Source: an uncultured Verrucomicrobiae bacterium (GTDB lineage Bacteria > Verrucomicrobiota > Verrucomicrobiia > Chthoniobacterales > UBA10450). Taken from it: a stretch of 64,000 nt of DNA. The DNA is taken from positions 352,001 through 416,000 of the forward strand of contig CAVWPA010000003.1 of NCBI GenBank assembly GCA_963756875.1, in the 5' to 3' direction. Below the pieces are notes generated by a model that saw nothing but the letters and a program-made list of their open reading frames with translations, ran no database searches and had not been told where the DNA came from. The position numbers and the translations under genes are program-made. Positions 1 to 64,000 of the stretch are shown here, piece by piece (the stretch's first letter is position 1; the number at the start of each line of letters is the position of its first letter).

Positions 1-278
1 CTGGCATCCACCAGCGGCGCGATTTGCTCGTCGTGCGAAATCGTCGTTACCAAATCAAAATTCGGCGAACCCTCAAAGCGCGCCACCAGATCACGCGACG
101 CCTGGCTGTGATCCTCGTCGTAAACGGCCAGGGGAATGCGATTCAGGTCGAACGTGGCGGCGTAGCCAAACACCAGCAACTGGAGAATGGGCGGCACGAT
201 TACCACGATCCGGCTTCGCTTATCCTTGAACAGGGCCAGGAATTCCTTCGTCATCAATGCCCGGATTCGTCGCCACAT
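1..278 (-). CDS. ABC-2 type transporter permease (YbhR-like), N-terminal part; runs off the window edge
   Basis: Read manually on the - strand: AGGAG SD, then ATG at 278 giving MWRRIRALMTKEFLALFKDKRSRIV. This parallels the N-terminus of the adjacent permease (LLRKEFLQILRD). Confidence 0.85.
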   Translation of the reverse strand, partial: MWRRIRALMTKEFLALFKDKRSRIVVIVPPILQLLVFGYAATFDLNRIPLAVYDEDHSQASRDLVARFEGSPNFDLVTTISHDEQIAPLVDA

Positions 279-287
279 GGTCGTCTC

Positions 288-1436
288 CTATTCCAGCCGT
301 TTCCGCAGTTTGCGCCGGCTCACCCCTAGAAAGAACGCCGCCAGCACCACCAGAGCCAATGCGTTAGGCACGAGCACAGACCAGACGTTGCCGGCCAAAA
401 ACAGCGTCTGCAAAATCGCCACAAAATATCGCGCCGCCAACAGGTAGGTAATTCCCTGAACGACGCGTGGCATGCTGCCGATATCAAAGATGAACCCGGA
501 CAAGATGAAAGCCGGCAGAAATGTGGTGATGATCGCGATCTGGCCGGCGACGAACTGGTTCTTCGTCACGGTCGAAATCAGTAATCCCATCCCGAGTGCC
601 GCCAAGAGAAACAGTGACGAGGCCGCAAACAGAAGTACCAGCGACCCGCGCAGCGGCACGCCAAAGAGCCACACGCCCATCGCCACCGACAGCACCATCC
701 CCCCCGTGCCGAGGACGAAGTAGGGCAGCACTTTGCCGAGCAACACCTCGGCCATGGTCACCGGCGTTACCAGCAATGCTTCCATCGTGCCGCGTTCCCA
801 TTCCCGCGCCATCACCAGTGCGGTCAACAGCGCGCCGATCAGCGTCATGATGATGGCGATCAGGCCCGGCACGAGAAAATTGCGGCTGCGCAGCTCGCTG
901 TTGAACCAGATGCGTGGAGCGACCTGCAACGGCGTGTTCAACGTTTCGCCGCGCGCCCGTGCCTGCTTTTGCAGCCAGCCTTGCCAGACGCCCTGCACGT
1001 AACCAAGGATGAGCCGCGCGGTGTTGGCGTCCACGCCGTTGACAATCACCTGCACCGGCGTGCCGCCCGGTTGGCGTAATTGCCGGGCGAAATCCGAGCG
1101 TAAGTGAACGATGGCGTCCACGCGACGCTGCATCAGCGCCGCCTCGGCCTCGTGGAGATTATACATGAAGACCGGCGCGAAGTAGCGCGACTGCTGGAAA
1201 CCTCCGGTCAAGCTGGCGGTGTCGGTGCTCGGTTGCTCCACGACGAGCGCGACCGGCACGTGCTCCGCGTCGAGCGACACACCATAGCCGAAGATCAGCA
1301 GCAACACGACCGGCAGCAGGAACGCAATCGCGATGCTGCTCGGATCGCGCAGGATTTGGAGGAACTCCTTGCGAAGCAATCCGCGCAAGCGCATATGGCC
1401 GCCGCCGCGTGAGAGTGGCTCCGGTTGCGCGCTCAT
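288..1436 (-). CDS. ABC-2 type transporter permease (YbhS-like)
   Basis: KEFLQILRD start, WFNSELRSRNFLVPG and REWERGTME motifs, multiple TM helices; overlaps the ATPase stop. Confidence 0.92.
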   Translation of the reverse strand: MSAQPEPLSRGGGHMRLRGLLRKEFLQILRDPSSIAIAFLLPVVLLLIFGYGVSLDAEHVPVALVVEQPSTDTASLTGGFQQSRYFAPVFMYNLHEAEAALMQRRVDAIVHLRSDFARQLRQPGGTPVQVIVNGVDANTARLILGYVQGVWQGWLQKQARARGETLNTPLQVAPRIWFNSELRSRNFLVPGLIAIIMTLIGALLTALVMAREWERGTMEALLVTPVTMAEVLLGKVLPYFVLGTGGMVLSVAMGVWLFGVPLRGSLVLLFAASSLFLLAALGMGLLISTVTKNQFVAGQIAIITTFLPAFILSGFIFDIGSMPRVVQGITYLLAARYFVAILQTLFLAGNVWSVLVPNALALVVLAAFFLGVSRRKLRKRLE

Positions 1437-3220
1437 CCGCCTGGTTCCTTGCTTTCGATGAGCGCGATAAATGCGTCCTCCATCGTCGGCTCCGGTTGCT
1501 CGGCGGTGCGCTCACGTTTCTTGATTTCTTCGGGCGTGCCGATCGCGAGAATTTCGCCATCGGCCATGATGGCCAGCCGGTCACAATACTCGGCCTCTTC
1601 CATGAAATGAGTGGTTACCATCACGGTCACGCGTCGCTCGGCCAGCGCGTTGATCCGTCGCCAGAATTCCCGCCGCGCCAGCGGATCAACGCCTGAAGTT
1701 GGTTCGTCGAGAAACAGGATTTCCGGTTCATGCATGAGCGCACAGGCCATCGCCAGCCGCTGCTTGTGGCCCAGCGGCAAATCGAGACTGGTGACGTCGG
1801 CCATCGGGGCGAGCTCGAATTGGCCTAACGCCCAATCCATCCGATCGCGCTGACGTTTCCCGAAAAGATTGTAGGCGCTGCTGAAGAAACGCAGGTTTTC
1901 GCAGACGCTGAGATTGCCGTAGAGCGAGAATTTCTGCGACATGTAACCGACCTTCGCCCGGGCCGCGGCCGCCGCGCGCCGCAGGTCCACGCCCGCGACG
2001 CGCAGACGGCCCTCGGTCGCCGGCAACAAACCGCACAACATCCGGAACACGGTCGACTTGCCTGCGCCGTTTGCGCCGAGCAACCCGAAGACCTCGCCGC
2101 GGTCCACCCGGAACGTTACGCCTTTGACCGCATAGAAATCGCCGAAGCGCCGTTTGACGTTTTCGACATCGATCACCGGGCCAGCGCCGTTGGTGTGGCG
2201 CACCGAATCTCCGCTCATCGCTTCCGGCGATTTCACCGCCGCGGCCTCTGGCTTTCGCTTTCGCAGCATGGTCACAAAACTGTCTTCCAGCCGTGGCGGC
2301 ACCGGCTGGATGGCGATGTCCTTATTGTTCGGCAACAACGTCACGGGATCGGGGCGAACATCGCTCTCCATGACCAGGCGCACGGATTCGCCCTGGATCA
2401 ACGCATCGACCACGCCCGGCGCGCTCGAGAGCGATTCCTGGAGAGCGCGCTTGTTGGCGACGGACGAAGTCACCATGTAGGTCCGGCCACGGGAACGTTC
2501 GCTGAATTCCTGCGGCGGACCGTGCCCCAGGACCTCGCCATCGTGCATCAGGATCACTTCAGCGCAGCGTTCCGCTTCGTCGAGATAGGCTGTGCTCAGC
2601 AGAACGGTCACGCCTTCCTTTTGCGCCAGTCGATAAACGATCTGCCAAAGTTCGCGTCGCGAAACGGGATCAACGCCCACCGTTGGTTCGTCGAGCAACA
2701 GTAACTCCGGCGGACGCACCAGCGTGCAAGCCAGCCCGAGCTTCTGCTTCATCCCGCCTGACAAACGGCCGGCGAGGCGCGCGGTGAACCGGGCCAGGCC
2801 GGTCATTTGCATCAACTCCTCATACACGGGAGCCCGATCGGCATGCGGCACGCCCTGCAAGTCGGCATAGAGATCGAGATTCTCCTGGACCGACAAATCT
2901 TCGTAGAGCCCAAAGCGCTGCGGCATGTAGCCAACGCGCGCCTGCACCTCCAGCGAATCGCGCGCGGCATCGAAACCCAACACCGTGATCTGGCCGTCGT
3001 CGGGCACGAGCAGCCCGACCACCATCCGCATAAGCGTCGTCTTGCCCGCGCCATCCGGCCCGATCAATCCCGTGACGCGTCCACGTCGCACGGCGAGATT
3101 GATATCGCGGAGAGCCTCGACTGTTCGCCCGCCCGCCACGAACTGTTTGCGCACGCCGTGTAACTCCAGCACAACGTCGGACTCACGCTGCGCCCGCTCG
3201 GTTTTTCCGGAGGCGTCCAT
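1433..3220 (-). CDS. ABC transporter ATP-binding protein with two NBDs (YbhF-like)
   Basis: Two Walker A motifs (GPDGAGKT, GANGAGKS), LSGGMKQ signature, two LDEPT Walker B motifs. Confidence 0.95.
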   Translation of the reverse strand: MDASGKTERAQRESDVVLELHGVRKQFVAGGRTVEALRDINLAVRRGRVTGLIGPDGAGKTTLMRMVVGLLVPDDGQITVLGFDAARDSLEVQARVGYMPQRFGLYEDLSVQENLDLYADLQGVPHADRAPVYEELMQMTGLARFTARLAGRLSGGMKQKLGLACTLVRPPELLLLDEPTVGVDPVSRRELWQIVYRLAQKEGVTVLLSTAYLDEAERCAEVILMHDGEVLGHGPPQEFSERSRGRTYMVTSSVANKRALQESLSSAPGVVDALIQGESVRLVMESDVRPDPVTLLPNNKDIAIQPVPPRLEDSFVTMLRKRKPEAAAVKSPEAMSGDSVRHTNGAGPVIDVENVKRRFGDFYAVKGVTFRVDRGEVFGLLGANGAGKSTVFRMLCGLLPATEGRLRVAGVDLRRAAAAARAKVGYMSQKFSLYGNLSVCENLRFFSSAYNLFGKRQRDRMDWALGQFELAPMADVTSLDLPLGHKQRLAMACALMHEPEILFLDEPTSGVDPLARREFWRRINALAERRVTVMVTTHFMEEAEYCDRLAIMADGEILAIGTPEEIKKRERTAEQPEPTMEDAFIALIESKEPGG

Positions 3221-3229
3221 GCGTGCGAG

Positions 3230-4165
3230 CTACTTTTGCGACTGGTTGAGCGGGATGGTGACGACCGCCGGCATCCCGAGGCGGAGTTCGCCTCTCGGGT
3301 TGTGAACAAAGACGCGCACCTGATAGACGAGTTTGGTTCGCACCTCGGCAGTCTCCACCGTTTTCGGGGTAAACTCAGCCGTCGGCGAGATGAACCCGAT
3401 CCAGCCGTCGTAATGTTTGTTAGGGAAACTATCGGTCGTCACCTCCGCCTTCATTCCTTCGCGGATTTTGCCGAGGTCCGTCTCCGACACGTAGGCCCGC
3501 ACCCATAACGGATCGTCAAGCGCCAGCGTGAAGACCGGCTCATGCGGCGAGGCCATGTCGCCCGGCTCGAGCAGCCGATCCTGGATGACGCCATTACTGG
3601 GCGCGTAAAGTCTGGCGTTGGCCAGGTCGCGTTTCACTAATTCGAGCTGGGCTTCGTTCGCTTTCAGCGTGGCCTGGGCTGCGGCGATGTTTTGCTTCGC
3701 CGCCGCCAGGGTGGCCGTGGCCACATCGAGCACGGCCCGCGCATTGTCGAGGTCCTGGGGAGAGACGACCTTTCTCTCGCGCAGATCCTTGACGCGCTTA
3801 AAAGTGAGATCGGCGTTGACGAGATTGGCCTGCGCCACGTTCCTGTCCGCTTCGGCCTTGAGGACGGCTTGCTGCTGGGCGGCCACGTTGGCCTCACCGG
3901 TCGCGACGGTCGCCGCAAACCGCCGGCTATCGAGGGTCGCCAATTCCTGTCCCGTATTCACGCGGTCGCCTTCCCTAACGAGCAAGGCTGTGATCCGCTC
4001 GCTGTCGTTGAAGGCAAGTTGCACCTGGCGAATATCCACATTGCCGTAAAGCACCAACCGGCCTTTCGCGCCGGCGCCGTGGTGGGCAAACCAAAACCAG
4101 ACCAGGCCGGCCACGATCACGATCCCGAGCACACCGATAAAAATGCGAACTCGATTTCGCTTCAT
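3230..4165 (-). CDS. HlyD-family periplasmic adaptor (YbhG-like)
   Basis: N-terminal TM, LYGNVDIRQV, coiled-coil hairpin, AEFTPKTVET motif. Confidence 0.92.
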   Translation of the reverse strand: MKRNRVRIFIGVLGIVIVAGLVWFWFAHHGAGAKGRLVLYGNVDIRQVQLAFNDSERITALLVREGDRVNTGQELATLDSRRFAATVATGEANVAAQQQAVLKAEADRNVAQANLVNADLTFKRVKDLRERKVVSPQDLDNARAVLDVATATLAAAKQNIAAAQATLKANEAQLELVKRDLANARLYAPSNGVIQDRLLEPGDMASPHEPVFTLALDDPLWVRAYVSETDLGKIREGMKAEVTTDSFPNKHYDGWIGFISPTAEFTPKTVETAEVRTKLVYQVRVFVHNPRGELRLGMPAVVTIPLNQSQK

Positions 4166-4440
4166 GGCTTCAATCTACTCGCAATCAACGACGCATTGTA
4201 TTGGCATTCGACAGGTTAGCACACGACCAGGCCGCGAACCGATCCGGCACGGGCTGGCACGCGCTTTTCCAGTCATAAGGTTTCGTAGAGCCCGAAATAC
4301 CAAAGCGCCCGGTGGGGGCGCCTGCGACAGTGTGGCCACCGGTGAAGGGCAGCGAAAAATGCTCAGTGACATTGAGGGACCAGACAGAACGGCCAAGAAA
4401 CAATCTTGCAGGTCTTTCCTCCTGAGAGATCGGCATCGTT

Positions 4441-5286
4441 TCACTTCTTGCTTTTCTCTTCAGCCGCAGCCTCGTGATATTTCTTGCGAATGTCAGCGAT
4501 GTTCACTGTTGGCGCTGGAACTTTTATCCCCAGGTTTTCCATCGTCTCGACGATGATGTGCGAGATCGCCAGATTGCGAAACCATTTGTGGTCGGAGGGA
4601 ATCACAAACCACGGCGCGTCATCAGTCGTGCATTTGTTGATCGCGTCCTGGTAGGCGGCCTGGTAATCGTCCCAGTATTTCCGTTCCGAGTAATCGGATT
4701 CGCTGATCTTCCAATGCCGGCCGCGATCATCCAGCCGCTGCTCGAAGCGTTCCAGTTGCTCTTCCTTACTGATGTGCAGGAAGAATTTTAAAATGTGCGT
4801 GTTGTTTGCAGCCAGGCGCCGCTCGAAGTCGTTGATTTGCTCGTAACGCTTTGACCAGACCTTTCTTGGAACAAGACCATGAACGCGCACGATCAGTACA
4901 TCTTCGTAGTGCGAGCGGTTGAAGATCACCACCTCGCCGCGTCTCGGCGTCTGGCGTTCGATCCGCCATAAGAAATCATGCGCTAACTCTTCCGCCGTTG
5001 GCTGCTTGAAACTTACAACGCTGCAGCCCTGCGGATTCATCGCGCCGATGACGTGCCGGACGACGCCATCTTTGCCGCCTGCATCCGGGGCCTGAAGGCA
5101 AATCAAGAGTGAGCGTTTGTTTTCGGCGTAAAGCTGAAACTGCAACTCGTCGATCCGCTTTTGGAGCTTCTCAATCTTCCGAAGCGCGGATTTTTTCTTT
5201 TCGTGTTTGGCTGCAAACTGTGGGTCGAAATCTTTGAGCCGGATTTTCTCTCCGGGCTTTACCCGGAATTCTTTGTGGTAGTTCAT
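4441..5286 (-). CDS. ppk2: Polyphosphate kinase 2 family (polyphosphate:nucleotide phosphotransferase)
   Basis: DAGGKDG Walker A, HDFLWR, FNRSHYEDVL, SDHKWFRN lid motif. Confidence 0.95.
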   Translation of the reverse strand: MNYHKEFRVKPGEKIRLKDFDPQFAAKHEKKKSALRKIEKLQKRIDELQFQLYAENKRSLLICLQAPDAGGKDGVVRHVIGAMNPQGCSVVSFKQPTAEELAHDFLWRIERQTPRRGEVVIFNRSHYEDVLIVRVHGLVPRKVWSKRYEQINDFERRLAANNTHILKFFLHISKEEQLERFEQRLDDRGRHWKISESDYSERKYWDDYQAAYQDAINKCTTDDAPWFVIPSDHKWFRNLAISHIIVETMENLGIKVPAPTVNIADIRKKYHEAAAEEKSKK

Positions 5287-5588
5287 GCGTTTTTTGGTTG
5301 ATGGAATTTCGCAGGACGCTGTGTCGACGAGACAGGAGCGCGGGAGTCGAGAATGCGATACGTGGCGAGCTGGATCAAATCGTTAACAAAAAACAATGCC
5401 AGTGCGTATCCCCAAACCGCCGGCGCCCAGCCCCAGCCGATCGGCGTCATGAATATTCCATAAACCGCTATCAAGGTTCGCTTTTTTGCCTCGACCGTGC
5501 TCAACCCGTTTGGCGACGCTGGCGGATCAACTGGCGCCGCCTTGGCGGGTGGCGGGGCCGCCGGTGATGGGGAGCCGTTACTTGTCAT
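5283..5588 (-). pseudogene. Internally deleted remnant of a plasma-membrane-type proton P-type ATPase
   Basis: The N-terminal cation-ATPase motif GLSTVEAKKR joins in frame directly to the terminal helix TLIAVYGIFMTPIGWGWAPAVWGYA...D...YRILD. No DKTGT core is present. Confidence 0.75.
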
Positions 5589-5625
5589 GTTCTTATTCTT
5601 TCGAGGGGACGGGCAGTTGTTTCGT

Positions 5626-6627
5626 TCATTTCCACAGGATGACAGTGACAACGAAAACGGCGTAGAGCGCGACCAGCAACGCGCCGCCGCCACGAAGCAA
5701 TCCATGCCGACGGCTTGCCGCGATGAGCGCGACCACTTTCATTCCGATCAACCACAGCGCGGCGAAGACGATTTGTGGCGAAGGCGCCGTGAAGCCTATC
5801 AGCAGGGCCGGCAAGGCGATGCCGGCAATAACGTTCAGCGTGTTGCTGTTCAGAGATTCGCTGACCACCGCGGCGCCGCGGCCGTCGCGAGCGAGCTGCA
5901 CCGCGGCGATGACATTCGGGATCGATGTCAACGCCGCCAGGATAAGCGTGCCGATCACAGCCTGGCTCACTCCCCATCGCGCGCCGAGTGACACAGCCGA
6001 ACGCACTGCGCCTATGCTGCAACCGACGATCAGCCCTACTGCTATGACGACCCACATGGGATCGTACCAGGCGGCGCGCCGGTTCTTCTTTCGCCTGGAT
6101 GAGTCGCGGTGGACGTGGCCGACGGCTGCCTCCAGGAACTTCTTCCACAAAGAGGGAAGTTTGAGCCGCGCGATCTGCGCCGGATGCATCGCTGTGAGCG
6201 CCACGTAAGGAGCCAGAACAAGGGCCAATAACACCATGCTCGACCAGGCCGGAATCCATCGCAGCACTAACGGGACGAGTATCGCGCTCACTACCAGACT
6301 CGTGCCGCCAGTGAACCAGAGACCCTGCCGGCCAATTTGCACTCTGCCGGCAACCAGAGCGCTCAAGCCAAGTAAGCCGGCGAGATTGAAAATGTTCGAA
6401 CCCAGCACGACGCCAAGGCCGATGTCGTGCTGCTTGAATGAGAGCGCCGCGAACGCGGTGCAAATCTCCGGCGCGTCGGCTCCCAGCGCCGTGACGATGC
6501 CGAGCAAACCTTCCGAGAAACGCTGCGATGCGCCAATGCGCTCCAGGGTTGCGGTAAGCCGGACACTCGCCCAGCACATTATGCCCACGGCCCCGGCAAA
6601 CATCGCTAAAGTTGTCCCCATCCGCAT
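5626..6627 (-). CDS. Sodium/calcium exchanger family (CaCA) membrane protein
   Basis: Two alpha-repeats (ALGADAPE...GSNIFN; AALTSIPN...SNTLN) and about 10 TM helices. Confidence 0.85.
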   Translation of the reverse strand: MRMGTTLAMFAGAVGIMCWASVRLTATLERIGASQRFSEGLLGIVTALGADAPEICTAFAALSFKQHDIGLGVVLGSNIFNLAGLLGLSALVAGRVQIGRQGLWFTGGTSLVVSAILVPLVLRWIPAWSSMVLLALVLAPYVALTAMHPAQIARLKLPSLWKKFLEAAVGHVHRDSSRRKKNRRAAWYDPMWVVIAVGLIVGCSIGAVRSAVSLGARWGVSQAVIGTLILAALTSIPNVIAAVQLARDGRGAAVVSESLNSNTLNVIAGIALPALLIGFTAPSPQIVFAALWLIGMKVVALIAASRRHGLLRGGGALLVALYAVFVVTVILWK

Positions 6628-6882
6628 AGTGCAACGATGATTTTAGATTCACACGGTGGCCAGCCGTAAAATTGTTAGCACGCCCGCCTGCGCGCTGGAC
6701 AAGTCCTGCGCTTCCGAGTCTCCAACGCGGACGCGGAACTATCGGTAACAGCCACCAGATACTATTTCGCTGCCGGGACGGATGGCACGCGCGAGATCCA
6801 ACAGTTTCTATGACCGCGTCGGGCCCATTGGGTTCTTTGCCCCTGTGCGCGTTGCAGCGCGTTCGGTTTGGTTAAGGGGCAG

Positions 6883-7650
6883 TCAAAGCCCCGGACCTCC
6901 CTGCATGATGGCGCCATCGGCAAAGATCGTTGTCGCCGTAATGTAACTGGCTCCATCGCCGGCGAGAAACGCGACGACGTTGGCGATTTCCTCTGGTTTG
7001 GCCATGCGCCCCAGCGGAATGGCGTTGTCCAGTTTCTTCAACAACGCCGGATCATTCATCGTGCCGAGGTTGATCGGCGTCGCCACGGCGCCGGGGCCGA
7101 CGCCGACGACGAGAATATTGTGCGGCGCGAGTTCGACTCCCGCCGTCCGTGTCAACATCCGCATCCCGCCTTTCGAGAGGCAATAGGCGGTGTTGTCGGG
7201 CATCGGCCAGTCTTCATGCACCGAGGTAATGTTGATGATGCGACCACCGCCGCCTTGCTTGATCATTTGCTGCGCGGCGAGCTGGGTGCCGAAGAATGCG
7301 CTCTTGAGATTGATGGAGAGCACCTTTTCATACTGTGCCTCGGTCGTGTCGAGAATGGAGGTGCGCGTCTCGACGCCGGCGTTATTGACCATGATATCCA
7401 CGCGTCGGAATTTTTTGACTGCGGCGGCGACCAACTTTTGCAGTTCAGCGACCTGGCTGACGTCGGCCTTCACGCCGATGACACGATCCCCAAGTGCGTG
7501 AACCTGTTTTTCAAGATCCTGCGTCGCGTCGGGATGTGTGACGTAATCAATGACGATGTTAGCGCCTTGCCGCGCGAGTTCCAACACGATGGCCATACCG
7601 ATGCCACTATTGCCACCGGTGACGATTGCGACTTTGCCTTTAAGACTTAT
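6883..7650 (-). CDS. SDR oxidoreductase, glucose 1-dehydrogenase-like; apparent ATA at the expected start
   Basis: TGGNSGIG, NNAG, SVHE and YCLSK motifs. AAGGAG SD lies 6 nt before ATA-AGT-CTT-AAA-GGC-AAA. Confidence 0.88.
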   Translation of the reverse strand: MSLKGKVAIVTGGNSGIGMAIVLELARQGANIVIDYVTHPDATQDLEKQVHALGDRVIGVKADVSQVAELQKLVAAAVKKFRRVDIMVNNAGVETRTSILDTTEAQYEKVLSINLKSAFFGTQLAAQQMIKQGGGGRIINITSVHEDWPMPDNTAYCLSKGGMRMLTRTAGVELAPHNILVVGVGPGAVATPINLGTMNDPALLKKLDNAIPLGRMAKPEEIANVVAFLAGDGASYITATTIFADGAIMQGGPGL

Positions 7651-7691
7651 TTCTTTCTCCTTGGTCGATAATCTTCCTGGTTGCCAACATT

Positions 7692-7985
7692 TTATACCCG
7701 TGCGCGTGATGTTCGCGTGACGGCAAAAGATAGCACCGACATCACAAGGGCGACAGCCGCTGCTCCGCCGTAGATGACGCTCAAATCCAATCCCGCCCAG
7801 GTTTGCAACGGACCGACGCCGAAAGCGGCTAGGCCATAGCCGATCTGGTAGAACGCGATCAGGCCGCCCGCCACCGAAGCGGCGATGGCCGTCAATTCCT
7901 TCTGACCAAAACTGATGGTCAGCGGCAACAACGCCGAACAACCGAGTCCGGCTAGACCAAAACTAAAAATGCCGAGGGCCGACGT
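7692..7985 (-). pseudogene. C-terminal fragment of an MFS transporter
   Basis: Three TM segments (FGLAGLGCSALLPLTISF; GGLIAFYQIGYGLAAFGVG; IYGGAAAVALVM) typical of the last MFS helices. The upstream part is missing. Confidence 0.65.
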
Positions 7986-8175
7986 CAGCGATTCCGTTTT
8001 TGACGTTCTGATGCGTCGCGGAGAGTTTTTTTTCTTCAGCTCCAAAAATCGTTTGCACTGCTTTCCTTTGAAGCGCGTCACACCATCCGTTGGCCGCTCC
8101 ACAGATAGTCTGTTGCGGTCAGACCTGAATCATGACGTCGATGGCCGGAAGGCCATTTATACCATAAAGTTTGCC

Positions 8176-11100
8176 ATGAGATTTCGGCGGAGACGAGACG
8201 GTCACGTGTTGGTGGTCGGCATCTTCCAGGGCCCGGAGACCGGGCGGGCTGTATTGAGAAATCTCCGCCGGGCAGGGTTTCACCGTGCTGCTGCAATTTA
8301 CTCTTCGGCCATGGGTCGCCTGCGGGTTGACGAACGCGGCCTCTCGGCGTTAGGCGGAGCGGCCACCGCTTCCGCTCTGAGCGTGGCCCTTGGCGCAATC
8401 ATCTTCTGGGAGCGCGCAACACTGGCCGGGTACGGTCCAGCCCGGCTTGCGCTGCTTCTGGGTGCTTTCGCAGCGGTTGGCGTTCTAGCCGGCTGGCTTC
8501 TTGTCCGGTTGCTTCGGCAGCATGTCGATGATGCGAGCCTGGCGCGGTGCACCCGCTCGATCCTGCCGGATGAAGTGATGGTCATCGCTGAGGTCAAAGC
8601 CAGCGAAACGGCGCGCGTGCTGGCGATTTTGCGGGACGTGGAAGCAGAGGCGCCAGTGACGTTTGCTTTTCACTCGCCGCCGCCTTTCCCATTTGAATCA
8701 ACCACGCGACCGCTCGGTCATGAACTGCCTTCGGGCCAGCGGCTCGAGGAAAATGCGGCGCGCCTTGCAGTCGCGATCCCGGTCGACCGCGAAACGAAGC
8801 CGCGCGGGCCATCCTTTCTGCGCCGGCTGGGCGAGATCGAGCACGCGCTGGAATGGATAAACGCGAGTCTCACGATGTCGGCCGAGGTGCATCACGCCTT
8901 CACGCTTTCGGCGGAATGGCTGCTCGATAACGCCTATCTGACCCGAGAACAGATAGCCGATCTGCAGGGGAGCCTCCCGCAAGAATATTATGGCGAGCTG
9001 CCTCTCATCGCCACTGGCTCCGAAGCGGGATTGCCGCGGGTTTACCAGGTGGCCTCGGAAATGGTGGCCGAGACCGGCGGCGCATTGGAGCCGGAGATCA
9101 TCCGGAAATTTCTTGTCGCTTTTCAGGCGACTGCGCCGCTGGACATTGGAGAACTCTGGGCCCTCCCACTGATGCTGCGATTGCAGTTGCTGGAAGGTCT
9201 GCGCGCGCTCGCGATCCAGGTCGAGCAACAGCAAAGCCAGAGCGAAGAGGCGGACTTTTGGTCGAATCGGCTCATCACCGCTGTGCGCCACGGTTCGCCA
9301 CGGTTGCTTAAGCGGATGGAGGAACTGGTGGAACGCTATCCCGAGCCGATGCCGCATTTTGCGAGCGAACTGGTGGCGCATCTCTACGACGAAGAGACGG
9401 CGCTCCCGCTGGTCAGCGGCTGGCTGGAACGCTCGCTCCGTGCACCGCTGCTTGAGGTGATTCAGCAGGAACATCGGCGCCAGGCCGTGCAGCAGACGGC
9501 GCTTGCCAATGTGATCAGTAGTTGCCGCCGCCTTGCGCAAGTCCAGTGGCGGGAACTTTTCCAATCAGCCAGTTGGGCGGAAAGCGAGCTGGCGGCCGAT
9601 CCCGCCGGCGTTTATGCCCGCCAAAATTTTGAGACGCGCGATCGTTGCCGGAGCGCGGTGGAGGAAATCGCCCGATGGTCAAAGTGTTCGGAACAAAAAG
9701 CCATCGACCAGGCGCTGGCGCTGGCGAAAGCCGGCGAGGGCGAAGTGACGCGAAACGTCGGCTATTATTTGATCGACGCGGGCCGGCCGGCGCTCGAGCG
9801 GGCGACAGGCGCGCGAATTTCGTTCGCCGAACGATTCCGCCGATGGCTTCACGCCCACGCGGCGGTCGCATACTTCGGAAGCATTTTCCTGCTCACGGTC
9901 GTGATGGTGGCGGCGCCTCTCCTTTTCATTGCCGGCTTGGTTCCTTGGCTGACAGACGCGCTGCTGGGATTTCTGCTGCTCTTGCCCGCGAGCGAGCTGG
10001 CGGTGCTGGCCGTGAATTATTTTGTGACCTCGCTCCTGTCGCCGCAGGTCTTGCCGAAGATGTCCTTCAAAAAAGAAGGCATTCCCGATGATTGCCGCAC
10101 GCTCGTGGTGGTGCCGATGTTGTTGACCACTCCGGACGCGATCCAAAACGAGCTCAACCGCCTCGAAATTCGTTACCTCGGAAATACGGATGCGAATCTA
10201 CGCTTTTCGCTTCTGACCGATTTTGCCGACGCGCCACGGGAGAACATGCCGGAGGACGCGGAGTATCTCGACATCGTGGCGCGCGGGATCGAGGAACTGA
10301 ATCGCCGGCACGGAGCGGGGCGCTTCTTTCTTTTTCATCGTGGACGATTGTGGAGCGAGAGCGAGCAACGCTGGATCGGCTGGGAGCGCAAGCGCGGCAA
10401 GCTCGAGCAACTGAATCGATTCCTGGTCGGCGAATCCGCGCCCGAGCTGGAAGGATTTCTCCATGCGGGCGATCGCGCGCAACTTGAGGGCATTCGATTC
10501 ATCATCACGCTGGATGCCGATACCCAACTGCTGCGCGACACCGCCCGGAAGATGATCGAAACGCTGGCGCATCCGCTGAATCAGGCGCGCCTTTCGCCGG
10601 ATGGCTGCCACGTGGCTCGTGGTTACACAATCATTCAACCAAGCGTCAGCGCCTCGCTTCCAAGCGCGAGGGCGACATGGTTCTCACGCATTTTTGCCGA
10701 TCCGCGTGGGATCGATCCTTACACGCATGCCGTCTCCGATGTTTACCAGGATCTGATCGGGGAAGGCAGCTATCACGGCAAAGGCATCTATGAACTGCAG
10801 ACGTTTTGCAGCCTCTTGTCCGGCCGGTTTCCAACGGCGCACCTGTTGAGTCACGATCTGCTGGAAGGCTGCCATGTTCGCGTGGGGCTGGCGACCGACA
10901 TCGAGCTGCTGGATGTTTTTCCGAGCAGTTACATCGCGTGGTGGAATCGGCAGCACCGCTGGATTCGCGGCGACTGGCAAATCATTGATTGGCTGAAACC
11001 ACGTGTGCCCGTGGGCGGCGGCGGCACCAAACCCAATCCGCTTTCTGCCTTCAGCCGGTGGAAGATCTTCGATAATCTGCGCCGCAGTCTGGTGCCGCCA

Positions 11101-14100
11101 GCGACCGTGGCTCTCCTCCTGGCAGGCTGGCTTTTCACGCCCGTGCCGATGCTCTGGAGCGGGATCATTGCGGGCCTGATGTTATGGCCGGTCCTGAATT
11201 CTCTCCTCGGCCTTTTGCTCCATCCGCTCCCGCCAGGGTCGCGGTTCTGGCGCGACCCGCGCGACCGTCTGCTGCGCTCCGTGTTCGCGGTTATCTTTCT
11301 GGCGGATTACGCTGGCATGGCACTCGATGCGATCGCTCGCGTCGCCTACCGGCGAATCACATCGCATCGGCTGCTGCTGGAATGGGAGACAGCGCAAGAC
11401 GCCCGCCAGCGCGTAAAAAATCAGCAACTGCGGTTCGTTTTCAACCGGCTTTGGATTCCGGTTGCCTGCGTGATCCTTTCTGCCGGTGCGGCCTGGAGAG
11501 GGACCTCGGCGATGGTGGCCGTGGGCCCGTTCCTCCTTTTGTCGGCGCTCTTTCCGGTGGCGGTGATGCTGATCGATCGCCCCGCGAAGAGCTGGCGCGG
11601 CGGAACGCTAACGGCGGACGATCGGCGATTCCTGCGCACGGCGGCGCGGCGAACCTGGAGATACTTCGATGACTTTGTCGGACCACAGACCTCCTGGCTG
11701 CCGCCGGACAACGTCCAGGAAACGCCCATGCGGGAAATTTTCCTGCGCACTTCACCGACGAACGTTGGGCTGTGGATGCTGGCGACCGTGGCGGCGAATG
11801 ATTTCGGTTACATCACGATCGACGACCTGGTGGCGCGCAATCTCGGCACGCTCGAAACGGTGGGTGGGCTCGAGCGTTTCGAAGGTCATCTCTTTAATTG
11901 GTACAGCCTGAAGACGCTTGAGCCGTTGCATCCTCGTTATGTCTCCACCGTGGACAGCGGTAATTTGCTGGCCAGTCTCTGGACTTTCGAGACCAGCTGC
12001 GACGAACTGGCCGCCCGCCCCCTTGTTGATGCGGGGGCATTGCGTGGAATAGCCGACACGCTCGGCGTGCTCCGGCAAATCGCGGGTGCGTTGAACGAAA
12101 CGGAACGTCCTCCGGCATTTCGCCGCTTGACCGAACTGACCGCGGGCCAGCCGGCGAATCTGGAAGAAGTCATCCAGCGTGTCCGGGCGGCTCGACAGCC
12201 GGCGCAGGATCTTCTGCTCCACTTCCGCGGGACGGAAACCGATCCGCGCACGTATTGGGCGCAACAAATCTCGAAGCAGGTCGCGGCATGGAACGCCGTC
12301 ATCGATAAATATCTTCGGCCGGTGGAGATTCTGATGGAACCGCCGGCGCAATTGATGTCGTTAGGCGAAGCGACGCACGAATCCCGGCGCGAGGCGCTCG
12401 CGGCCACCTTTTCGCTGCGCAACATCGCTGTCGAGGGCATCTCGGGGCTGGTGCCGCTACTTGCTTTTCATGAGCGACGGGAGGACCAGGAGATTCCTCC
12501 CGCCGTGCGCGAGTGGGTCGATCTTCTCGTCACGGAAGTGGAGCATTCGCGCCGGAACGCCTCGGAACAGCTCGCGCAATTGGACGAATTGATCGCCCAG
12601 AGCCAGCAACTGGAAGGCGGCATGGGGCTGCGATTTCTCTACGATGAGGAACGGCGGATTTTTGCCATCGGCTACCAGGTGGCAGAGCGCCGGCTCGACA
12701 CCTCGTTTTACGATCTCCTGGCGAGCGAAGCACGCCTAACGAGTTTCCTGGCGATCGCGCGCGGAGAAGTGCCGGTGGAACATTGGTGGGCTTTGAGCCG
12801 GCCCTTTGGTTCCGCCTACGGGCGGCTGCCGCTCCTTTCCTGGAGCGGGACGATGTTCGAATATTTGATGCCGCTCTTGTTCACCCAGACCAACGAGAAT
12901 TCGCTGCTTGATCGCGCCTGTTACGATGCCGTGCACTGTCAGATTGCCTACGCCCGGCAGAACAGCGTGCCGTGGGGCATCTCTGAATCCGCCTTCAGCG
13001 CGCTCGACCGGCACAACGTTTATCAATATCGGGCCTTTGGCGTGCCGGCGCTGGCGTTGAGGCGCACGCAGGAACATGATGTGGTCGTCGCGCCATATGC
13101 CGCAGCGCTCGCTCTCGCTGTGGAACCGGCCGCCGCGATCAAGAATCTGCGGCGGCTCGCCACCCTGGGCGACTCGGCGCTGCTCGGCGACTATGGCTAC
13201 TACGAAGCGATCGATTATTCGCGACGGACCGAACCCGGGGGCGCGGCCGGGATTATCATCCATTGCTATATGGTACATCACCAGGGAATGTCGCTCCTCG
13301 CCTACGACAACGCTTTACATGGCAACGCGATGCGAAGGCGGTTTCATTCCGATCCGCGTATTCGCGCCACCGAGCCGCTCCTGCACGAGCACATCCCCGA
13401 ACAAATTTTGCCGACCGCCGGTGACATGCACGAAGAACGACCGCTGCTCCGGACGATTCCGAGCGTCGGCGCGGCGGACGTGGCGCAGACACCGGAGGTC
13501 TCTTCACCGCGCATTCACCTTCTCTCCAACGGAACCTGCTCCGTCACGGTAACGAACTCCGGCGGCGGTTACTTGCGCTGGCTGGATCTGGACGTCACAC
13601 GCTGGCACGCCGATACGACCTGCGACGTCTCGGGTCCGGTTTGTTATATCCGGGATCTGGAAGGTGGAACGATCTGGAGCAACACCCATCAACCGGTGCG
13701 ATCGCCGGAGCGGCGTTACACCTGGAGTTTCACGCCGGACAAAGCGGAGTTTCGGCGAAGAAGCGGCCCGTGCGAGACCATCACGGAAATTGCCGTCTCC
13801 GCGGAAGAGGACGCGGAAGTCCGGCGCGTGACCCTGGTCAATACCTCGCGCAAATCGTGCCGCCTGGAGCTGACCAGTTATCTCGAGCTCGCCCTCGCGC
13901 CGCACCGGACCGATCGCGCGCATCCCGCTTTCAACAAGCTCTTCATCGAAACCGAATGGCTGCCGCATTGCGAAACGCTGGTCGCCCGACGCCGGCTCCG
14001 CGCACCCGACGACCAGCCGATCTGGGCCGCGCATCTTATGGTTCCCGAATCCTCTTCCACCGCTGCGACCGAGTTTGAAACCGATCGCGCCCAATTCCTC

Positions 14101-17100
14101 GGCCGGGGTCGCACGCCGGCAAATCCCGAAGCGATCACCCGCAGCCTAACGAATAGTGTCGGCGCCGTTCTCGATCCGATCTTTAGCCTGCGTCGTCGTG
14201 TCACGATCCTGCCTAACGAGCGCTTTCAGTTTGCGCTCGTGACCGTGGTGGCCGAATCGCGCGAAGCGGTTGTGGCGCTGGCCGAGCGCTACTCGGAGTT
14301 CCACACCTGCGCGCGCGCTTTTGAAACCGCGTGGACCCATTCCCAACTCGAGATGCGCCGGCTCCACATCCGGCCAGGTGATGCGCAAACTTTTCAACAT
14401 CTGGCGGCGCTCATTATCTTTCCGCAGGCCCAACTTCGACCACCGCCCGCGCGTCTCGGCCGCCGTGCCGAGGGTCAGCATGCGCTCTGGCGGCTGGGCA
14501 TTTCCGGGGACCTGCCGATTGTCGCCATAATGATCGGTCACCTCCGCGACATCGAAGTTGTGCGCGAGATTTTGACTGCGCATACCTTTTGGAGTCTGCG
14601 TGGCTTGAAGGTCGATCTCGTGCTCGTGAGCGAGGAACCACCGAGTTATGACGAACCGCTGACCGCCCACCTGCGCCAGCTCACGGAAGCGCAGGCCCAC
14701 CTGACCGGCGTGGATCAACCCGGCGGCGTTTATCTCCGCTCGGCGACTAAAATTTCGAAGGAAGAGTTGATCGTGCTTCAGGCTGCTGCGCGGATGGTCC
14801 TGGTCGCGGCCCGCGGCACGCTCCGCCAGCAGCTTGCCGCGACCACACCGGTCATCGTGAAACCGCAGCGAATAAGGCCTGCCCGGCAATTCCAAGAGGA
14901 GCCCTCCGCGCCGCTGGCCTTCATGGAGTTGAAATACTTCAACGGCCTTGGCGGCTTTACCGAGGACGGAAAGGAATTCGTCATCTATCTGGGTCCCGGC
15001 CGCCAAACGCCGCTTCCCTGGATCAACATCATGTCCAATCCGAAGTTCGGCGCGTTTGTTTCCGAGTCGGGCGCCGAATGTGTCTGGGGCCGCAACAGCC
15101 AGACCGATCGCCTCACGCCGTGGTTCAACGACCCGATCTCCGATCCGCCCGGCACGGCCATCTACATCCGCGATGAGGACATGGGCGTCGTCTGGTCGCC
15201 CACGCCGCAACCGATCCGGGAGAAGGACGCTTATCGCGCGCGACATGGCCAGGGTTACACAACTTTTGAACACAACAGCCACGCGATCGAACAACGGCTG
15301 CTCACTTTCGTGCCGGTCGATGACACCGGCGGCCAGCCGGTTCGCCTGCAGCGGCTGCGTTTGCGCAACAATTCGTCGCGCCGGCGGAAGCTGACTGTCA
15401 CCTCCTACGCCACTCTTGTTCTCGGATCCGATCCCGAGGAAACCGGCATGCATGTGGTCACGAAATGGGATTTGCAGAGCCAGAGCCTGTTCGCCCGCAA
15501 CTCCTACAACCCGGAGTTTTGCGACTGCATCACTTTTGCCACTTCGACTCCAACGCCTGCTTCGTTCACCGGTGATCGCGCTGTGTTTATCGGACGTAAC
15601 CGCTCGCTGCGCGATCCCGCCGCGATGGAGCACGAACGATTGACCGGCGACGTTGGCGCCGGCTTCGATCCTTGCGCCGCCGTGCAGGTCGTGGTCGAGA
15701 TCGAACCCGGACAGAGCGCCGAGATGACTTTTCTTCTCGGGCAGACGGACGACGAAGAAAAAGCGCGCGCACTTGTGAAGCGATTCCGCGATCCTGTGAA
15801 CGTCGAAGCCGCATTTCAGGAAACCAAGCGTTGGTGGGAGCGTCTCCTGAGCACGATCGAAGTGGAGACGCCGGAACTTTCGACAACTTTTCTGCTCAAC
15901 CGCTGGCTGGTTTATCAGACGCTTAGTTGCCGCCTCTGGGGCCGCACCGCTCTTTATCAATCGAGCGGCGCTTACGGCTTCCGCGATCAATTGCAGGATG
16001 TGATGGCGCTGGTGCACGCCGCGCCCGATCTCGCGCACGACCACATCCTGCGCGCGGCCGCGCGACAATTTGTGGAAGGGGATGTCCAGCACTGGTGGCA
16101 TCCTGATTCAGGCGCGGGTGTCCGCACTCGGATCAGTGACGATTTTCTCTGGCTTCCCTTCGTCACGGCACATTACGTCCGCACCACCGGCGATGCTGCG
16201 ATCCTGGACCAGATGGTTCCGTTCCTTGAAGCCAAACCGCTCGAGGCCGAACAGATCGAGAGCCTTTCCATTCCGGTCGTTTCCCACACGCAAGGGTCGC
16301 TACTCGAACATTGCCGGCGCGCCGTCGCGCGCGCCGCCACGGCCGGTCCGCACGGGCTGCCGCTGATCGGAAGCGGCGATTGGAACGACGGCCTCAACCG
16401 GGTCGGGATTGGTGGCAAAGGCGAGAGCGTCTGGCTGGCATGGTTTGAGATTTGCGTGCTCCATGATTTCGCGGAGTTGCTCACTCTGCGCGAGTTGGGC
16501 GAGGAAGCGAAAGCCTGCCGCGCCCGCTCCGCTGAGTTGGCGAAAAGAGTCGACGCTCAGGCTTGGGACGGAGCCTGGTATCGTCGCGCATATTTTGACG
16601 ATGGCACCCCTCTCGGTTCGAGCGAAAACGCCGAAGCACGGATCGATTCGATTCCGCAAACCTGGGCCGCGATCTCCGGCGCGGGCGGTTCCGATCGCGT
16701 CGAGGTCGCCCTGCGATCGCTCGAGGAAAATCTCGTCCGTGAAGCCGACGATCTGATCCTGCTGTTCACTCCCCCTTTTGACAAAACCACCGCCGACGTT
16801 GGCTACATCAAGGGTTATCCGCCCGGCGTGCGGGAAAACGGCGGTCAATACACGCATGCCGCTACCTGGGTACCCATGGCTTTCGCACGCCGGGGCGATG
16901 GCGACAAAGCCGTCCGGCTTTTGCGGATGTTGAATTCAGTCGAGCGTGCTCGGGAAGAAGAAAGTTGCGAACGCTATAAAGTCGAGCCTTACGTCATGGC
17001 GGGCGACGTTTACTCGTTAGCCGGCCACGTCGGACGCGGTGGTTGGAGTTGGTACACGGGCTCGGCGGCCTGGACGTATCGCGTCTGGCTCGAGGAAGTC

Positions 17101-17355
17101 TTGGGTTTCCAGCGTCGCGGCGACACGCTCACGATCAACCCGGTCATACCGAAAGATTGGGACGGCTTTCATCTAAAATACCGTTATCAGAACACCCTTT
17201 ATCGCATCGCGGTCGAAAATCCCGGCCACTGTTCCCGCGGTGTCGTCCTGGTGGAACTAGATGGAACTGCAGTGGCCGACAAAATCGTGGCACTGCGTGA
17301 CGACGCACATCCTCACGAGGTGCGCGTCGTCCTGGGAACGGAACCGCCGGCGTGA
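8176..17355 (+). CDS. ndvB: Cyclic beta-1,2-glucan synthase/phosphorylase (NdvB/ChvB-like; GT core, glucoamylase-like and GH94 domains)
   Basis: EWLLDN, WERKRGKL, ITLDADT, SHDLLEG, RQHRWIRGDWQ, YDLLASEARL, QSSGAYGFRDQLQD, GDWNDG and ENGGQYTHA motifs. The ORF is open from 7915; the ATG at 8176 is the more plausible start. Confidence 0.93.
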   Translation: MRFRRRRDGHVLVVGIFQGPETGRAVLRNLRRAGFHRAAAIYSSAMGRLRVDERGLSALGGAATASALSVALGAIIFWERATLAGYGPARLALLLGAFAAVGVLAGWLLVRLLRQHVDDASLARCTRSILPDEVMVIAEVKASETARVLAILRDVEAEAPVTFAFHSPPPFPFESTTRPLGHELPSGQRLEENAARLAVAIPVDRETKPRGPSFLRRLGEIEHALEWINASLTMSAEVHHAFTLSAEWLLDNAYLTREQIADLQGSLPQEYYGELPLIATGSEAGLPRVYQVASEMVAETGGALEPEIIRKFLVAFQATAPLDIGELWALPLMLRLQLLEGLRALAIQVEQQQSQSEEADFWSNRLITAVRHGSPRLLKRMEELVERYPEPMPHFASELVAHLYDEETALPLVSGWLERSLRAPLLEVIQQEHRRQAVQQTALANVISSCRRLAQVQWRELFQSASWAESELAADPAGVYARQNFETRDRCRSAVEEIARWSKCSEQKAIDQALALAKAGEGEVTRNVGYYLIDAGRPALERATGARISFAERFRRWLHAHAAVAYFGSIFLLTVVMVAAPLLFIAGLVPWLTDALLGFLLLLPASELAVLAVNYFVTSLLSPQVLPKMSFKKEGIPDDCRTLVVVPMLLTTPDAIQNELNRLEIRYLGNTDANLRFSLLTDFADAPRENMPEDAEYLDIVARGIEELNRRHGAGRFFLFHRGRLWSESEQRWIGWERKRGKLEQLNRFLVGESAPELEGFLHAGDRAQLEGIRFIITLDADTQLLRDTARKMIETLAHPLNQARLSPDGCHVARGYTIIQPSVSASLPSARATWFSRIFADPRGIDPYTHAVSDVYQDLIGEGSYHGKGIYELQTFCSLLSGRFPTAHLLSHDLLEGCHVRVGLATDIELLDVFPSSYIAWWNRQHRWIRGDWQIIDWLKPRVPVGGGGTKPNPLSAFSRWKIFDNLRRSLVPPATVALLLAGWLFTPVPMLWSGIIAGLMLWPVLNSLLGLLLHPLPPGSRFWRDPRDRLLRSVFAVIFLADYAGMALDAIARVAYRRITSHRLLLEWETAQDARQRVKNQQLRFVFNRLWIPVACVILSAGAAWRGTSAMVAVGPFLLLSALFPVAVMLIDRPAKSWRGGTLTADDRRFLRTAARRTWRYFDDFVGPQTSWLPPDNVQETPMREIFLRTSPTNVGLWMLATVAANDFGYITIDDLVARNLGTLETVGGLERFEGHLFNWYSLKTLEPLHPRYVSTVDSGNLLASLWTFETSCDELAARPLVDAGALRGIADTLGVLRQIAGALNETERPPAFRRLTELTAGQPANLEEVIQRVRAARQPAQDLLLHFRGTETDPRTYWAQQISKQVAAWNAVIDKYLRPVEILMEPPAQLMSLGEATHESRREALAATFSLRNIAVEGISGLVPLLAFHERREDQEIPPAVREWVDLLVTEVEHSRRNASEQLAQLDELIAQSQQLEGGMGLRFLYDEERRIFAIGYQVAERRLDTSFYDLLASEARLTSFLAIARGEVPVEHWWALSRPFGSAYGRLPLLSWSGTMFEYLMPLLFTQTNENSLLDRACYDAVHCQIAYARQNSVPWGISESAFSALDRHNVYQYRAFGVPALALRRTQEHDVVVAPYAAALALAVEPAAAIKNLRRLATLGDSALLGDYGYYEAIDYSRRTEPGGAAGIIIHCYMVHHQGMSLLAYDNALHGNAMRRRFHSDPRIRATEPLLHEHIPEQILPTAGDMHEERPLLRTIPSVGAADVAQTPEVSSPRIHLLSNGTCSVTVTNSGGGYLRWLDLDVTRWHADTTCDVSGPVCYIRDLEGGTIWSNTHQPVRSPERRYTWSFTPDKAEFRRRSGPCETITEIAVSAEEDAEVRRVTLVNTSRKSCRLELTSYLELALAPHRTDRAHPAFNKLFIETEWLPHCETLVARRRLRAPDDQPIWAAHLMVPESSSTAATEFETDRAQFLGRGRTPANPEAITRSLTNSVGAVLDPIFSLRRRVTILPNERFQFALVTVVAESREAVVALAERYSEFHTCARAFETAWTHSQLEMRRLHIRPGDAQTFQHLAALIIFPQAQLRPPPARLGRRAEGQHALWRLGISGDLPIVAIMIGHLRDIEVVREILTAHTFWSLRGLKVDLVLVSEEPPSYDEPLTAHLRQLTEAQAHLTGVDQPGGVYLRSATKISKEELIVLQAAARMVLVAARGTLRQQLAATTPVIVKPQRIRPARQFQEEPSAPLAFMELKYFNGLGGFTEDGKEFVIYLGPGRQTPLPWINIMSNPKFGAFVSESGAECVWGRNSQTDRLTPWFNDPISDPPGTAIYIRDEDMGVVWSPTPQPIREKDAYRARHGQGYTTFEHNSHAIEQRLLTFVPVDDTGGQPVRLQRLRLRNNSSRRRKLTVTSYATLVLGSDPEETGMHVVTKWDLQSQSLFARNSYNPEFCDCITFATSTPTPASFTGDRAVFIGRNRSLRDPAAMEHERLTGDVGAGFDPCAAVQVVVEIEPGQSAEMTFLLGQTDDEEKARALVKRFRDPVNVEAAFQETKRWWERLLSTIEVETPELSTTFLLNRWLVYQTLSCRLWGRTALYQSSGAYGFRDQLQDVMALVHAAPDLAHDHILRAAARQFVEGDVQHWWHPDSGAGVRTRISDDFLWLPFVTAHYVRTTGDAAILDQMVPFLEAKPLEAEQIESLSIPVVSHTQGSLLEHCRRAVARAATAGPHGLPLIGSGDWNDGLNRVGIGGKGESVWLAWFEICVLHDFAELLTLRELGEEAKACRARSAELAKRVDAQAWDGAWYRRAYFDDGTPLGSSENAEARIDSIPQTWAAISGAGGSDRVEVALRSLEENLVREADDLILLFTPPFDKTTADVGYIKGYPPGVRENGGQYTHAATWVPMAFARRGDGDKAVRLLRMLNSVERAREEESCERYKVEPYVMAGDVYSLAGHVGRGGWSWYTGSAAWTYRVWLEEVLGFQRRGDTLTINPVIPKDWDGFHLKYRYQNTLYRIAVENPGHCSRGVVLVELDGTAVADKIVALRDDAHPHEVRVVLGTEPPA

Positions 17356-17488
17356 GGCGGCGATCTTGCGATAGACGACGTCCGATCCCAAATTTTACGC
17401 GCAAGATCTGAACAGACTCTCGCAAATGCCGATAAGCCAATGAGCCGCCTGCGGTTCAGAGTGAGAACGAAAGAAGGGAACAAGAACA

Positions 17489-17899
17489 ATGAACAAAAAT
17501 CCTCTGAACAAAGGTATTTTAACTGAGAACGCGATCGGTATCGGTACGGTGACTCCAGAGATGGTTGAGACTCGTGCGCGTGAATTAGCCGCTATCGCAG
17601 GTCGTGTTCCTTCGCAAAGGTCCGAGGTTGATTATGAACAGGCCAAACGTGAATTGACGGGCGGACCGGATATGGATGTTGAAGAAGCGGTTCTTGAATC
17701 GATGCCCGAATCGGAACGCTGGGATCCCGTGCGGGGCTCGACTGGACACCACACGCCGGAGTCGTTTGGCGAAGACGAAGATAGCGAAGGACGGAGCGAG
17801 AGTGCGCAACTTGTCGAAGAAGGAATCAAAGAAGCGGAGCACGATCAGATGCTCCAAGCAGCCCGGGCAGCTCAGAAAAGGGGCCCACGCGAACCGTGA
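17489..17899 (+). CDS. Acidic hypothetical protein (DUF2934-like helix hairpin)
   Basis: Purine-rich RBS; VETRARELA...DYEQAKREL resembles the DUF2934 pattern. Confidence 0.65.
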   Translation: MNKNPLNKGILTENAIGIGTVTPEMVETRARELAAIAGRVPSQRSEVDYEQAKRELTGGPDMDVEEAVLESMPESERWDPVRGSTGHHTPESFGEDEDSEGRSESAQLVEEGIKEAEHDQMLQAARAAQKRGPREP

Positions 17900-17987
17900 G
17901 CTGCGGAGGCTACGTGCTCCGATCGTGCGTCATGAAATCGGTTCAACTTAAGCAGATAGGGAGTGGCCCACTTGTTGAGATCGGCTT

Positions 17988-18350
17988 CTAGTCGTGTATC
18001 AGCCAAGTCCGTGCTTCCTCTATCGTGCCGGTTTCAAAATAACGAATCTTCGCGGTGGTGAACGGCCGGCAAAAAGCGGCCATCCATTCCTCCCATTTCT
18101 TGTCGCCGACCATGGCGATCCGCTCGATGTCCGATAAATGTTTCACACCGAGTTTGAGATCGTCCCAGCCCGCCTGCGGTTCCCAGCCGTGAAAGTCCAC
18201 CATTTCAAATAGCAGCCGGACTTTGCCATGGCTTTTTATGAGACGATCGAACTCCGGGACGAAGCGCTGGTAATCCTGATGCACCAGTTTGCCCGTGACC
18301 TGGACTTCCAGAACCTTGCCGCCCTCTTTTTCAGTCAGTTGTACCGGCAT
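17988..18350 (-). CDS. STAS/SEC14 domain (SpoIIAA-like) protein
   Basis: GKLVHQDY, FHGWE, WDDLKLG, RIAMVGDKKW, EARTWL. Confidence 0.9.
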   Translation of the reverse strand: MPVQLTEKEGGKVLEVQVTGKLVHQDYQRFVPEFDRLIKSHGKVRLLFEMVDFHGWEPQAGWDDLKLGVKHLSDIERIAMVGDKKWEEWMAAFCRPFTTAKIRYFETGTIEEARTWLIHD

Positions 18351-18362
18351 ATTTGTCTCCTT

Positions 18363-19388
18363 TTACTTGTTAGGCTTGAATCGGCTGGGAACGACGATGA
18401 GAGGGCGATTGGCCCGACGCATGACCTGTTCCACCACGTTGCCCACGAGCGCATGCCTGAACCCGCCGTGGCCATGGGTGCAAAGGACGATAAGATCGAT
18501 TCCGTCGCCGCGGGCTTCGGAGCAGATTTCGTCCACCGCAGAGCCGACCTTGATTTCCGCTTCGCATGAAATGCCCCGCAAAAACGCGGATTGTGTCAGG
18601 CGATCCATTTGCCGGCGCGTGGCCTCCTGCACCGCCTCCATCAAAGACATCGTTTCGCCTGGAATTCGCTCGCCGCCGATCGTTTCTGCATACGGATGAA
18701 TGGCATGAAAGAGACGAAGAGCGGCGTGGAAGCGCGCGGCAAGCAGCGCGGCATATTTCACGCCGGTAAGTGAACACGTTGAAAAGTCGACCGGCGCCAG
18801 GACTTTCTTTATTAAGATTGTCTCACGTTCATTCGGCCCACCACCATTTGGTTCCAGAAATTCCCGCTCCCGTTTTCGCACGATCAGAACAGGACACTTC
18901 GAGTGTTGGACCACGCGTTCGGCCGTGCTTCCATGAATGACGTGCTGGAATCCTGAATAGCCGTGCGTCGTCAGCACGATTAAATCAGCTTTTGTCTCCG
19001 AAGCCGTCGCCACAATTTTCTTGAATGTTCTTCCCCTCTGCACGCTGCACGTCTTTGCGGAGGCAGGTATCCGGAATTTTGCAGCCCAGCTTCGGAGGAG
19101 TTTTTCGGCGATCTTGGCCATTGTTTCCGGCTCAGTTACCATCGGCATTCGGATAATTGCGGGCGACGGCTCCCGTTCGGGATCCACAACATGCAGAAGG
19201 CGCACCTCGGCCCGGAATTTCGCAGCCAGACTCAATGCGTAGCGCAGTGCTTTCACCGACTGGCGCGAAAAATCGACTGGAACGAGAATGCGACGCAGCT
19301 GCAATGTTTTTTTCGGTCTTCCGGTGGTCGACCGCGCCTGAGAAGACAGAGCGCGACGGCTGGTCGCACGGCGGGTCGCTTTTTTCAC
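18363..19388 (-). CDS. Universal stress protein (tandem USP domains)
   Basis: Two repeats of ILVPVDFS...DLIVL.THG..G.....GS.AE.VV...CPVL. Confidence 0.93.
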   Translation of the reverse strand: MKKATRRATSRRALSSQARSTTGRPKKTLQLRRILVPVDFSRQSVKALRYALSLAAKFRAEVRLLHVVDPEREPSPAIIRMPMVTEPETMAKIAEKLLRSWAAKFRIPASAKTCSVQRGRTFKKIVATASETKADLIVLTTHGYSGFQHVIHGSTAERVVQHSKCPVLIVRKREREFLEPNGGGPNERETILIKKVLAPVDFSTCSLTGVKYAALLAARFHAALRLFHAIHPYAETIGGERIPGETMSLMEAVQEATRRQMDRLTQSAFLRGISCEAEIKVGSAVDEICSEARGDGIDLIVLCTHGHGGFRHALVGNVVEQVMRRANRPLIVVPSRFKPNK

Positions 19389-19533
19389 GGCTCGACGCTA
19401 CTCAATTGGACGCCGCCGTTCCACTCAATGATTGCTAAAGATCGGCTATTTCTTGCGAAGGCCAAATCGGGCCGGGACCCAGTCATCGCAGCCTAAAGAA
19501 TTACCGCTAGAGCCGCAAGCACCGACAGAATGA

Positions 19534-22263
19534 TCAGCCTGCATTGCCGGGTGTGGCCGTTTTCGCGCGCCGAGCGCGGATGATCTTGGTGATCTCGACT
19601 ACGGACACGGGCGTGAGGCCCATCAGAAAAATAACCAGCCAATCCCAACCGAAATGCGGCACACTTTTGAACAGAATGTGTCGCGTTAACGGAATCCAGA
19701 GCAGCGACATTTGCAGTATTCCGGATAAGACGATCGCCGCCAAAAGGTAGGGGTTCGTGAAAATGCCGAGCTGGGGAAGCGTGTAACGCTGACTGCGGCA
19801 GGCGAAGGAGAAGAAAAGCTGAGTGAAGGTAACGACATAAAAAGCGGTAGCCTGCGCGTAGGAAGCGTCTTCCCTTAGATAGGAATAGGCGAATCCGGCG
19901 ATGGCCACCGCCGAAATCAGTACGCCGTGAAAAATGATCCGGGCTCCACGCTGGCGGGTAAAAAACGGCTCGTTTGGCGGTCGCGGCGGCCGGCTCATCA
20001 CATCCGGTTCCGGTTTTTCCATGGCCAGCGCGAGCGCGGGCAGGCCGTCGGTGACAAGGTTGATCCAGAGTAACTGGATCGGCAGCAGCGGAACCGGCCA
20101 TCCGACGACAGCCGCAAAAAGCACAAGCGCGATTTCGCTGGCGTTACAGGAAAGCAGGTAATGGACGAACTCCTGGATGTTGTCGTAAATCCCTCGCCCT
20201 TCTTCGACCGCGTTGACGATGGAAGCAAAATTGTCGTCTGTCAGCACCATGTCCGACGCTTCCTTGGTGACATCGGTTCCGGTAACTCCCATGGCAATGC
20301 CGATGTCGGCCATCTTCACTGCCGGCGCGTCGTTCACGCCGTCACCCGTCATCGCCACCACCTGGCCTCTGGCTTTGAGCGCCTGCACGACGCGCAGCTT
20401 GTGTTCCGGGGAAACGCGAGCATAAACAGAAAGCCCTTCCACCTCGGCCAACAACTCCTCATCGGAGAGCGCGTCCACTTCCAAACCGGTGATCGCAGTG
20501 TCCTGCCCCACGGCAATATTCAGCTCGTGTGCGATGGCCATCGCCGTCGCTGGATGATCGCCTGTGATCATCACCGGCCGAATGCCGGCCGATTTGCACT
20601 TTGCCACCGCAACGCGCGCTTTTTCACGCGGCGGATCGATCATCCCCACGAGACCGGCGAAAATCAAATCGTGTTCGCCGCGTTTTTTGAAATCTGCATC
20701 AACGTCGCGCCAGGCCAGGCCCAGCACTCGTAGCGCGCGGTTCGCCATGCCGCGACTTTGTTCCAGCAGCTCCTCGCGCCGCGCCTGTGAAAGCGGTGTC
20801 TGTTCGCCATTCCGCTGTTCGAAGGCGCAGCGTTCCAGCAGGAGTTCCGGCGCACCTTTCGTGTAGATGACGGTGCTCTTCTTCGGATCCTGCACGACCA
20901 CGGACATCAATTTACGCGCCGAGTCGAAGGGGATTTCGTGTACAATTGTGTGATCGGAATCGCACCGCATGCCCGCCTTCCTCGCTGCAACCACGAGTGC
21001 GCCTTCCGTCGGATCTCCAACGATTTGCCAGCGATCGTCGTTTGGCCCTGGCGCTTCCAATTGTGAATTGTTGCACCATAAGGCGATCTTCAGCACGCGC
21101 ATGAGCGCCGGATCATCTTGCGGCTCCACAGGTTTGTTCTCCTGGCTGGAATTGAGCGCAACGAATTCACCCTCCGGCGCGTAACCTGTTCCGGTAACGC
21201 GGTAACGCCGCGTGCCGGCAACAATCTCGGTTACCATCATTTCATTGCGCGTCAGCGTTCCTGTCTTGTCGGAACAAATCACCGTCACCGAGCCGAGCGT
21301 TTCAACGCTGGCCAGCCGGCGAATTAGGGCGTTGCGCTTCACCATGCGTTGTAATCCCAGCGCAAGAGCAATCGTCACCACAGCCGGCAATCCTTCCGGG
21401 ACCGCCGCTACTGCAAGGCTGACCGCGACCAGAAACGTCTGCGCCAGACTTTCGCCGCGGAACAGTTGCAGGACGAAAATAATCGCGACCAGGATGAGGC
21501 AGGCGGCAATCAGCACGCGCCCAAGCTCCTCGAGCCGCTTCTGCAGCGGGGTCGGTTCCCGCTCTTCGGTCTGTAGAAATTCGGCGATGCGTCCCAGCTC
21601 GGTATTCATCCCGATCGCTGCGACCACGCCGCGTCCTTTACCAGCAACAGCGCTGGTGCCCATGAACGCCATGTTGACCCGGTCGGCGATACCGGCGTCT
21701 TTCGTCGACACGGCCACTCCATCCTTTTCAACAGGCGTCGATTCGCCGGTCAACGAGGCTTCCTGTGTTTTTAAATCAAAGGTGGTAGTCAGGCGCAGAT
21801 CTGCCGGGACGCGGTCGCCCGCCTCGAGTTCGACAACGTCGCCGGGCACCAAATCTTTTGCTGCGATGCTATGCAGCGAGCCGGCACGAAGTGCTTTCGC
21901 AACCGGAGCGGAAAGTTTCTTGAGCGAAGAAAGCGCTTTCTCGGCTTTTCGTTCCTGAAAGAAGCCAAGCAGCGCGTTTAACAGAACGATCGCGAAGATG
22001 GCGCTCGCTTCCAGCCAGTCGCCAAGAGCGGCGGAAAGAATTGTTGCAACCAGCAGAATCCAGATGACCAGCTGGTTGAACTGGCTCAGAAACTTCAGCC
22101 ACCACCGCGGAGGAGATGGCTCCGCCAGTTCGTTTGGACCGCATTCCGACGAGCGGGATTCGACTTGCGCGATGGAGAGGCCGTTCGCCAGATCGGTCTT
22201 TAGAAGTCCGGCCACTTCGCTGACGCTGAGTTGATGCCACGGAGTCCGGGGGCTCGATTTCAT
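19534..22263 (-). CDS. Cation-translocating P-type ATPase (type II, Ca2+/CtpF-like)
   Basis: [29 protein letters not shown] and WINLVTD motifs. Confidence 0.95.
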
Positions 22264-22325
22264 TTTTGGAAGCGGCGACTGTTCTATTAACCAATTCGTC
22301 TGGTGCGACGCTCGAATTGGGCGAG

Positions 22326-23264
22326 TCAGGACTTTTGTTCGCGCACGTCCCGATCCTCGGCGGGAGGGACGACAGCTACGCTTACGCTGGCATGATGCAG
22401 AACTGCGCGGGAAACCGATCCGAACCGCACCCGGCCAAGCCCATGCCGGCGATGAGTGCCGACAACAACAAGATCCGCTTTTTTATGATGAGCCATCTCG
22501 AAGAGCGAATCTTCGGGACGGCCCCAGGCCGGGCCAACCGTCAACGCCACGTTTCCGGAAGATAAAAACTGCGCGACCCGTTCGGCCAAATCGCTTTTGA
22601 GACGAGCTTGAATTTCCTTCGGATTCTCGGTTAACGGCAGCGATCCATGGTATCCGATGCGCTCAGCCGCTTCCGGCGGCCAATCGGCATGTAACACGTC
22701 GATTTCGCAAAGTCCCAACGCGCCGATCTCCCCGACCCAGCGAAGGGCGGCATCGCTGGCATCCGAAAAATCACATCCAACCAGCACCTTCAACGGATGT
22801 TCGCCTCGGATCCAGGAACCAAGCCTGCCGCCAGGCCGAACAACCAGGGTCGGGATGGCCGAAGTTTCGGCCGTGCGTTCGGCCACGCTGCCAACGAACA
22901 ACCGGCGGGTGACACCGTGCCCGACCGCCCCGACCACGATCAAGCGCGCCTTGGATTCACTTGCGGTAGTCACCAATCCGTCAAAGGCCGATCCGGAAAG
23001 AAGCTTTTCTTCCACATCCGCCCCCGTCTTGCGCAGCCGCGCCGCTTCATTGCCGAGAGCACCCCGTTTTTGCGAAAGCGCGGCGTCGAACAATTTGGGA
23101 TCAACGGGTCCCATGCCGAGGAATTCATCCACTTGCACGAGAACAAGCTTCGTCCCGAGGCGTCTCGCCAATGCCGCGGCGATGTCTGCCGCCTCCGTCG
23201 CCACCGAAGAAAAATCGGTGCCACAGACGATCGGCTGTGCGCCTTTGTTCTGCTCGACGCTCAT
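22326..23264 (-). CDS. Universal stress protein (tandem USP domains)
   Basis: IVCGTDFS...GSVAER and VLVGCDFS...GSVSRAVL. Confidence 0.92.
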   Translation of the reverse strand: MSVEQNKGAQPIVCGTDFSSVATEAADIAAALARRLGTKLVLVQVDEFLGMGPVDPKLFDAALSQKRGALGNEAARLRKTGADVEEKLLSGSAFDGLVTTASESKARLIVVGAVGHGVTRRLFVGSVAERTAETSAIPTLVVRPGGRLGSWIRGEHPLKVLVGCDFSDASDAALRWVGEIGALGLCEIDVLHADWPPEAAERIGYHGSLPLTENPKEIQARLKSDLAERVAQFLSSGNVALTVGPAWGRPEDSLFEMAHHKKADLVVVGTHRRHGLGRVRFGSVSRAVLHHASVSVAVVPPAEDRDVREQKS

Positions 23265-23294
23265 TCGCTTTCGCTGCGCGCCCCGTCTCGCCGG

Positions 23295-23729
23295 CTAACG
23301 TCCGCGCCGGCCTGCGCCCGACCACGCCGGAACGCCGTTCTCATCGCGCAGTTTCAAGATTTCATCTCCTTTTTTAACCTGCGCAGCGATGATCATTTCC
23401 TTTCCGTCAATCGTGACCCGAGAGCCGGTGACGGTGATTGTATCGTTGGCTTCGATATGTGGAGTCTGCTTGTCGATATACCAGGCCGGTCCGAGGTGCA
23501 CGGAGATCGCTTCCTTGTCGGTTTGCAGCATGAGATGAATTCCCTGGCCGCGACCTCCCGGAGAGCCGGTTTTCTCAACCGACAAGACCTTTCCCTGAAT
23601 GGTTTCAACCGTTTTCGTGTCGTATCGTCGATTGGCGGCTCCTCTTCCGGGCTGAGCAGCCGCGCTTGATATTCCCAGCAGCCCGGCGATCGCCGCGGAG
23701 ATAGTAATCAGCGTTTTCGTGTTTTTCAT
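23295..23729 (-). CDS. Secreted OB-fold hypothetical protein
   Basis: Signal peptide, YD..TVETIQGKV, VHLGPAWY, LRDENGVPAW. Confidence 0.8.
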   Translation of the reverse strand: MKNTKTLITISAAIAGLLGISSAAAQPGRGAANRRYDTKTVETIQGKVLSVEKTGSPGGRGQGIHLMLQTDKEAISVHLGPAWYIDKQTPHIEANDTITVTGSRVTIDGKEMIIAAQVKKGDEILKLRDENGVPAWSGAGRRGR

Positions 23730-24040
23730 TTTGTCCTTTCCTTTGTTGTTTGGTTTCGGCTGTTCTCCTTTTCCAAAATTGCCACCGTCGTCTTCATCAC
23801 GGTATCAGGGTTTGACGAGATGCTGTCGATCTTTTGTTCGATGCGATAAGCCTGGGTCGTGATGGCAAAACCATCCGGTACTTTCACGCCTTTTGGCGTA
23901 AGCTCGCGAAACATCTCCCCTAACGAAGCGGTCTTGCCGCCGACCGACGGAACATCTTTGATTCCGATTTCGCGGAACCATTTTACGTAAGACGATTTCG
24001 TTTGCGGCTTTCGCGCGGGCTTCAAAGTTTCAGTTTTCAT
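23726..24040 (-). pseudogene. ppsA: Internally deleted phosphoenolpyruvate synthase remnant
   Basis: The PpsA N-terminus (WF..IGIKDVPSVGGKTASLGEM...VPDGFAIT..AYR) is fused in frame to the PpsA C-terminus (IDSISSNPDTVMKT...ILE). Strong TAAGGAGG SD. Confidence 0.85.
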
Positions 24041-24070
24041 TAAAATACCTCCTTAAATGAAGCTGTGCCG

Positions 24071-25135
24071 TCATGGCTTGATCGCCACCTTAAGAACACC
24101 CTCCCGGCGCGAGCCAAACAGGTCGTAAGCCTCGACGATCTGATCGAGAGAAAAATGGTGTGTGATCAACGGCGTCGGATCGAAGCGTTTCGATCGCACC
24201 ACGGCCATTAACCGCCGCATCCGTTCTTTGCCCCCCGGGCAGAGCGTCGTAACGATCTTGTAATCGCCGAGGCCGGCGGCAAAGGCATCGTAAGGCACCT
24301 GCAATTTCCCGGAATAAACTCCCAGGCTGCTTAACGTGCCACCCGGGCGCAAACAGCGCAGAGCGTTTTCAAATGTCTCCTGCCGCCCAAGGGCCTCAAT
24401 AGCCACGTCAGCTCCGCCACCGGTCAGTTTTTTTATCTTGGCAATCACATCGGCGTCTTGTGGATCGAGCACCATGTCGGCGCCCATTCGCTTCGACATT
24501 CTCATTCGAGCCGGGTCGCCTTCGATGCCGATAATAAATGATGCGCCCATCAATTTTGCGCCCGCCGTGGCGCATAGTCCGATCGGTCCCTGCGCAAAAA
24601 CGACCACCGTATCGCCGATGCGAATGTTACCGGATTCGGCGCCGCTGAATCCGGTCGAAGCGATGTCGGCGAGCAAAACAACCTGTTCGTCGCTCAAATC
24701 GTCGGGAATTTTCGCCAGATTGGCCTGCGCGCTGGGCACCAGCAGATACTCGGCTTGCGCGCCGTTGATGGTGTTGCCAAAACGCCAGCCGCCGATTGCT
24801 TCCACACCTTCACCGTGGCCGCATTGCGCCCATTGCGCAGACAAGCAGGCGCGACATTGGCCACATGGCGTGATCGCGCCGACGAGCACGCGATCGCCAA
24901 TCTCATAGCCGGTTACGCCTTTGCCGATCTCTTCGATCACGCCGACCGGCTCGTGTCCGATCACCAGACCCGGCTTTACCGGATACTCGCCCCGCAGGAT
25001 GTGAAGGTCAGTGCCGCAAATCGTCGTCAGCGTAATCCTGATGACAGCTTCGCCTGCACCCGCACTCGGGCGCGGCACTTCCTCAATCCTGATGTTGTTT
25101 GGTCCGTGAAATACGTTGGCTTTCATCTTTTGCAT
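24071..25135 (-). CDS. Zinc-dependent alcohol dehydrogenase (MDR family)
   Basis: ICGTDLH, GHE, structural zinc CGQCRAC...C, ADIASTG, QGPIG. Confidence 0.93.
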   Translation of the reverse strand: MQKMKANVFHGPNNIRIEEVPRPSAGAGEAVIRITLTTICGTDLHILRGEYPVKPGLVIGHEPVGVIEEIGKGVTGYEIGDRVLVGAITPCGQCRACLSAQWAQCGHGEGVEAIGGWRFGNTINGAQAEYLLVPSAQANLAKIPDDLSDEQVVLLADIASTGFSGAESGNIRIGDTVVVFAQGPIGLCATAGAKLMGASFIIGIEGDPARMRMSKRMGADMVLDPQDADVIAKIKKLTGGGADVAIEALGRQETFENALRCLRPGGTLSSLGVYSGKLQVPYDAFAAGLGDYKIVTTLCPGGKERMRRLMAVVRSKRFDPTPLITHHFSLDQIVEAYDLFGSRREGVLKVAIKP

Positions 25136-25335
25136 GGTCGATTTCCCCGTTAATTTTTTGGGTAACAATTAAATGTGACAGTGGTTAGCGGTCGTTCGTT
25201 TCGCAAATTGCGAATTTCCAAGCGTTTCTTGCCCCGCCGCCCCGACAAAATGAAAAGTGGGACGACACAGAGATCGCACCTTCAATTTTTTCCGTCGTGG
25301 TTGCTATGTCAGCCGGAGAGGATCCGGACAAGCAA

Positions 25336-26115
25336 TCAGGGCGCCGGTTCCAATAACTTCGAAATGGTAACGAAGTGGAAGCCGCGCGCTTGCAGATTTG
25401 CAATGATGGCCGGCAAGGCATCCACCGTGCTGCGAACGCCGACGTGCATCAAAATGATTGCGCCGTCGAGTTCCGCGTCGCTTTTGCCGGCAATGCGATC
25501 GATAAGGAATTGCGGACTCTTCGCCGGTTCGACTCCATCCAGACTGTCGAGCGTCCAGTAGATCGAGCGGTAACCCAGATTTCTCGCGATTTTTAGAACT
25601 CGCTCGTCTCGAATCCCGTACGGAGCCCTGAACCTGGGCCTTGGGCTCTGCCCGGCAGCCTTGGCGATTACCCGTTCGGCCCGCACGATTTCATCTCGCA
25701 CGACGTTGTCCGTTTGCTGGGTCAGATCGAGATGGCTCCAGGTATGATTTCCAACCTCGTGCCCGAACTTGGTAATTTCCGCCGCGCAGTCCGCGTGTTC
25801 CCGGGCGAACGCCCCAGTGATAAAAAAAGTGCAGTGCACATGCGCGTTCGCCAGGACTGTCATCAAATCGTCGAAACATTCCGCTTCCTTTCCTCCGTCG
25901 AAAGTAAGGGCAATCTCCGACTTGCCGCGGGGCCCGCGATCCACCTCGCCAGGCAGCCGCGCATTCCCCGAAACGCCTGTGGCGCGGCTCTTGTCCGGTC
26001 TGACATGAGTAGCTTGCACGTAGGACCAAGTCCCGACCAGCAGGAATACGGCAAGAAATTTTGAGCTGCGCCGCGCCGCGCCCAGAACCTTCTGCCTCAC
26101 ACCCTCAACTGTCAT
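25336..26115 (-). CDS. Polysaccharide deacetylase (NodB/CE4 family)
   Basis: LTFDGG, HEVGNHTWSH, RAPYG, IILMH; N-terminal signal or TM segment. Confidence 0.9.
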   Translation of the reverse strand: MTVEGVRQKVLGAARRSSKFLAVFLLVGTWSYVQATHVRPDKSRATGVSGNARLPGEVDRGPRGKSEIALTFDGGKEAECFDDLMTVLANAHVHCTFFITGAFAREHADCAAEITKFGHEVGNHTWSHLDLTQQTDNVVRDEIVRAERVIAKAAGQSPRPRFRAPYGIRDERVLKIARNLGYRSIYWTLDSLDGVEPAKSPQFLIDRIAGKSDAELDGAIILMHVGVRSTVDALPAIIANLQARGFHFVTISKLLEPAP

Positions 26116-26303
26116 GGATGGCGATGCGTCAATTTTGTGGCGTGATGTTCGGAGATCACCTCAAAAACATGCCGACCCAGCGCGACGACCGCAATAGCCA
26201 GGGCAACGAGGAAAAAGACACTATGAACCACGATCCCAAGGCCTACAGCGAGTCCAAGCAGCAGGGTTATTGTCGGTGCATCGAAAATATTCAACTTCTT
26301 CAT
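26112..26303 (-). CDS. Small membrane hypothetical protein
   Basis: AGGAGG SD before MKKLNIF, hydrophobic hairpin, ATGA overlap with the deacetylase. Confidence 0.7.
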   Translation of the reverse strand: MKKLNIFDAPTITLLLGLAVGLGIVVHSVFFLVALAIAVVALGRHVFEVISEHHATKLTHRHP

Positions 26304-26491
26304 AACACGCCTCCTTTTGACCAAATAACCCTAAATCGTTATCGCCGGGGCGATAACCGCCGCTTGGCTTTAACTGCGCAAAAATTGCGGGGGTCCTGTG
26401 CGCTTGTAGCCGCCTCACTCAGTTGAGGCGCCAGGACACGGCGTTCCGACTTGGTGAGCGACTCCGCTCGGAATGAGAGAGTCTTTCAATT

Positions 26492-26514
26492 GTAGGGCGT
26501 CCGCCGCGGATGCC
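26492..26514. repeat. GTAG-type REP-like hairpin downstream of the nonaheme gene
   Basis: GTAG GGCGTCCG ccg CGGATGCC. Confidence 0.55.
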
Positions 26515-26520
26515 GAATGC

Positions 26521-28071
26521 TTACTTTTCGAGTTGGCGGAGTTTGAGATAAATCGCCAGCATCAGAAGGCCGATCAGGCCGATGCTGACAGCCAAACCGA
26601 TCTGCCGGAACTTGTATTCGCCGCGCGCTTTCTTGACCAGAGCGTCAGTTTGCTGAACCGCCTGTTCCCCCGGCAGCGCCACCTGTTGAAAAGTGTCCCG
26701 GCTGAACGAATGGATGTACCTCCGCGACTTCTTCAGTGTATCCGTGAGATCGGTTAACTGGTTGTTGATCGGCTCCACATCCAGACCTTTCGCGGCGAGC
26801 TTCTCGGAGACTTCCGTAAACTTCTTCTGGGCATCGTCCATCTGGGTGATGGTCTGGTGGAAATAATTGGCGGTGGGGATGCATTTTGGGTCGTCTGTGG
26901 CGTAATGGCGATGGCAATCACCGCACAATCCGCCCGGCCCGGTTGCCAGCATTGAATCGTGCGTCTTCATGATGGCATGGTTGCCATGGCATTTGCCGCA
27001 TTCCGGCCAGTTATGGCTGTCGAACGCCTGCTTGTGTTTGCTGCCGTCGAACAAACTCGCATTGGCCGAGTGACAGAGACTGCAACTCCGGCTCACCTGA
27101 GCAACGCCCGGCGGTATGGCGGCATGGTTGCCGTGGCAATCGTTACATGCCGGCGCGCCGAGATCGCCGCGTTCGAGCAGCGCGCGACCATGAACGCTGG
27201 TACGGTATTCCGCAAGCTGATTGGTCGGCAGCGGCGAGCCGTCCGCGCGCTTAAACCCAGCCATAATTGTGGGATTGGCGTGACACGCTCCGCAAGTTTC
27301 CGGCACGCGCTGGGCATAAACTTTCGATTGCGGATCTTTCGCCGGGCGAATGCCGTGGACACCGTGGCAACTCACGCATTGCGGCGCGCGATTGTCGTGG
27401 TTTACCAGCAGCACCTGGCCATGCGGGCTGTCCTTGAATTTCGCCAGTTGATCGGTGGGCAGCGCGGGATTGAATTGATGCATCAGGGCCGGATCGGAAT
27501 GGCAGCGCGCGCAGAAATAAACGACCCAAGCGCGGTCCTTCTGGCGGTCCTTTTCCGGCCATTCCTTGACGAAAGCGTGACCGAACACCGCGGTAGGATC
27601 GCCGCCGTGGCAGCCGGCACAGGAGAGTCCGCGGCGAAAATGAGTGTCCTCGACGATCTCTTTCAGGTTCATGTGCGAAGGCGGCGCTTTGGGCGAATCG
27701 GGTCCGAGAGTGAAGAGGTCCTCCGGCGATTGGACCTGCGCATCGGTGTGGCAAAGAATGCAGTTGTTTTGCAGGACCAGCTCCATCTTTTGCGGGCGCA
27801 AATCCAGCGCAAGCAGCACCGCCAAATGCTCGGGTTGCGTAATGGTTTCCTTTTGCACCACCTGGTTGAGCAATTCTTTCAAGTTGTCGTTGAGACCGTT
27901 GAAATAATTGCGCTCTTCCGGGGTGATAATCGGCTTGCCGTCCTTGTCTTTGGCGTTGAGCATCGCGGCCAGCTTCGGACTCGCGCCGGCCAGACTTTGC
28001 TCCGCGGCAGAAGTGGCGGCCGGAATCAAAAGAACGGCAATGACGACCGGGATGATCGCGATCGTTCTCAA
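26521..28071 (-). CDS. Membrane-anchored nonaheme cytochrome c, partner of the Rieske/cytochrome b pair
   Basis: 9 CxxCH motifs (CILCH, CAGCH, CARCH, CVSCH, CGACH, CNDCH, CSLCH, CGKCH, CGDCH), signal peptide, C-terminal TM. TTG start with GAGGAG SD overlaps the cyt b stop. Confidence 0.92.
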   Translation of the reverse strand: MRTIAIIPVVIAVLLIPAATSAAEQSLAGASPKLAAMLNAKDKDGKPIITPEERNYFNGLNDNLKELLNQVVQKETITQPEHLAVLLALDLRPQKMELVLQNNCILCHTDAQVQSPEDLFTLGPDSPKAPPSHMNLKEIVEDTHFRRGLSCAGCHGGDPTAVFGHAFVKEWPEKDRQKDRAWVVYFCARCHSDPALMHQFNPALPTDQLAKFKDSPHGQVLLVNHDNRAPQCVSCHGVHGIRPAKDPQSKVYAQRVPETCGACHANPTIMAGFKRADGSPLPTNQLAEYRTSVHGRALLERGDLGAPACNDCHGNHAAIPPGVAQVSRSCSLCHSANASLFDGSKHKQAFDSHNWPECGKCHGNHAIMKTHDSMLATGPGGLCGDCHRHYATDDPKCIPTANYFHQTITQMDDAQKKFTEVSEKLAAKGLDVEPINNQLTDLTDTLKKSRRYIHSFSRDTFQQVALPGEQAVQQTDALVKKARGEYKFRQIGLAVSIGLIGLLMLAIYLKLRQLEK

Positions 28072-29489
28072 CTTGCACCCTCCTCAACGGCGCGCGGACG
28101 CATGAAATGTGAAGCCACAGCGAGGATCACCGCGATAACGAACGAGATCAGCCCGGCCAGTAAATAAGAAATACCCACCAGGCCATGCAGCACCACCTGT
28201 AACAGCGCTGCGCCGGTTAGCACAAACCAGCGATGTTCGAACCACCAATAGCGAAAAACAATAACCACTGCGCCGCCGGCTAGAGTGTACCATGCGCAGA
28301 CCCGCGCCGATCTGTGCACCAAGGCCACGTCATTGCCTGCTCCACTTGCTCCGATGTCCCAGCCCATCAGGGTCAGGTACGTCAGGAACAGGATCGCCGC
28401 CCAGCCGAAGTCGCTGAAAGCCGGTGATGATTTGTTCCGGGCGGCGCGCCGGTCCAGCCATGGGATGATCGCCCAGATGCCGAGCAAGAGCGCGATCAAG
28501 AACAGGCAGACTTGCGGCCCCGGCAAACCGAAGAGGTGCGGTGGAAATTCCTTCAGCAACTGATACTCCCACAGGAAATACCATTCCGGCTTGATGCCGG
28601 GATAGGCCGGCGCCATCGGGTCCGCCTTCGAGCCGAGTTCCCAATCCATTCCCGGAATGCCCGGCCCATAGGGAAGGAAAACCGCCAGAGACAGCAGCAA
28701 CATCAAACACGCCAGCCACAGCAACACATCGCGCATGGCAAAGCTGGGAAAGAACTTCATGCCGCGCGGCGCGACTCGGGTACCCACGGGTAACGCCATG
28801 CCTTGCCGCTGAATAAACAAGAGGTGGAGACTGATCAGGCCGACGAACGCCAATGGCAGGATCACCACGTGGGCGGCAAAGAACCGATAGAGTGTGTTGA
28901 TCGTTACATCCTGCCCGCCCCGCAACACCTCCAACAGCCAGTCGCCCAGCACCGGCACTGAACGCACGATATTGGTGCCAACCGTTGTTGCGAAGTAAGC
29001 CAGTTTGTTCCACGGCAGGAGATAGCCGGAGAAACCGAACCCGAGCGTCAGCAAAAACAAAAGGTAGCCGGAAACCCACGTCAATTCACGCGGCGGGCGA
29101 TAAGCTTTCAACATCATCGTGCTGAACATGTGAAGCGTCAGCGAGATGATCATCAGGTGCGCGCTCCAACTGTGTATCGAACGGATCAGCCAGCCGAAAG
29201 GGACCTTGGTTGTCAGAAAACGAATGCTCTCGTAGGCCGTCGCTTCGCCCGGCTGGAAATACATCAGCAACAGCACGCCAGTGATCACCTGGACGATGAA
29301 AAAGAACATCGTGATCCCGCCCAGATAGTACCAGCCCATCCAGTGCGAACCCAAAGGTACCTGCTTGTGACTGAGAAATTCGATGAGCGGCGTTATGTGA
29401 AAACGCCGATCCAGCCAGCCGAGCAACCCGCCGCCCTTGCCCGCACTGCTTGCCTCAGGCTTTTTGTTCTGGTGAGATAACAATGGCAC
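28068..29489 (-). CDS. Cytochrome b subunit of a Rieske/cyt b complex (b6-like domain fused to subunit IV-like domain)
   Basis: YLGG, RSIHSWSAH...LH, GFSGYLLPW, RFFAAH...LH, IKPEWYF. Confidence 0.93.
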   Translation of the reverse strand: MPLLSHQNKKPEASSAGKGGGLLGWLDRRFHITPLIEFLSHKQVPLGSHWMGWYYLGGITMFFFIVQVITGVLLLMYFQPGEATAYESIRFLTTKVPFGWLIRSIHSWSAHLMIISLTLHMFSTMMLKAYRPPRELTWVSGYLLFLLTLGFGFSGYLLPWNKLAYFATTVGTNIVRSVPVLGDWLLEVLRGGQDVTINTLYRFFAAHVVILPLAFVGLISLHLLFIQRQGMALPVGTRVAPRGMKFFPSFAMRDVLLWLACLMLLLSLAVFLPYGPGIPGMDWELGSKADPMAPAYPGIKPEWYFLWEYQLLKEFPPHLFGLPGPQVCLFLIALLLGIWAIIPWLDRRAARNKSSPAFSDFGWAAILFLTYLTLMGWDIGASGAGNDVALVHRSARVCAWYTLAGGAVVIVFRYWWFEHRWFVLTGAALLQVVLHGLVGISYLLAGLISFVIAVILAVASHFMRPRAVEEGAS

Positions 29490-29928
29490 CGTCGGGTTGT
29501 CGTTTGACCGCGAATTCCGGCAGCGGCTTAGGCGGGGGGCCGGATATTACGCGGCCGTTGAGATCGTAGCGGCCATCATGGCAAGGGCACCAGATGATCG
29601 ATTGGCCTGGCAAATAGGTGACCGTGCAGCCTTCGTGCGTGCAAACGGCGCTGAATGCGAGCAGTTGCTCGCCGTGAGGTTCCAAAACGATTGCGCGCTG
29701 TCCGCTTACCGGAACGATGACAAATTTATTCTTCTCCAGCTTGCCAGTCTCCTCGCGCGTCAAACGCGTCGGCCCGGTAGGTCCGGCTTGCGGCAGCGGC
29801 TTGAGATAACGAATCACCGGGTAAACAACACTGGCCAGCCAGCCCAGAATGCTTGCGCTTAGCAGAAGATCGAGAAAAGCGCGGCGTGATGTTTTTGGAC
29901 TGGATGCCGCTTCCGTACGCTCTTCCAT
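29455..29928 (-). CDS. Rieske 2Fe-2S subunit
   Basis: Tat motif SRRAFL plus TM; CTHEGC and CPCHDG boxes; GPPPKPL. Confidence 0.94.
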   Translation of the reverse strand: MEERTEAASSPKTSRRAFLDLLLSASILGWLASVVYPVIRYLKPLPQAGPTGPTRLTREETGKLEKNKFVIVPVSGQRAIVLEPHGEQLLAFSAVCTHEGCTVTYLPGQSIIWCPCHDGRYDLNGRVISGPPPKPLPEFAVKRQPDGAIVISPEQKA

Positions 29929-30033
29929 CTCGGATTTTTCTATCTGCCGGCAGAAATTGTTTCAAGGACTTTATTCCCGCCGGCAAAGCCGGATGACGCC
30001 TCACTATCTCGTGATCTAGCCTTTCCCGTTTCT

Positions 30034-30056
30034 GTAGGGGAAGCCGTTGGCTTCCC
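30034..30056. repeat. GTAG-type REP-like hairpin or terminator downstream of ccsA
   Basis: GTAG GGGAAGCC gtt GGCTTCCC, a perfect 8-bp stem starting 10 nt after the ccsA stop. Confidence 0.6.
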
Positions 30057-30065
30057 GATCGCAGT

Positions 30066-31982
30066 TTATTGCGTCGGCGTCTGGCCCATCGGCAGACCAG
30101 GCGATTCGCCGCGAGAGGAGGCGTTCGCAGCATAGAAGCTTCGCCACCGTTCCAGTGGCATGGCAGCGATGCACATCAGGACCAGCTGGCTGACGATAAA
30201 TCCGATCAGCCACGGAAATGCTTTTTCCATGAAGCCGTACGAATGCAGGCCGACTCCGAGCATGTTCACGCCGAACCAGGAAAAACTGGTAACGATGTTC
30301 CCAAAGATGGCCATGATCATCAGGCCGCGCTGGCGAATGAACCCGCCCCAACGAGCATGCAGAGTGATCGCGCACCAAAGCACGATCAACACCGCGCCGT
30401 TTTCTTTCGGGTCCCAGCCCCAAAAGCGCCCCCATGATTGGTCGGCCCAGATTCCGCCGAGAACGGTGCCGACAAAACTGAAGAGTGTGGCGAAGCAGAC
30501 CACGCCGTAGGTCATGCGCGCAAGCGAGTCGGCCGTCTGCTTTGTCAGCGAGCGGGTAAACACGCCGCGAATGATGTAGATGATCGCCAGCATGCCGGCC
30601 AAAAACATGGCCGAATACCCAGTGGTGATCGCGACCACGTGCGTGGCCAGCCAGATGTTGGTGTCGAGGACCGCCTGCAACATTTCCAGCGTGTCGCCGC
30701 TCCCGGCAAGATGATGCGCAATGATCAGCGTGATGAAACCGATGGCGCCGGCGCAGGCCGCGCCGATGCCATCCCGGTAAATTCGTTCCAAAATCAGCGC
30801 GACGATCACAGCGCCCCAGCCGATGAAAATTGCGGACGAATAAAGGTTCGTGACCGGCGGCCGCTCCTGCAGGTACATCCGCGAGATCAACCCAAAGGTG
30901 TGAATCGCCAGCGCGAGCAGCAGAAGATAAAACGCCGAGCGGTTCAGCGTTCGGCTCCAACCAAGCCACGAAATGCAAGCGAGGAGAAAAGCGAGGACAT
31001 AGAGCACCATGCTTTGGCTGAAAGGCTGAAGACGGTTGAACAGAAATTCGAACGAGGCCCGCTTGGTTACGCCCGGCATTTCTTTTGCGAACCAGGATGC
31101 CACAGCATCGACATGCTGATTGAACAACGAATGATTTTTTGCGCGGTATGCGTCTCCGATTAATGCATACTCTTTTACGATCGGATGAATTTTCGCGGTG
31201 CTGACTGAGTGCACCAAGCTTGCGCCGACCGACCACCATTGGTCGCGCGCTGTAGCCGAAGTCGCTGACCCCGGTGCCGGCAGCGGAGGCACCGCGAGAA
31301 TATACGCCATGTCGGACAACCGCTCGTAGCGCTGAATCAGATCCGCGACGTCGTTGAGCTTTGACTTGTCGAAATTCTTTCCCTGCTCGCGTTGACGCGC
31401 CGCCTTTCCCGCACCCGGGACGCTGTTTTCGAATCCTTGCAGTTCCGCCGCGAAATTTACCGCGCCTTCAGGCTGCACGCTGTTTTTCAGCCGCTGGTAC
31501 AGCACCAGGGAATTGCGCAAATTCAGAATCGCATTCTGGTATGCCGAGCGTTGTACCGATTCGAGCTTGTCGGATTGCTCGCCCTGTTCGTCGATCTTTT
31601 TCAGAAACGGCGAAAATTCTGCAAAACTGAAATATTTCCGGTTGCCCTGTTCCCAACCGAACAATCCGAGAACTTCGGCATTTTGTACGACAAAAACCGG
31701 ATACTGGTCGGCGAGGGGAGCATTAAAGAGAACGTCGGTGAGCCACTGCATCGCGTTGAGGCGCCGGCCGTCGTCGATCTCCAGCTCCTGTTTGCCATGA
31801 ATAATCAGGAGAGAATTGCGAGCGACGGTGTCGAGAGGTTTAACACGGCCGCCGACTAACACCGGAACCTTTCCGAATGTGGCAAAATCGAAATCGTTCT
31901 TCGGGCGCTGGTGCGGCCACCAGGTCGCAGCGAGCCAAATCACAGCCAAAGCGAAAACAATCCAGGGAAGAAAACGTTTCAT
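30066..31982 (-). CDS. ccsA: System II cytochrome c synthase CcsA/ResC with a large periplasmic domain
   Basis: WWD domain WADQSWGRFWGWDPKEN, WLATHV, GLHSYG, GRVKPLDT. The start MKRFLPW overlaps the resB stop (ATGA). Confidence 0.92.
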   Translation of the reverse strand: MKRFLPWIVFALAVIWLAATWWPHQRPKNDFDFATFGKVPVLVGGRVKPLDTVARNSLLIIHGKQELEIDDGRRLNAMQWLTDVLFNAPLADQYPVFVVQNAEVLGLFGWEQGNRKYFSFAEFSPFLKKIDEQGEQSDKLESVQRSAYQNAILNLRNSLVLYQRLKNSVQPEGAVNFAAELQGFENSVPGAGKAARQREQGKNFDKSKLNDVADLIQRYERLSDMAYILAVPPLPAPGSATSATARDQWWSVGASLVHSVSTAKIHPIVKEYALIGDAYRAKNHSLFNQHVDAVASWFAKEMPGVTKRASFEFLFNRLQPFSQSMVLYVLAFLLACISWLGWSRTLNRSAFYLLLLALAIHTFGLISRMYLQERPPVTNLYSSAIFIGWGAVIVALILERIYRDGIGAACAGAIGFITLIIAHHLAGSGDTLEMLQAVLDTNIWLATHVVAITTGYSAMFLAGMLAIIYIIRGVFTRSLTKQTADSLARMTYGVVCFATLFSFVGTVLGGIWADQSWGRFWGWDPKENGAVLIVLWCAITLHARWGGFIRQRGLMIMAIFGNIVTSFSWFGVNMLGVGLHSYGFMEKAFPWLIGFIVSQLVLMCIAAMPLERWRSFYAANASSRGESPGLPMGQTPTQ

Positions 31983-33148
31983 GCCAGCGCCTTTCGTCGC
32001 TTTTTCGAGAACCCAACAAGATGAGAGCCGAACTGCACAAGCAACCCGGCAGCCACAATAACGCACGCGATGTAAGGCGCCATGAAGCTCGGATTGTGCA
32101 CCACCTGCAAAATCGTCGCTGTATCTCCTTTCTGAAATCCGGCCTGGTAAAACGTCTCGCCGCGGTAACGCAACGGATGGTTCATGTAGATGAGAACATC
32201 GCGGTCCACCGAGCGCTCGGGATCGATCAGGGTAATCTTGCTCGCAAAATTCTTGGGGATGTCGGTCCCGGCATAGCGTTCGTGCGTGAACTTTTGCAAC
32301 GTGACGCTGTAGGGCTCGTAATAGCGCTCCGGACGCAGCGCAATCATCCATCTGCGGCCGCCGCACCAAAATGTTTGTGGCGCGCCGAGCGCGTCCGAAA
32401 CCAGCCATGTGCCGAGCGGAACACCCGATTGCTTCGGAACAATTTGGATGGCCGCGCTCATCACGTCCTGGTCGTTAACGCCCGTGACTGGTGGCGCCGG
32501 CTCGACGGCAACCTGGGCGCCGGGGCCGCGATTTGCAATCGGCTGGATGTCGTTTCCTGATTCGCCCACCATCCGGAGGTGCGAGTTCTGATAAAAGTTC
32601 TTCACCACAATTCGGAACGGCAAACTCCAATGATCGATCGTTCGATTGCGCCGCAGCACAGCATCCGGGATCGCGGTCACCTGATCGAAGTCGCCGCCGC
32701 TGATGTCGATCACGGCCAATTCCATTCGCAGCGTGTCCTCCGAATAGTTTTTTGTTTCGCCGCGAGTGAGCCGCATGTGGCTTTCGACCGCGAAAAGATC
32801 GGTGAAGAGGCCGCCGGCAAGCAAGATAATCAGGCCGGCGTGCGTGAGATGGATGCCGAGCTTGCGCCACGTCCAGCGAAAACGTTTCGCGTGAGCGGCG
32901 ATGAGATTAACCAGCAGGATGGCGCCGATGAGATGGCCGCCGGGGAAAACAGGAACTTTAAAACCTGGCCCCTGCGACGACGGATACCAGACGAACAAAC
33001 TTTGGAAATAGCGCTGCTGCGCTTCGTGAATGCCAAGATGAACCTGGGCAAGCGTGCCCGCGAAGATAAGCGCCATCGCGGCCGCCAGACACACAATGGT
33101 TAGCTTGAGAGAGGTGAACAGATCAACGAGCCGCCGCCACATTGCCAT
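31979..33148 (-). CDS. resB: Cytochrome c biogenesis protein ResB/CcsB-like
   Basis: SLKLTI...GTLAQ, GIHLTHAG, PKNFAS, IYMNHPLRYRGETFYQ. Confidence 0.88.
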   Translation of the reverse strand: MAMWRRLVDLFTSLKLTIVCLAAAMALIFAGTLAQVHLGIHEAQQRYFQSLFVWYPSSQGPGFKVPVFPGGHLIGAILLVNLIAAHAKRFRWTWRKLGIHLTHAGLIILLAGGLFTDLFAVESHMRLTRGETKNYSEDTLRMELAVIDISGGDFDQVTAIPDAVLRRNRTIDHWSLPFRIVVKNFYQNSHLRMVGESGNDIQPIANRGPGAQVAVEPAPPVTGVNDQDVMSAAIQIVPKQSGVPLGTWLVSDALGAPQTFWCGGRRWMIALRPERYYEPYSVTLQKFTHERYAGTDIPKNFASKITLIDPERSVDRDVLIYMNHPLRYRGETFYQAGFQKGDTATILQVVHNPSFMAPYIACVIVAAGLLVQFGSHLVGFSKKRRKALA

Positions 33149-34244
33149 CAGGAATTAAACTGGATCGAGCGAAGAAAGTCTAAGAATTTCGATTTTTCCT
33201 GCTCAACCATTGGGCTAGGGCCGCTCATTTTGAAAAACCAGGTCCGGCCGTCCCGCCGTATCCACGCGGTGACAACCCGTGAATCGCTCCCCGCGAGATC
33301 GACGGTCGAGAAATCTGCGCTCCCTGCATTTAGCGGGACAATCGCCGCTGCGGCATCCTTTTCATCAAGCGGCGCGAGGCCGATTTGTCCACGCCAGCGG
33401 TTGACGTTGGCGGGATCGTCTCCGCCAGTGCCGGGAAAAGTAACCACAGAGATGTCGAGCTTGCCGCCATTTTCGCCCGACACGCTGAAGCTCGCGTAGC
33501 GCATCGCTGATGGCGGAACTTCCTTCCAATCAGCCGGCGCTTTCCATTTGATCTGTGGCGCGCCTGATTTCTGCGGCGGCGGCGGCATCGCCGCCATGTC
33601 CGGCGCTTTGTTTGTCGTCTGCGCGTTGCAAACAGCGGCAACCCATTTGATGAAATCGCTCTTCTGCGCCTCGGTCAGCGCGGCGTTTCCGCGCATTTTG
33701 AAAAACAGCGTCGAGCTGCTGGTGGGGGCCATGGCTGCAATAATTCTTCCGTCCTTGGCCGCGTCAGCGCCTTGCGGGAGTCCCGCCAGATCGAAAATCA
33801 GCACGTCTCCAATCGACGTAGTAAGCCGCTGCGCAATCCCGGCGAGTTTTTGCTGAGTGATCGGCGGCTGGCCAAGCTGGGAGAGCCAGCGATTCACATT
33901 TTCGAGCTCGTGTCCCGCGGCGGGGCCCAGGCTCACCAGTGAAATGTCCACGACGGCGCCGTTGTCGCCCTTAACCAAATAGCTGGCCCGCCGCATTTGA
34001 GAGAGCGGCTGCGGCTGCCAGCTCGGCGGCGTTGGGTACCTGTCGAGGTCGCGACCGGGGCCATTCCGCCTGAAAACGCGGGCGTAGCTTCGTTCGTCGG
34101 CATCGCGTTTTGCTGCCCGGGCGCGGCTTCCTCAAGGGGGGCCTTTGAGACCCGATACACCTTAATTTCTGCTTTTCTTTGGCACCCGGCGGCAAGCACA
34201 ACCACGACGAGCGCGCCCACCAAGAAAAGACTTCGCTCGGTCAT
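33148..34244 (-). pseudogene. Lipoprotein with two repeated domains at the head of the ccs operon; one frameshift near 34035
   Basis: Lipobox LAAGC is in one frame and PTPPSWQPQPLSQMRRASY continues in another. Adding one C to the CCC run (ggg at 34034-34036) gives a 365-aa ORF. Confidence 0.75.
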
Positions 34245-34501
34245 TGAGGAGCGAATATTACAACATGTTCGCTTCAGAGCGCTAGCCCAATGTTCAAGAA
34301 AATCATGTCCTAGCCCGGGAACTGGCGAAGGCTTTAACCGCGCGTGGCGCGTCGTGATCGCGACCGCCCGACGCACAGAGAAACTTGATCAACTCATGCG
34401 CTTTAACTTGTTTTTTTCTTGCGGGGCACAAAGCTAAAGGGCTACAACTCAAGGCGCGGTGCAGTAAAACGAGTAACTCGTTCGCCAAATATTCATTCTC
34501 G

Positions 34502-35950
34502 ATGGTTTCAAGGCCGAATCAGCCCCTGCTTGTTCTGCTAACGGGCCACTCGCTGAGCCTGATCGGTTCAGGGCTTGTTACGACGGCGGTTATTTTGCGG
34601 CTTTTTGTGGTGCCGTCGAGCGCGGGCGGCCCGGTGAGTAACCCGCATATCGGCATCCTCGTGTTCATTGGTCTGCCGATTGTATTTTTTGCCGGGTTGG
34701 CGCTAATTCTGATCGGCCTGTGGTGTTTTGAACCGGCGATTCCAAAAAGGTCTCGTGGAGGCTGCAGGTTATCGGAAGGTGCCGTTCCTTCAGTTGTGTG
34801 TAGAAAACGTCGCGCGGGCCTTCAGGTCGCGCTGCTGATGGTGACGTTGCCCTTGGCGCTCCATGCCGAGGAGGTGGATTGCCTGTCCTGCCATGCGGAC
34901 AAGAGCCTTCAGAACGCAGCAGGACAAAGTGTCACCGTGGATGCGCAAAAGTTTAGAGCGAGCATACACGGCAGTCTGAACTGCACCGATTGCCATACCG
35001 GGATCCAGGATTATCCCCATCCGGAACACCCCGCGCTTGCCAGATGCGATTCGTGCCACGCCGACGAGGTAGCAGCCGTCCACGGCAGTGTCCATGCCTC
35101 CGCCAGCGCACATCTGTGCACCGGCTGTCATGGAGATGCCCACGCGATCACCTCGAAGGACAATCCGCAGTCTCCGGTGTATGCACTGAATGTGCCCCGC
35201 ACGTGCGGGTCCTGCCACAGCAATCCGGACCTGGCAAGGAAACATGGCTTGACCAATGTCTATGCGATGTACATCGATTCCATTCACGGATTCGCTCTTA
35301 GTAAGGAAGGACTGCTGGTGGCCGCAAACTGCTCGAGCTGCCACGGAACACATCGCATCTTGAGTCGAACAGACCCGCGAAGCTCCACCTATAGAAGGAA
35401 CATTCCAGACACATGTGGAACCTGCCATGCAGGTATAAAGGTTGATTACCTCGCCGGCGCGCACGGAAGGGCCCTCGAAGCCGGCAACCTTAAGGCGCCG
35501 GTATGCACCGACTGCCATACCGCGCATCAGATCTCCGCGCCTCGGGAGGTGGCGTTTCAAGTGAGAACGACGGCTACGTGCGGCACGTGCCACCGGGAAA
35601 GGTTGACAACCTATCGGGACACCTTCCATGCGCAGGTGTCGGCGCTGGGCTATTCGGAAGTGGCGCGCTGCTGGGACTGTCACGGAGAGCACCGAATTCT
35701 GCCCGCATCCGATCCCAGGTCGCCGGTCAATAGGGCGAACTTGATTGCCACTTGCGGCAAATGCCATAGTAGCGCCAACGCGAGTTTTATTAGCTATCGA
35801 CCGCATGCGAATGCACGCGACCGCAGTTCGAACCCGACACTCTATTTCATCCGGGTCTTTATGAACGTGCTCCTGTGGAGCGTACTGGGATTTTTTGCCT
35901 TACACACCATATTGTGGTTTATCCGTTCGCGGTTCCCTAATAGGAAATGA
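34502..35950 (+). CDS. 11-heme cytochrome c (CbcL-type c domain) with an N-terminal ImcH-like membrane remnant
   Basis: 11 CxxCH motifs counted, C-terminal TM, internal signal-like segment ...PLALHA|EEVDCLSCH. The true start is uncertain. Confidence 0.88.
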   Translation: MVSRPNQPLLVLLTGHSLSLIGSGLVTTAVILRLFVVPSSAGGPVSNPHIGILVFIGLPIVFFAGLALILIGLWCFEPAIPKRSRGGCRLSEGAVPSVVCRKRRAGLQVALLMVTLPLALHAEEVDCLSCHADKSLQNAAGQSVTVDAQKFRASIHGSLNCTDCHTGIQDYPHPEHPALARCDSCHADEVAAVHGSVHASASAHLCTGCHGDAHAITSKDNPQSPVYALNVPRTCGSCHSNPDLARKHGLTNVYAMYIDSIHGFALSKEGLLVAANCSSCHGTHRILSRTDPRSSTYRRNIPDTCGTCHAGIKVDYLAGAHGRALEAGNLKAPVCTDCHTAHQISAPREVAFQVRTTATCGTCHRERLTTYRDTFHAQVSALGYSEVARCWDCHGEHRILPASDPRSPVNRANLIATCGKCHSSANASFISYRPHANARDRSSNPTLYFIRVFMNVLLWSVLGFFALHTILWFIRSRFPNRK

Positions 35951-35973
35951 GACATCGCTGACCAGACAGAATA

Positions 35974-36819
35974 ATGACCACAAAACACGAGGAAATCCGC
36001 GGCGAAGATCGATACTTCCTCCGTTTCAGGCCGGACCAAGTATATCTTCACGCCATCCTTGTCGGCACCTTTCTGGGTTTGGCCATGACTGGACTGCCGC
36101 TTCGCTTCAGCAACACAATCTGGGCAGCCCGCTTTGCGCAGGTCGTGGGCGGATTCGGCGCCATCCTCTTCTTTCACAAGTTCTGCGCTGTGGTCCTGAC
36201 GGCAGCCTTTCTGGTTCACGTGGCGCACATTCTAAATCGCGGGCTGATTCGCAGGGAGACTGGCATTTTCTGGGGGCCGACATCTATGGTCCCTCAGTGG
36301 AAGGATCTAGTCGATCTATTCGGCCATCTGCGGTGGTTTATTGGACTTGGACCAAGGCCGCAATTCGAGCGCTATGCGTATTGGGAGAAGTTTGATTACT
36401 GGGCAGTCTTCTGGGGAATGGTCATCATCGGTTTGTCCGGATATGTCATGTGGTTCGCGCCATTCTTTGCCAGATTCCTGCCCGGTTGGGCCTTAAACGC
36501 CGCACTCGTCATACACGGCGAGGAAGCCCTGCTCGCGGTTCTATTCATTTTCGCTATCCATTTCTTCAATGCTCATCTTCGCCCGGATAGTTTCCCAATG
36601 GATCTGGTTATCATGACCGGCAGGGAGAGCGAAACGGAATTTCAGAAAAAGCGTTCGCTGGAGTATCAGCGGCTTGCCGGCCAGGGAAACCTGGAGGCGA
36701 GAATCGTCAGCAAGCCCCCGCCGCCGTTGGTAAAGTTCAGCAGGGTGGCGGGATCCATCGCTATTCTGATCGGGTTGGTGCTTCTGGTGTTGACGTTGAT
36801 CGCTTATTTCAGCGAATAA
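35974..36819 (+). CDS. FdnI/HydC-like diheme cytochrome b (CbcL-type b domain)
   Basis: YLH, LAMTGLP, FFHKF, LVH, YWEKFDYWAVFWG, IHGEEALLA, IHFFNAHLRP. Confidence 0.9.
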   Translation: MTTKHEEIRGEDRYFLRFRPDQVYLHAILVGTFLGLAMTGLPLRFSNTIWAARFAQVVGGFGAILFFHKFCAVVLTAAFLVHVAHILNRGLIRRETGIFWGPTSMVPQWKDLVDLFGHLRWFIGLGPRPQFERYAYWEKFDYWAVFWGMVIIGLSGYVMWFAPFFARFLPGWALNAALVIHGEEALLAVLFIFAIHFFNAHLRPDSFPMDLVIMTGRESETEFQKKRSLEYQRLAGQGNLEARIVSKPPPPLVKFSRVAGSIAILIGLVLLVLTLIAYFSE

Positions 36820-36948
36820 CACGAGTATAGCCCTTCGGCCGAAGCCTGCACCTATCGGGCATCTCGGCTATTGGCTTGCTATGCCAGCAGGATGCCGAGG
36901 CTCAAAGGCAGAAAGTTTCTCAGCAAGACGCGCGACGGAGTCCAGAGC

Positions 36949-38427
36949 TTAGAGCAGGTCGCCGGTATGGCACTCATAGCATTTCATATCGCCGTAATCG
37001 CCTCCCGGATGGGCGAACAGCTGACCGCGTGCATCAAGTTGATCAAGTTGCGGGCCACTGCCCTGGGCCAGGATCATGTGACAGGCGTTGCAGTCATTGG
37101 TAATAGTCTTTTTGCCGTCGGCGGTTTTGTGTTGGCCGTCGTGGCAGCGGAAACAGCCGGCCCAGTTCCGGTGGCCGATGTCATCGGGATAAACTTTCCA
37201 GTTGGCTTTCATCTCGGGGAAAAAGTTCTGGCGGTAAATGCGCTGGACTTCGTTGATCGCCTGCCGCGCCCGCGCGTCGCCGGGATAGTACGAGGCCAGT
37301 TTGGTGGCGATCTTCTCCAGCCCTTCGGTTCGCGTGGCATAGCGCTGCGTCAGCACTTCCACGGCGTGTTTTTTGATGAACGGCAACGTCCGATCGATCT
37401 GGCCCAGCGCGATGGCCAGGTCTACGGCAATATCGGGTGGCTGGAAGTTGTGTGACGGCCGGTTGTGGCAGTCCATGCAGTCCATCCGCCGGATTTGAGA
37501 TGCATCGATTTTGTTCTTGAAATCCGGCGTGCTGAATTCGGCCACCACTCCCTGGTAATCAGTCATGCGCACCCAGGGGATAGTCTGGCGGGTGTTGTCG
37601 CTGGCGATGTATTCGATTTTGTTGGCGACGTTCATGTGCCAGTGAATGCCGCCCACCGGTCCGTGCGTTGCATCGGCGCCGCCCACCTTAATCAACAGCC
37701 GCACGGCATACGGCGTGTTCTTTTCGTCCGCCAGAAAATGCCGAAACGTCCGATCGAGATTGCCGACAAATTTCTTTGGCCAGTGGCACTGCTCGCAGGT
37801 TTGCTGGGCGGGGCGCAGGTTCTTGATCGGCGTTTCGATCGGGCGCGGAAACCTGTTGAACAGGACCGCATATACCTGGTAGGTGCCGCTGATCTTCGAT
37901 TTCACAAACCAGGTCGCGCCGGGCCCAATGTGGCATTCTGTGCAAGCCACCCGCGCGTGCGGCGAGTTTTCGTAAGTAGTCAGTTCCGGGCTCATGACGG
38001 CGTGGCAGGCCTGGCCGCAAAACTGGACCGACTCGGTGAAATGATAGGTTTGGTAACTGCCGAACGCCGATAAAAATAAGAATCCAACGCTGACCACGGC
38101 GAAGATGCCGAAGATTTTCCGGTCGCGCGGCCGTGACAAGTCAATTTTGATACCGAGAGGTTCAGCCACTCGCACGGCGCGGCGTCGCGTGCGCCAGCGA
38201 ATAAGTGCACCAAGCAACGCGAAAAAGATTCCGACAACAAAAAACAGCGGCGCAACCAAGTAGGCGAGAATGCCGACATACGGATTCGGATAACCGGCGA
38301 ACAGGTCGATCGTGAAAAGGAGAAAAAACGAAAAAAGCGCGCTGGCGGCGAGGACCATTCCCGACCAGCTAAGCCAGTTGCGGAAATTGCGCCTGAAAGG
38401 CCGGGGCTGCGCGGGACCTTCAGGCAT
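36949..38427 (-). CDS. ImcH-like inner-membrane heptaheme cytochrome c (NapC/NirT domain)
   Basis: 3 N-terminal TMs, TESVQFCGQACH (CX3CH), SPHARVAC, and 6 CxxCH motifs (CTECH, CEQCH, CMDCH, CFRCH, CNACH, CYECH). Confidence 0.88.
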   Translation of the reverse strand: MPEGPAQPRPFRRNFRNWLSWSGMVLAASALFSFFLLFTIDLFAGYPNPYVGILAYLVAPLFFVVGIFFALLGALIRWRTRRRAVRVAEPLGIKIDLSRPRDRKIFGIFAVVSVGFLFLSAFGSYQTYHFTESVQFCGQACHAVMSPELTTYENSPHARVACTECHIGPGATWFVKSKISGTYQVYAVLFNRFPRPIETPIKNLRPAQQTCEQCHWPKKFVGNLDRTFRHFLADEKNTPYAVRLLIKVGGADATHGPVGGIHWHMNVANKIEYIASDNTRQTIPWVRMTDYQGVVAEFSTPDFKNKIDASQIRRMDCMDCHNRPSHNFQPPDIAVDLAIALGQIDRTLPFIKKHAVEVLTQRYATRTEGLEKIATKLASYYPGDARARQAINEVQRIYRQNFFPEMKANWKVYPDDIGHRNWAGCFRCHDGQHKTADGKKTITNDCNACHMILAQGSGPQLDQLDARGQLFAHPGGDYGDMKCYECHTGDLL

Positions 38428-38479
38428 TACTCGATTACCGGTTGCGGATCTTTGGGAACTACGGGCTGTTTGGCAGCCT

Positions 38480-38644
38480 CTGTCATTCCCAGGGAGGTCG
38501 AGAATGGAGCGGCTTGGGAAGCCGCAGCATAGGCGAAAAGGCCGAAGGCTGAGCGAGCGCGAACCGAGCAAATCAAATCTCTAATTGCCACAGCCTGGCT
38601 CCGGAATGCAGTAAGAGATGTCTCGACTTCACTCGACATGACAG
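38480..38644. repeat. Degenerate REP-doublet/MITE-like element
   Basis: Imperfect terminal inverted repeats TGTCATTCCCAGGGAGGTCGAGA / TCTCGACTTCACTCGACATGACA (18/23 match) and an inner ATCTCT/AGAGAT pair. Confidence 0.65.
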
Positions 38645-38881
38645 AAGTAAGCTCTTTTTTAACGGGCCCGAGTATGGCAGCCCGATTCAGCCGAGGGAAT
38701 CTTTTTTTTCAGTTCAGAGCCCGCGATGGTTTACGGGATGGAGGATGCGCTGCGCCGCATCCAAAGAATTTAGGACGAGACTCACCCCGGCGAGCAAGTT
38801 GCGGTCGTCCCTCCAGGCAACAAGCGTCGCCTCTCCGGACAAATGCTCCGTAGACGGACTTTTCGCGAGGCGCTTCGCTAT

Positions 38882-39196
38882 TTATTTCTTGAACGAGCGA
38901 ACATAGGCCACGAGCGCCTTGATCTCGTCGTTGGAAAGCTTGCCCTTAGATCCCTTCATCTTCTCCTTGCCGTTCTCGATGATTTCGGTCGCTTGCGCGT
39001 CGGTGAATCCGGCCTGCACCTTGGGGTCGCGGTAATCCTTGATGCCCAATTTCTTGCCCATCATCGTGCTCCCGCTGCCATCTTTTCCATGGCAGCCTGC
39101 ACAATGCAGGCTCCAGTTTGCCGCCGCGTCCGCTGCGAACGCCACGCCTCCCGACGCCATGATTGCTGCTAATACGAGCGATATTTTTCGTTTCAT
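38882..39196 (-). CDS. Periplasmic monoheme class I cytochrome c
   Basis: Signal peptide AFA|AD, CAGCH, candidate distal Met in EKMKG, terminal LVAYVR helix. Confidence 0.93.
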   Translation of the reverse strand: MKRKISLVLAAIMASGGVAFAADAAANWSLHCAGCHGKDGSGSTMMGKKLGIKDYRDPKVQAGFTDAQATEIIENGKEKMKGSKGKLSNDEIKALVAYVRSFKK

Positions 39197-39530
39197 GAGA
39201 TTAAGCCTTTCGTTCTTTATGCAAGATTTGACGCAAAAACTTCAATTTGCTTCACAGCAACATTGGAGCCGACTGCCGACAATGGCAACTCTGAGCAAAG
39301 GCGCGAAATTCGTCAATCTTCAGGGAGACGTGGCTTGGCGGGATTTGCCCTGGCAAAGGTAAATGGGGCTCGCTGCAAGCCTGGGCTCACCCATTGTGGC
39401 ACGCACGGGCATTTGCGATGGGGTGGAATCGGCCGCTCCGCGGGCGATGTTATAATAATAAATGCGGCTGCGCCGCCTGACTTACCATCGAGCTCGGAGA
39501 GCTCGATCCACCTTTTAGCCCCCGGGCCGT

Positions 39531-39860
39531 TTATTTCTTCAGCGTTCGCACGTAGGCAACGAGCGCCTTGACATCATCGTCGCCGAGCTTACTGCCGAAG
39601 GCTTTCATCACCATCTTGCCGTTTTCCTTTTTGCCGTTCTTAATCGCGTCGGCCGCCTCGGCGTCGGTGAAAGAGGCCTGAACCTTCGGGTCGGTCAAAT
39701 TCTTCGCGTTCAGAATCTTTCCCATCTTTGTGTCGGCGGCGCCGGTTTTTCCGTGACACTGCGCGCAGTTATTGTCCCAGTTTGTCTTCGCGTCTGCCGC
39801 GCGAGCAGACAGAGGCAGGGTGGCAAGCAGGCCGAGAGCGATGATGAGGATTGTTTTCAT
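39531..39860 (-). CDS. Periplasmic monoheme class I cytochrome c (paralog)
   Basis: Signal peptide ARA|AD, CAQCH, VMKAF, LVAYVR. Confidence 0.93.
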   Translation of the reverse strand: MKTILIIALGLLATLPLSARAADAKTNWDNNCAQCHGKTGAADTKMGKILNAKNLTDPKVQASFTDAEAADAIKNGKKENGKMVMKAFGSKLGDDDVKALVAYVRTLKK

Positions 39861-39957
39861 AAAAAGAGTCTTTTCTGAATGGTGCTAATCAATTAAGCCC
39901 GGCATTTGTTCGCGTGCAAGCTGGCATCTGCCCGGGCTTTGCCGAGAGACGGGTTGA

Positions 39958-40048
39958 CTGTAGTGGCAGCCGTGTCGGCTGCGTTACCGCCCTGCGGGCG
40001 ACACGTCCGCCGCTGGGCGGACTCGCCGCGGTGAGCCTGCCTCTACAG
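39958..40048. repeat. GTAG-type REP doublet (REPIN-like)
   Basis: Inverted ends CTGTAGTGGCAG...CTGCCTCTACAG; internal hairpins GCAGCCG-tgt-CGGCTGC and GCGGGCG-aca-CGTCCGC. Confidence 0.7.
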
Positions 40049-40086
40049 AACCAAGCAACAGGCTCTTCAACAACGCCAGTTACGCC

Positions 40087-42247
40087 TTAGAAGCGATACT
40101 GCAGACTCGAAAAGAACGAGTGAGCGTTGTAATTGTTATGCCCGCCGGAAGTCTCGTCGGTATAATGAAAATAAGCGTAGCGTAGCATCAGGCGCACGTT
40201 CGTGGTGAGCTGCCGGCTGATGCTCGCCGAGACGGTGTGTTCAGTCGCGTCCATGCCGAAGGGCAGTGAAGCGTCAATATTGTTCACGTAATCGTTCGCG
40301 CGATAATACGTGTAATCGGCGTGGAAATCGGTCTTATTATCGATGATAAAGCCGGCGCCGCCGGTTACCGTCCAATAATCGTTTTGGAAATTCAGGACAG
40401 TAGGGGCGCTGTCGGTAACGATAATATTGGATGCCGGTGTCTTGGTCTCATCGAGGACATAGGAAAGGGTGCCCTGGAGGTAAAGTCGGGCGAGCGGGTT
40501 CCAGGTAAGCGTTTCTCCAATCACATGGCTGGTGATCAGCGCAGTATGCTCGTCGGCCAGTTTCGTGCCCAGCCCGTCCAGGGACCACATGCCGCTTATA
40601 AGAGTCTGCATGTAGTCGTAGCGGGTCACCATGGAAAGCGTCCCCAGCGACGCCGGGATATTCGGCCGGAAATTAATCCGAATATTGAAATCGTTTGTGT
40701 TCCAATCCTGGCTCTGCAATCGCTGGCCGCCGCCCTCGTCAGTTTTGAAGTCGTTGTCGTACTCTGCGGCCTTATAATGGTACTCGCCGGAGAGACTGAG
40801 GTTCGGCATCGTGTACCAGTTCGCGCCAATGGCGTACTTTTGGCCAAGAAGAGAAGTGTCCTTGTTCAGCAACGCCGCAAGCGAGCCGTCGGCGACTGAA
40901 TGCTCGTGCACGTTGCCGCATTCTTCCGTCCACTCGCCTTCCGTCCAGAAAAGCCAGTTGTTAATGCCAGTGTAACGGGCCTCGAGCCGCTCCGCAAAAT
41001 TGTCGAAGTCTTGTGACGTATCGGCGGATTCCGGCTCGAATATAGCGGCTCCGCCCGTGCTTCGTCACGTTCGTGCCCAGGAAAGTGGACCAACTATCGT
41101 GGTTCTCGTGCGTGTAGCGGAATCCGCTGAGCAACGTCAGGTCCTTGATGGGCATCCAGTAAAGGTTGGCATTAAAAAGGTGGTCGCTTACTTCCGACGT
41201 CCCCGCCAGATCCAGGAACCCTTCGTCGTGGTTTTGAGATATAGAAAGCGGCGAGACGAACATGGAATTGTAATCGGTCCCGATGATGCGGGTGCCTGAA
41301 ATATCGCTTCCGAGGGTGGTGTAAGAATAACCTGCCGTGAACCAGAACGTGTCGCTGAAGCGCGTCTCGGTAATCACATGTCCGTTAAACAGGTCCAGGT
41401 CATTCTGATCGTGCTGGGTGATGTAACGCTGAGCGGCCGGGTTCCCAACGCTCCGCTGGAGCTGCAACCGGTCGTCGTTGTTGTTATGCTCGTAGCGCAT
41501 TCCAAGGTCGATATCGGTATTCCCAAAAGTCTTCGACGCGTCGAACGAAAGAATGTCACGTGTCTCGTCGATGTTCCGGAACGCGGGCGCGATCTTGCGC
41601 GTTCCAGCGGGCGTGCTGGTGTCGCCCCAGCTGGTCGAATCCTTGTCGCCGTTTCGAAACTCGTGCGAGTAATGGATGGTGATCTCGGGCCAGTCTGGCA
41701 TCCGCAGGCCAAGTTCCACCCAGGCGATCCCGCGATCGAGCGTGAGCTCATGATACCGCGGCGGAATCCAGGCCCCGCCGTCGGCCGGTGCAAAGCCGCC
41801 GTTATCGTCGTACCAGCTTCGAAACTCCGTGTAACCGCCGCGGATATATCCCAGGCCCGGCTGGGACAAATCGATCTTCACGTCGTAATCGTGATTGTCG
41901 AAAATGGCGTGACCATCGACGGTCAGCGTCGCATTCTTGCCGACGCTTCGTTCCAGATGCAGGTCCTGGATGCCGCCGAAAACATCCCCGGAAATCCGGT
42001 GTTCCTGTTTAAATTGCGCCGCGTCGCCATTGATAATATTCCCGCCGATTCCGATCTCGACCCAGTTTTTGTACTCCGGCGTCTGTTCCGTCGCGCCGGC
42101 TACCGCCGATTTTCCGTCCGGTGTCCCCGTCCCGTCAGCCGTGACTCCGGCGCGCAGCGGGTAATTTGCGCAGACCAAGGCGCAGAAAAGCAACGCGAGG
42201 TTGCGCGCGAACCGACCTCCACCAGTTGAGATGCAAATCGCGCTCAT
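40087..42247 (-). pseudogene. MtrB/PioB-like outer-membrane beta-barrel porin with one frameshift near 41062 (genuine or a sequencing error)
   Basis: Signal peptide, alternating beta-strands and C-terminal beta-signal SLQYRF. Removing one A in GTG ACG A AGC ACG joins ORFs 40961-42247 and 40087-40911 into 719 aa. It lies 11 nt downstream of the MtrA-like gene. Confidence 0.82.
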
Positions 42248-42258
42248 ATTAATATCAA

Positions 42259-43173
42259 TTAGAATCTGAAATGCTCATTAACCTGAGATCCATGGATTGC
42301 TTCATGACAGCCGGCCGACCAGCAGGTCCCCTGCTGCAGGAAGCTGGAATGGTTGACATCTCCAATGAGAATCGTGCCGGCGGAAGTTTGCTGCTCGAAA
42401 TGGCACTTCAAACAGAGCGTCTGGTTCCGCTCGTTTAGCATTCGTTGATTCACCGAGCCATGCGGCGAGTGGCAGACCACGCAACCGTCGCGCACTGCCT
42501 CGTGTTCGTAAACAAACGGACCCCGTTGCGCGGTATGGCACTGGAAACAGATCTCATTTTCGCCAAGGAACGCGATGCCGCCGCCCTTGAGTGTCTGTTG
42601 CATACTGGTGCCGCCGCCTTTCATCGCCCTTCCCGCATGCGGGTTATGGCAATCGACGCAACTCATTTTGCCTTCCAGCACCGGGTGGTGATGCGGTAGT
42701 TCAAATTTCGCGCGTATCTCAAGATGGCACTGGAAACATGCCTCTGGCGATCGGCCGGGATTGATGATGGATCCCCGGCCCCCGCCGTTCGCAACATGGA
42801 TGCTTCCCGGGCCGTGACACGATTCGCACCCGATGTTTTTCGCGTTTTCTCCCTTTGTCATCAAACGGCCGTGCGTCGCCGTTTTGAAACTGCGCACGAT
42901 ATCTCCGTGGCATGTTTCGCAAGTATCGGAGCCGACATACTCGGCGCCGGGAATACTCGGCGGCGCCATGATGGTGCGATTGGTTTCGAAATTACTGCAC
43001 GAAAGCAGAATCACGGTCAGTGCGACCGTTCCCCCGACGCCCCACAACAACCTTTCGCGCTTACCATGGACCAATCGAGTTAGCCTTTGATGCCACACGC
43101 TACGCAGTTCTATCAGAAGCGCATTTGGTCGACTACGCATTTTTACGGCTAAAATTTTGCTCTGGAATTTCAT
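42259..43173 (-). CDS. MtrA/DmsE-like multiheme cytochrome c, octaheme lipoprotein
   Basis: YVGSDTCETCH, CESCHGPGS.H, HHPV.EGKMSC.DCHNPH, RGPFVYEH, CHSPHGS, IHGS. 7 CxxCH plus CWSAGCH; lipobox ILLSC. The true start may lie downstream. Confidence 0.9.
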   Translation of the reverse strand: MKFQSKILAVKMRSRPNALLIELRSVWHQRLTRLVHGKRERLLWGVGGTVALTVILLSCSNFETNRTIMAPPSIPGAEYVGSDTCETCHGDIVRSFKTATHGRLMTKGENAKNIGCESCHGPGSIHVANGGGRGSIINPGRSPEACFQCHLEIRAKFELPHHHPVLEGKMSCVDCHNPHAGRAMKGGGTSMQQTLKGGGIAFLGENEICFQCHTAQRGPFVYEHEAVRDGCVVCHSPHGSVNQRMLNERNQTLCLKCHFEQQTSAGTILIGDVNHSSFLQQGTCWSAGCHEAIHGSQVNEHFRF

Positions 43174-43195
43174 GAAGCTTGCCGTTCACGCAGGT

Positions 43196-43585
43196 CTATT
43201 CGTGGCCGCGCCAAGCTCGATATTCCGTGGGAGATTTTTTGTGGAGCTTTTTAAAAACGCGATTGAACTGCGACAACGATTGGAAACCGACCGCAAAGGC
43301 AATCTCGCTGATCCGAAAATCTCCGTTTCGCAGGAGCTGGCGCGCTTTCTCAATCCGTGTGCGAGCGACGTAATCGACGAACTTCAGGCCGGTGACGGTC
43401 TTGAACTTCTCGCTCAAATGGTTTGGGCTGATCTTGACTGCCTTGGCCACTTTGGCCAGGGAGAGTTTATCCGCCGAATGCTCCTCGATGAATTGACGTG
43501 CTCTCCAAATGTCCACGGGTTCGGCCCGATGGCCGTTGCGGCCCGGTGATTGGGAAAAGCGATCGAGGCGCGAGATCGGTTCCAT
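43196..43585 (-). CDS. AraC-family regulator (HTH domain only)
   Basis: RIEKARQLL...ISEIAFAVGFQSLSQFNRVFKK...SPTEYR. Confidence 0.92.
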   Translation of the reverse strand: MEPISRLDRFSQSPGRNGHRAEPVDIWRARQFIEEHSADKLSLAKVAKAVKISPNHLSEKFKTVTGLKFVDYVARTRIEKARQLLRNGDFRISEIAFAVGFQSLSQFNRVFKKLHKKSPTEYRAWRGHE

Positions 43586-43769
43586 GCCTCATCCAACTTC
43601 AATTGAAGTGACGGTTCTCGCCATGGCTTGGCAATCACTGGTCTAATCTTGTCGAAGTGCCGCTTCCAGCTCTTTTTGGCAGAGCAATTCCTGCACAGAA
43701 AAAGGCAATTCCCGACGAGCGGCATCGACCCCTGGTGTTAGCGTTGCAGGCGAAAGAGAGGTAATTGAA

Positions 43770-44096
43770 ATGAGCGTATTCGCGACACCGCTTGGCAAAG
43801 ATGAAGTACGCGCGAAAAATGCAATCGCGGCCGCCATGAGCATCGTGCCTGGCTTGGGTCATATATATAAGGGGCATCTGGCAGCGGGCCTGATTTGGAT
43901 GTTCTTTGGAATGCCGTTCGCGATCTGGATCGGCATCCTGCTTGGTCTTGCGACCGGGGGCATCGGCCTGCTCTTCCCCATCGTATGCTGGGCGGCGCTG
44001 GCGTATGACGCCTATTACGAAAAAGATCTGCGCAGCCATCATTTTCTGCCGCCGTTGCTACCCCCATGGACGGATGACGACAACGTCGATGATTGA
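43770..44096 (+). CDS. Small membrane hypothetical protein
   Basis: GAGG SD, AAAMSIVPGLGHIYKG motif, two further TMs. Confidence 0.75.
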   Translation: MSVFATPLGKDEVRAKNAIAAAMSIVPGLGHIYKGHLAAGLIWMFFGMPFAIWIGILLGLATGGIGLLFPIVCWAALAYDAYYEKDLRSHHFLPPLLPPWTDDDNVDD

Positions 44097-44208
44097 TTGA
44101 GCAGGCGTGATTTACCCCCGCGGGCGTTGGCAACTGCCGGAAATGCGGCTGCGCAAAGATTTCAGAATGATGAAAAATGAATCGACCATGTCCGATTATG
44201 TTGCACGC

Positions 44209-45909
44209 ATGAAGCCCCCGAAGAAATCTTCGCGCTCCTCTCCGGATTCTTTTCCCGCCACGATGCCCCTGGGGCAGTTTCTTTTCGAATACCTTTATCG
44301 CCGCGGCGTCCGCCACAGTTTCGGCATTCCAGGCGACTTCGCGCTTTCCACTTTTGTCTGGCTTGAAAAATCAAAAATCCAAAGCGTCACAACGACCCAT
44401 GAGCCTTGCGCCGGATTCGCCGCCGATGCTTATTCCCGCATCAATGGAATCGGTCTGGTCTGTGTTACCTACTGCGCCGGAGGTTTGAATGTTTTAAATG
44501 CCATCGCGGGCGCGTATGCCGAGAAATCGCCGGTAGTGGTCGTCAGCGGCGCGCCCGGCCGGAAAGATCGGGAAAAAGATCCGCTCCTTCACCACAAGGT
44601 GAAAACGTTCGAGACCCAGCGGCGAGTTTATGACGAAGTGACGGTTGCCAGCACTGTTCTGCTGGATGAGCAGCGGGCCGCCTCGGAGATTGTCCGTTGC
44701 GTTGAGGCATGCTTGCGCCACAAACGGCCGGTTTACATTGAAGTTCCGCACGACATGGTCGATCGCGAAATTCCGGTGAACGGCATTTCGGCCGGTATCC
44801 CTGAAAAATCCGATCTTCAGGCACTTGAGGCGGCGCTTGACGAGACGTTCTCCCTGATCCGCGCCGCAAAAAAACCGGTCATTCTCGCCGGAGTCGAACT
44901 GGCGCGCTATCGTACTGCGGGACTGGTCGTGCGGATGGCGGAGCGGATGAATATTCCGATTGCCGCCGATCTTTTAAGTAAGAGCGCGGTTCCTGAAAAT
45001 CATCGCCTTTATCTTGGCGTTTATGGCGGCGCGATGAGCAGCGACGAGCACGTTCGGAAGTATGTTGAGTCCGCCGATCTCGTTTTGATGCTCGGCACCT
45101 TTATCACCGATATGAGCATGGGCTTCTACACGGCGAAGCTCGACCGGAAGCGGACTGTCCTGGCGACGTCGGAGCGCGTGAACGTTCAGTATCACCGCTA
45201 CGAATCGATTCAGTTCCGCGATTTTCTCCAGGCACTGGCCACGGCAACGATCAAGCCCAAGCAGTTCAAACATCCGAACCCGCATGCCGCCCCTGTTCCG
45301 CTGAAGAAGGGCGAGCGCTCGGATCCGTTGGCGGTGGTTGATGTGTTCCGCATTCTTTCGTTGCACCTGGACGAGCGCTGCTGCGTTGTCGCCGATATCG
45401 GCGACGCCATCTTCGGCGCAGTCGGGATTCGCAGTGCGCGACAGGCGCAATTCATCGCGCAGGCATATTATATGTCGATGGGCTTTTCGGTGCCGGCCAG
45501 CATCGGCATTGCCCTGGCCAGTTCCAGGCTTCGCCCTTATGTCCTGGTCGGTGATGGCGCCTTTCAAATGACCGGAGCCGAAATCTCCACTGCTGTCCGG
45601 CTTGGGCTCAATCCCGTTATTATCATCCTCAATAACGACGGCTACGGCACCATGCGAAAAATCCATGATGGCAAGTTCAACGTCATCACCCAGTGGAACT
45701 ACGGCAAGATTTGCGAATTGGTTGGCGGTGGTGAAACCGCCAGGGCAACCACCAAGGGCGAGCTGGACGACGCCATCCGTGGCGCCCAAAAATCCGGCAA
45801 GTTAACTGTCATCGAAGTCAAAATTCCGCGTGACGACATGAGTCCTCAGCTGGCGAGAACCAGCGTCGAAGTCGCAAGAATGCGCGGCTGGAAAAAAGGC
45901 TCTGCCTGA
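44209..45909 (+). CDS. ThDP-dependent 2-oxoacid decarboxylase (indolepyruvate/pyruvate decarboxylase family)
   Basis: FGIPGDF, HEPCAGFAADAY, LLHH, GDGAFQMTG...NNDGY. The start is uncertain (44107-44263). Confidence 0.9.
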   Translation: MKPPKKSSRSSPDSFPATMPLGQFLFEYLYRRGVRHSFGIPGDFALSTFVWLEKSKIQSVTTTHEPCAGFAADAYSRINGIGLVCVTYCAGGLNVLNAIAGAYAEKSPVVVVSGAPGRKDREKDPLLHHKVKTFETQRRVYDEVTVASTVLLDEQRAASEIVRCVEACLRHKRPVYIEVPHDMVDREIPVNGISAGIPEKSDLQALEAALDETFSLIRAAKKPVILAGVELARYRTAGLVVRMAERMNIPIAADLLSKSAVPENHRLYLGVYGGAMSSDEHVRKYVESADLVLMLGTFITDMSMGFYTAKLDRKRTVLATSERVNVQYHRYESIQFRDFLQALATATIKPKQFKHPNPHAAPVPLKKGERSDPLAVVDVFRILSLHLDERCCVVADIGDAIFGAVGIRSARQAQFIAQAYYMSMGFSVPASIGIALASSRLRPYVLVGDGAFQMTGAEISTAVRLGLNPVIIILNNDGYGTMRKIHDGKFNVITQWNYGKICELVGGGETARATTKGELDDAIRGAQKSGKLTVIEVKIPRDDMSPQLARTSVEVARMRGWKKGSA

Positions 45910-45967
45910 TTGCGGATAGAGAGCTCACGACTCGACACAGCCGCAAACATCGGTTGTTGGCTTCCGG

Positions 45968-45994
45968 CCTTCTCTTCTAAATAGGAAGAGAAGG
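45968..45994. terminator. Hairpin between convergent genes (putative terminator)
   Basis: CCTTCTCTTC-taaatag-GAAGAGAAGG, a perfect 10-bp stem. Confidence 0.6.
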
Positions 45995-46004
45995 TCCCGT
46001 GCTA

Positions 46005-47369
46005 TCAGGACACGTGCTCAAATTGTGCCGTGAAGTGTCGCAAAAAGGGCGGCTCAAAGACTATTTTAAAGCCCTTGAGGCCATTTTTTCTTCGGGCGAT
46101 TCCTTCGAATCCCTCAAGAATGTAATCAAAATGACTTTGAGTATAGACCCGGCGCGGAAAGGCCATGCGGACCAGTTCCATCGCCGAGTTTTTTCCAAAC
46201 ATTACGGAACCGACTTCACAGGCCCGGATTCCCTCAGCGCGGTACATTTCGCAAACCAGAGCCTGCCCGGGAAATTGTTCGGGCGGGATCTGCGGGAGCA
46301 AAGCCCTGGCATCGATGTAAACGGCGTGACCGCCCGGCGGTTGAACCGTCGGAACACCGAGCTTGTTCAGACCTTGCGCCATGTATTGAGTCACCGCGAT
46401 TCGATAGGAGAGATAGCGTTCATCGAGAATCTCTTCCAGTCCGACCGCGATAGCTTCCAAATCCCGGGCCGCCAGGCCGCCATACGTCGGGAAGCCTTCT
46501 GTCAAAATCAACGCGCTGCGCAAGGTATGCAGCCACGTGTCGGCCTTGAGCGCAATGAAACCTCCGATGTTCGAGAGGCCGTCCTTTTTGGCGCTCATCA
46601 TGCAACCATCGGCGAGTGAAAAAGTTTCCAGGGCGATCTCGCGGACGTTGCGCTCACTCTGCCCGGTCTCGCGGAGTTTGATGAAGTAGCTGTTCTCGGC
46701 AAATCGACAAACATCCAGAATAAAGGGAATCCCGTATTTTTTGTAGATGACGGCCGCGCCGTGAAGATTCTCGAGGGAGACGGGCTGTCCGCCTCCGGTA
46801 TTATTGGTGATCGTGAGCATGCCCAGTGGAATCCGGTCCTTGAATTCTGCGCAAAACTCTTCGAGGCGCTGGAGATCGATATTGCCCTTGAATGGATGTG
46901 GATTTGCCGGATCTCTGCCTTCGGCGATGACGAGATCAACGGCTTCGCCGCCCAGTTGTTCAATATTGGCGCGAGTCGTGTCGAAGTGATTGTTCGATGG
47001 GATTTTCATTCCCGGCTTTACCAATGCGCCAAAGAGAAGGCGCTCGGCCGCCCGTCCCTGGTGCGTGGGGATGACATTCGGATAGCCGGTCAGATTTTTC
47101 ACGACTCTCTCGAATCGCTCGAAACTTTGCGATCCGGCGTAGCTTTCGTCGGCGATCATCATGGCGCCCCACTGAGCGGCGCTCATGGCCGATGTCCCGC
47201 TATCTGTCAGGAAATCAAAAGTGACATGCCTGGCGGCAACCAGGAAAAGGTTGTAGCCCGCTTTCTCAAGAATCTTCTCGCGCTCACTCCGGCTGAGCAT
47301 CGGAAGCGGCTCGACCATCTTGATCTTGAAAGGCTCGATAATCGTTCTTTGAGATTCGGGATCGTTCAT
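46005..47369 (-). CDS. tnaA: Tryptophanase (tryptophan indole-lyase)
   Basis: Beta-eliminating lyase fold, MSAKKD PLP lysine, Trpase-type residues HFDTTR, IRACEVG and LRHFTA. Confidence 0.85.
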   Translation of the reverse strand: MNDPESQRTIIEPFKIKMVEPLPMLSRSEREKILEKAGYNLFLVAARHVTFDFLTDSGTSAMSAAQWGAMMIADESYAGSQSFERFERVVKNLTGYPNVIPTHQGRAAERLLFGALVKPGMKIPSNNHFDTTRANIEQLGGEAVDLVIAEGRDPANPHPFKGNIDLQRLEEFCAEFKDRIPLGMLTITNNTGGGQPVSLENLHGAAVIYKKYGIPFILDVCRFAENSYFIKLRETGQSERNVREIALETFSLADGCMMSAKKDGLSNIGGFIALKADTWLHTLRSALILTEGFPTYGGLAARDLEAIAVGLEEILDERYLSYRIAVTQYMAQGLNKLGVPTVQPPGGHAVYIDARALLPQIPPEQFPGQALVCEMYRAEGIRACEVGSVMFGKNSAMELVRMAFPRRVYTQSHFDYILEGFEGIARRKNGLKGFKIVFEPPFLRHFTAQFEHVS

Positions 47370-48815
<1,446 letters not shown>

Positions 48816-48834
48816 TCAGTATTGTGAACCTTCT

Positions 48835-49410
48835 TCACGGATAGAGGTATTGCTTATGCCAGCCGTCTTTCGCGCGCGTGTAAAGGATGCGGTGGTGGCG
48901 GCGGAACGGTTTTCCTGTCCAGAATTCGATTTGCTCCGGCATCACGCGGAAACCCGACCAGAATGGCGGGCGCGGGATTTTGCCGATGCCGAATCGCAGG
49001 GTGGCCTTGGCCACCTCCGTTTCCAGTTCGAAATAACCCGGCATTGGTTGTGACTGCTTCGACGCCCACGCGCTGATCTGGCTCAAGCGCGGACGGGTCG
49101 CGAAGTACGCGTCGGCTTCTTCGTCGCTCACCACTTCCGCGCGTCCGCGAATGCGGACTTGTTTTTCAAGCTTCGCCCAATAAAAGCAGAGCGCGGCGCG
49201 CGGATCGTGCAGCAGCGCCTTCGTTTTCGGACTCTCCATGTTCGTGAAGAAAACGAATCCGTGCTCATCCACGCCTTTGAGCAGAAGCATCCTCGCATCG
49301 GGAGATCCATCCGCCTCCACGGTCGCCAAAGCCATGGCTGACGGTTCATCAATCCCGGAATCAATCGCTTCCTGAAGCCAGGTTTGAAAGAGTGCGATGG
49401 GATTGTCCAT
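48835..49410 (-). CDS. pdxH: Pyridoxine/pyridoxamine 5'-phosphate oxidase
   Basis: PIALFQTW, RMLLLKG, QVRIRG, YFATRP, AWASKQS, IEFW...RRHHR. Confidence 0.93.
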   Translation of the reverse strand: MDNPIALFQTWLQEAIDSGIDEPSAMALATVEADGSPDARMLLLKGVDEHGFVFFTNMESPKTKALLHDPRAALCFYWAKLEKQVRIRGRAEVVSDEEADAYFATRPRLSQISAWASKQSQPMPGYFELETEVAKATLRFGIGKIPRPPFWSGFRVMPEQIEFWTGKPFRRHHRILYTRAKDGWHKQYLYP

Positions 49411-49489
49411 AAAAGAGACGCGGGTATTAGGAATGGAGGCCAGCCGGACCGCGCGAAGACTGTCTGGACTTGAAGCCGTTAAATGAGGG

Positions 49490-49966
49490 ATGATGGCTGA
49501 AATGTTGCAAAAATTTTATCCTCATCTCCTCGCATTCCACGGATTGCTGCGCTGGTTTGTTCTGGCAACCGCTATCGTGGCGATTGTCGTTGCGGCCTCG
49601 GGTTGGAGCGGCAGAAAACCTTCCGGCCCTGCGCTTCGCCGATTCAGCATCCTGTTCGTCGCGTTCATGGACCTGGAATTTCTGGTTGGCCTGGTTTTGT
49701 ATTTCTGGGCTAGCCCGCTCATAAAAACAGCGTTTCAAAACATGTCGGCGGCAATGAAGGATCATCAACTGCGCTTCTTCACTGTGGAACATACGACATA
49801 TATGTTGCTGGCGGTTGTGTGCGCTCATGTTGGAGCCGCTCTCGCAAGAAAAGGCAGGACCGACCTGATGAAATATCGGGGCGCCACGATTTCATTTTGC
49901 CTTTCGCTGCTCCTCATTGTCGCTGGAATTCCGTGGTGGCGCCCATTGCTGCGGCTCGGTTCCTAG
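49490..49966 (+). CDS. 4-TM membrane protein, possibly binding heme b
   Basis: HGLLRW, RFFTVEH, AHVG, IPW; His residues in or near TM helices. Confidence 0.7.
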   Translation: MMAEMLQKFYPHLLAFHGLLRWFVLATAIVAIVVAASGWSGRKPSGPALRRFSILFVAFMDLEFLVGLVLYFWASPLIKTAFQNMSAAMKDHQLRFFTVEHTTYMLLAVVCAHVGAALARKGRTDLMKYRGATISFCLSLLLIVAGIPWWRPLLRLGS

Positions 49967-51012
49967 CCGGAGGAGGCGGAGACATGAGATTTATTTCTTG
50001 TCGCCCAATCCCCGATCATTTTCTCCAAAGCTGCGATCCATAATGGATGCTCGTTGAGACAAGGAATCAGGGTCAACTCTTCGCCGCCACATTCGCGGAA
50101 TTTTTGCCGCCCGCGGATGCCGATTTCTTCCAGCGTTTCGAGACAGTCCGCGACGAAAGCAGGACAAATCACCAATAACTTTTTTGTTCCGGCTCTGGCC
50201 AGCGCTTCAATCGTGCGATCGGTGTAAGGTTGAAGCCAGGGATCCCGCCCAAGGCGCGACTGAAAAGCGATCGAGAATTTGTCGCTCGGCAGGCCGGCCA
50301 GCTCAGCAAATGCCTTCACTGTTTTAAAGCACTGCGCTCTGTAGCAGGTATCGTGTGCCGGGCTGCGTTCCGCGCAGCAGTTGTTTCGGGCCAGACAGTG
50401 ACAGTTCGTCGGATCGGATTTACGCAGATGCCTCTCGGGCACGCCATGAAAGCTGAAAAGTAAATGATCGTATTTCTGCCGCAGATAATCCGCTGCGCTC
50501 CCGACCAAGGCCGTAATGTAATCGGGCTGATCATAATAAGGAGGCATCACGCTCAGCGATATTTCCGGCGCGAGTTTCGATAGTAGCTGTTGTACACGAC
50601 GGACTGCGGTCTCGTAGCTCGACATGGCGTAATGCGGGAACATCGGAATCAGGAGCAGCTCTTTTACATTCTGCGCGCGCAGCTTTTCGATTGCTTTGCT
50701 GATTGACGGGTTTTGGTAGCGCATGGCCAGCTCGACCGGCAGGCGGACGCGCGCCTGCAATTCATCCCGCACTTTGAGACTGGTCACCACCAGGGGCGAG
50801 CCTTCCGGCGTCCAGATTTTATCGTACGCCTCGGCGGATTGCTTTGGGCGCGACGGCAAGATGGCAAGATGAACGATGCCGAACCGAATCGGATAGGGCG
50901 CATCCAGAACGCGCCCGTCCATGAGAAACTCGCGCAAATACTTCCGGACGTCGCCCACGCCTGGGGAAGCCGGTGAGCCAAGATTGACGAGTAAAACACC
51001 GCGCCCGATCAT
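49963..51012 (-). CDS. hemH: Ferrochelatase
   Basis: LLVNLGSP, AMRYQNP, FSFHG, FQSRLG..PWLQP, FVADCLETLEEI. Confidence 0.95.
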   Translation of the reverse strand: MIGRGVLLVNLGSPASPGVGDVRKYLREFLMDGRVLDAPYPIRFGIVHLAILPSRPKQSAEAYDKIWTPEGSPLVVTSLKVRDELQARVRLPVELAMRYQNPSISKAIEKLRAQNVKELLLIPMFPHYAMSSYETAVRRVQQLLSKLAPEISLSVMPPYYDQPDYITALVGSAADYLRQKYDHLLFSFHGVPERHLRKSDPTNCHCLARNNCCAERSPAHDTCYRAQCFKTVKAFAELAGLPSDKFSIAFQSRLGRDPWLQPYTDRTIEALARAGTKKLLVICPAFVADCLETLEEIGIRGRQKFRECGGEELTLIPCLNEHPLWIAALEKMIGDWATRNKSHVSASSG

Positions 51013-52433
51013 GCCGTCGCCTGGAGGTGAAATGCGGCTGAACTCACTTTCAGCTTGGCGGGAACCGTGGCGAGATAACTTGCAACGCGTTCCGCCGCCT
51101 CCTGGCCGGAGACAATACAATCGGATACGGAAATCCCTTCGCGATAATGTCCCGCAAAGAATAGTCCGGGAGCGTTGAGCTCAGCTGCGCTCATGAGCCT
51201 CTTAAAGCGAGCGTAGCCGATGTTGTACTGCGGGATCGCCTTTGGAAACGTGACATGATGTTTGAAAGTCAGTTGGCCGGTCACGCCGAGCAGCACGCGC
51301 AAGTCCTCCAGTGTTATCTCGAACAACTCTTCTTCACTTCTCTGGGCCAATTCCGGCGAGCGGGCGCCGCCGAGGTAACTGGTGAGTGTTACGCAGCCGG
51401 CTGGCGCGCGATTTGGGAAAAGTGATGAGGAAAAAATGGTGCCGAGAATCCGGAACCCCTCCCCGCGCGGCACGAGCATGCCGAAACCATCCAGCGGATG
51501 CGCAACATCCTCGCGGCGGAATCCGAGAACGACACTGGCAACCGGCGGATAACGAATATCCGCCAGCGCGGCGAGATCGATGGAACGTCGCGATTGGATC
51601 TCAATTTTTGAAAGCCCGAAGGCGGGGGCCGCATACACGATCGCCGAATGCTCCGCGATTTCATTCATTCCCGAACTCACGCTCCAGCCATCACCGTTCT
51701 CGGTCAGTTTTGTCACCGGCGAAAGCAGGCGCACGTCGCGAGTCATCTTCGCGCGCAGAGTGTCGGGAAGGACCTGCAAACCCTCGTCAAAGGAGAATTT
51801 CTTCGCATTCGGTTTGGCCACCTCGTCCCGGTCTTTGCGCTCGCGCGCGCCCAGCACCTGGCCCTTAATCAGCGATCCGTATTTTTGTTCGAGCGCGTAT
51901 AATTTGGGAAAGGCTTGTTGGACCGAAAGCTTCTGCGGGTCGCCCGCGTAAATGCCGCCGACAAGCGCGTCGATGGCGCGATCGAGAAATTCCGCGCCCA
52001 ATCGGCGTCGAACAAATTCCGCTACGCTCTCTTCGCGGGTTTGATCCCCCGGCAGGATGAACGGCTCGAGAAGCAAACGCAGCTTCGCCGCCGGGGAGAA
52101 AAGCGGAGTCAGAATGAAACCGAGCGGCGAGCCCGGCATTTTTCTGAGACGCTTGCCGCGAACCAGATAGCGATTTTTCGCGGCCGGATGCGAGTAAAGT
52201 CGTCGCCCTGCCAAACCAAGATCTTCGACCAATGCCGCCACCTTTGGCGATGTTTCCAGAATCGTGTTCGGGCCGAACTCCGCCAGATAACCATCGCGAC
52301 GGACCGATTGAATCGCGCCGCCGACTCGATCGCCCGCTTCGTAGAGCGTCACGGGAATATTCTTTTGCTGAAGTTGAAACGCCGCTGTTAACCCGGTAAT
52401 CCCTCCGCCGATGATAGCGACCGGCGGTTTCAT
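51009..52433 (-). CDS. hemY: HemY-type flavin protoporphyrinogen oxidase
   Basis: IIGGGITGL, EFGPNT, GIYAGDP, GFGMLVP, AIPQY; ATGA overlaps on both sides. Confidence 0.92.
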   Translation of the reverse strand: MKPPVAIIGGGITGLTAAFQLQQKNIPVTLYEAGDRVGGAIQSVRRDGYLAEFGPNTILETSPKVAALVEDLGLAGRRLYSHPAAKNRYLVRGKRLRKMPGSPLGFILTPLFSPAAKLRLLLEPFILPGDQTREESVAEFVRRRLGAEFLDRAIDALVGGIYAGDPQKLSVQQAFPKLYALEQKYGSLIKGQVLGARERKDRDEVAKPNAKKFSFDEGLQVLPDTLRAKMTRDVRLLSPVTKLTENGDGWSVSSGMNEIAEHSAIVYAAPAFGLSKIEIQSRRSIDLAALADIRYPPVASVVLGFRREDVAHPLDGFGMLVPRGEGFRILGTIFSSSLFPNRAPAGCVTLTSYLGGARSPELAQRSEEELFEITLEDLRVLLGVTGQLTFKHHVTFPKAIPQYNIGYARFKRLMSAAELNAPGLFFAGHYREGISVSDCIVSGQEAAERVASYLATVPAKLKVSSAAFHLQATA

Positions 52434-53803
52434 ACCGTTTTCGAAAAGCGATCCTGCTTTCGCAATGGCAGATACGCGTCGAAACGCATGGCAATGTTTC
52501 GAATGAGCAGCCGGCCCAGGTCGGTCACGATCAAGCCGTTGGGAGTTTTGATCACCAATCCGTCGGCCTCGAGGTCGTCCAGAGAATCTAACTCGGCTGA
52601 GAAATAATCCGCGAAATCGAGATCGAGCGCCGCGGACATTGCCGCGTAGTCCAACTCCAGGTCGCACATCAGACGCATGATGGTTTGCCGGCGAACACGG
52701 TCGTCGGCGGTAAGGACGTAGCCTTTGGTCACCGGAAGTTTTCCTTCGTCGAGCGCCGCGTAATAAGCGGGCAATTCCTTGAGGTTCTGCCAATACAAGC
52801 CGTCGGTCTGGGAGATGGAGGACATGCCAAACGCGTAGATGTCCGTGCCGGCGCGCGTGCTGTAGCCCTGGAAATTTCGCTGCAAGGTCTTTTGCCGTTG
52901 CGCCTCGGCAAGCTCGTCCCCGGTCCGCGCGAAATGATCCATCCCGATGTAAACGTAGTCTTCGGAGGTCAGCTTTTCGATGGTGAGCTTGAGCAGTTCC
53001 AGTTTCGTCTCCGGCGACGGCAATGCTTCCGCTTGCAGAATTCGTTGGGCCGGCTTCATCCAGGGCACGTGCGCATAATTGAAAACGGCGAAGCGATCGG
53101 GCCGAAGCTCGAGCACTTCATCCAAAGTTCTGGCGAACGAGCCGGGCGTTTGGCAGGGCAGCCCGTAAATCAAATCGATATTAAGGGAAGAGAAGCCCGC
53201 GTCGCGGATCCAATCGACGACCGTTTTTGTCAGCGCGAACGGCTGAATCCGATGAACGGATTGTTGCACGACCGGGTCGTTGTCCTGCACACCAATGGAG
53301 GCGCGGTTAAATCCAATTTCGCGCAACGCGCTCAAATGTTCGCGGGTCAATTCGCGCGGATCGATTTCCACCGCGGCCTCGGCGTCCGGCGCGAGCGCGA
53401 ACCGGGAATGGATCATCTTTCCGAGCGCGCGAATTTCATCCGGCTTCAAAAAAGTGGGCGTGCCGCCGCCAAAATGGAGTTGAACAACTTTTCGCTTTGG
53501 ATTCAGCAGCGGCGCGATCAAAGCCAGTTCTTTTTCGAGATAATCCAGATACTTCGCGCTCTGGCCCTGTTGCGTTGTGATTACCGTGGTGCAGCCGCAA
53601 TACCAGCAAAGGGAACGGCAAAACGGCAGATGAAAATAAAGCGAAAGATCCCGTTCGGTTTGGTTATTTTCGCGGACCTTGCCCAGCAAGGTGTCGGTGG
53701 AGAAATGTCCGGCGAATTGCGTTGCCGGCGGATACGATGTGTAGCGCGGGCCCGGTACATTATATTTTTTAATGAGTTCGAGATCGACGTGCATTGGATT
53801 CAT
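52430..53803 (-). CDS. hemN: Oxygen-independent coproporphyrinogen III oxidase (radical SAM)
   Basis: GPRYTSYP, CRSLCWYCGC, GGGTPT, IGMDHF, RNFQGY. Confidence 0.96.
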   Translation of the reverse strand: MNPMHVDLELIKKYNVPGPRYTSYPPATQFAGHFSTDTLLGKVRENNQTERDLSLYFHLPFCRSLCWYCGCTTVITTQQGQSAKYLDYLEKELALIAPLLNPKRKVVQLHFGGGTPTFLKPDEIRALGKMIHSRFALAPDAEAAVEIDPRELTREHLSALREIGFNRASIGVQDNDPVVQQSVHRIQPFALTKTVVDWIRDAGFSSLNIDLIYGLPCQTPGSFARTLDEVLELRPDRFAVFNYAHVPWMKPAQRILQAEALPSPETKLELLKLTIEKLTSEDYVYIGMDHFARTGDELAEAQRQKTLQRNFQGYSTRAGTDIYAFGMSSISQTDGLYWQNLKELPAYYAALDEGKLPVTKGYVLTADDRVRRQTIMRLMCDLELDYAAMSAALDLDFADYFSAELDSLDDLEADGLVIKTPNGLIVTDLGRLLIRNIAMRFDAYLPLRKQDRFSKTV

Positions 53804-54915
53804 TGAAAGTTCCGGACCGTGGCAACGAGGCTTTCAATGCATTCCAGTCTGGCGGTCGGCGGCACGCCATGGCCAAGATTAAAGATGTAACCATTGCGTC
53901 CGCGCATTTCGGAAAGCAGACGTCTCGTCGCCACGGCGGTTTCTCCCGGCGTGGTGTTCACCAATAAAGATGGATTCAAATTGCCTTGAATACCGACGTT
54001 GTTCGGCAGGCGGTGGCGCAGATCGCCGAGGCGGACGTTCCAATCGACGCTCAGCACATTGGCGCCGCTGGCTACCAGCTCAGTCCAGCTGGAATTCGCG
54101 CCCTTGGAAAAGACGATCACCGGCACCTGGCCGGCGAGATTGGCAATGATTCGCCCGATCCAACGGCCGGAAAGCGCATCGAAGTATCTCGCAGGCGCGA
54201 AACCGCCGTGGCTGTCGAAGATCTGGATGGCGTCGACCCCGGCGTCGATTTGCATTTGGAGGAACATCGTCACGGCCTCGGTCAGTTTTTCGCAGAGGGA
54301 ATCGAAGAGGCCGCGATCGGTGCAAAATAGTTCGTAGCCTTTGGTGTGATAGGTCGCGCTGCCGCCTTCCAACATGAAATTGGCCAGCGTCCACGGTGAC
54401 CCCGCGAAACCGAGCAACGCTGTCCGGCCCCGGAGCGCATTCTTGATCAGCGGCAACGCTTCCGCCACGTACTGGAGACGTTCAACGACGGCGTTTGTTG
54501 CCAGCCGATTAATTTCCTCGGCCGTGCGCAAATTGAATTCCATTCGAATCCCGCCGCTGTCGCGAAACTGGTATCCCTGGCCCAGCGCTTCGGACACAAC
54601 AAGAATGTCGCTAAACAAAATGGCCGCATCGAAACCGAAGCGCCGGATTGGCTGCAGAGTCACTTCGGTTGCCAGTTCCGGCGTCCGAACCAGTTCGAGG
54701 AAGGAGAATTTTTCCTTTAATGCGCGGTACTCCGGCAGAACGCGGCCAGCCTGTCGCATCAACCAGACCGGCGGATGATCGACAGGGCGGCCAAGGCAGG
54801 CGTTCCGGAATCGCTCACGATTGGTCAGTCCGGGGCCGCCAGTCTCTTGGGAATCGCCGTCTCGACTTCGCGCGTTCTTCGTGCGCGACGGTGGCTGGAT
54901 CGCTATGGGATGCAT
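53800..54915 (-). CDS. hemE: Uroporphyrinogen decarboxylase
   Basis: PVWLMRQAGR, FSDIL, GFAGSPWTL, QIFDS, FNLGHGV. Confidence 0.96.
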   Translation of the reverse strand: MHPIAIQPPSRTKNARSRDGDSQETGGPGLTNRERFRNACLGRPVDHPPVWLMRQAGRVLPEYRALKEKFSFLELVRTPELATEVTLQPIRRFGFDAAILFSDILVVSEALGQGYQFRDSGGIRMEFNLRTAEEINRLATNAVVERLQYVAEALPLIKNALRGRTALLGFAGSPWTLANFMLEGGSATYHTKGYELFCTDRGLFDSLCEKLTEAVTMFLQMQIDAGVDAIQIFDSHGGFAPARYFDALSGRWIGRIIANLAGQVPVIVFSKGANSSWTELVASGANVLSVDWNVRLGDLRHRLPNNVGIQGNLNPSLLVNTTPGETAVATRRLLSEMRGRNGYIFNLGHGVPPTARLECIESLVATVRNFQ

Positions 54916-55030
54916 CGAAATTCTGCGTTGAGGCTAAACGCTTCTACGGTGTTTTGATTTGCCGTTTTTGCGGAATGTTGGGCGTTTCTTGCGCCTTGCG
55001 CCGCCGCTTCCGTTCACCCCAGGAGCCGGG

Positions 55031-57460
55031 TTATTGCTCCTGCACGTACGCCCGAATCGCTTCGAATTGACTGGCGCCGTCCAAACCGGCCTCAGTCATC
55101 ACCATTCCCCCGGGGCCGCTTCCGAGAAAATGTCCGTGCCGGAACGGATGGAGCGAATGCTTACGGCCATAATCGGAACGCACCCAGCGCGTCATGGTTG
55201 CGAACGTGAAATCGGTAATGCCCATCGCTTTCTGTTGATGCGACTCCGGGAAAATCCGTTCGCGCTCGACCGCCGGTAACATGTCGAACAACTCGGACGA
55301 CACGACGACGTAGACATTGAGATCGAGTTTGGCCCGATCGATCAGCGGCAGCGTTTGGGTCAGGAACGCATTGGTAACGCCGGTGCCCTGCAAAACAATT
55401 GTCTGTTGTGACCGGCCGCGCGCGCCGCGCAACCGGTAGATACCCTGCGCAGCCGCAGTCACCGGCGGCAGTCCCAGCGCAGCGCGATCGAGAATCATTT
55501 CCGGTGGACGGGTGACAAACGGCGCGATGATCGCCGGGCGCTTTGCGAGCGCAGTCGAAACGAGAAACCAGATCTCCTGCGGGTCCCATGGCGTCAGCGT
55601 GATCATTGTGCCGAGAGGAAAATTATCCTGAAGCAACTGCAACGATTGCGGATCGGCGTGAGTCGGGCCGTCCTCGCCGGTTTTCAAGCCGGCATGCGCG
55701 CAAACCAGGAAGAACGGGCGGAAGGAGCCGCCTTCCAGCGCCACGCGCGCCTGGTTGCCGATCGCGTGGAGTCGCGCGGCAATGTGACCGAGCGGCGCGC
55801 TGAACGCGCCGTACGACGCCCCGGCGCCAATGTGCGTGCCGAATGCGCTGATGCCCGAGAGCATCGCCATCATTGCGTCTTCACAAATTCCGCCAATGGC
55901 GAGTTCTCGCGCACGGGGATTGGTGTGGCGATTGTAAAAGCCATTAGGGAACTGGTCGTTCGCCTTGTTAATGCTTGTCGACCCGAGCAGGTCGGCCGCG
56001 GCCACGACGAACGCGCCGCCGGTCGTGACGTTGTAATGATTTAACACCCGGCCCAGTTGCTCCCGCAACGTCGCCTTCGTGCCGGGTTTGAGCGCCAGCT
56101 CGGGTGGAGGCGGTGCGTCGCCGGCGCCCTGCGCGACGACGTAGGTGACATCAATAAATGGCCGATCCGGCGAGGGTTTGCGTTCCCGAATATTCAGCCG
56201 GGTCTGCGCCGCGCGCAGTTGCGCAGCCAGCGCATCAACCGTCGACCGCCGTTCTTCCAGCGCCTGGCGAATGATGCTTAGCGTTTTCCAATAACATTCT
56301 TCAACGATTGTTGCGTCCGTGCCGCCGTTGCAGCGTTGTTTGTCAGCGTCGCAGCACGGCAGGTGGACTTCGTTCTTCGGAAGCAACGGCGCGACCGCCG
56401 CGAAGAATCCGCTGGAACAAAGAGCGTGCCCGCCCCCATGGGAAGCGCGTCCTTCGATCCCATATTGCCAGCCTTTGACCGTGCGATAAACAATCGCGGT
56501 TGGTTGACCGGTGTGAAGATCCAGCGCCAGCCGTTGCGCGGCTGTGATTTGCTGCCAATCGAAACCATCCGGCACGAAGATCACGTTCCAATCGTGCAAA
56601 TAAGCCAGCTCGGCCGGTGTCCATTGCACATATTCACCCGGCGTTTCGCCATCCCGGCAGACGCGGTTGGAATCGATGGAGGCCTGGTTCCAGTCGACGT
56701 GGAGAATGACGTTATCAAGCGACGCCGTCCCGGCCGCGGCGAAGGCCTCCGCTACCCGGCCGGGGGTCATTCCGCCCTCCCCCTCTATAATATGTACGTG
56801 CGGGGCGTCCTCCCCGTAAAAGTCGGCCGCCGCCCACCCCAATCCGCACGAGGCGGGGACACCGACGCCGGACGCACCCGTGGAGAGGCGTACAAAAGGA
56901 GTGGCCGGCGTCGGATGTCCGTCCAGCGGTTTTGCGCGGAACTTTTTGAACAACGGAGTCGTGGAAACGGGGTTGCGCCGAAAACCGAGCAGATCTTCGA
57001 GTCGCAATTGGAATTTCTCGTTGGCCGGCAACAGATCGGGTGCGGCGATCCGTGCGATCTCGTTTCGCAACGCCCACATCGCATAAAGGCCGAGCGCTTT
57101 GTGCCCGGCGGCATAGGAAATAATGTCGGCATCGTTCCGGTTCGGCTTTGACAGATCGTAATCCATTATGTCGAACAGCAATCGCGCGACGAACCGGCCG
57201 GAGGAAATCGAGCCGCCGGGATGCCCGGACATCGGGACGTAATTGAACATCACGGCGCAGAGTGTGCGGTAAAGGAGATCGAACGTTTCGCAATGCGCGA
57301 CTGTCGCTGCATTGAGAGGGGCTCCGGCTTCGGCGACGTAATCGGCGGCGTTAATAAAAACGCCACGACGTGGACCGAACGACATGATCTGCCGCCGGGA
57401 ATCTGTTTCAATCGGCTTTTGAGGACGGGCCGGCTTTGTTTGTATGGAATCGAGGTTCAT
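55031..57460 (-). CDS. Atypical transketolase-like ThDP enzyme
   Basis: SGHPGG, AGHK, DGHP, GEGGMTPG...DWN, GICEDAM, GEDGPTH. Confidence 0.82.
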   Translation of the reverse strand: MNLDSIQTKPARPQKPIETDSRRQIMSFGPRRGVFINAADYVAEAGAPLNAATVAHCETFDLLYRTLCAVMFNYVPMSGHPGGSISSGRFVARLLFDIMDYDLSKPNRNDADIISYAAGHKALGLYAMWALRNEIARIAAPDLLPANEKFQLRLEDLLGFRRNPVSTTPLFKKFRAKPLDGHPTPATPFVRLSTGASGVGVPASCGLGWAAADFYGEDAPHVHIIEGEGGMTPGRVAEAFAAAGTASLDNVILHVDWNQASIDSNRVCRDGETPGEYVQWTPAELAYLHDWNVIFVPDGFDWQQITAAQRLALDLHTGQPTAIVYRTVKGWQYGIEGRASHGGGHALCSSGFFAAVAPLLPKNEVHLPCCDADKQRCNGGTDATIVEECYWKTLSIIRQALEERRSTVDALAAQLRAAQTRLNIRERKPSPDRPFIDVTYVVAQGAGDAPPPPELALKPGTKATLREQLGRVLNHYNVTTGGAFVVAAADLLGSTSINKANDQFPNGFYNRHTNPRARELAIGGICEDAMMAMLSGISAFGTHIGAGASYGAFSAPLGHIAARLHAIGNQARVALEGGSFRPFFLVCAHAGLKTGEDGPTHADPQSLQLLQDNFPLGTMITLTPWDPQEIWFLVSTALAKRPAIIAPFVTRPPEMILDRAALGLPPVTAAAQGIYRLRGARGRSQQTIVLQGTGVTNAFLTQTLPLIDRAKLDLNVYVVVSSELFDMLPAVERERIFPESHQQKAMGITDFTFATMTRWVRSDYGRKHSLHPFRHGHFLGSGPGGMVMTEAGLDGASQFEAIRAYVQEQ

Positions 57461-57666
57461 CTGTTATCTCCAGGTTGACGAGCGAACCGCAGCGAGCGTG
57501 ACACGGAGCGTATAGCCATCGGCTCGGGAACGGTGTCTCTGTAAGATTTTCGGGCGACACGCCGCGCCACGATCATGTTAAATTGAAACGCCACTCGCAC
57601 AGTGGCGCTCTCCGTCTCTTGACAATCACTGGTCAAATCTTGCTGGCTTCCCGGCGGTGGCTGCAA

Positions 57667-57693
57667 AACTTGACTGCTTAAAGCAGTCAAGTT
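57667..57693 (-). terminator. Perfect inverted repeat; putative intrinsic terminator or operator
   Basis: AACTTGACTGCTT-A-AAGCAGTCAAGTT; on the - strand the stem ends in a short T run. Confidence 0.6.
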
Positions 57694-57736
57694 GCATAGC
57701 GATTGTCAATGACTACCGGGAAACGATCCGGCCGCG

Positions 57737-58594
57737 TCAGCTCCTGTTCGTTAGGCTGGAAAGAACCAGGCGGCGGGCGATTTCGCGCAGGTAACTTCGG
57801 CCGCGACGCGCGTTTGCCATGGTCACGGCTGGATCATTGTTGCCGGCCATCTCAAGAATCAATGCCCCGCGAAAGCGGGCCTCGATCAGGTCGCTCATGA
57901 ATTTCTGCCAATCGATTTTTCCGTCCCCGGGCGGCCAGTGATTATCTTCTCTTCCGGCATTGTCATGTGCGTGAATCATGCGCAAATGGCCGGCGAGTTT
58001 ATGCACAAGGCTGTGCATGTCACCGGCGAGAAAGGCGTGACCGGTATCGAGACAGACGCCGACCTCGGCGGTGTTGATCCCGTCCAGGATCCACAGGATA
58101 TCGCTCGTATTTCCGAAGAGCAGATGCGGCAATTTGTTTTCGAGCACGCACATAATGCCAAGTTCCCGGCAATGTCGCGCGACCTGGTTCAAGGAATCGA
58201 CCACGTGTTGCATGTGCGGCAGTTGTTCGACTTGCGGTATGGCAGCGGGATTTTCCGGCCCGGGATGAAGCACAAAGTAGTGCACGCGCAAAAGTGCGGC
58301 TGCTTCCGCCGCCTGAAAAATTTCCGCAACAGACGCCGTCCGCTGCGCCGGATCGGAAGAGGCAATGTCGATGTCGGGGGCGAACGGAGCGTGGAATGAG
58401 TAGGCCTCCATGCCGAGTTCGTTGATTCGCTCCGCCGCGCGCTTCACCGATTTCAAATCACGAAAGTGAAGGTGCTCGGGTGTGGAGCAGATCTCGATCA
58501 TGCTGAAGCCGCTCTCGCGGATCAGCGGCAGACATTCAAGAATGCTTTGATGATAGAAGCAGCCGGTTGAAAGGCCGATGGGCCAGCTTGTCAT
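57737..58594 (-). CDS. Sugar phosphate isomerase/epimerase (xylose isomerase-like / AP_endonuc_2 TIM barrel)
   Basis: SFHAPF, VLHPG, VLEN, CLDTGH, IHAHDN, HWPPGDGKIDW, ILE. Confidence 0.9.
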   Translation of the reverse strand: MTSWPIGLSTGCFYHQSILECLPLIRESGFSMIEICSTPEHLHFRDLKSVKRAAERINELGMEAYSFHAPFAPDIDIASSDPAQRTASVAEIFQAAEAAALLRVHYFVLHPGPENPAAIPQVEQLPHMQHVVDSLNQVARHCRELGIMCVLENKLPHLLFGNTSDILWILDGINTAEVGVCLDTGHAFLAGDMHSLVHKLAGHLRMIHAHDNAGREDNHWPPGDGKIDWQKFMSDLIEARFRGALILEMAGNNDPAVTMANARRGRSYLREIARRLVLSSLTNRS

Positions 58595-59993
58595 GCGCTC
58601 TCCTTTCCATGGCCGATTTTCTGAAATCTCGAAGGTCCATTCCGCATTCTGCGACGGTGCAGGTCCCCTGTTCCTGGGCCGAAACGCAATTGAAATCGAC
58701 CAGGTCGTCCGTGCCGTCGACGAATAGACCGGTGAAAACACGTGTGTAAAAATCGGCGCGCGTAGCCGGATCGACATCAACGAATTGCGTCCAGTTGAAG
58801 TCGCGTTGGTATTTCGAACAAATCAAGCCGGCGATGTGGCGCGGATGCCAACCGAGCGCAAGCATCACGCGGACAACCTGGCGAATGAATGTCGGCCGCA
58901 GCAGCATATCGTTCGGCTGCTCGAGCGCGGCGCGCACACAGGCCGGAAGAATTTCCAAAGGTTCCCGGTCGTAGGTCTCGGGCCAAAGTTCTGCCGGATG
59001 CTGCTCCTGCGAATAGAACCATGCGTGGACCTTTGCCAGCTTCGACTTCTGGTAATCGGCCAGCAATTTGCCGGTGCCACGCGCGCTGTCAGGAATTCTG
59101 GTTGAGCTGCGCGCCGCCAGTTCACCCGCCAACACAGGATCACGCATCGTGGAAATTCCCTGTCGCCAATCGATTCCCTGCAATGGAATCACGAAAACCG
59201 GTTGCAAATTATCGAGAAGCTTGGAAGCGAAGGCCCACGGTTGTTGCCATGGCTTGAGGTAAACACTGAATGGCACCCGGAGCATGCGCGAATGCAGGGG
59301 ATCGCCATATTCCGAAATATCGATGGAGATCATCTCCCGCCCGTGTCTGGAGGGGCCAACCTCGATTGCTGTCAGTTCCACGGGAATCTTTGTAAGCGGT
59401 GCTGCGATTCGTTTCACCCGGTGCGCCAGAAACTCCATCACCAGACCAAGGCCGGCGAAGGCGCGGGCGAGTTCGGCCGGCACCGCGCGAATGTTCGGCG
59501 AATGAAGTTCGGCCTCGAGCGCCCACAAGCTCGGCGGCCCGCGCCCGATCTCGGACAGCTTTTTGAACTCGGCCGAGTCCCGGTCGATGCGCCAGACGAA
59601 GTGATGCCCGCGTCCGCTCAGATCGTGCAACGCCTGGATCCCGTATTCATTCAGGAGTCGTTCAATCACTTCTTCGATCGGTTGCTGGATCGCAAAGACG
59701 CGCTCCGGTTCGACAAAAGCCTCCGCCGGATGGTCGAAGTTGACGTATTCAATGTCGAAATCCGCGATCAATGCCCTGCCGTCCCAGAGCGAACGGCAGA
59801 TCTCAAAACCTCCGGCTAAAAGGGAATCCAGCGCCTGCCCCGAATGCAGCTTGAAGGAAAGCGCGTCCGCGCCACTGGCAGTGAGAAATTCGCAGGAGGT
59901 ATCACTTCCGGCCGTCGCTCCGATGAACTCGCGGATGCGGACGCGAACATTCTGATCGCGGTAGTAATGGGTACGTTTCTCAATTGCAGTCAT
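58536..59993 (-). CDS. Hypothetical protein with AEP primase-polymerase-like motifs and a Cys-containing C-terminal domain
   Basis: LIADFDIE, LSGRGHHF, IDISEYGD...RMLRVPFS; C-terminal LPAC...FNCVSAQEQGTCTVAEC. Confidence 0.7.
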   Translation of the reverse strand: MTAIEKRTHYYRDQNVRVRIREFIGATAGSDTSCEFLTASGADALSFKLHSGQALDSLLAGGFEICRSLWDGRALIADFDIEYVNFDHPAEAFVEPERVFAIQQPIEEVIERLLNEYGIQALHDLSGRGHHFVWRIDRDSAEFKKLSEIGRGPPSLWALEAELHSPNIRAVPAELARAFAGLGLVMEFLAHRVKRIAAPLTKIPVELTAIEVGPSRHGREMISIDISEYGDPLHSRMLRVPFSVYLKPWQQPWAFASKLLDNLQPVFVIPLQGIDWRQGISTMRDPVLAGELAARSSTRIPDSARGTGKLLADYQKSKLAKVHAWFYSQEQHPAELWPETYDREPLEILPACVRAALEQPNDMLLRPTFIRQVVRVMLALGWHPRHIAGLICSKYQRDFNWTQFVDVDPATRADFYTRVFTGLFVDGTDDLVDFNCVSAQEQGTCTVAECGMDLRDFRKSAMERRAHDKLAHRPFNRLLLSSKHS

Positions 59994-60348
59994 GCAGGGT
60001 TCTCGTGCCTTTGCGGCATGAACATATAACCAGGCACTTTCCCCGCCTAACCAGCGGTTGTCTTTTGCTGCGCAAATGTTGTGCGCGACGTGGCATCGGC
60101 ATCCCTTGGCGCGCCGAAGCGTTCGCGCGAAGGCGGCTGCTGATTCTGTTTGCGTGGGGTCCGGGCAACTATCCCTTGCGATAAAACGCCCTTTTGACCA
60201 GTGCAGCGGTGCGGCGCTCCGATCCGGTCCGATTTTCTCCGAATCTGGCGAGGCGCGGGGCCGGCTCATCAGTTGTTAATCCGGCGCCGGCTGTCTCGAG
60301 CTGATCCAACGAAGTGGTTCTTTGATCGCTCGACATCAGGATGTGGCG

Positions 60349-60903
60349 TTATTCCTGTGCGTTTCGCTTTCGCACTTCCACGTGCATTCGGCTCATTTTC
60401 TCAAATAAATGTCCCCGTCGCCGAAGCGGCCACCATTCGTACAGGAAGATCTGCATCGGCCGCCACATTGCCACCCAGCCGGCGATGGTCAGGCTTTCAC
60501 GAAACACGATCGACAAAGTTCCTTCATTTCGACGCAACAGGAGCTGGCTAATCAAAAGGCAGAGGCCGAGAAACACCAGGCCGATGATTAAACTGGTCCG
60601 CCCTTCCTTAAGCAGATGGCGGAATTCGAGCCGGTTCAGCTTCGCACGGTACGCAAAGTAGTTGTGAATGGCGACTTCAACCAGGTCCTGGGCGTCGCCA
60701 TGCGGCGGGAGTTCATTCACCTGGACCAGCAACGAAATCGGATCCTTTTTCGGAAATTCCCGCGCCCAACTGACGATGAATTCCTCCGCGTCGTGATCCA
60801 GATCCTTCTCGTGAAATGGAGAGGGATCCATCGAATTAAAGAGCTGCTCGATTCGGTCGACAAAGATTTCGATTCGATGCCGCGGCCTTTTATGCGATTT
60901 CAA
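60349..60903 (-). CDS. Conserved hypothetical membrane protein
   Basis: QLFNSMDPSPFHEKDLD, ESLTIAGWVAMWRP..IFLYEWWP, 2 TMs. Probable TTG start overlapping the upstream stop. Confidence 0.8.
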   Translation of the reverse strand: MKSHKRPRHRIEIFVDRIEQLFNSMDPSPFHEKDLDHDAEEFIVSWAREFPKKDPISLLVQVNELPPHGDAQDLVEVAIHNYFAYRAKLNRLEFRHLLKEGRTSLIIGLVFLGLCLLISQLLLRRNEGTLSIVFRESLTIAGWVAMWRPMQIFLYEWWPLRRRGHLFEKMSRMHVEVRKRNAQE

Positions 60904-61760
60904 TTTGACGATTCGTTCAGGCGCTCGGACGAAATGTTGACGAGTTCCCTGCAAATCGAACCGATCTCCCGAACCGTTTGTTCCGTCGGGGGCCCGTTCT
61001 CACTTTGCATCAAGCCGCGAATTCTCCGTATCCCTTCCAGCATTTTCGCGACGATCGGACGGTCCTTTCTTTTGCTCCTCATTCCGAGAAGCTGTTTTTC
61101 CAGGTGATCGAGCAAAGCTGGCTGCCGAACGAGCTCGGCGCGCTCGGGGGAGTAATTCTGGAGCACAAGAGTGCAGAGCGCTTCAGTGCCGCGCAGCCAA
61201 CCGGCGAGGCTCACCAACTGCGAGAGCGGTTCGCTTTTGAGCTTGATCATTCCCTTTTCGAGATCCGAAAGCACACCGTCCCATTCCTTACGCGCCGCGG
61301 CCCACTTACCACGGTCGGCAGAATCCATGATGCTTCGGCTGCGTCTGAGAGCGCTCTTCTCCACCCCGAGTGCTCGCGCCAGAATCAGCACATCGTCGCC
61401 GACCTTGTTCACTTCGACCGAATCTTCTGCTTCCATCGCGATAAACCCTTCGGCCACGACGGCGCCCAGCAGGAGCGCGATCTGGACCTGATCGCCATGC
61501 GATCTCCAGCGGATCAGCTCCGGACGTTGCACTGCCCGCCAGTTGGCGTCACTGAATTTGTCCAGAGAATTGAATATCTCTTTGGGTACCGGCACCAGAA
61601 TGCCTTTTACCGGCCTGGCTTGGGAAGGAAGCGACGGGCTCTTTTTGGGAGGCGCTTCAGCCGAGGCCCGGACCGCCAGGGCAACAACAAAACAAAGGCA
61701 AATTTTTAGTGTCGACACAATGGATTCACAGCCCGCTCGGAAATGTTTCCTCGACTTCAT
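60900..61760 (-). CDS. Secreted alpha-helical hypothetical protein
   Basis: Signal-like segment (CFVVALAVRASA), ALLLGAVVAEGFIA, LAGWLRG; operonic position. Confidence 0.7.
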   Translation of the reverse strand: MKSRKHFRAGCESIVSTLKICLCFVVALAVRASAEAPPKKSPSLPSQARPVKGILVPVPKEIFNSLDKFSDANWRAVQRPELIRWRSHGDQVQIALLLGAVVAEGFIAMEAEDSVEVNKVGDDVLILARALGVEKSALRRSRSIMDSADRGKWAAARKEWDGVLSDLEKGMIKLKSEPLSQLVSLAGWLRGTEALCTLVLQNYSPERAELVRQPALLDHLEKQLLGMRSKRKDRPIVAKMLEGIRRIRGLMQSENGPPTEQTVREIGSICRELVNISSERLNESSN

Positions 61761-63078
61761 CTGCCTGCCACTCGGCGGTGGGCTCAAGCGGCTCAACGGC
61801 CCGGGTATGATCGTAGTGCAGGATGCCGTCGAACTGGTCCGGCAGTCGCGCATGAAAGTAGTGACTGATCAACTCGGTTTCCGGCCGGTAAATGACGCCA
61901 ATCGCGCGCTCAAGCCGCGCGGTGCGCAAAGGTGCGGCCAAGTCCGCGTCGTCGCGCAGATTGAGAAAGAAATTTGGCACATCGGCATGATGAAACAGCG
62001 CTTCGTAGCTCTCCGGATGAGCCGGGCGAACGTTTTTGCGCTCGGCTGGTCCATCCCAGTCCGAGGCGGCCGTGACCGTGCCGTCGCAGGTGGTGAAACC
62101 GATCGACACCGCTTCTCTCTTAAAATGCTCGCGCACGAGCTGGCCGACGTTGAGCTCGCCGCGCTCGCTCATTTGCGTCGCGCGCGCGTCCCCCAGATGT
62201 GAGTTGTGCGCCCAAACGATGATCTTGGCGGGCGCTTCTTTCTTGCCGAGATGGTTCGCCAGCGAGACCAGCGATTCCATCATGTGGGTGTCGCGCAGGT
62301 TCCACGACGAAACTTCACGGCGAAACATATTCCGGTAATATTCCTCGGCGTTGCGAACAACCAGCGCATTTTGTTCGGCGCAGAAATAAGCGTCCGCGGC
62401 GACCTGCCCGTCGCGCTGCAAATATTCCATCGCTTTGCGACGCAGCGCGACCAGTTCCTTCACCACCGCATCTTCACAGGTGGGCGCCAGCCCGAAGCCC
62501 GCCGCGTACCCGTAAGTTTGGATTTCTTTGCCGAACTGTTCGAAGCAACTGTAATGATGGCGCGCTCTCTGGGCCGCTTCCGGATCGACTTTGCCTAGAT
62601 AAGCAAGAACTGCGTCGATCGAGGCGTGCAGACTGTAAAGATCAAGACCGTAGAATCCGCATTTCCGGTCTTCGAACGCCTGTTGGTCGTTGTGTTCGCG
62701 CAACCAGCCAACGAAATCGAGGACGTCCGCATTTCGCCACATCCATTGCGGGAAACGTTCGAACCCGCTCAATGCCTCCGCGCTGTCGACGTCGTTACCC
62801 GCGCCGCGGACGAACCGGTTCACGCGATACGCATCCGGCCAGTCCGCTTCCACTGCCACGGCATTAAAGCCGCGCTGCGCGATCAGCACCTTCGAAATTT
62901 GGGCGCGGATTCGATAAAACTCGTGCGTGCCGTGACTCGCTTCGCCAATCAAAACGAAACGCGCGTCACCAACCAGATCGATGACTGAATCGAAATCGGC
63001 TGGTGAACCGACCAGCGCTTCAGCCTTTTCACTGATCAGATCGACTAATGCATTGGGTATATTACGTCCCGCATTCAT
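61726..63078 (-). CDS. Erythromycin esterase family protein
   Basis: IGEASHGTHEFY, AVEADWPD, WNLRDTHM, VWAHNSH, ERAIGVIY. Confidence 0.93.
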   Translation of the reverse strand: MNAGRNIPNALVDLISEKAEALVGSPADFDSVIDLVGDARFVLIGEASHGTHEFYRIRAQISKVLIAQRGFNAVAVEADWPDAYRVNRFVRGAGNDVDSAEALSGFERFPQWMWRNADVLDFVGWLREHNDQQAFEDRKCGFYGLDLYSLHASIDAVLAYLGKVDPEAAQRARHHYSCFEQFGKEIQTYGYAAGFGLAPTCEDAVVKELVALRRKAMEYLQRDGQVAADAYFCAEQNALVVRNAEEYYRNMFRREVSSWNLRDTHMMESLVSLANHLGKKEAPAKIIVWAHNSHLGDARATQMSERGELNVGQLVREHFKREAVSIGFTTCDGTVTAASDWDGPAERKNVRPAHPESYEALFHHADVPNFFLNLRDDADLAAPLRTARLERAIGVIYRPETELISHYFHARLPDQFDGILHYDHTRAVEPLEPTAEWQADEVEETFPSGL

Positions 63079-63186
63079 GTCCAAAATTAACTGCGAGAAG
63101 CGCGCTGCGCTTCGCGCCTTTTGTCAAAAACCGACCGTTTTTTGGCGTGCCGCTGCGAGACAGCGAGCGCCGCGATCAACGGCTGT

Positions 63187-63603
63187 CTATATTTTACTTT
63201 GCAGGGAGCCGAAGTGCGAAGGCAACTTTGCCGGCTCGATCCTTACCAAGTCGGCGCTCACGTGCTCGACAATCCACTCGCGGATCTCCGGGGGCAGGAG
63301 GTCGACAATCGCCTTGTGGATGGATGCCGGGGCTGCGAACGCCCATCCTTCTTCGCTATACGTCTTCACGATTTTCGTAATTTCGCCGGCGAGCTGTTTG
63401 CAGATTCTGCGGCTCTCTTCAGTTTCGAGCTGCGGCCAGTCGGTGACTGCGGTGGTGTGATGCGTCCTCGACAGGTTATTAACGTTCGGGATGTCGAACC
63501 CCTGCACGAGCTTCAGGCTCGGTCCGCGCGTCGGCGTCTCGTGGACGCGATACGCCTTTAAGCTGCCGCGATCGGCGATGACAATGAGTGAGGTTGCAAT
63601 CAT
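63187..63603 (-). CDS. Host attachment (AtsE/baeRF-like) family protein
   Basis: LIVIADRG.LKAY, WAFAAP, ADLVRI; ATGA overlap with the upstream gene. Confidence 0.75.
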   Translation of the reverse strand: MIATSLIVIADRGSLKAYRVHETPTRGPSLKLVQGFDIPNVNNLSRTHHTTAVTDWPQLETEESRRICKQLAGEITKIVKTYSEEGWAFAAPASIHKAIVDLLPPEIREWIVEHVSADLVRIEPAKLPSHFGSLQSKI

Positions 63604-64000
63604 ACGTAATCGGAGACATCGACTGTGCATTCGTCTTCGATCCAGATCTCACGCAGATGCGGTGGAAAGATTTCGCGCAGTTTCTCCAGCTCGCCGGGCG
63701 AAAGATTCGTGGCGAGCACTTTCATCACAGCTTCCGTCAGGCGCATGGGATTCACGTTCTTATCCGCAGTGAAGTTCTTTTTCACCACGTCATAGAATTC
63801 CTGCGCTGTCTTGACCTTCACCGGAGTGGACGCCGGTTTCCAGTTGTCATAATAGATTCCGCGCACGAGCATCGGGAGCTGCGCGCCCAGGTGCGCCGCT
63901 TCCGGAACGGGCAAACGGTCGCGCAACGCATGCAGGACCGCGCGCAACCCATGGTACGCCTTGTGATGATCGTCCCAATGCAACAAGTCGCTGATCTCTT
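63600..64000 (-). CDS. DUF2267 domain protein, 5' end outside the window
   Basis: LRAVLHALRDRL...AAHLGAQLPMLVRGIYYDNW. Confidence 0.9.
   Translation of the reverse strand, partial: EISDLLHWDDHHKAYHGLRAVLHALRDRLPVPEAAHLGAQLPMLVRGIYYDNWKPASTPVKVKTAQEFYDVVKKNFTADKNVNPMRLTEAVMKVLATNLSPGELEKLREIFPPHLREIWIEDECTVDVSDYV

Follow-up and report, generated by a model that had tools for sequence, protein, structure and literature searches.

What kind of electron route across the outer membrane is encoded by a cytochrome cluster in an uncultured Verrucomicrobiae bacterium, and in which direction would electrons run through it? The window, that is the whole stretch of 64,000 nucleotides that was analysed, comes from a soil Verrucomicrobium. 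A preliminary description of this DNA had read the gene order as octahaem cytochrome, porin, two cytochromes c and a NapC-domain cytochrome, and had compared it with the MtoABD and PioABC loci of Fe(II) oxidisers; that order is borne out, with all of the genes on the minus strand. Taken as a whole, the locus is probably best explained as a Verrucomicrobial form of the MtrAB-type trans-outer-membrane electron conduit with periplasmic and inner-membrane connections.

The octahaem c-type cytochrome (42259..43173, minus strand) carries seven CXXCH motifs and one CX4CH, which are invariant in 72-74 of 74 aligned sequences. All 16 haem cysteines and eight further histidines are likewise invariant, and the lipobox cysteine (Cys59) is present in 73 of 73 sequences. 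Among curated families it matches DmsE and GSU2203 best; the model of the DmsE/MtrA decahaem family, TIGR03508, gave 167.0 bits (E 5.2e-49), under its cut-off of 192.2, and NF041028 gave 184 bits against a cut-off of 325. Full membership of the decahaem family is ruled out by the sub-cut-off TIGR03508 score and by the presence of eight, not ten, motifs. Fourteen representatives of the eight-haem class all scored between 142 and 175 bits with TIGR03508, the best stretch covering model positions ~110-257, and the cut-off was exceeded by 50 of 54 entries with 9-10 haem motifs. Among decahaem relatives, the eight-haem class formed largely a single clade in a quick tree (16 of 18 entries, SH-aLRT 94). 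Residues 84-297 align with residues 135-324 of PDB 6r2q_A, the MtrA chain, up to a shared C-terminal CH..HGS motif (E 3.1e-26). These comparisons point to a shortened MtrA/DmsE relative that is itself a lipoprotein and whose haems, all bis-His, line up with MtrA haems 3-10.

The adjoining porin gene (40087-42247, minus strand, ~720 aa in total) is split over two frames of 428 aa and 274 aa. The N-terminal part (41060..42247, minus strand), placed by homologs and frame-change mapping, belongs to a first-frame ORF that runs to a stop at 40961; the C-terminal part (40087..41059, minus strand) lies in a second frame, open from ~41066, and ends in the beta-barrel signature ...LQYRF. Full-length homologs number 88, of 750-845 aa, with a highest identity of 62%. 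The fold was assessed on one of these, P0001, which is 62% identical to the N-terminal porin part of the window, and not on the broken gene. The P0001 model has 26 long strands (pLDDT 79.3), its top PDB match in Foldseek was MtrB (6r2q_B; E 4.5e-16, TM 0.54/0.63), and VIA-align superposed 580 of 649 residues on the same chain with Z 23.0 and an rmsd of 3.9 A, the next best match having Z 19.8. The MtrB barrel has 26 strands, and the porin family likewise models as a 26-strand barrel with MtrB as the closest solved structure. No sequence-level match to MtrB was found for the porin; Pfam PF11854 (MtrB/PioB) gave no match in the two porin pieces of the window and matched 3 of 45 full-length homologs (best E 2.7e-6), and generic barrel models matched 21 of the 45.

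Two monohaem class-I cytochromes c follow. Carrier 1 (39531..39860, minus strand) has a signal peptide, matches Pfam Cytochrome_CBB3 (E 5.4e-13) and finds its best PDB match in Kuenenia c-552 (7o38_A, E 4.6e-13); its paralog (38882..39196, minus strand) is 54% identical to it. His36 of the CXXCH motif and Met85 are invariant in 114 of 114 orthologs, and there is no second invariant His. Monohaem cytochromes c with His/Met ligation serve as carriers in Fe(II) oxidisers and in oxidase-linked chains; of the small carriers in the Mto and Pio loci, MtoD has bis-His ligation and PioC is a HiPIP. The periplasmic carriers of reducers are low-potential multihaem proteins.

The NapC-domain protein is encoded at 36949..38427 (minus strand) when its 492 aa are counted from Met49, homologs having 490-501 aa. 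The complete 540-aa ORF (36949-38571) lies outside the interval 38882..43173 to which the preliminary description was attached. The protein has three hydrophobic helices (hydropathy peaks at residues 73-91, 106-124 and 153-171), a CGQACH (CX3CH) motif at residue 185, 14 residues past helix 3, followed by six CXXCH, and a match to PF03264 Cytochrom_NNT at residues 154-241 (E 8.7e-11); the set of one CX3CH and six CX2CH is common to 42 of 42 ImcH-type orthologs. In the published descriptions of the ImcH family, its marks are three N-terminal transmembrane helices, a CX3CH beside the last helix and then six CX2CH, together with a NapC/NirT homology region and a length of ~495-519 aa (PMC6295460, PMC4251993). 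All of these architectural features are found here, and the protein is accordingly classed as ImcH-type by predicted architecture. A CymA-like identity is ruled out by the seven haems and three transmembrane helices. Zhong and Shi (2018) detected neither mtrAB nor mtoAB beside imcH (PMC6295460).

Does the locus possess a partner at the cell surface? A CXXCH scan bears out the earlier statement that the window encodes no second outer-surface multihaem lipoprotein. Three further multihaem proteins are encoded in it, one with 11 haems and membrane anchors, one with 9 haems and an anchor at its C-terminus, and the NapC-domain protein with its three transmembrane helices; a lipobox is absent from all three, which leaves the octahaem as the only lipoprotein cytochrome in the window. 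Across the genome, the Pfam MtrC/MtrF domain gave noise-level matches only, in line with the proposed lack of an MtrC-like partner, and the one other large multihaem protein has a distribution independent of the conduit among 61 family genomes. Loci of this order as a rule lack a surface cytochrome, and only 2 of 80 have an adjacent 9-haem gene; an extra large cytochrome stands beside the pair in a minority of loci (L074, L076, L124, L130).

The arrangement itself is widely conserved. The 80 related loci are nearly all from Verrucomicrobiota, including entries labelled Ca. Udaeobacter, Chthoniobacterales and 'Spartobacteria'. In 72 of 72 related loci with at least 900 nt of upstream DNA the octahaem gene is directly upstream of the porin gene, so this pairing is not chance, and a monohaem cytochrome c lies within 9-10 kb in 50 of 56 loci, ImcH in 39 of 56. 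The porin is present in 18 of the 61 family genomes and the octahaem in the same 18; the monohaem cytochrome c occurs in 18/18 of these and 1/43 porin-less genomes, and ImcH in 15/18 and 1/43 (one of the three porin genomes that miss it, G029, is 98% complete), counts that overstate the support because related genomes are not independent. On the strength of this distribution the monohaem cytochromes belong to the module, as had been claimed. Among 18 distant loci of other families, the octahaem is adjacent in 18, the monohaem cytochrome c present in 16 and ImcH in 13. The supposed resemblance to the Mto and Pio loci stands in part. The Verrucomicrobial layout is a genuine and conserved counterpart of mtoA-mtoB-mtoD-cymA, each part of which has its equivalent here: an MtrA-like cytochrome, a barrel like MtrB, a small cytochrome c of class I and, on the quinone side, a NapC-domain cytochrome. 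Other families of Verrucomicrobia show it too, as four closely packed genes in one operon; in L118 no gap exceeds 4 nt. The likeness fails in that the NapC-domain gene is ImcH-type and not CymA-like, the conduit cytochrome has eight haems in place of ten and a lipid anchor, and the carriers are His/Met.

Around this core lie genes of varying constancy. Directly upstream of the octahaem gene is a small AraC/XylS-type, HTH-only regulator (43196..43585, minus strand, 129 aa; Pfam HTH_18 E 1.6e-24), a homolog of which precedes the octahaem and porin genes in 53 of 78 loci by strict count. On the other side, a divergent pair on the plus strand (34385..36819), recognised by Pfam/NCBIfam and motif scan, encodes the 11-haem membrane-anchored cytochrome and an FdnI/HydC-like cytochrome b; of the 61 family genomes, G000 and G136 alone have it, apart from a weak match in G166, and it is a split CbcL-like unit and a lineage-specific insert, not part of the core. 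Next come 'unk282' (33148..34300, minus strand), a conserved protein that has a lipoprotein-like signal at its N-terminus, is split here between two frames, has no Pfam or NCBIfam match and adjoins ResB in most loci, and the System II cytochrome c maturation genes (30066..33148, minus strand), namely ResB at 31979-33148 and CcsB from 30066 to ~31976 (Pfam ResB E 9.3e-21, Cytochrom_C_asm E 1.4e-24, TIGR03144 E 8.7e-38); of the 56 loci that extend at least 9 kb downstream, 50 contain ResB. A Rieske/cytochrome b/nonahaem cytochrome c complex (26521..29928, minus strand; Pfam Rieske, Cytochrome_B, Cytochrome_C7) completes the series. The 9-haem protein of the window follows the Rieske and cytochrome b genes, and the nonahaem subunit of this complex occurs in 14/18 genomes with the porin and in 1/43 without it.

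How might these parts work together? The lipid anchor of the octahaem would sit in the inner leaflet of the outer membrane, and the cytochrome would run through the adjoining 26-strand, MtrB-like barrel and expose its last haem at the cell surface; as the predicted structure of the octahaem was not usable (pLDDT 46), this placement within the barrel follows from homology and adjacency. One or two soluble His/Met monohaem cytochromes c would connect the octahaem with an ImcH-type quinol/quinone oxidoreductase of the inner membrane; most relatives also have the Rieske/cytochrome b/nonahaem complex, and the small AraC-type regulator stands in front of the module. Since the lineage has no dedicated surface cytochrome, the exposed terminal haem would most likely react with soluble or colloidal partners such as humic quinones, chelated Fe and possibly Mn, and not with mineral surfaces.

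As the preliminary description held, direction cannot be fixed from sequence alone, inward flow being neither shown nor excluded. We give an about even chance to outward flow when oxygen is short, from quinol through ImcH, monohaem cytochrome c and octahaem to the acceptor, with a fully reversible port as the next most likely reading. The lean towards outward flow derives from the Geobacter ImcH, which is described as needed for high-potential extracellular acceptors and as handing electrons to a small periplasmic cytochrome (PMC4251993; preprint), from a heterotrophic host in whose genome (87.6% complete) RuBisCO was not found, from the porin-associated multihaem cytochromes noted for Fe(III)-respiring Limisphaera isolates (PMC13608581), and from the humic, mostly anoxic water to which He et al. 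trace their cluster (PMC5615132). Outward flow is disfavoured by the nature of the carrier, a monohaem cytochrome c with an invariant Met85, by the three haem-copper oxidase loci of the genome, and by the two-component form lacking a surface cytochrome, given as the MtoAB/PioAB pattern in the account consulted (PMC6344600).

These same observations lend substance to the opposite direction, in which Fe(II) or reduced humics would be oxidised at the exposed haem and electrons would pass through the octahaem and a high-potential monohaem cytochrome c to a haem-copper oxidase, with ImcH or the Rieske/b complex running in reverse to feed some of them to the quinone pool. Such uptake, a doubtful but serious alternative, draws on the general lack of a surface cytochrome in the order and the rarity of the adjacent 9-haem gene, on a gene order that parallels mtoA-mtoB-mtoD-cymA as set out in PMC6295460, on the class-I carriers with their invariant His/Met pair, on the oxidase loci and on a Rieske/cytochrome b complex that travels with the module. 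It has to contend, however, with ImcH homologs tied so far, in the treatment of the family in PMC6295460, only to Fe(III) reducers, with the failure to find RuBisCO, with conserved modules that contain no oxidase gene in 98 loci, and with the four loci that add a large cytochrome beside the pair, as reducers do.

A further suggestion, likewise tentative, would reconcile the two directions: the minimal MtrA with its lipid anchor, the MtrB-type barrel, the His/Met monohaem cytochrome c and ImcH may together form a self-contained four-gene 'redox port', which abundant aerobic Verrucomicrobia of soil and peat, those of the Udaeobacter type, would carry as a mobile accessory unit. In anoxic microsites, humics or chelated Fe(III)/Mn would then take up electrons from the cell; once oxygen returns, the oxidases would be supplied with electrons from Fe(II) or reduced humics. 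Such a port would need no surface cytochrome, since its anchored wire of eight haems would be just long enough to cross the membrane and would itself make contact with soluble or colloidal partners.

Compatible with either direction, and rather unlikely, is the notion that the conduit of this genome is a recent pseudogene, its porin and unk282 truly frameshifted and the module in decay. Two frame breaks do fall inside a 17.7-kb cytochrome island: an extra base near 41,055-41,060 splits the porin when it is compared with L080, where the 719-aa ortholog is intact (nt identity 81%, single gap), and unk282 shows a 2-nt difference from the intact L059 ortholog near 34039. The module is, moreover, accessory, being absent from 43 of the 61 family genomes, and the porin of family genome G169 carries 14 stops. 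Yet each broken gene has a single break, after which the frame is fully open and conserved, and unrelated genes, a COX1 gene and another cytochrome, are also frame-broken. The porin is split in 4 of 11 family assemblies with <=10 contigs (G000, G054, G121, G145), whereas among seven assemblies with more contigs only that of G169 is broken. Together with the breaks in unrelated genes, this distribution has the pattern of long-read indel errors, which are the likely cause of the breaks in both porin and unk282.

Very improbable is a service to a dedicated extracellular or periplasmic enzyme, as of DmsEF to DMSO reductase, or some other non-respiratory redox role, for although the closest curated model is that of the DmsE family, which includes such conduits, the 80 + 18 loci show no conserved reductase or oxidase gene next to the pair, the partners that are conserved being cytochromes c and ImcH.

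The conduit favoured here can be set against several known systems. With MtrCAB of Shewanella (PDB 6R2Q) it shares an MtrA-homologous cytochrome, a barrel for which MtrB is the best match and the adjacency of the two genes, but it has eight haems (those equated with MtrA haems 3-10) in place of ten, it is the cytochrome and not a surface partner that is the lipoprotein, MtrC/OmcA is lacking, and the inner-membrane partner is ImcH-type, not CymA. MtoAB-MtoD-CymA of Sideroxydans/Gallionella and PioABC of Rhodopseudomonas are alike in their two-component conduit lacking a surface cytochrome, an adjoining small periplasmic carrier and a NapC-domain cytochrome in the same cluster; in contrast to their decahaem MtoA/PioA, the cytochrome here has eight haems, the NapC-domain protein has seven haems and three transmembrane helices where CymA is a tetrahaem protein, the carrier is invariantly His/Met, not bis-His or HiPIP, and the hosts are heterotrophic Verrucomicrobia in which RuBisCO was not found. 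The Geobacter route from ImcH through PpcA to the Pcc complex (OmaB/OmbB/OmcB) also has an ImcH-type cytochrome at the inner membrane, a small cytochrome in the periplasm, and a porin paired with an eight-haem cytochrome, whereas the genes for the Verrucomicrobial parts stand side by side in one locus, the carrier has one His/Met haem and not three, and an OmcB-like lipoprotein is lacking.

A cluster of this sort in Verrucomicrobia had already been reported by He et al. (2017, mSphere; PMC5615132), as a porin with an adjoining cytochrome of eight conserved haem sites, found also in Ca. Udaeobacter, with an extra multihaem gene only 'in several cases', and hypothesised to be a conduit for extracellular electron transfer to humics. 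The present locus shares with it a porin of at least 20 strands, the adjacent eight-haem cytochrome and a host among the Verrucomicrobia. Whereas that description calls the system non-homologous to those of Shewanella and Geobacter and predicts a periplasmic cytochrome, the present cytochrome has clear homology to MtrA/DmsE, its lipobox is invariant, and the modelled barrel resembles MtrB; the linkage to the monohaem cytochrome c, ImcH and the Rieske/b/nonahaem complex seen here is likewise not mentioned in the cluster description. As He et al. proposed the type for the phylum, this copy is a further, well-described case of a known kind of system, and what it adds is the MtrA/DmsE kinship and predicted lipoprotein nature of the octahaem, the MtrB-like barrel model, the ImcH architecture and the one-base split of the porin.

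The locus belongs to genome G000, of 2.69 Mb in three contigs and with a completeness rated 87.6%, in which the window is C3:352001-416000. Along the minus strand, a 129-aa AraC-type HTH protein (43196-43585) is followed by the octahaem cytochrome (42259-43173; 304 aa, seven CXXCH motifs and one CX4CH), by a porin in two frames (40087-42247) that lies 11 nt beyond the octahaem gene, by two class-I monohaem cytochromes c that carry signal peptides and are 54% identical (39531-39860 and 38882-39196), and by a cytochrome with a NapC/NirT domain (36949-38571). The gene calls agree with the order set out in the preliminary description (octahaem, porin, two cytochromes c, NapC-domain cytochrome), the NapC-domain gene falling outside the interval that it had delimited. 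The terminator scan placed hairpins 3' of both monohaem genes; the terminator scan (14 vs 8.9 +/- 3.3 expected) and the promoter scan (5 vs 4.0 +/- 2.5 expected) were at noise level.

Divergent from the AraC gene is a TPP-dependent decarboxylase-like gene, whose place beside the regulator is kept in many related loci, and beyond it stand two tandem beta-eliminating lyase genes of the tryptophanase/tyrosine phenol-lyase family (44107-48764). Haem biosynthesis genes at 49963-54915 (ferrochelatase, protoporphyrinogen-oxidase-like, uroporphyrinogen decarboxylase) lie at most 7 kb from the cytochrome island. Elsewhere in the window, a 3146-aa protein (7915-17355, plus strand) combines a GH94 supersandwich domain, a GH94 catalytic domain and a glucoamylase-like domain; in size and domain content it fits a cyclic beta-1,2-glucan synthase-like enzyme. 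A 104-aa ORF with the first ~37 residues' worth of PPDK_N, adjoined by a 144-aa ORF without a match (23295-24040, minus strand), probably represents what is left of a phosphotransferase gene.

The octahaem protein is, by its predicted features, a shortened, lipid-anchored relative of MtrA. Its residues 84-297 align on residues 135-324 of PDB 6r2q chain A, which we take to be MtrA (E 3.1e-26), the alignment covering the last eight of the ten haem motifs of that chain, and on the DmsE-family model it scores 167 bits, under the cut-off of 192.2. Among 74 aligned orthologs all 16 haem cysteines, the CX4CH pair included, are invariant, and so are eight additional histidines, which together fit eight bis-His haems; the Cys of the LLSC lipobox is kept in 73 of the 73 sequences that cover the position. 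A search of 1.84 billion representatives gave 5134 relatives at E <= 1e-3 and 189 at E <= 1e-30, which split into an eight-haem class of ~245-277 aa, many with a lipobox, and a ten-haem class of ~290-370 aa. All 14 entries of the eight-haem class score 142-175 bits, under the DmsE-family cut-off, whereas 50 of the 54 with 9-10 motifs lie above it; one other eight-motif entry is a truncated decahaem. In a quick, unrooted IQ-TREE analysis of 72 sequences, from which the fragments P0294 and P0333 were left out, 16 of 18 eight-haem entries formed one clade (SH-aLRT 94) nested among ten-haem ones. The structure model of the octahaem protein was too poor to serve as a search query (pLDDT 46.3, pTM 0.23).

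The porin resembles MtrB in its modelled fold, not in sequence. There are 88 full-length homologs (750-845 aa), and the Pfam MtrB_PioB model matched none of eight tested (five close, three distant) and three of 45 aligned (best E 2.7e-6). Fold was judged on the homolog P0001, which is 62% identical to the N-terminal part of the window porin and which by sequence matches nothing in the PDB at E <= 1. Its AlphaFold2 model (pLDDT 79.3, pTM 0.72) has 26 long strands, and the top PDB match is MtrB (6r2q_B; Foldseek E 4.5e-16, TM 0.54/0.63), with VIA-align giving Z 23.0 and an rmsd of 3.9 A over 580/649 residues, as against Z 19.8 and 6.3 A over 448 residues for the runner-up, a TonB-dependent transporter. 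A Verrucomicrobial cluster auto-named MtrB/PioB in the ESM Atlas, a lead only, is among the structural neighbours. A strand count from hydropathy alternation on the porin alignment returned 42 uninterpretable segments, and the model was preferred. Some distant porin relatives have a haem motif or a PSCyt1 cytochrome domain inside the same ORF (distant locus L135:9924-12374; an ESM Atlas entry).

When the window porin is aligned with the intact 719-aa ortholog of the related locus L080 (81% identity at the nucleotide level, with one gap), a single extra base appears in it at about 41,055-41,060. Frame breaks also occur in unk282, a conserved protein (33148-34376, minus strand), which differs by 2 nt near 34039 from the intact ortholog in locus L059; in a COX1 gene, split at model position 238 into two adjacent frames (G000:C1:382950-384303); and in a 6+4-haem cytochrome gene, split into two overlapping frames (G000:C3:98908-100357). 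The porin and unk282 have a single break each, and the downstream frame is open and conserved. Split porins are found in four of the 11 family assemblies of <= 10 contigs, and among the seven with > 10 contigs genome G169 alone is broken, with 14 stops in its porin. A fraction of 0.08 of the sampled words occurred in one public soil read run, whose contigs leave 40810-41472 uncovered. The porin frameshift is probably an assembly error, as the pattern is like that of long-read indel error. The unk282 protein, in two frames here, has a lipoprotein-like signal and two internal repeats (...NVNRW...), has no family match, and adjoins ResB/CcsB in most related loci.

The NapC-domain protein, 492 aa long from Met49, combines three hydrophobic helices with a CX3CH 14 residues past the third, six CXXCH motifs and a NapC/NirT region, and ImcH is defined by the same features (Levar et al. 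2014, PMC4251993; Zhong and Shi 2018, PMC6295460). It is thus of the ImcH type by its predicted architecture. The motif pattern is common to all 42 full-length orthologs in related loci, and the family is very large and conserved, with at least 8000 matches at E <= 1e-3 and about 63% identity. We know of no earlier case of imcH in one operon with an MtrAB-type pair. No publication joining ImcH, porin and Udaeobacter was found, and Zhong and Shi 2018 state that neither mtrAB nor mtoAB adjoins imcH (PMC6295460).

The association of these genes is seen well beyond the window. A scan with the porin alignment, one genome per species, gave 254 relatives, and the best 80 of the 254 loci are nearly all from Verrucomicrobiota MAGs of soil and peat, titled Chthoniobacterales, 'Spartobacteria' or Ca. 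Udaeobacter. Within this best 80, the porin is immediately preceded by the octahaem gene in 72/72 loci with enough upstream DNA, and the 9-10 kb downstream hold a monohaem c in 50 of 56 loci, ImcH in 39 of 56 and ResB in 50 of 56, the monohaem-c/ImcH block being placed either right after the porin, as in the window, or after the ResB/CcsB genes. Of eighteen distant loci, taken with 10-kb flanks, all have an adjacent octahaem, 16 a monohaem c and 13 ImcH; in several the arrangement is a tight four-gene operon (gaps <= 4 nt in L118). In the family, the porin occurs in 18 of 61 genomes; the octahaem is present in the same 18 and in none of the 43 porin-less genomes, the monohaem c in 18/18 and 1/43, ImcH in 15/18 and 1/43, the nonahaem subunit of the Rieske/b complex in 14/18 and 1/43, and a decahaem-LVIVD protein in 8/18 and 21/43, counts that describe the pattern rather than test it because the genomes are related and not independent. 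The 15 genomes with the nonahaem subunit all fall within the 16-genome ImcH set. Family genomes without ImcH have a different b/Rieske pair, ~35% identical and on the opposite strand, and one family genome, G122, flagged as unpublished, matches the decahaem query only. Of 121 genomes of the order, 8 carry the porin, as do 21 of 301 of the phylum, where it is concentrated in the Verrucomicrobial family f19 (13/26), a family whose complete genomes point to the existence of isolates.

Few multihaem genes were detected when the whole genome was scanned for CXXCH in six frames. The window holds a Rieske protein, cytochrome b and nonahaem cytochrome c with a C-terminal anchor (26521-29928, minus strand) and an 11-haem membrane-anchored cytochrome followed by a separate FdnI/HydC-like cytochrome b (34385-36819, plus strand), and a lipobox is present in none of the 11-haem, nonahaem and NapC-domain proteins; outside the window are the ~1280-aa decahaem-LVIVD protein, the frameshifted 6+4-haem gene, a pentahaem and a trihaem. 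Matches of the Pfam MtrC/MtrF domain to the multihaem genes are at noise level, so that there is no MtrC-like partner in the window, as had been claimed (CXXCH scan, lipobox check), nor in the 87.6%-complete genome, to which the same question had been put (CXXCH scan, Pfam). An extra cytochrome of at least nine haems lies beside the pair in two of 80 close loci, L074 and L076, where its gene immediately precedes that of the octahaem, and in four of 18 distant ones (L124, L125, L130, L133), which makes the two-component form the norm in the order; three-component forms do occur elsewhere in the phylum, in agreement with He et al. The nine-haem protein of L076, used as a query, has no homolog in the 87.6%-complete source genome.

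Two candidates for further parts of the conduit were rejected. The decahaem-LVIVD protein (C3:1061513-1065349) is distributed independently of the porin: eight family genomes have both, ten the porin only, 21 the decahaem only and 22 neither, with 8.6 expected for both. The CbcL-like 11-haem/cytochrome b pair occurs in just 2-3 of 61 family genomes, being limited to the source genome and to G136, its closest relative, apart from a weak match in G166; this insert in the island is 95-97% identical between the source genome and G136 (locus L059) and resembles a CbcL-type unit split in two. As a separate observation, the decahaem is part of a second putative outer-membrane pair (G000:C3:1061513-1067600; locus L084:8511-14605, minus strand), whose first member is a 714-aa protein with a signal peptide, a barrel-like ...TLTY C-terminus and no Pfam match, unrelated to the porin family (hhalign probability 0.2). 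The second member, a ~1280-aa decahaem with C-terminal LVIVD repeats, is 72-88% identical across 29/61 family genomes and has a weak ExtM-like match (69.8 bits vs a cut-off of 800).

The monohaem carriers are His/Met class-I cytochromes, since Met85 is invariant in 114 of 114 carrier sequences and a second invariant His is absent. Cytochromes of this type are linked with oxidase-linked and Fe(II)-oxidising chains. MtoD was rejected as the carriers' closest solved relative, being absent from 25 PDB matches at E <= 0.01.

In which direction would electrons move? Inward flow would accord with the lack of a surface cytochrome, which is the MtoAB/PioAB pattern (PMC6344600), with His/Met carriers whose Met85 never varies, with three haem-copper oxidase loci in the genome, and with a Rieske/b complex that travels with the module. 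For outward flow, Geobacter needs ImcH for high-potential extracellular acceptors (PMC4251993), purified ImcH is reported in a preprint to reduce periplasmic PpcA, and ImcH homologs had been reported from Fe(III) reducers alone (PMC6295460). In addition, RuBisCO was not found in the 87.6%-complete genome; Limisphaera isolates, which have porin-associated multihaem cytochromes perhaps of another family than that in the window, respire ferric citrate and ferrihydrite (PMC13608581); and the cluster of He et al. came from humic, mostly anoxic water (PMC5615132). We lean towards flow that is outward or reversible, and soluble or colloidal partners seem likely as its targets, since the wire has no extension past the barrel. 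The observation itself is upheld, and the MtoABD/PioABC-like reading proposed earlier, with inward or two-way flow, is supported in part: the missing surface cytochrome stands, the NapC-domain protein is of the ImcH type, and the direction leans outward or both ways.

Chthoniobacterales and Udaeobacter-type Verrucomicrobia, regarded as aerobic heterotrophs, rank with the most common soil bacteria. If the conduit works, roughly a third of the family genomes (18/61) would be tied to humic/iron redox cycling in soils and peat, with consequences for carbon turnover and for the suppression of methane, the argument that He et al. made for bog water (PMC5615132). As predicted, with eight haems, a lipid anchor and no surface partner, this would be the shortest MtrAB-type wire found, and a compact, portable system in which to test the number of haems that a conduit requires and the factors that decide its direction.

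The kind itself has been described. He et al. 2017 (PMC5615132) reported a "novel porin-MHC" cluster in Verrucomicrobia, Ca. Udaeobacter among its carriers, with a porin of at least 20 strands, an adjoining cytochrome in which eight haem sites are conserved and, in some cases, a gene for an extracellular multihaem protein, and proposed EET to humics. The window locus belongs to this kind, which is itself putative, and is an ordinary though well-resolved member of it. The tight phyletic and operonic link to a monohaem c and ImcH goes beyond the text of He et al. drawn on here, and part of these points may already be in their Figure 7 or supplements or in Table S3 of Zhong and Shi. As far as that text extends, He et al. 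called their components non-homologous to the known ones and predicted the cytochrome to be periplasmic, whereas in the present locus the homology to MtrA is clear, the barrel is MtrB-like and the lipobox is invariant.
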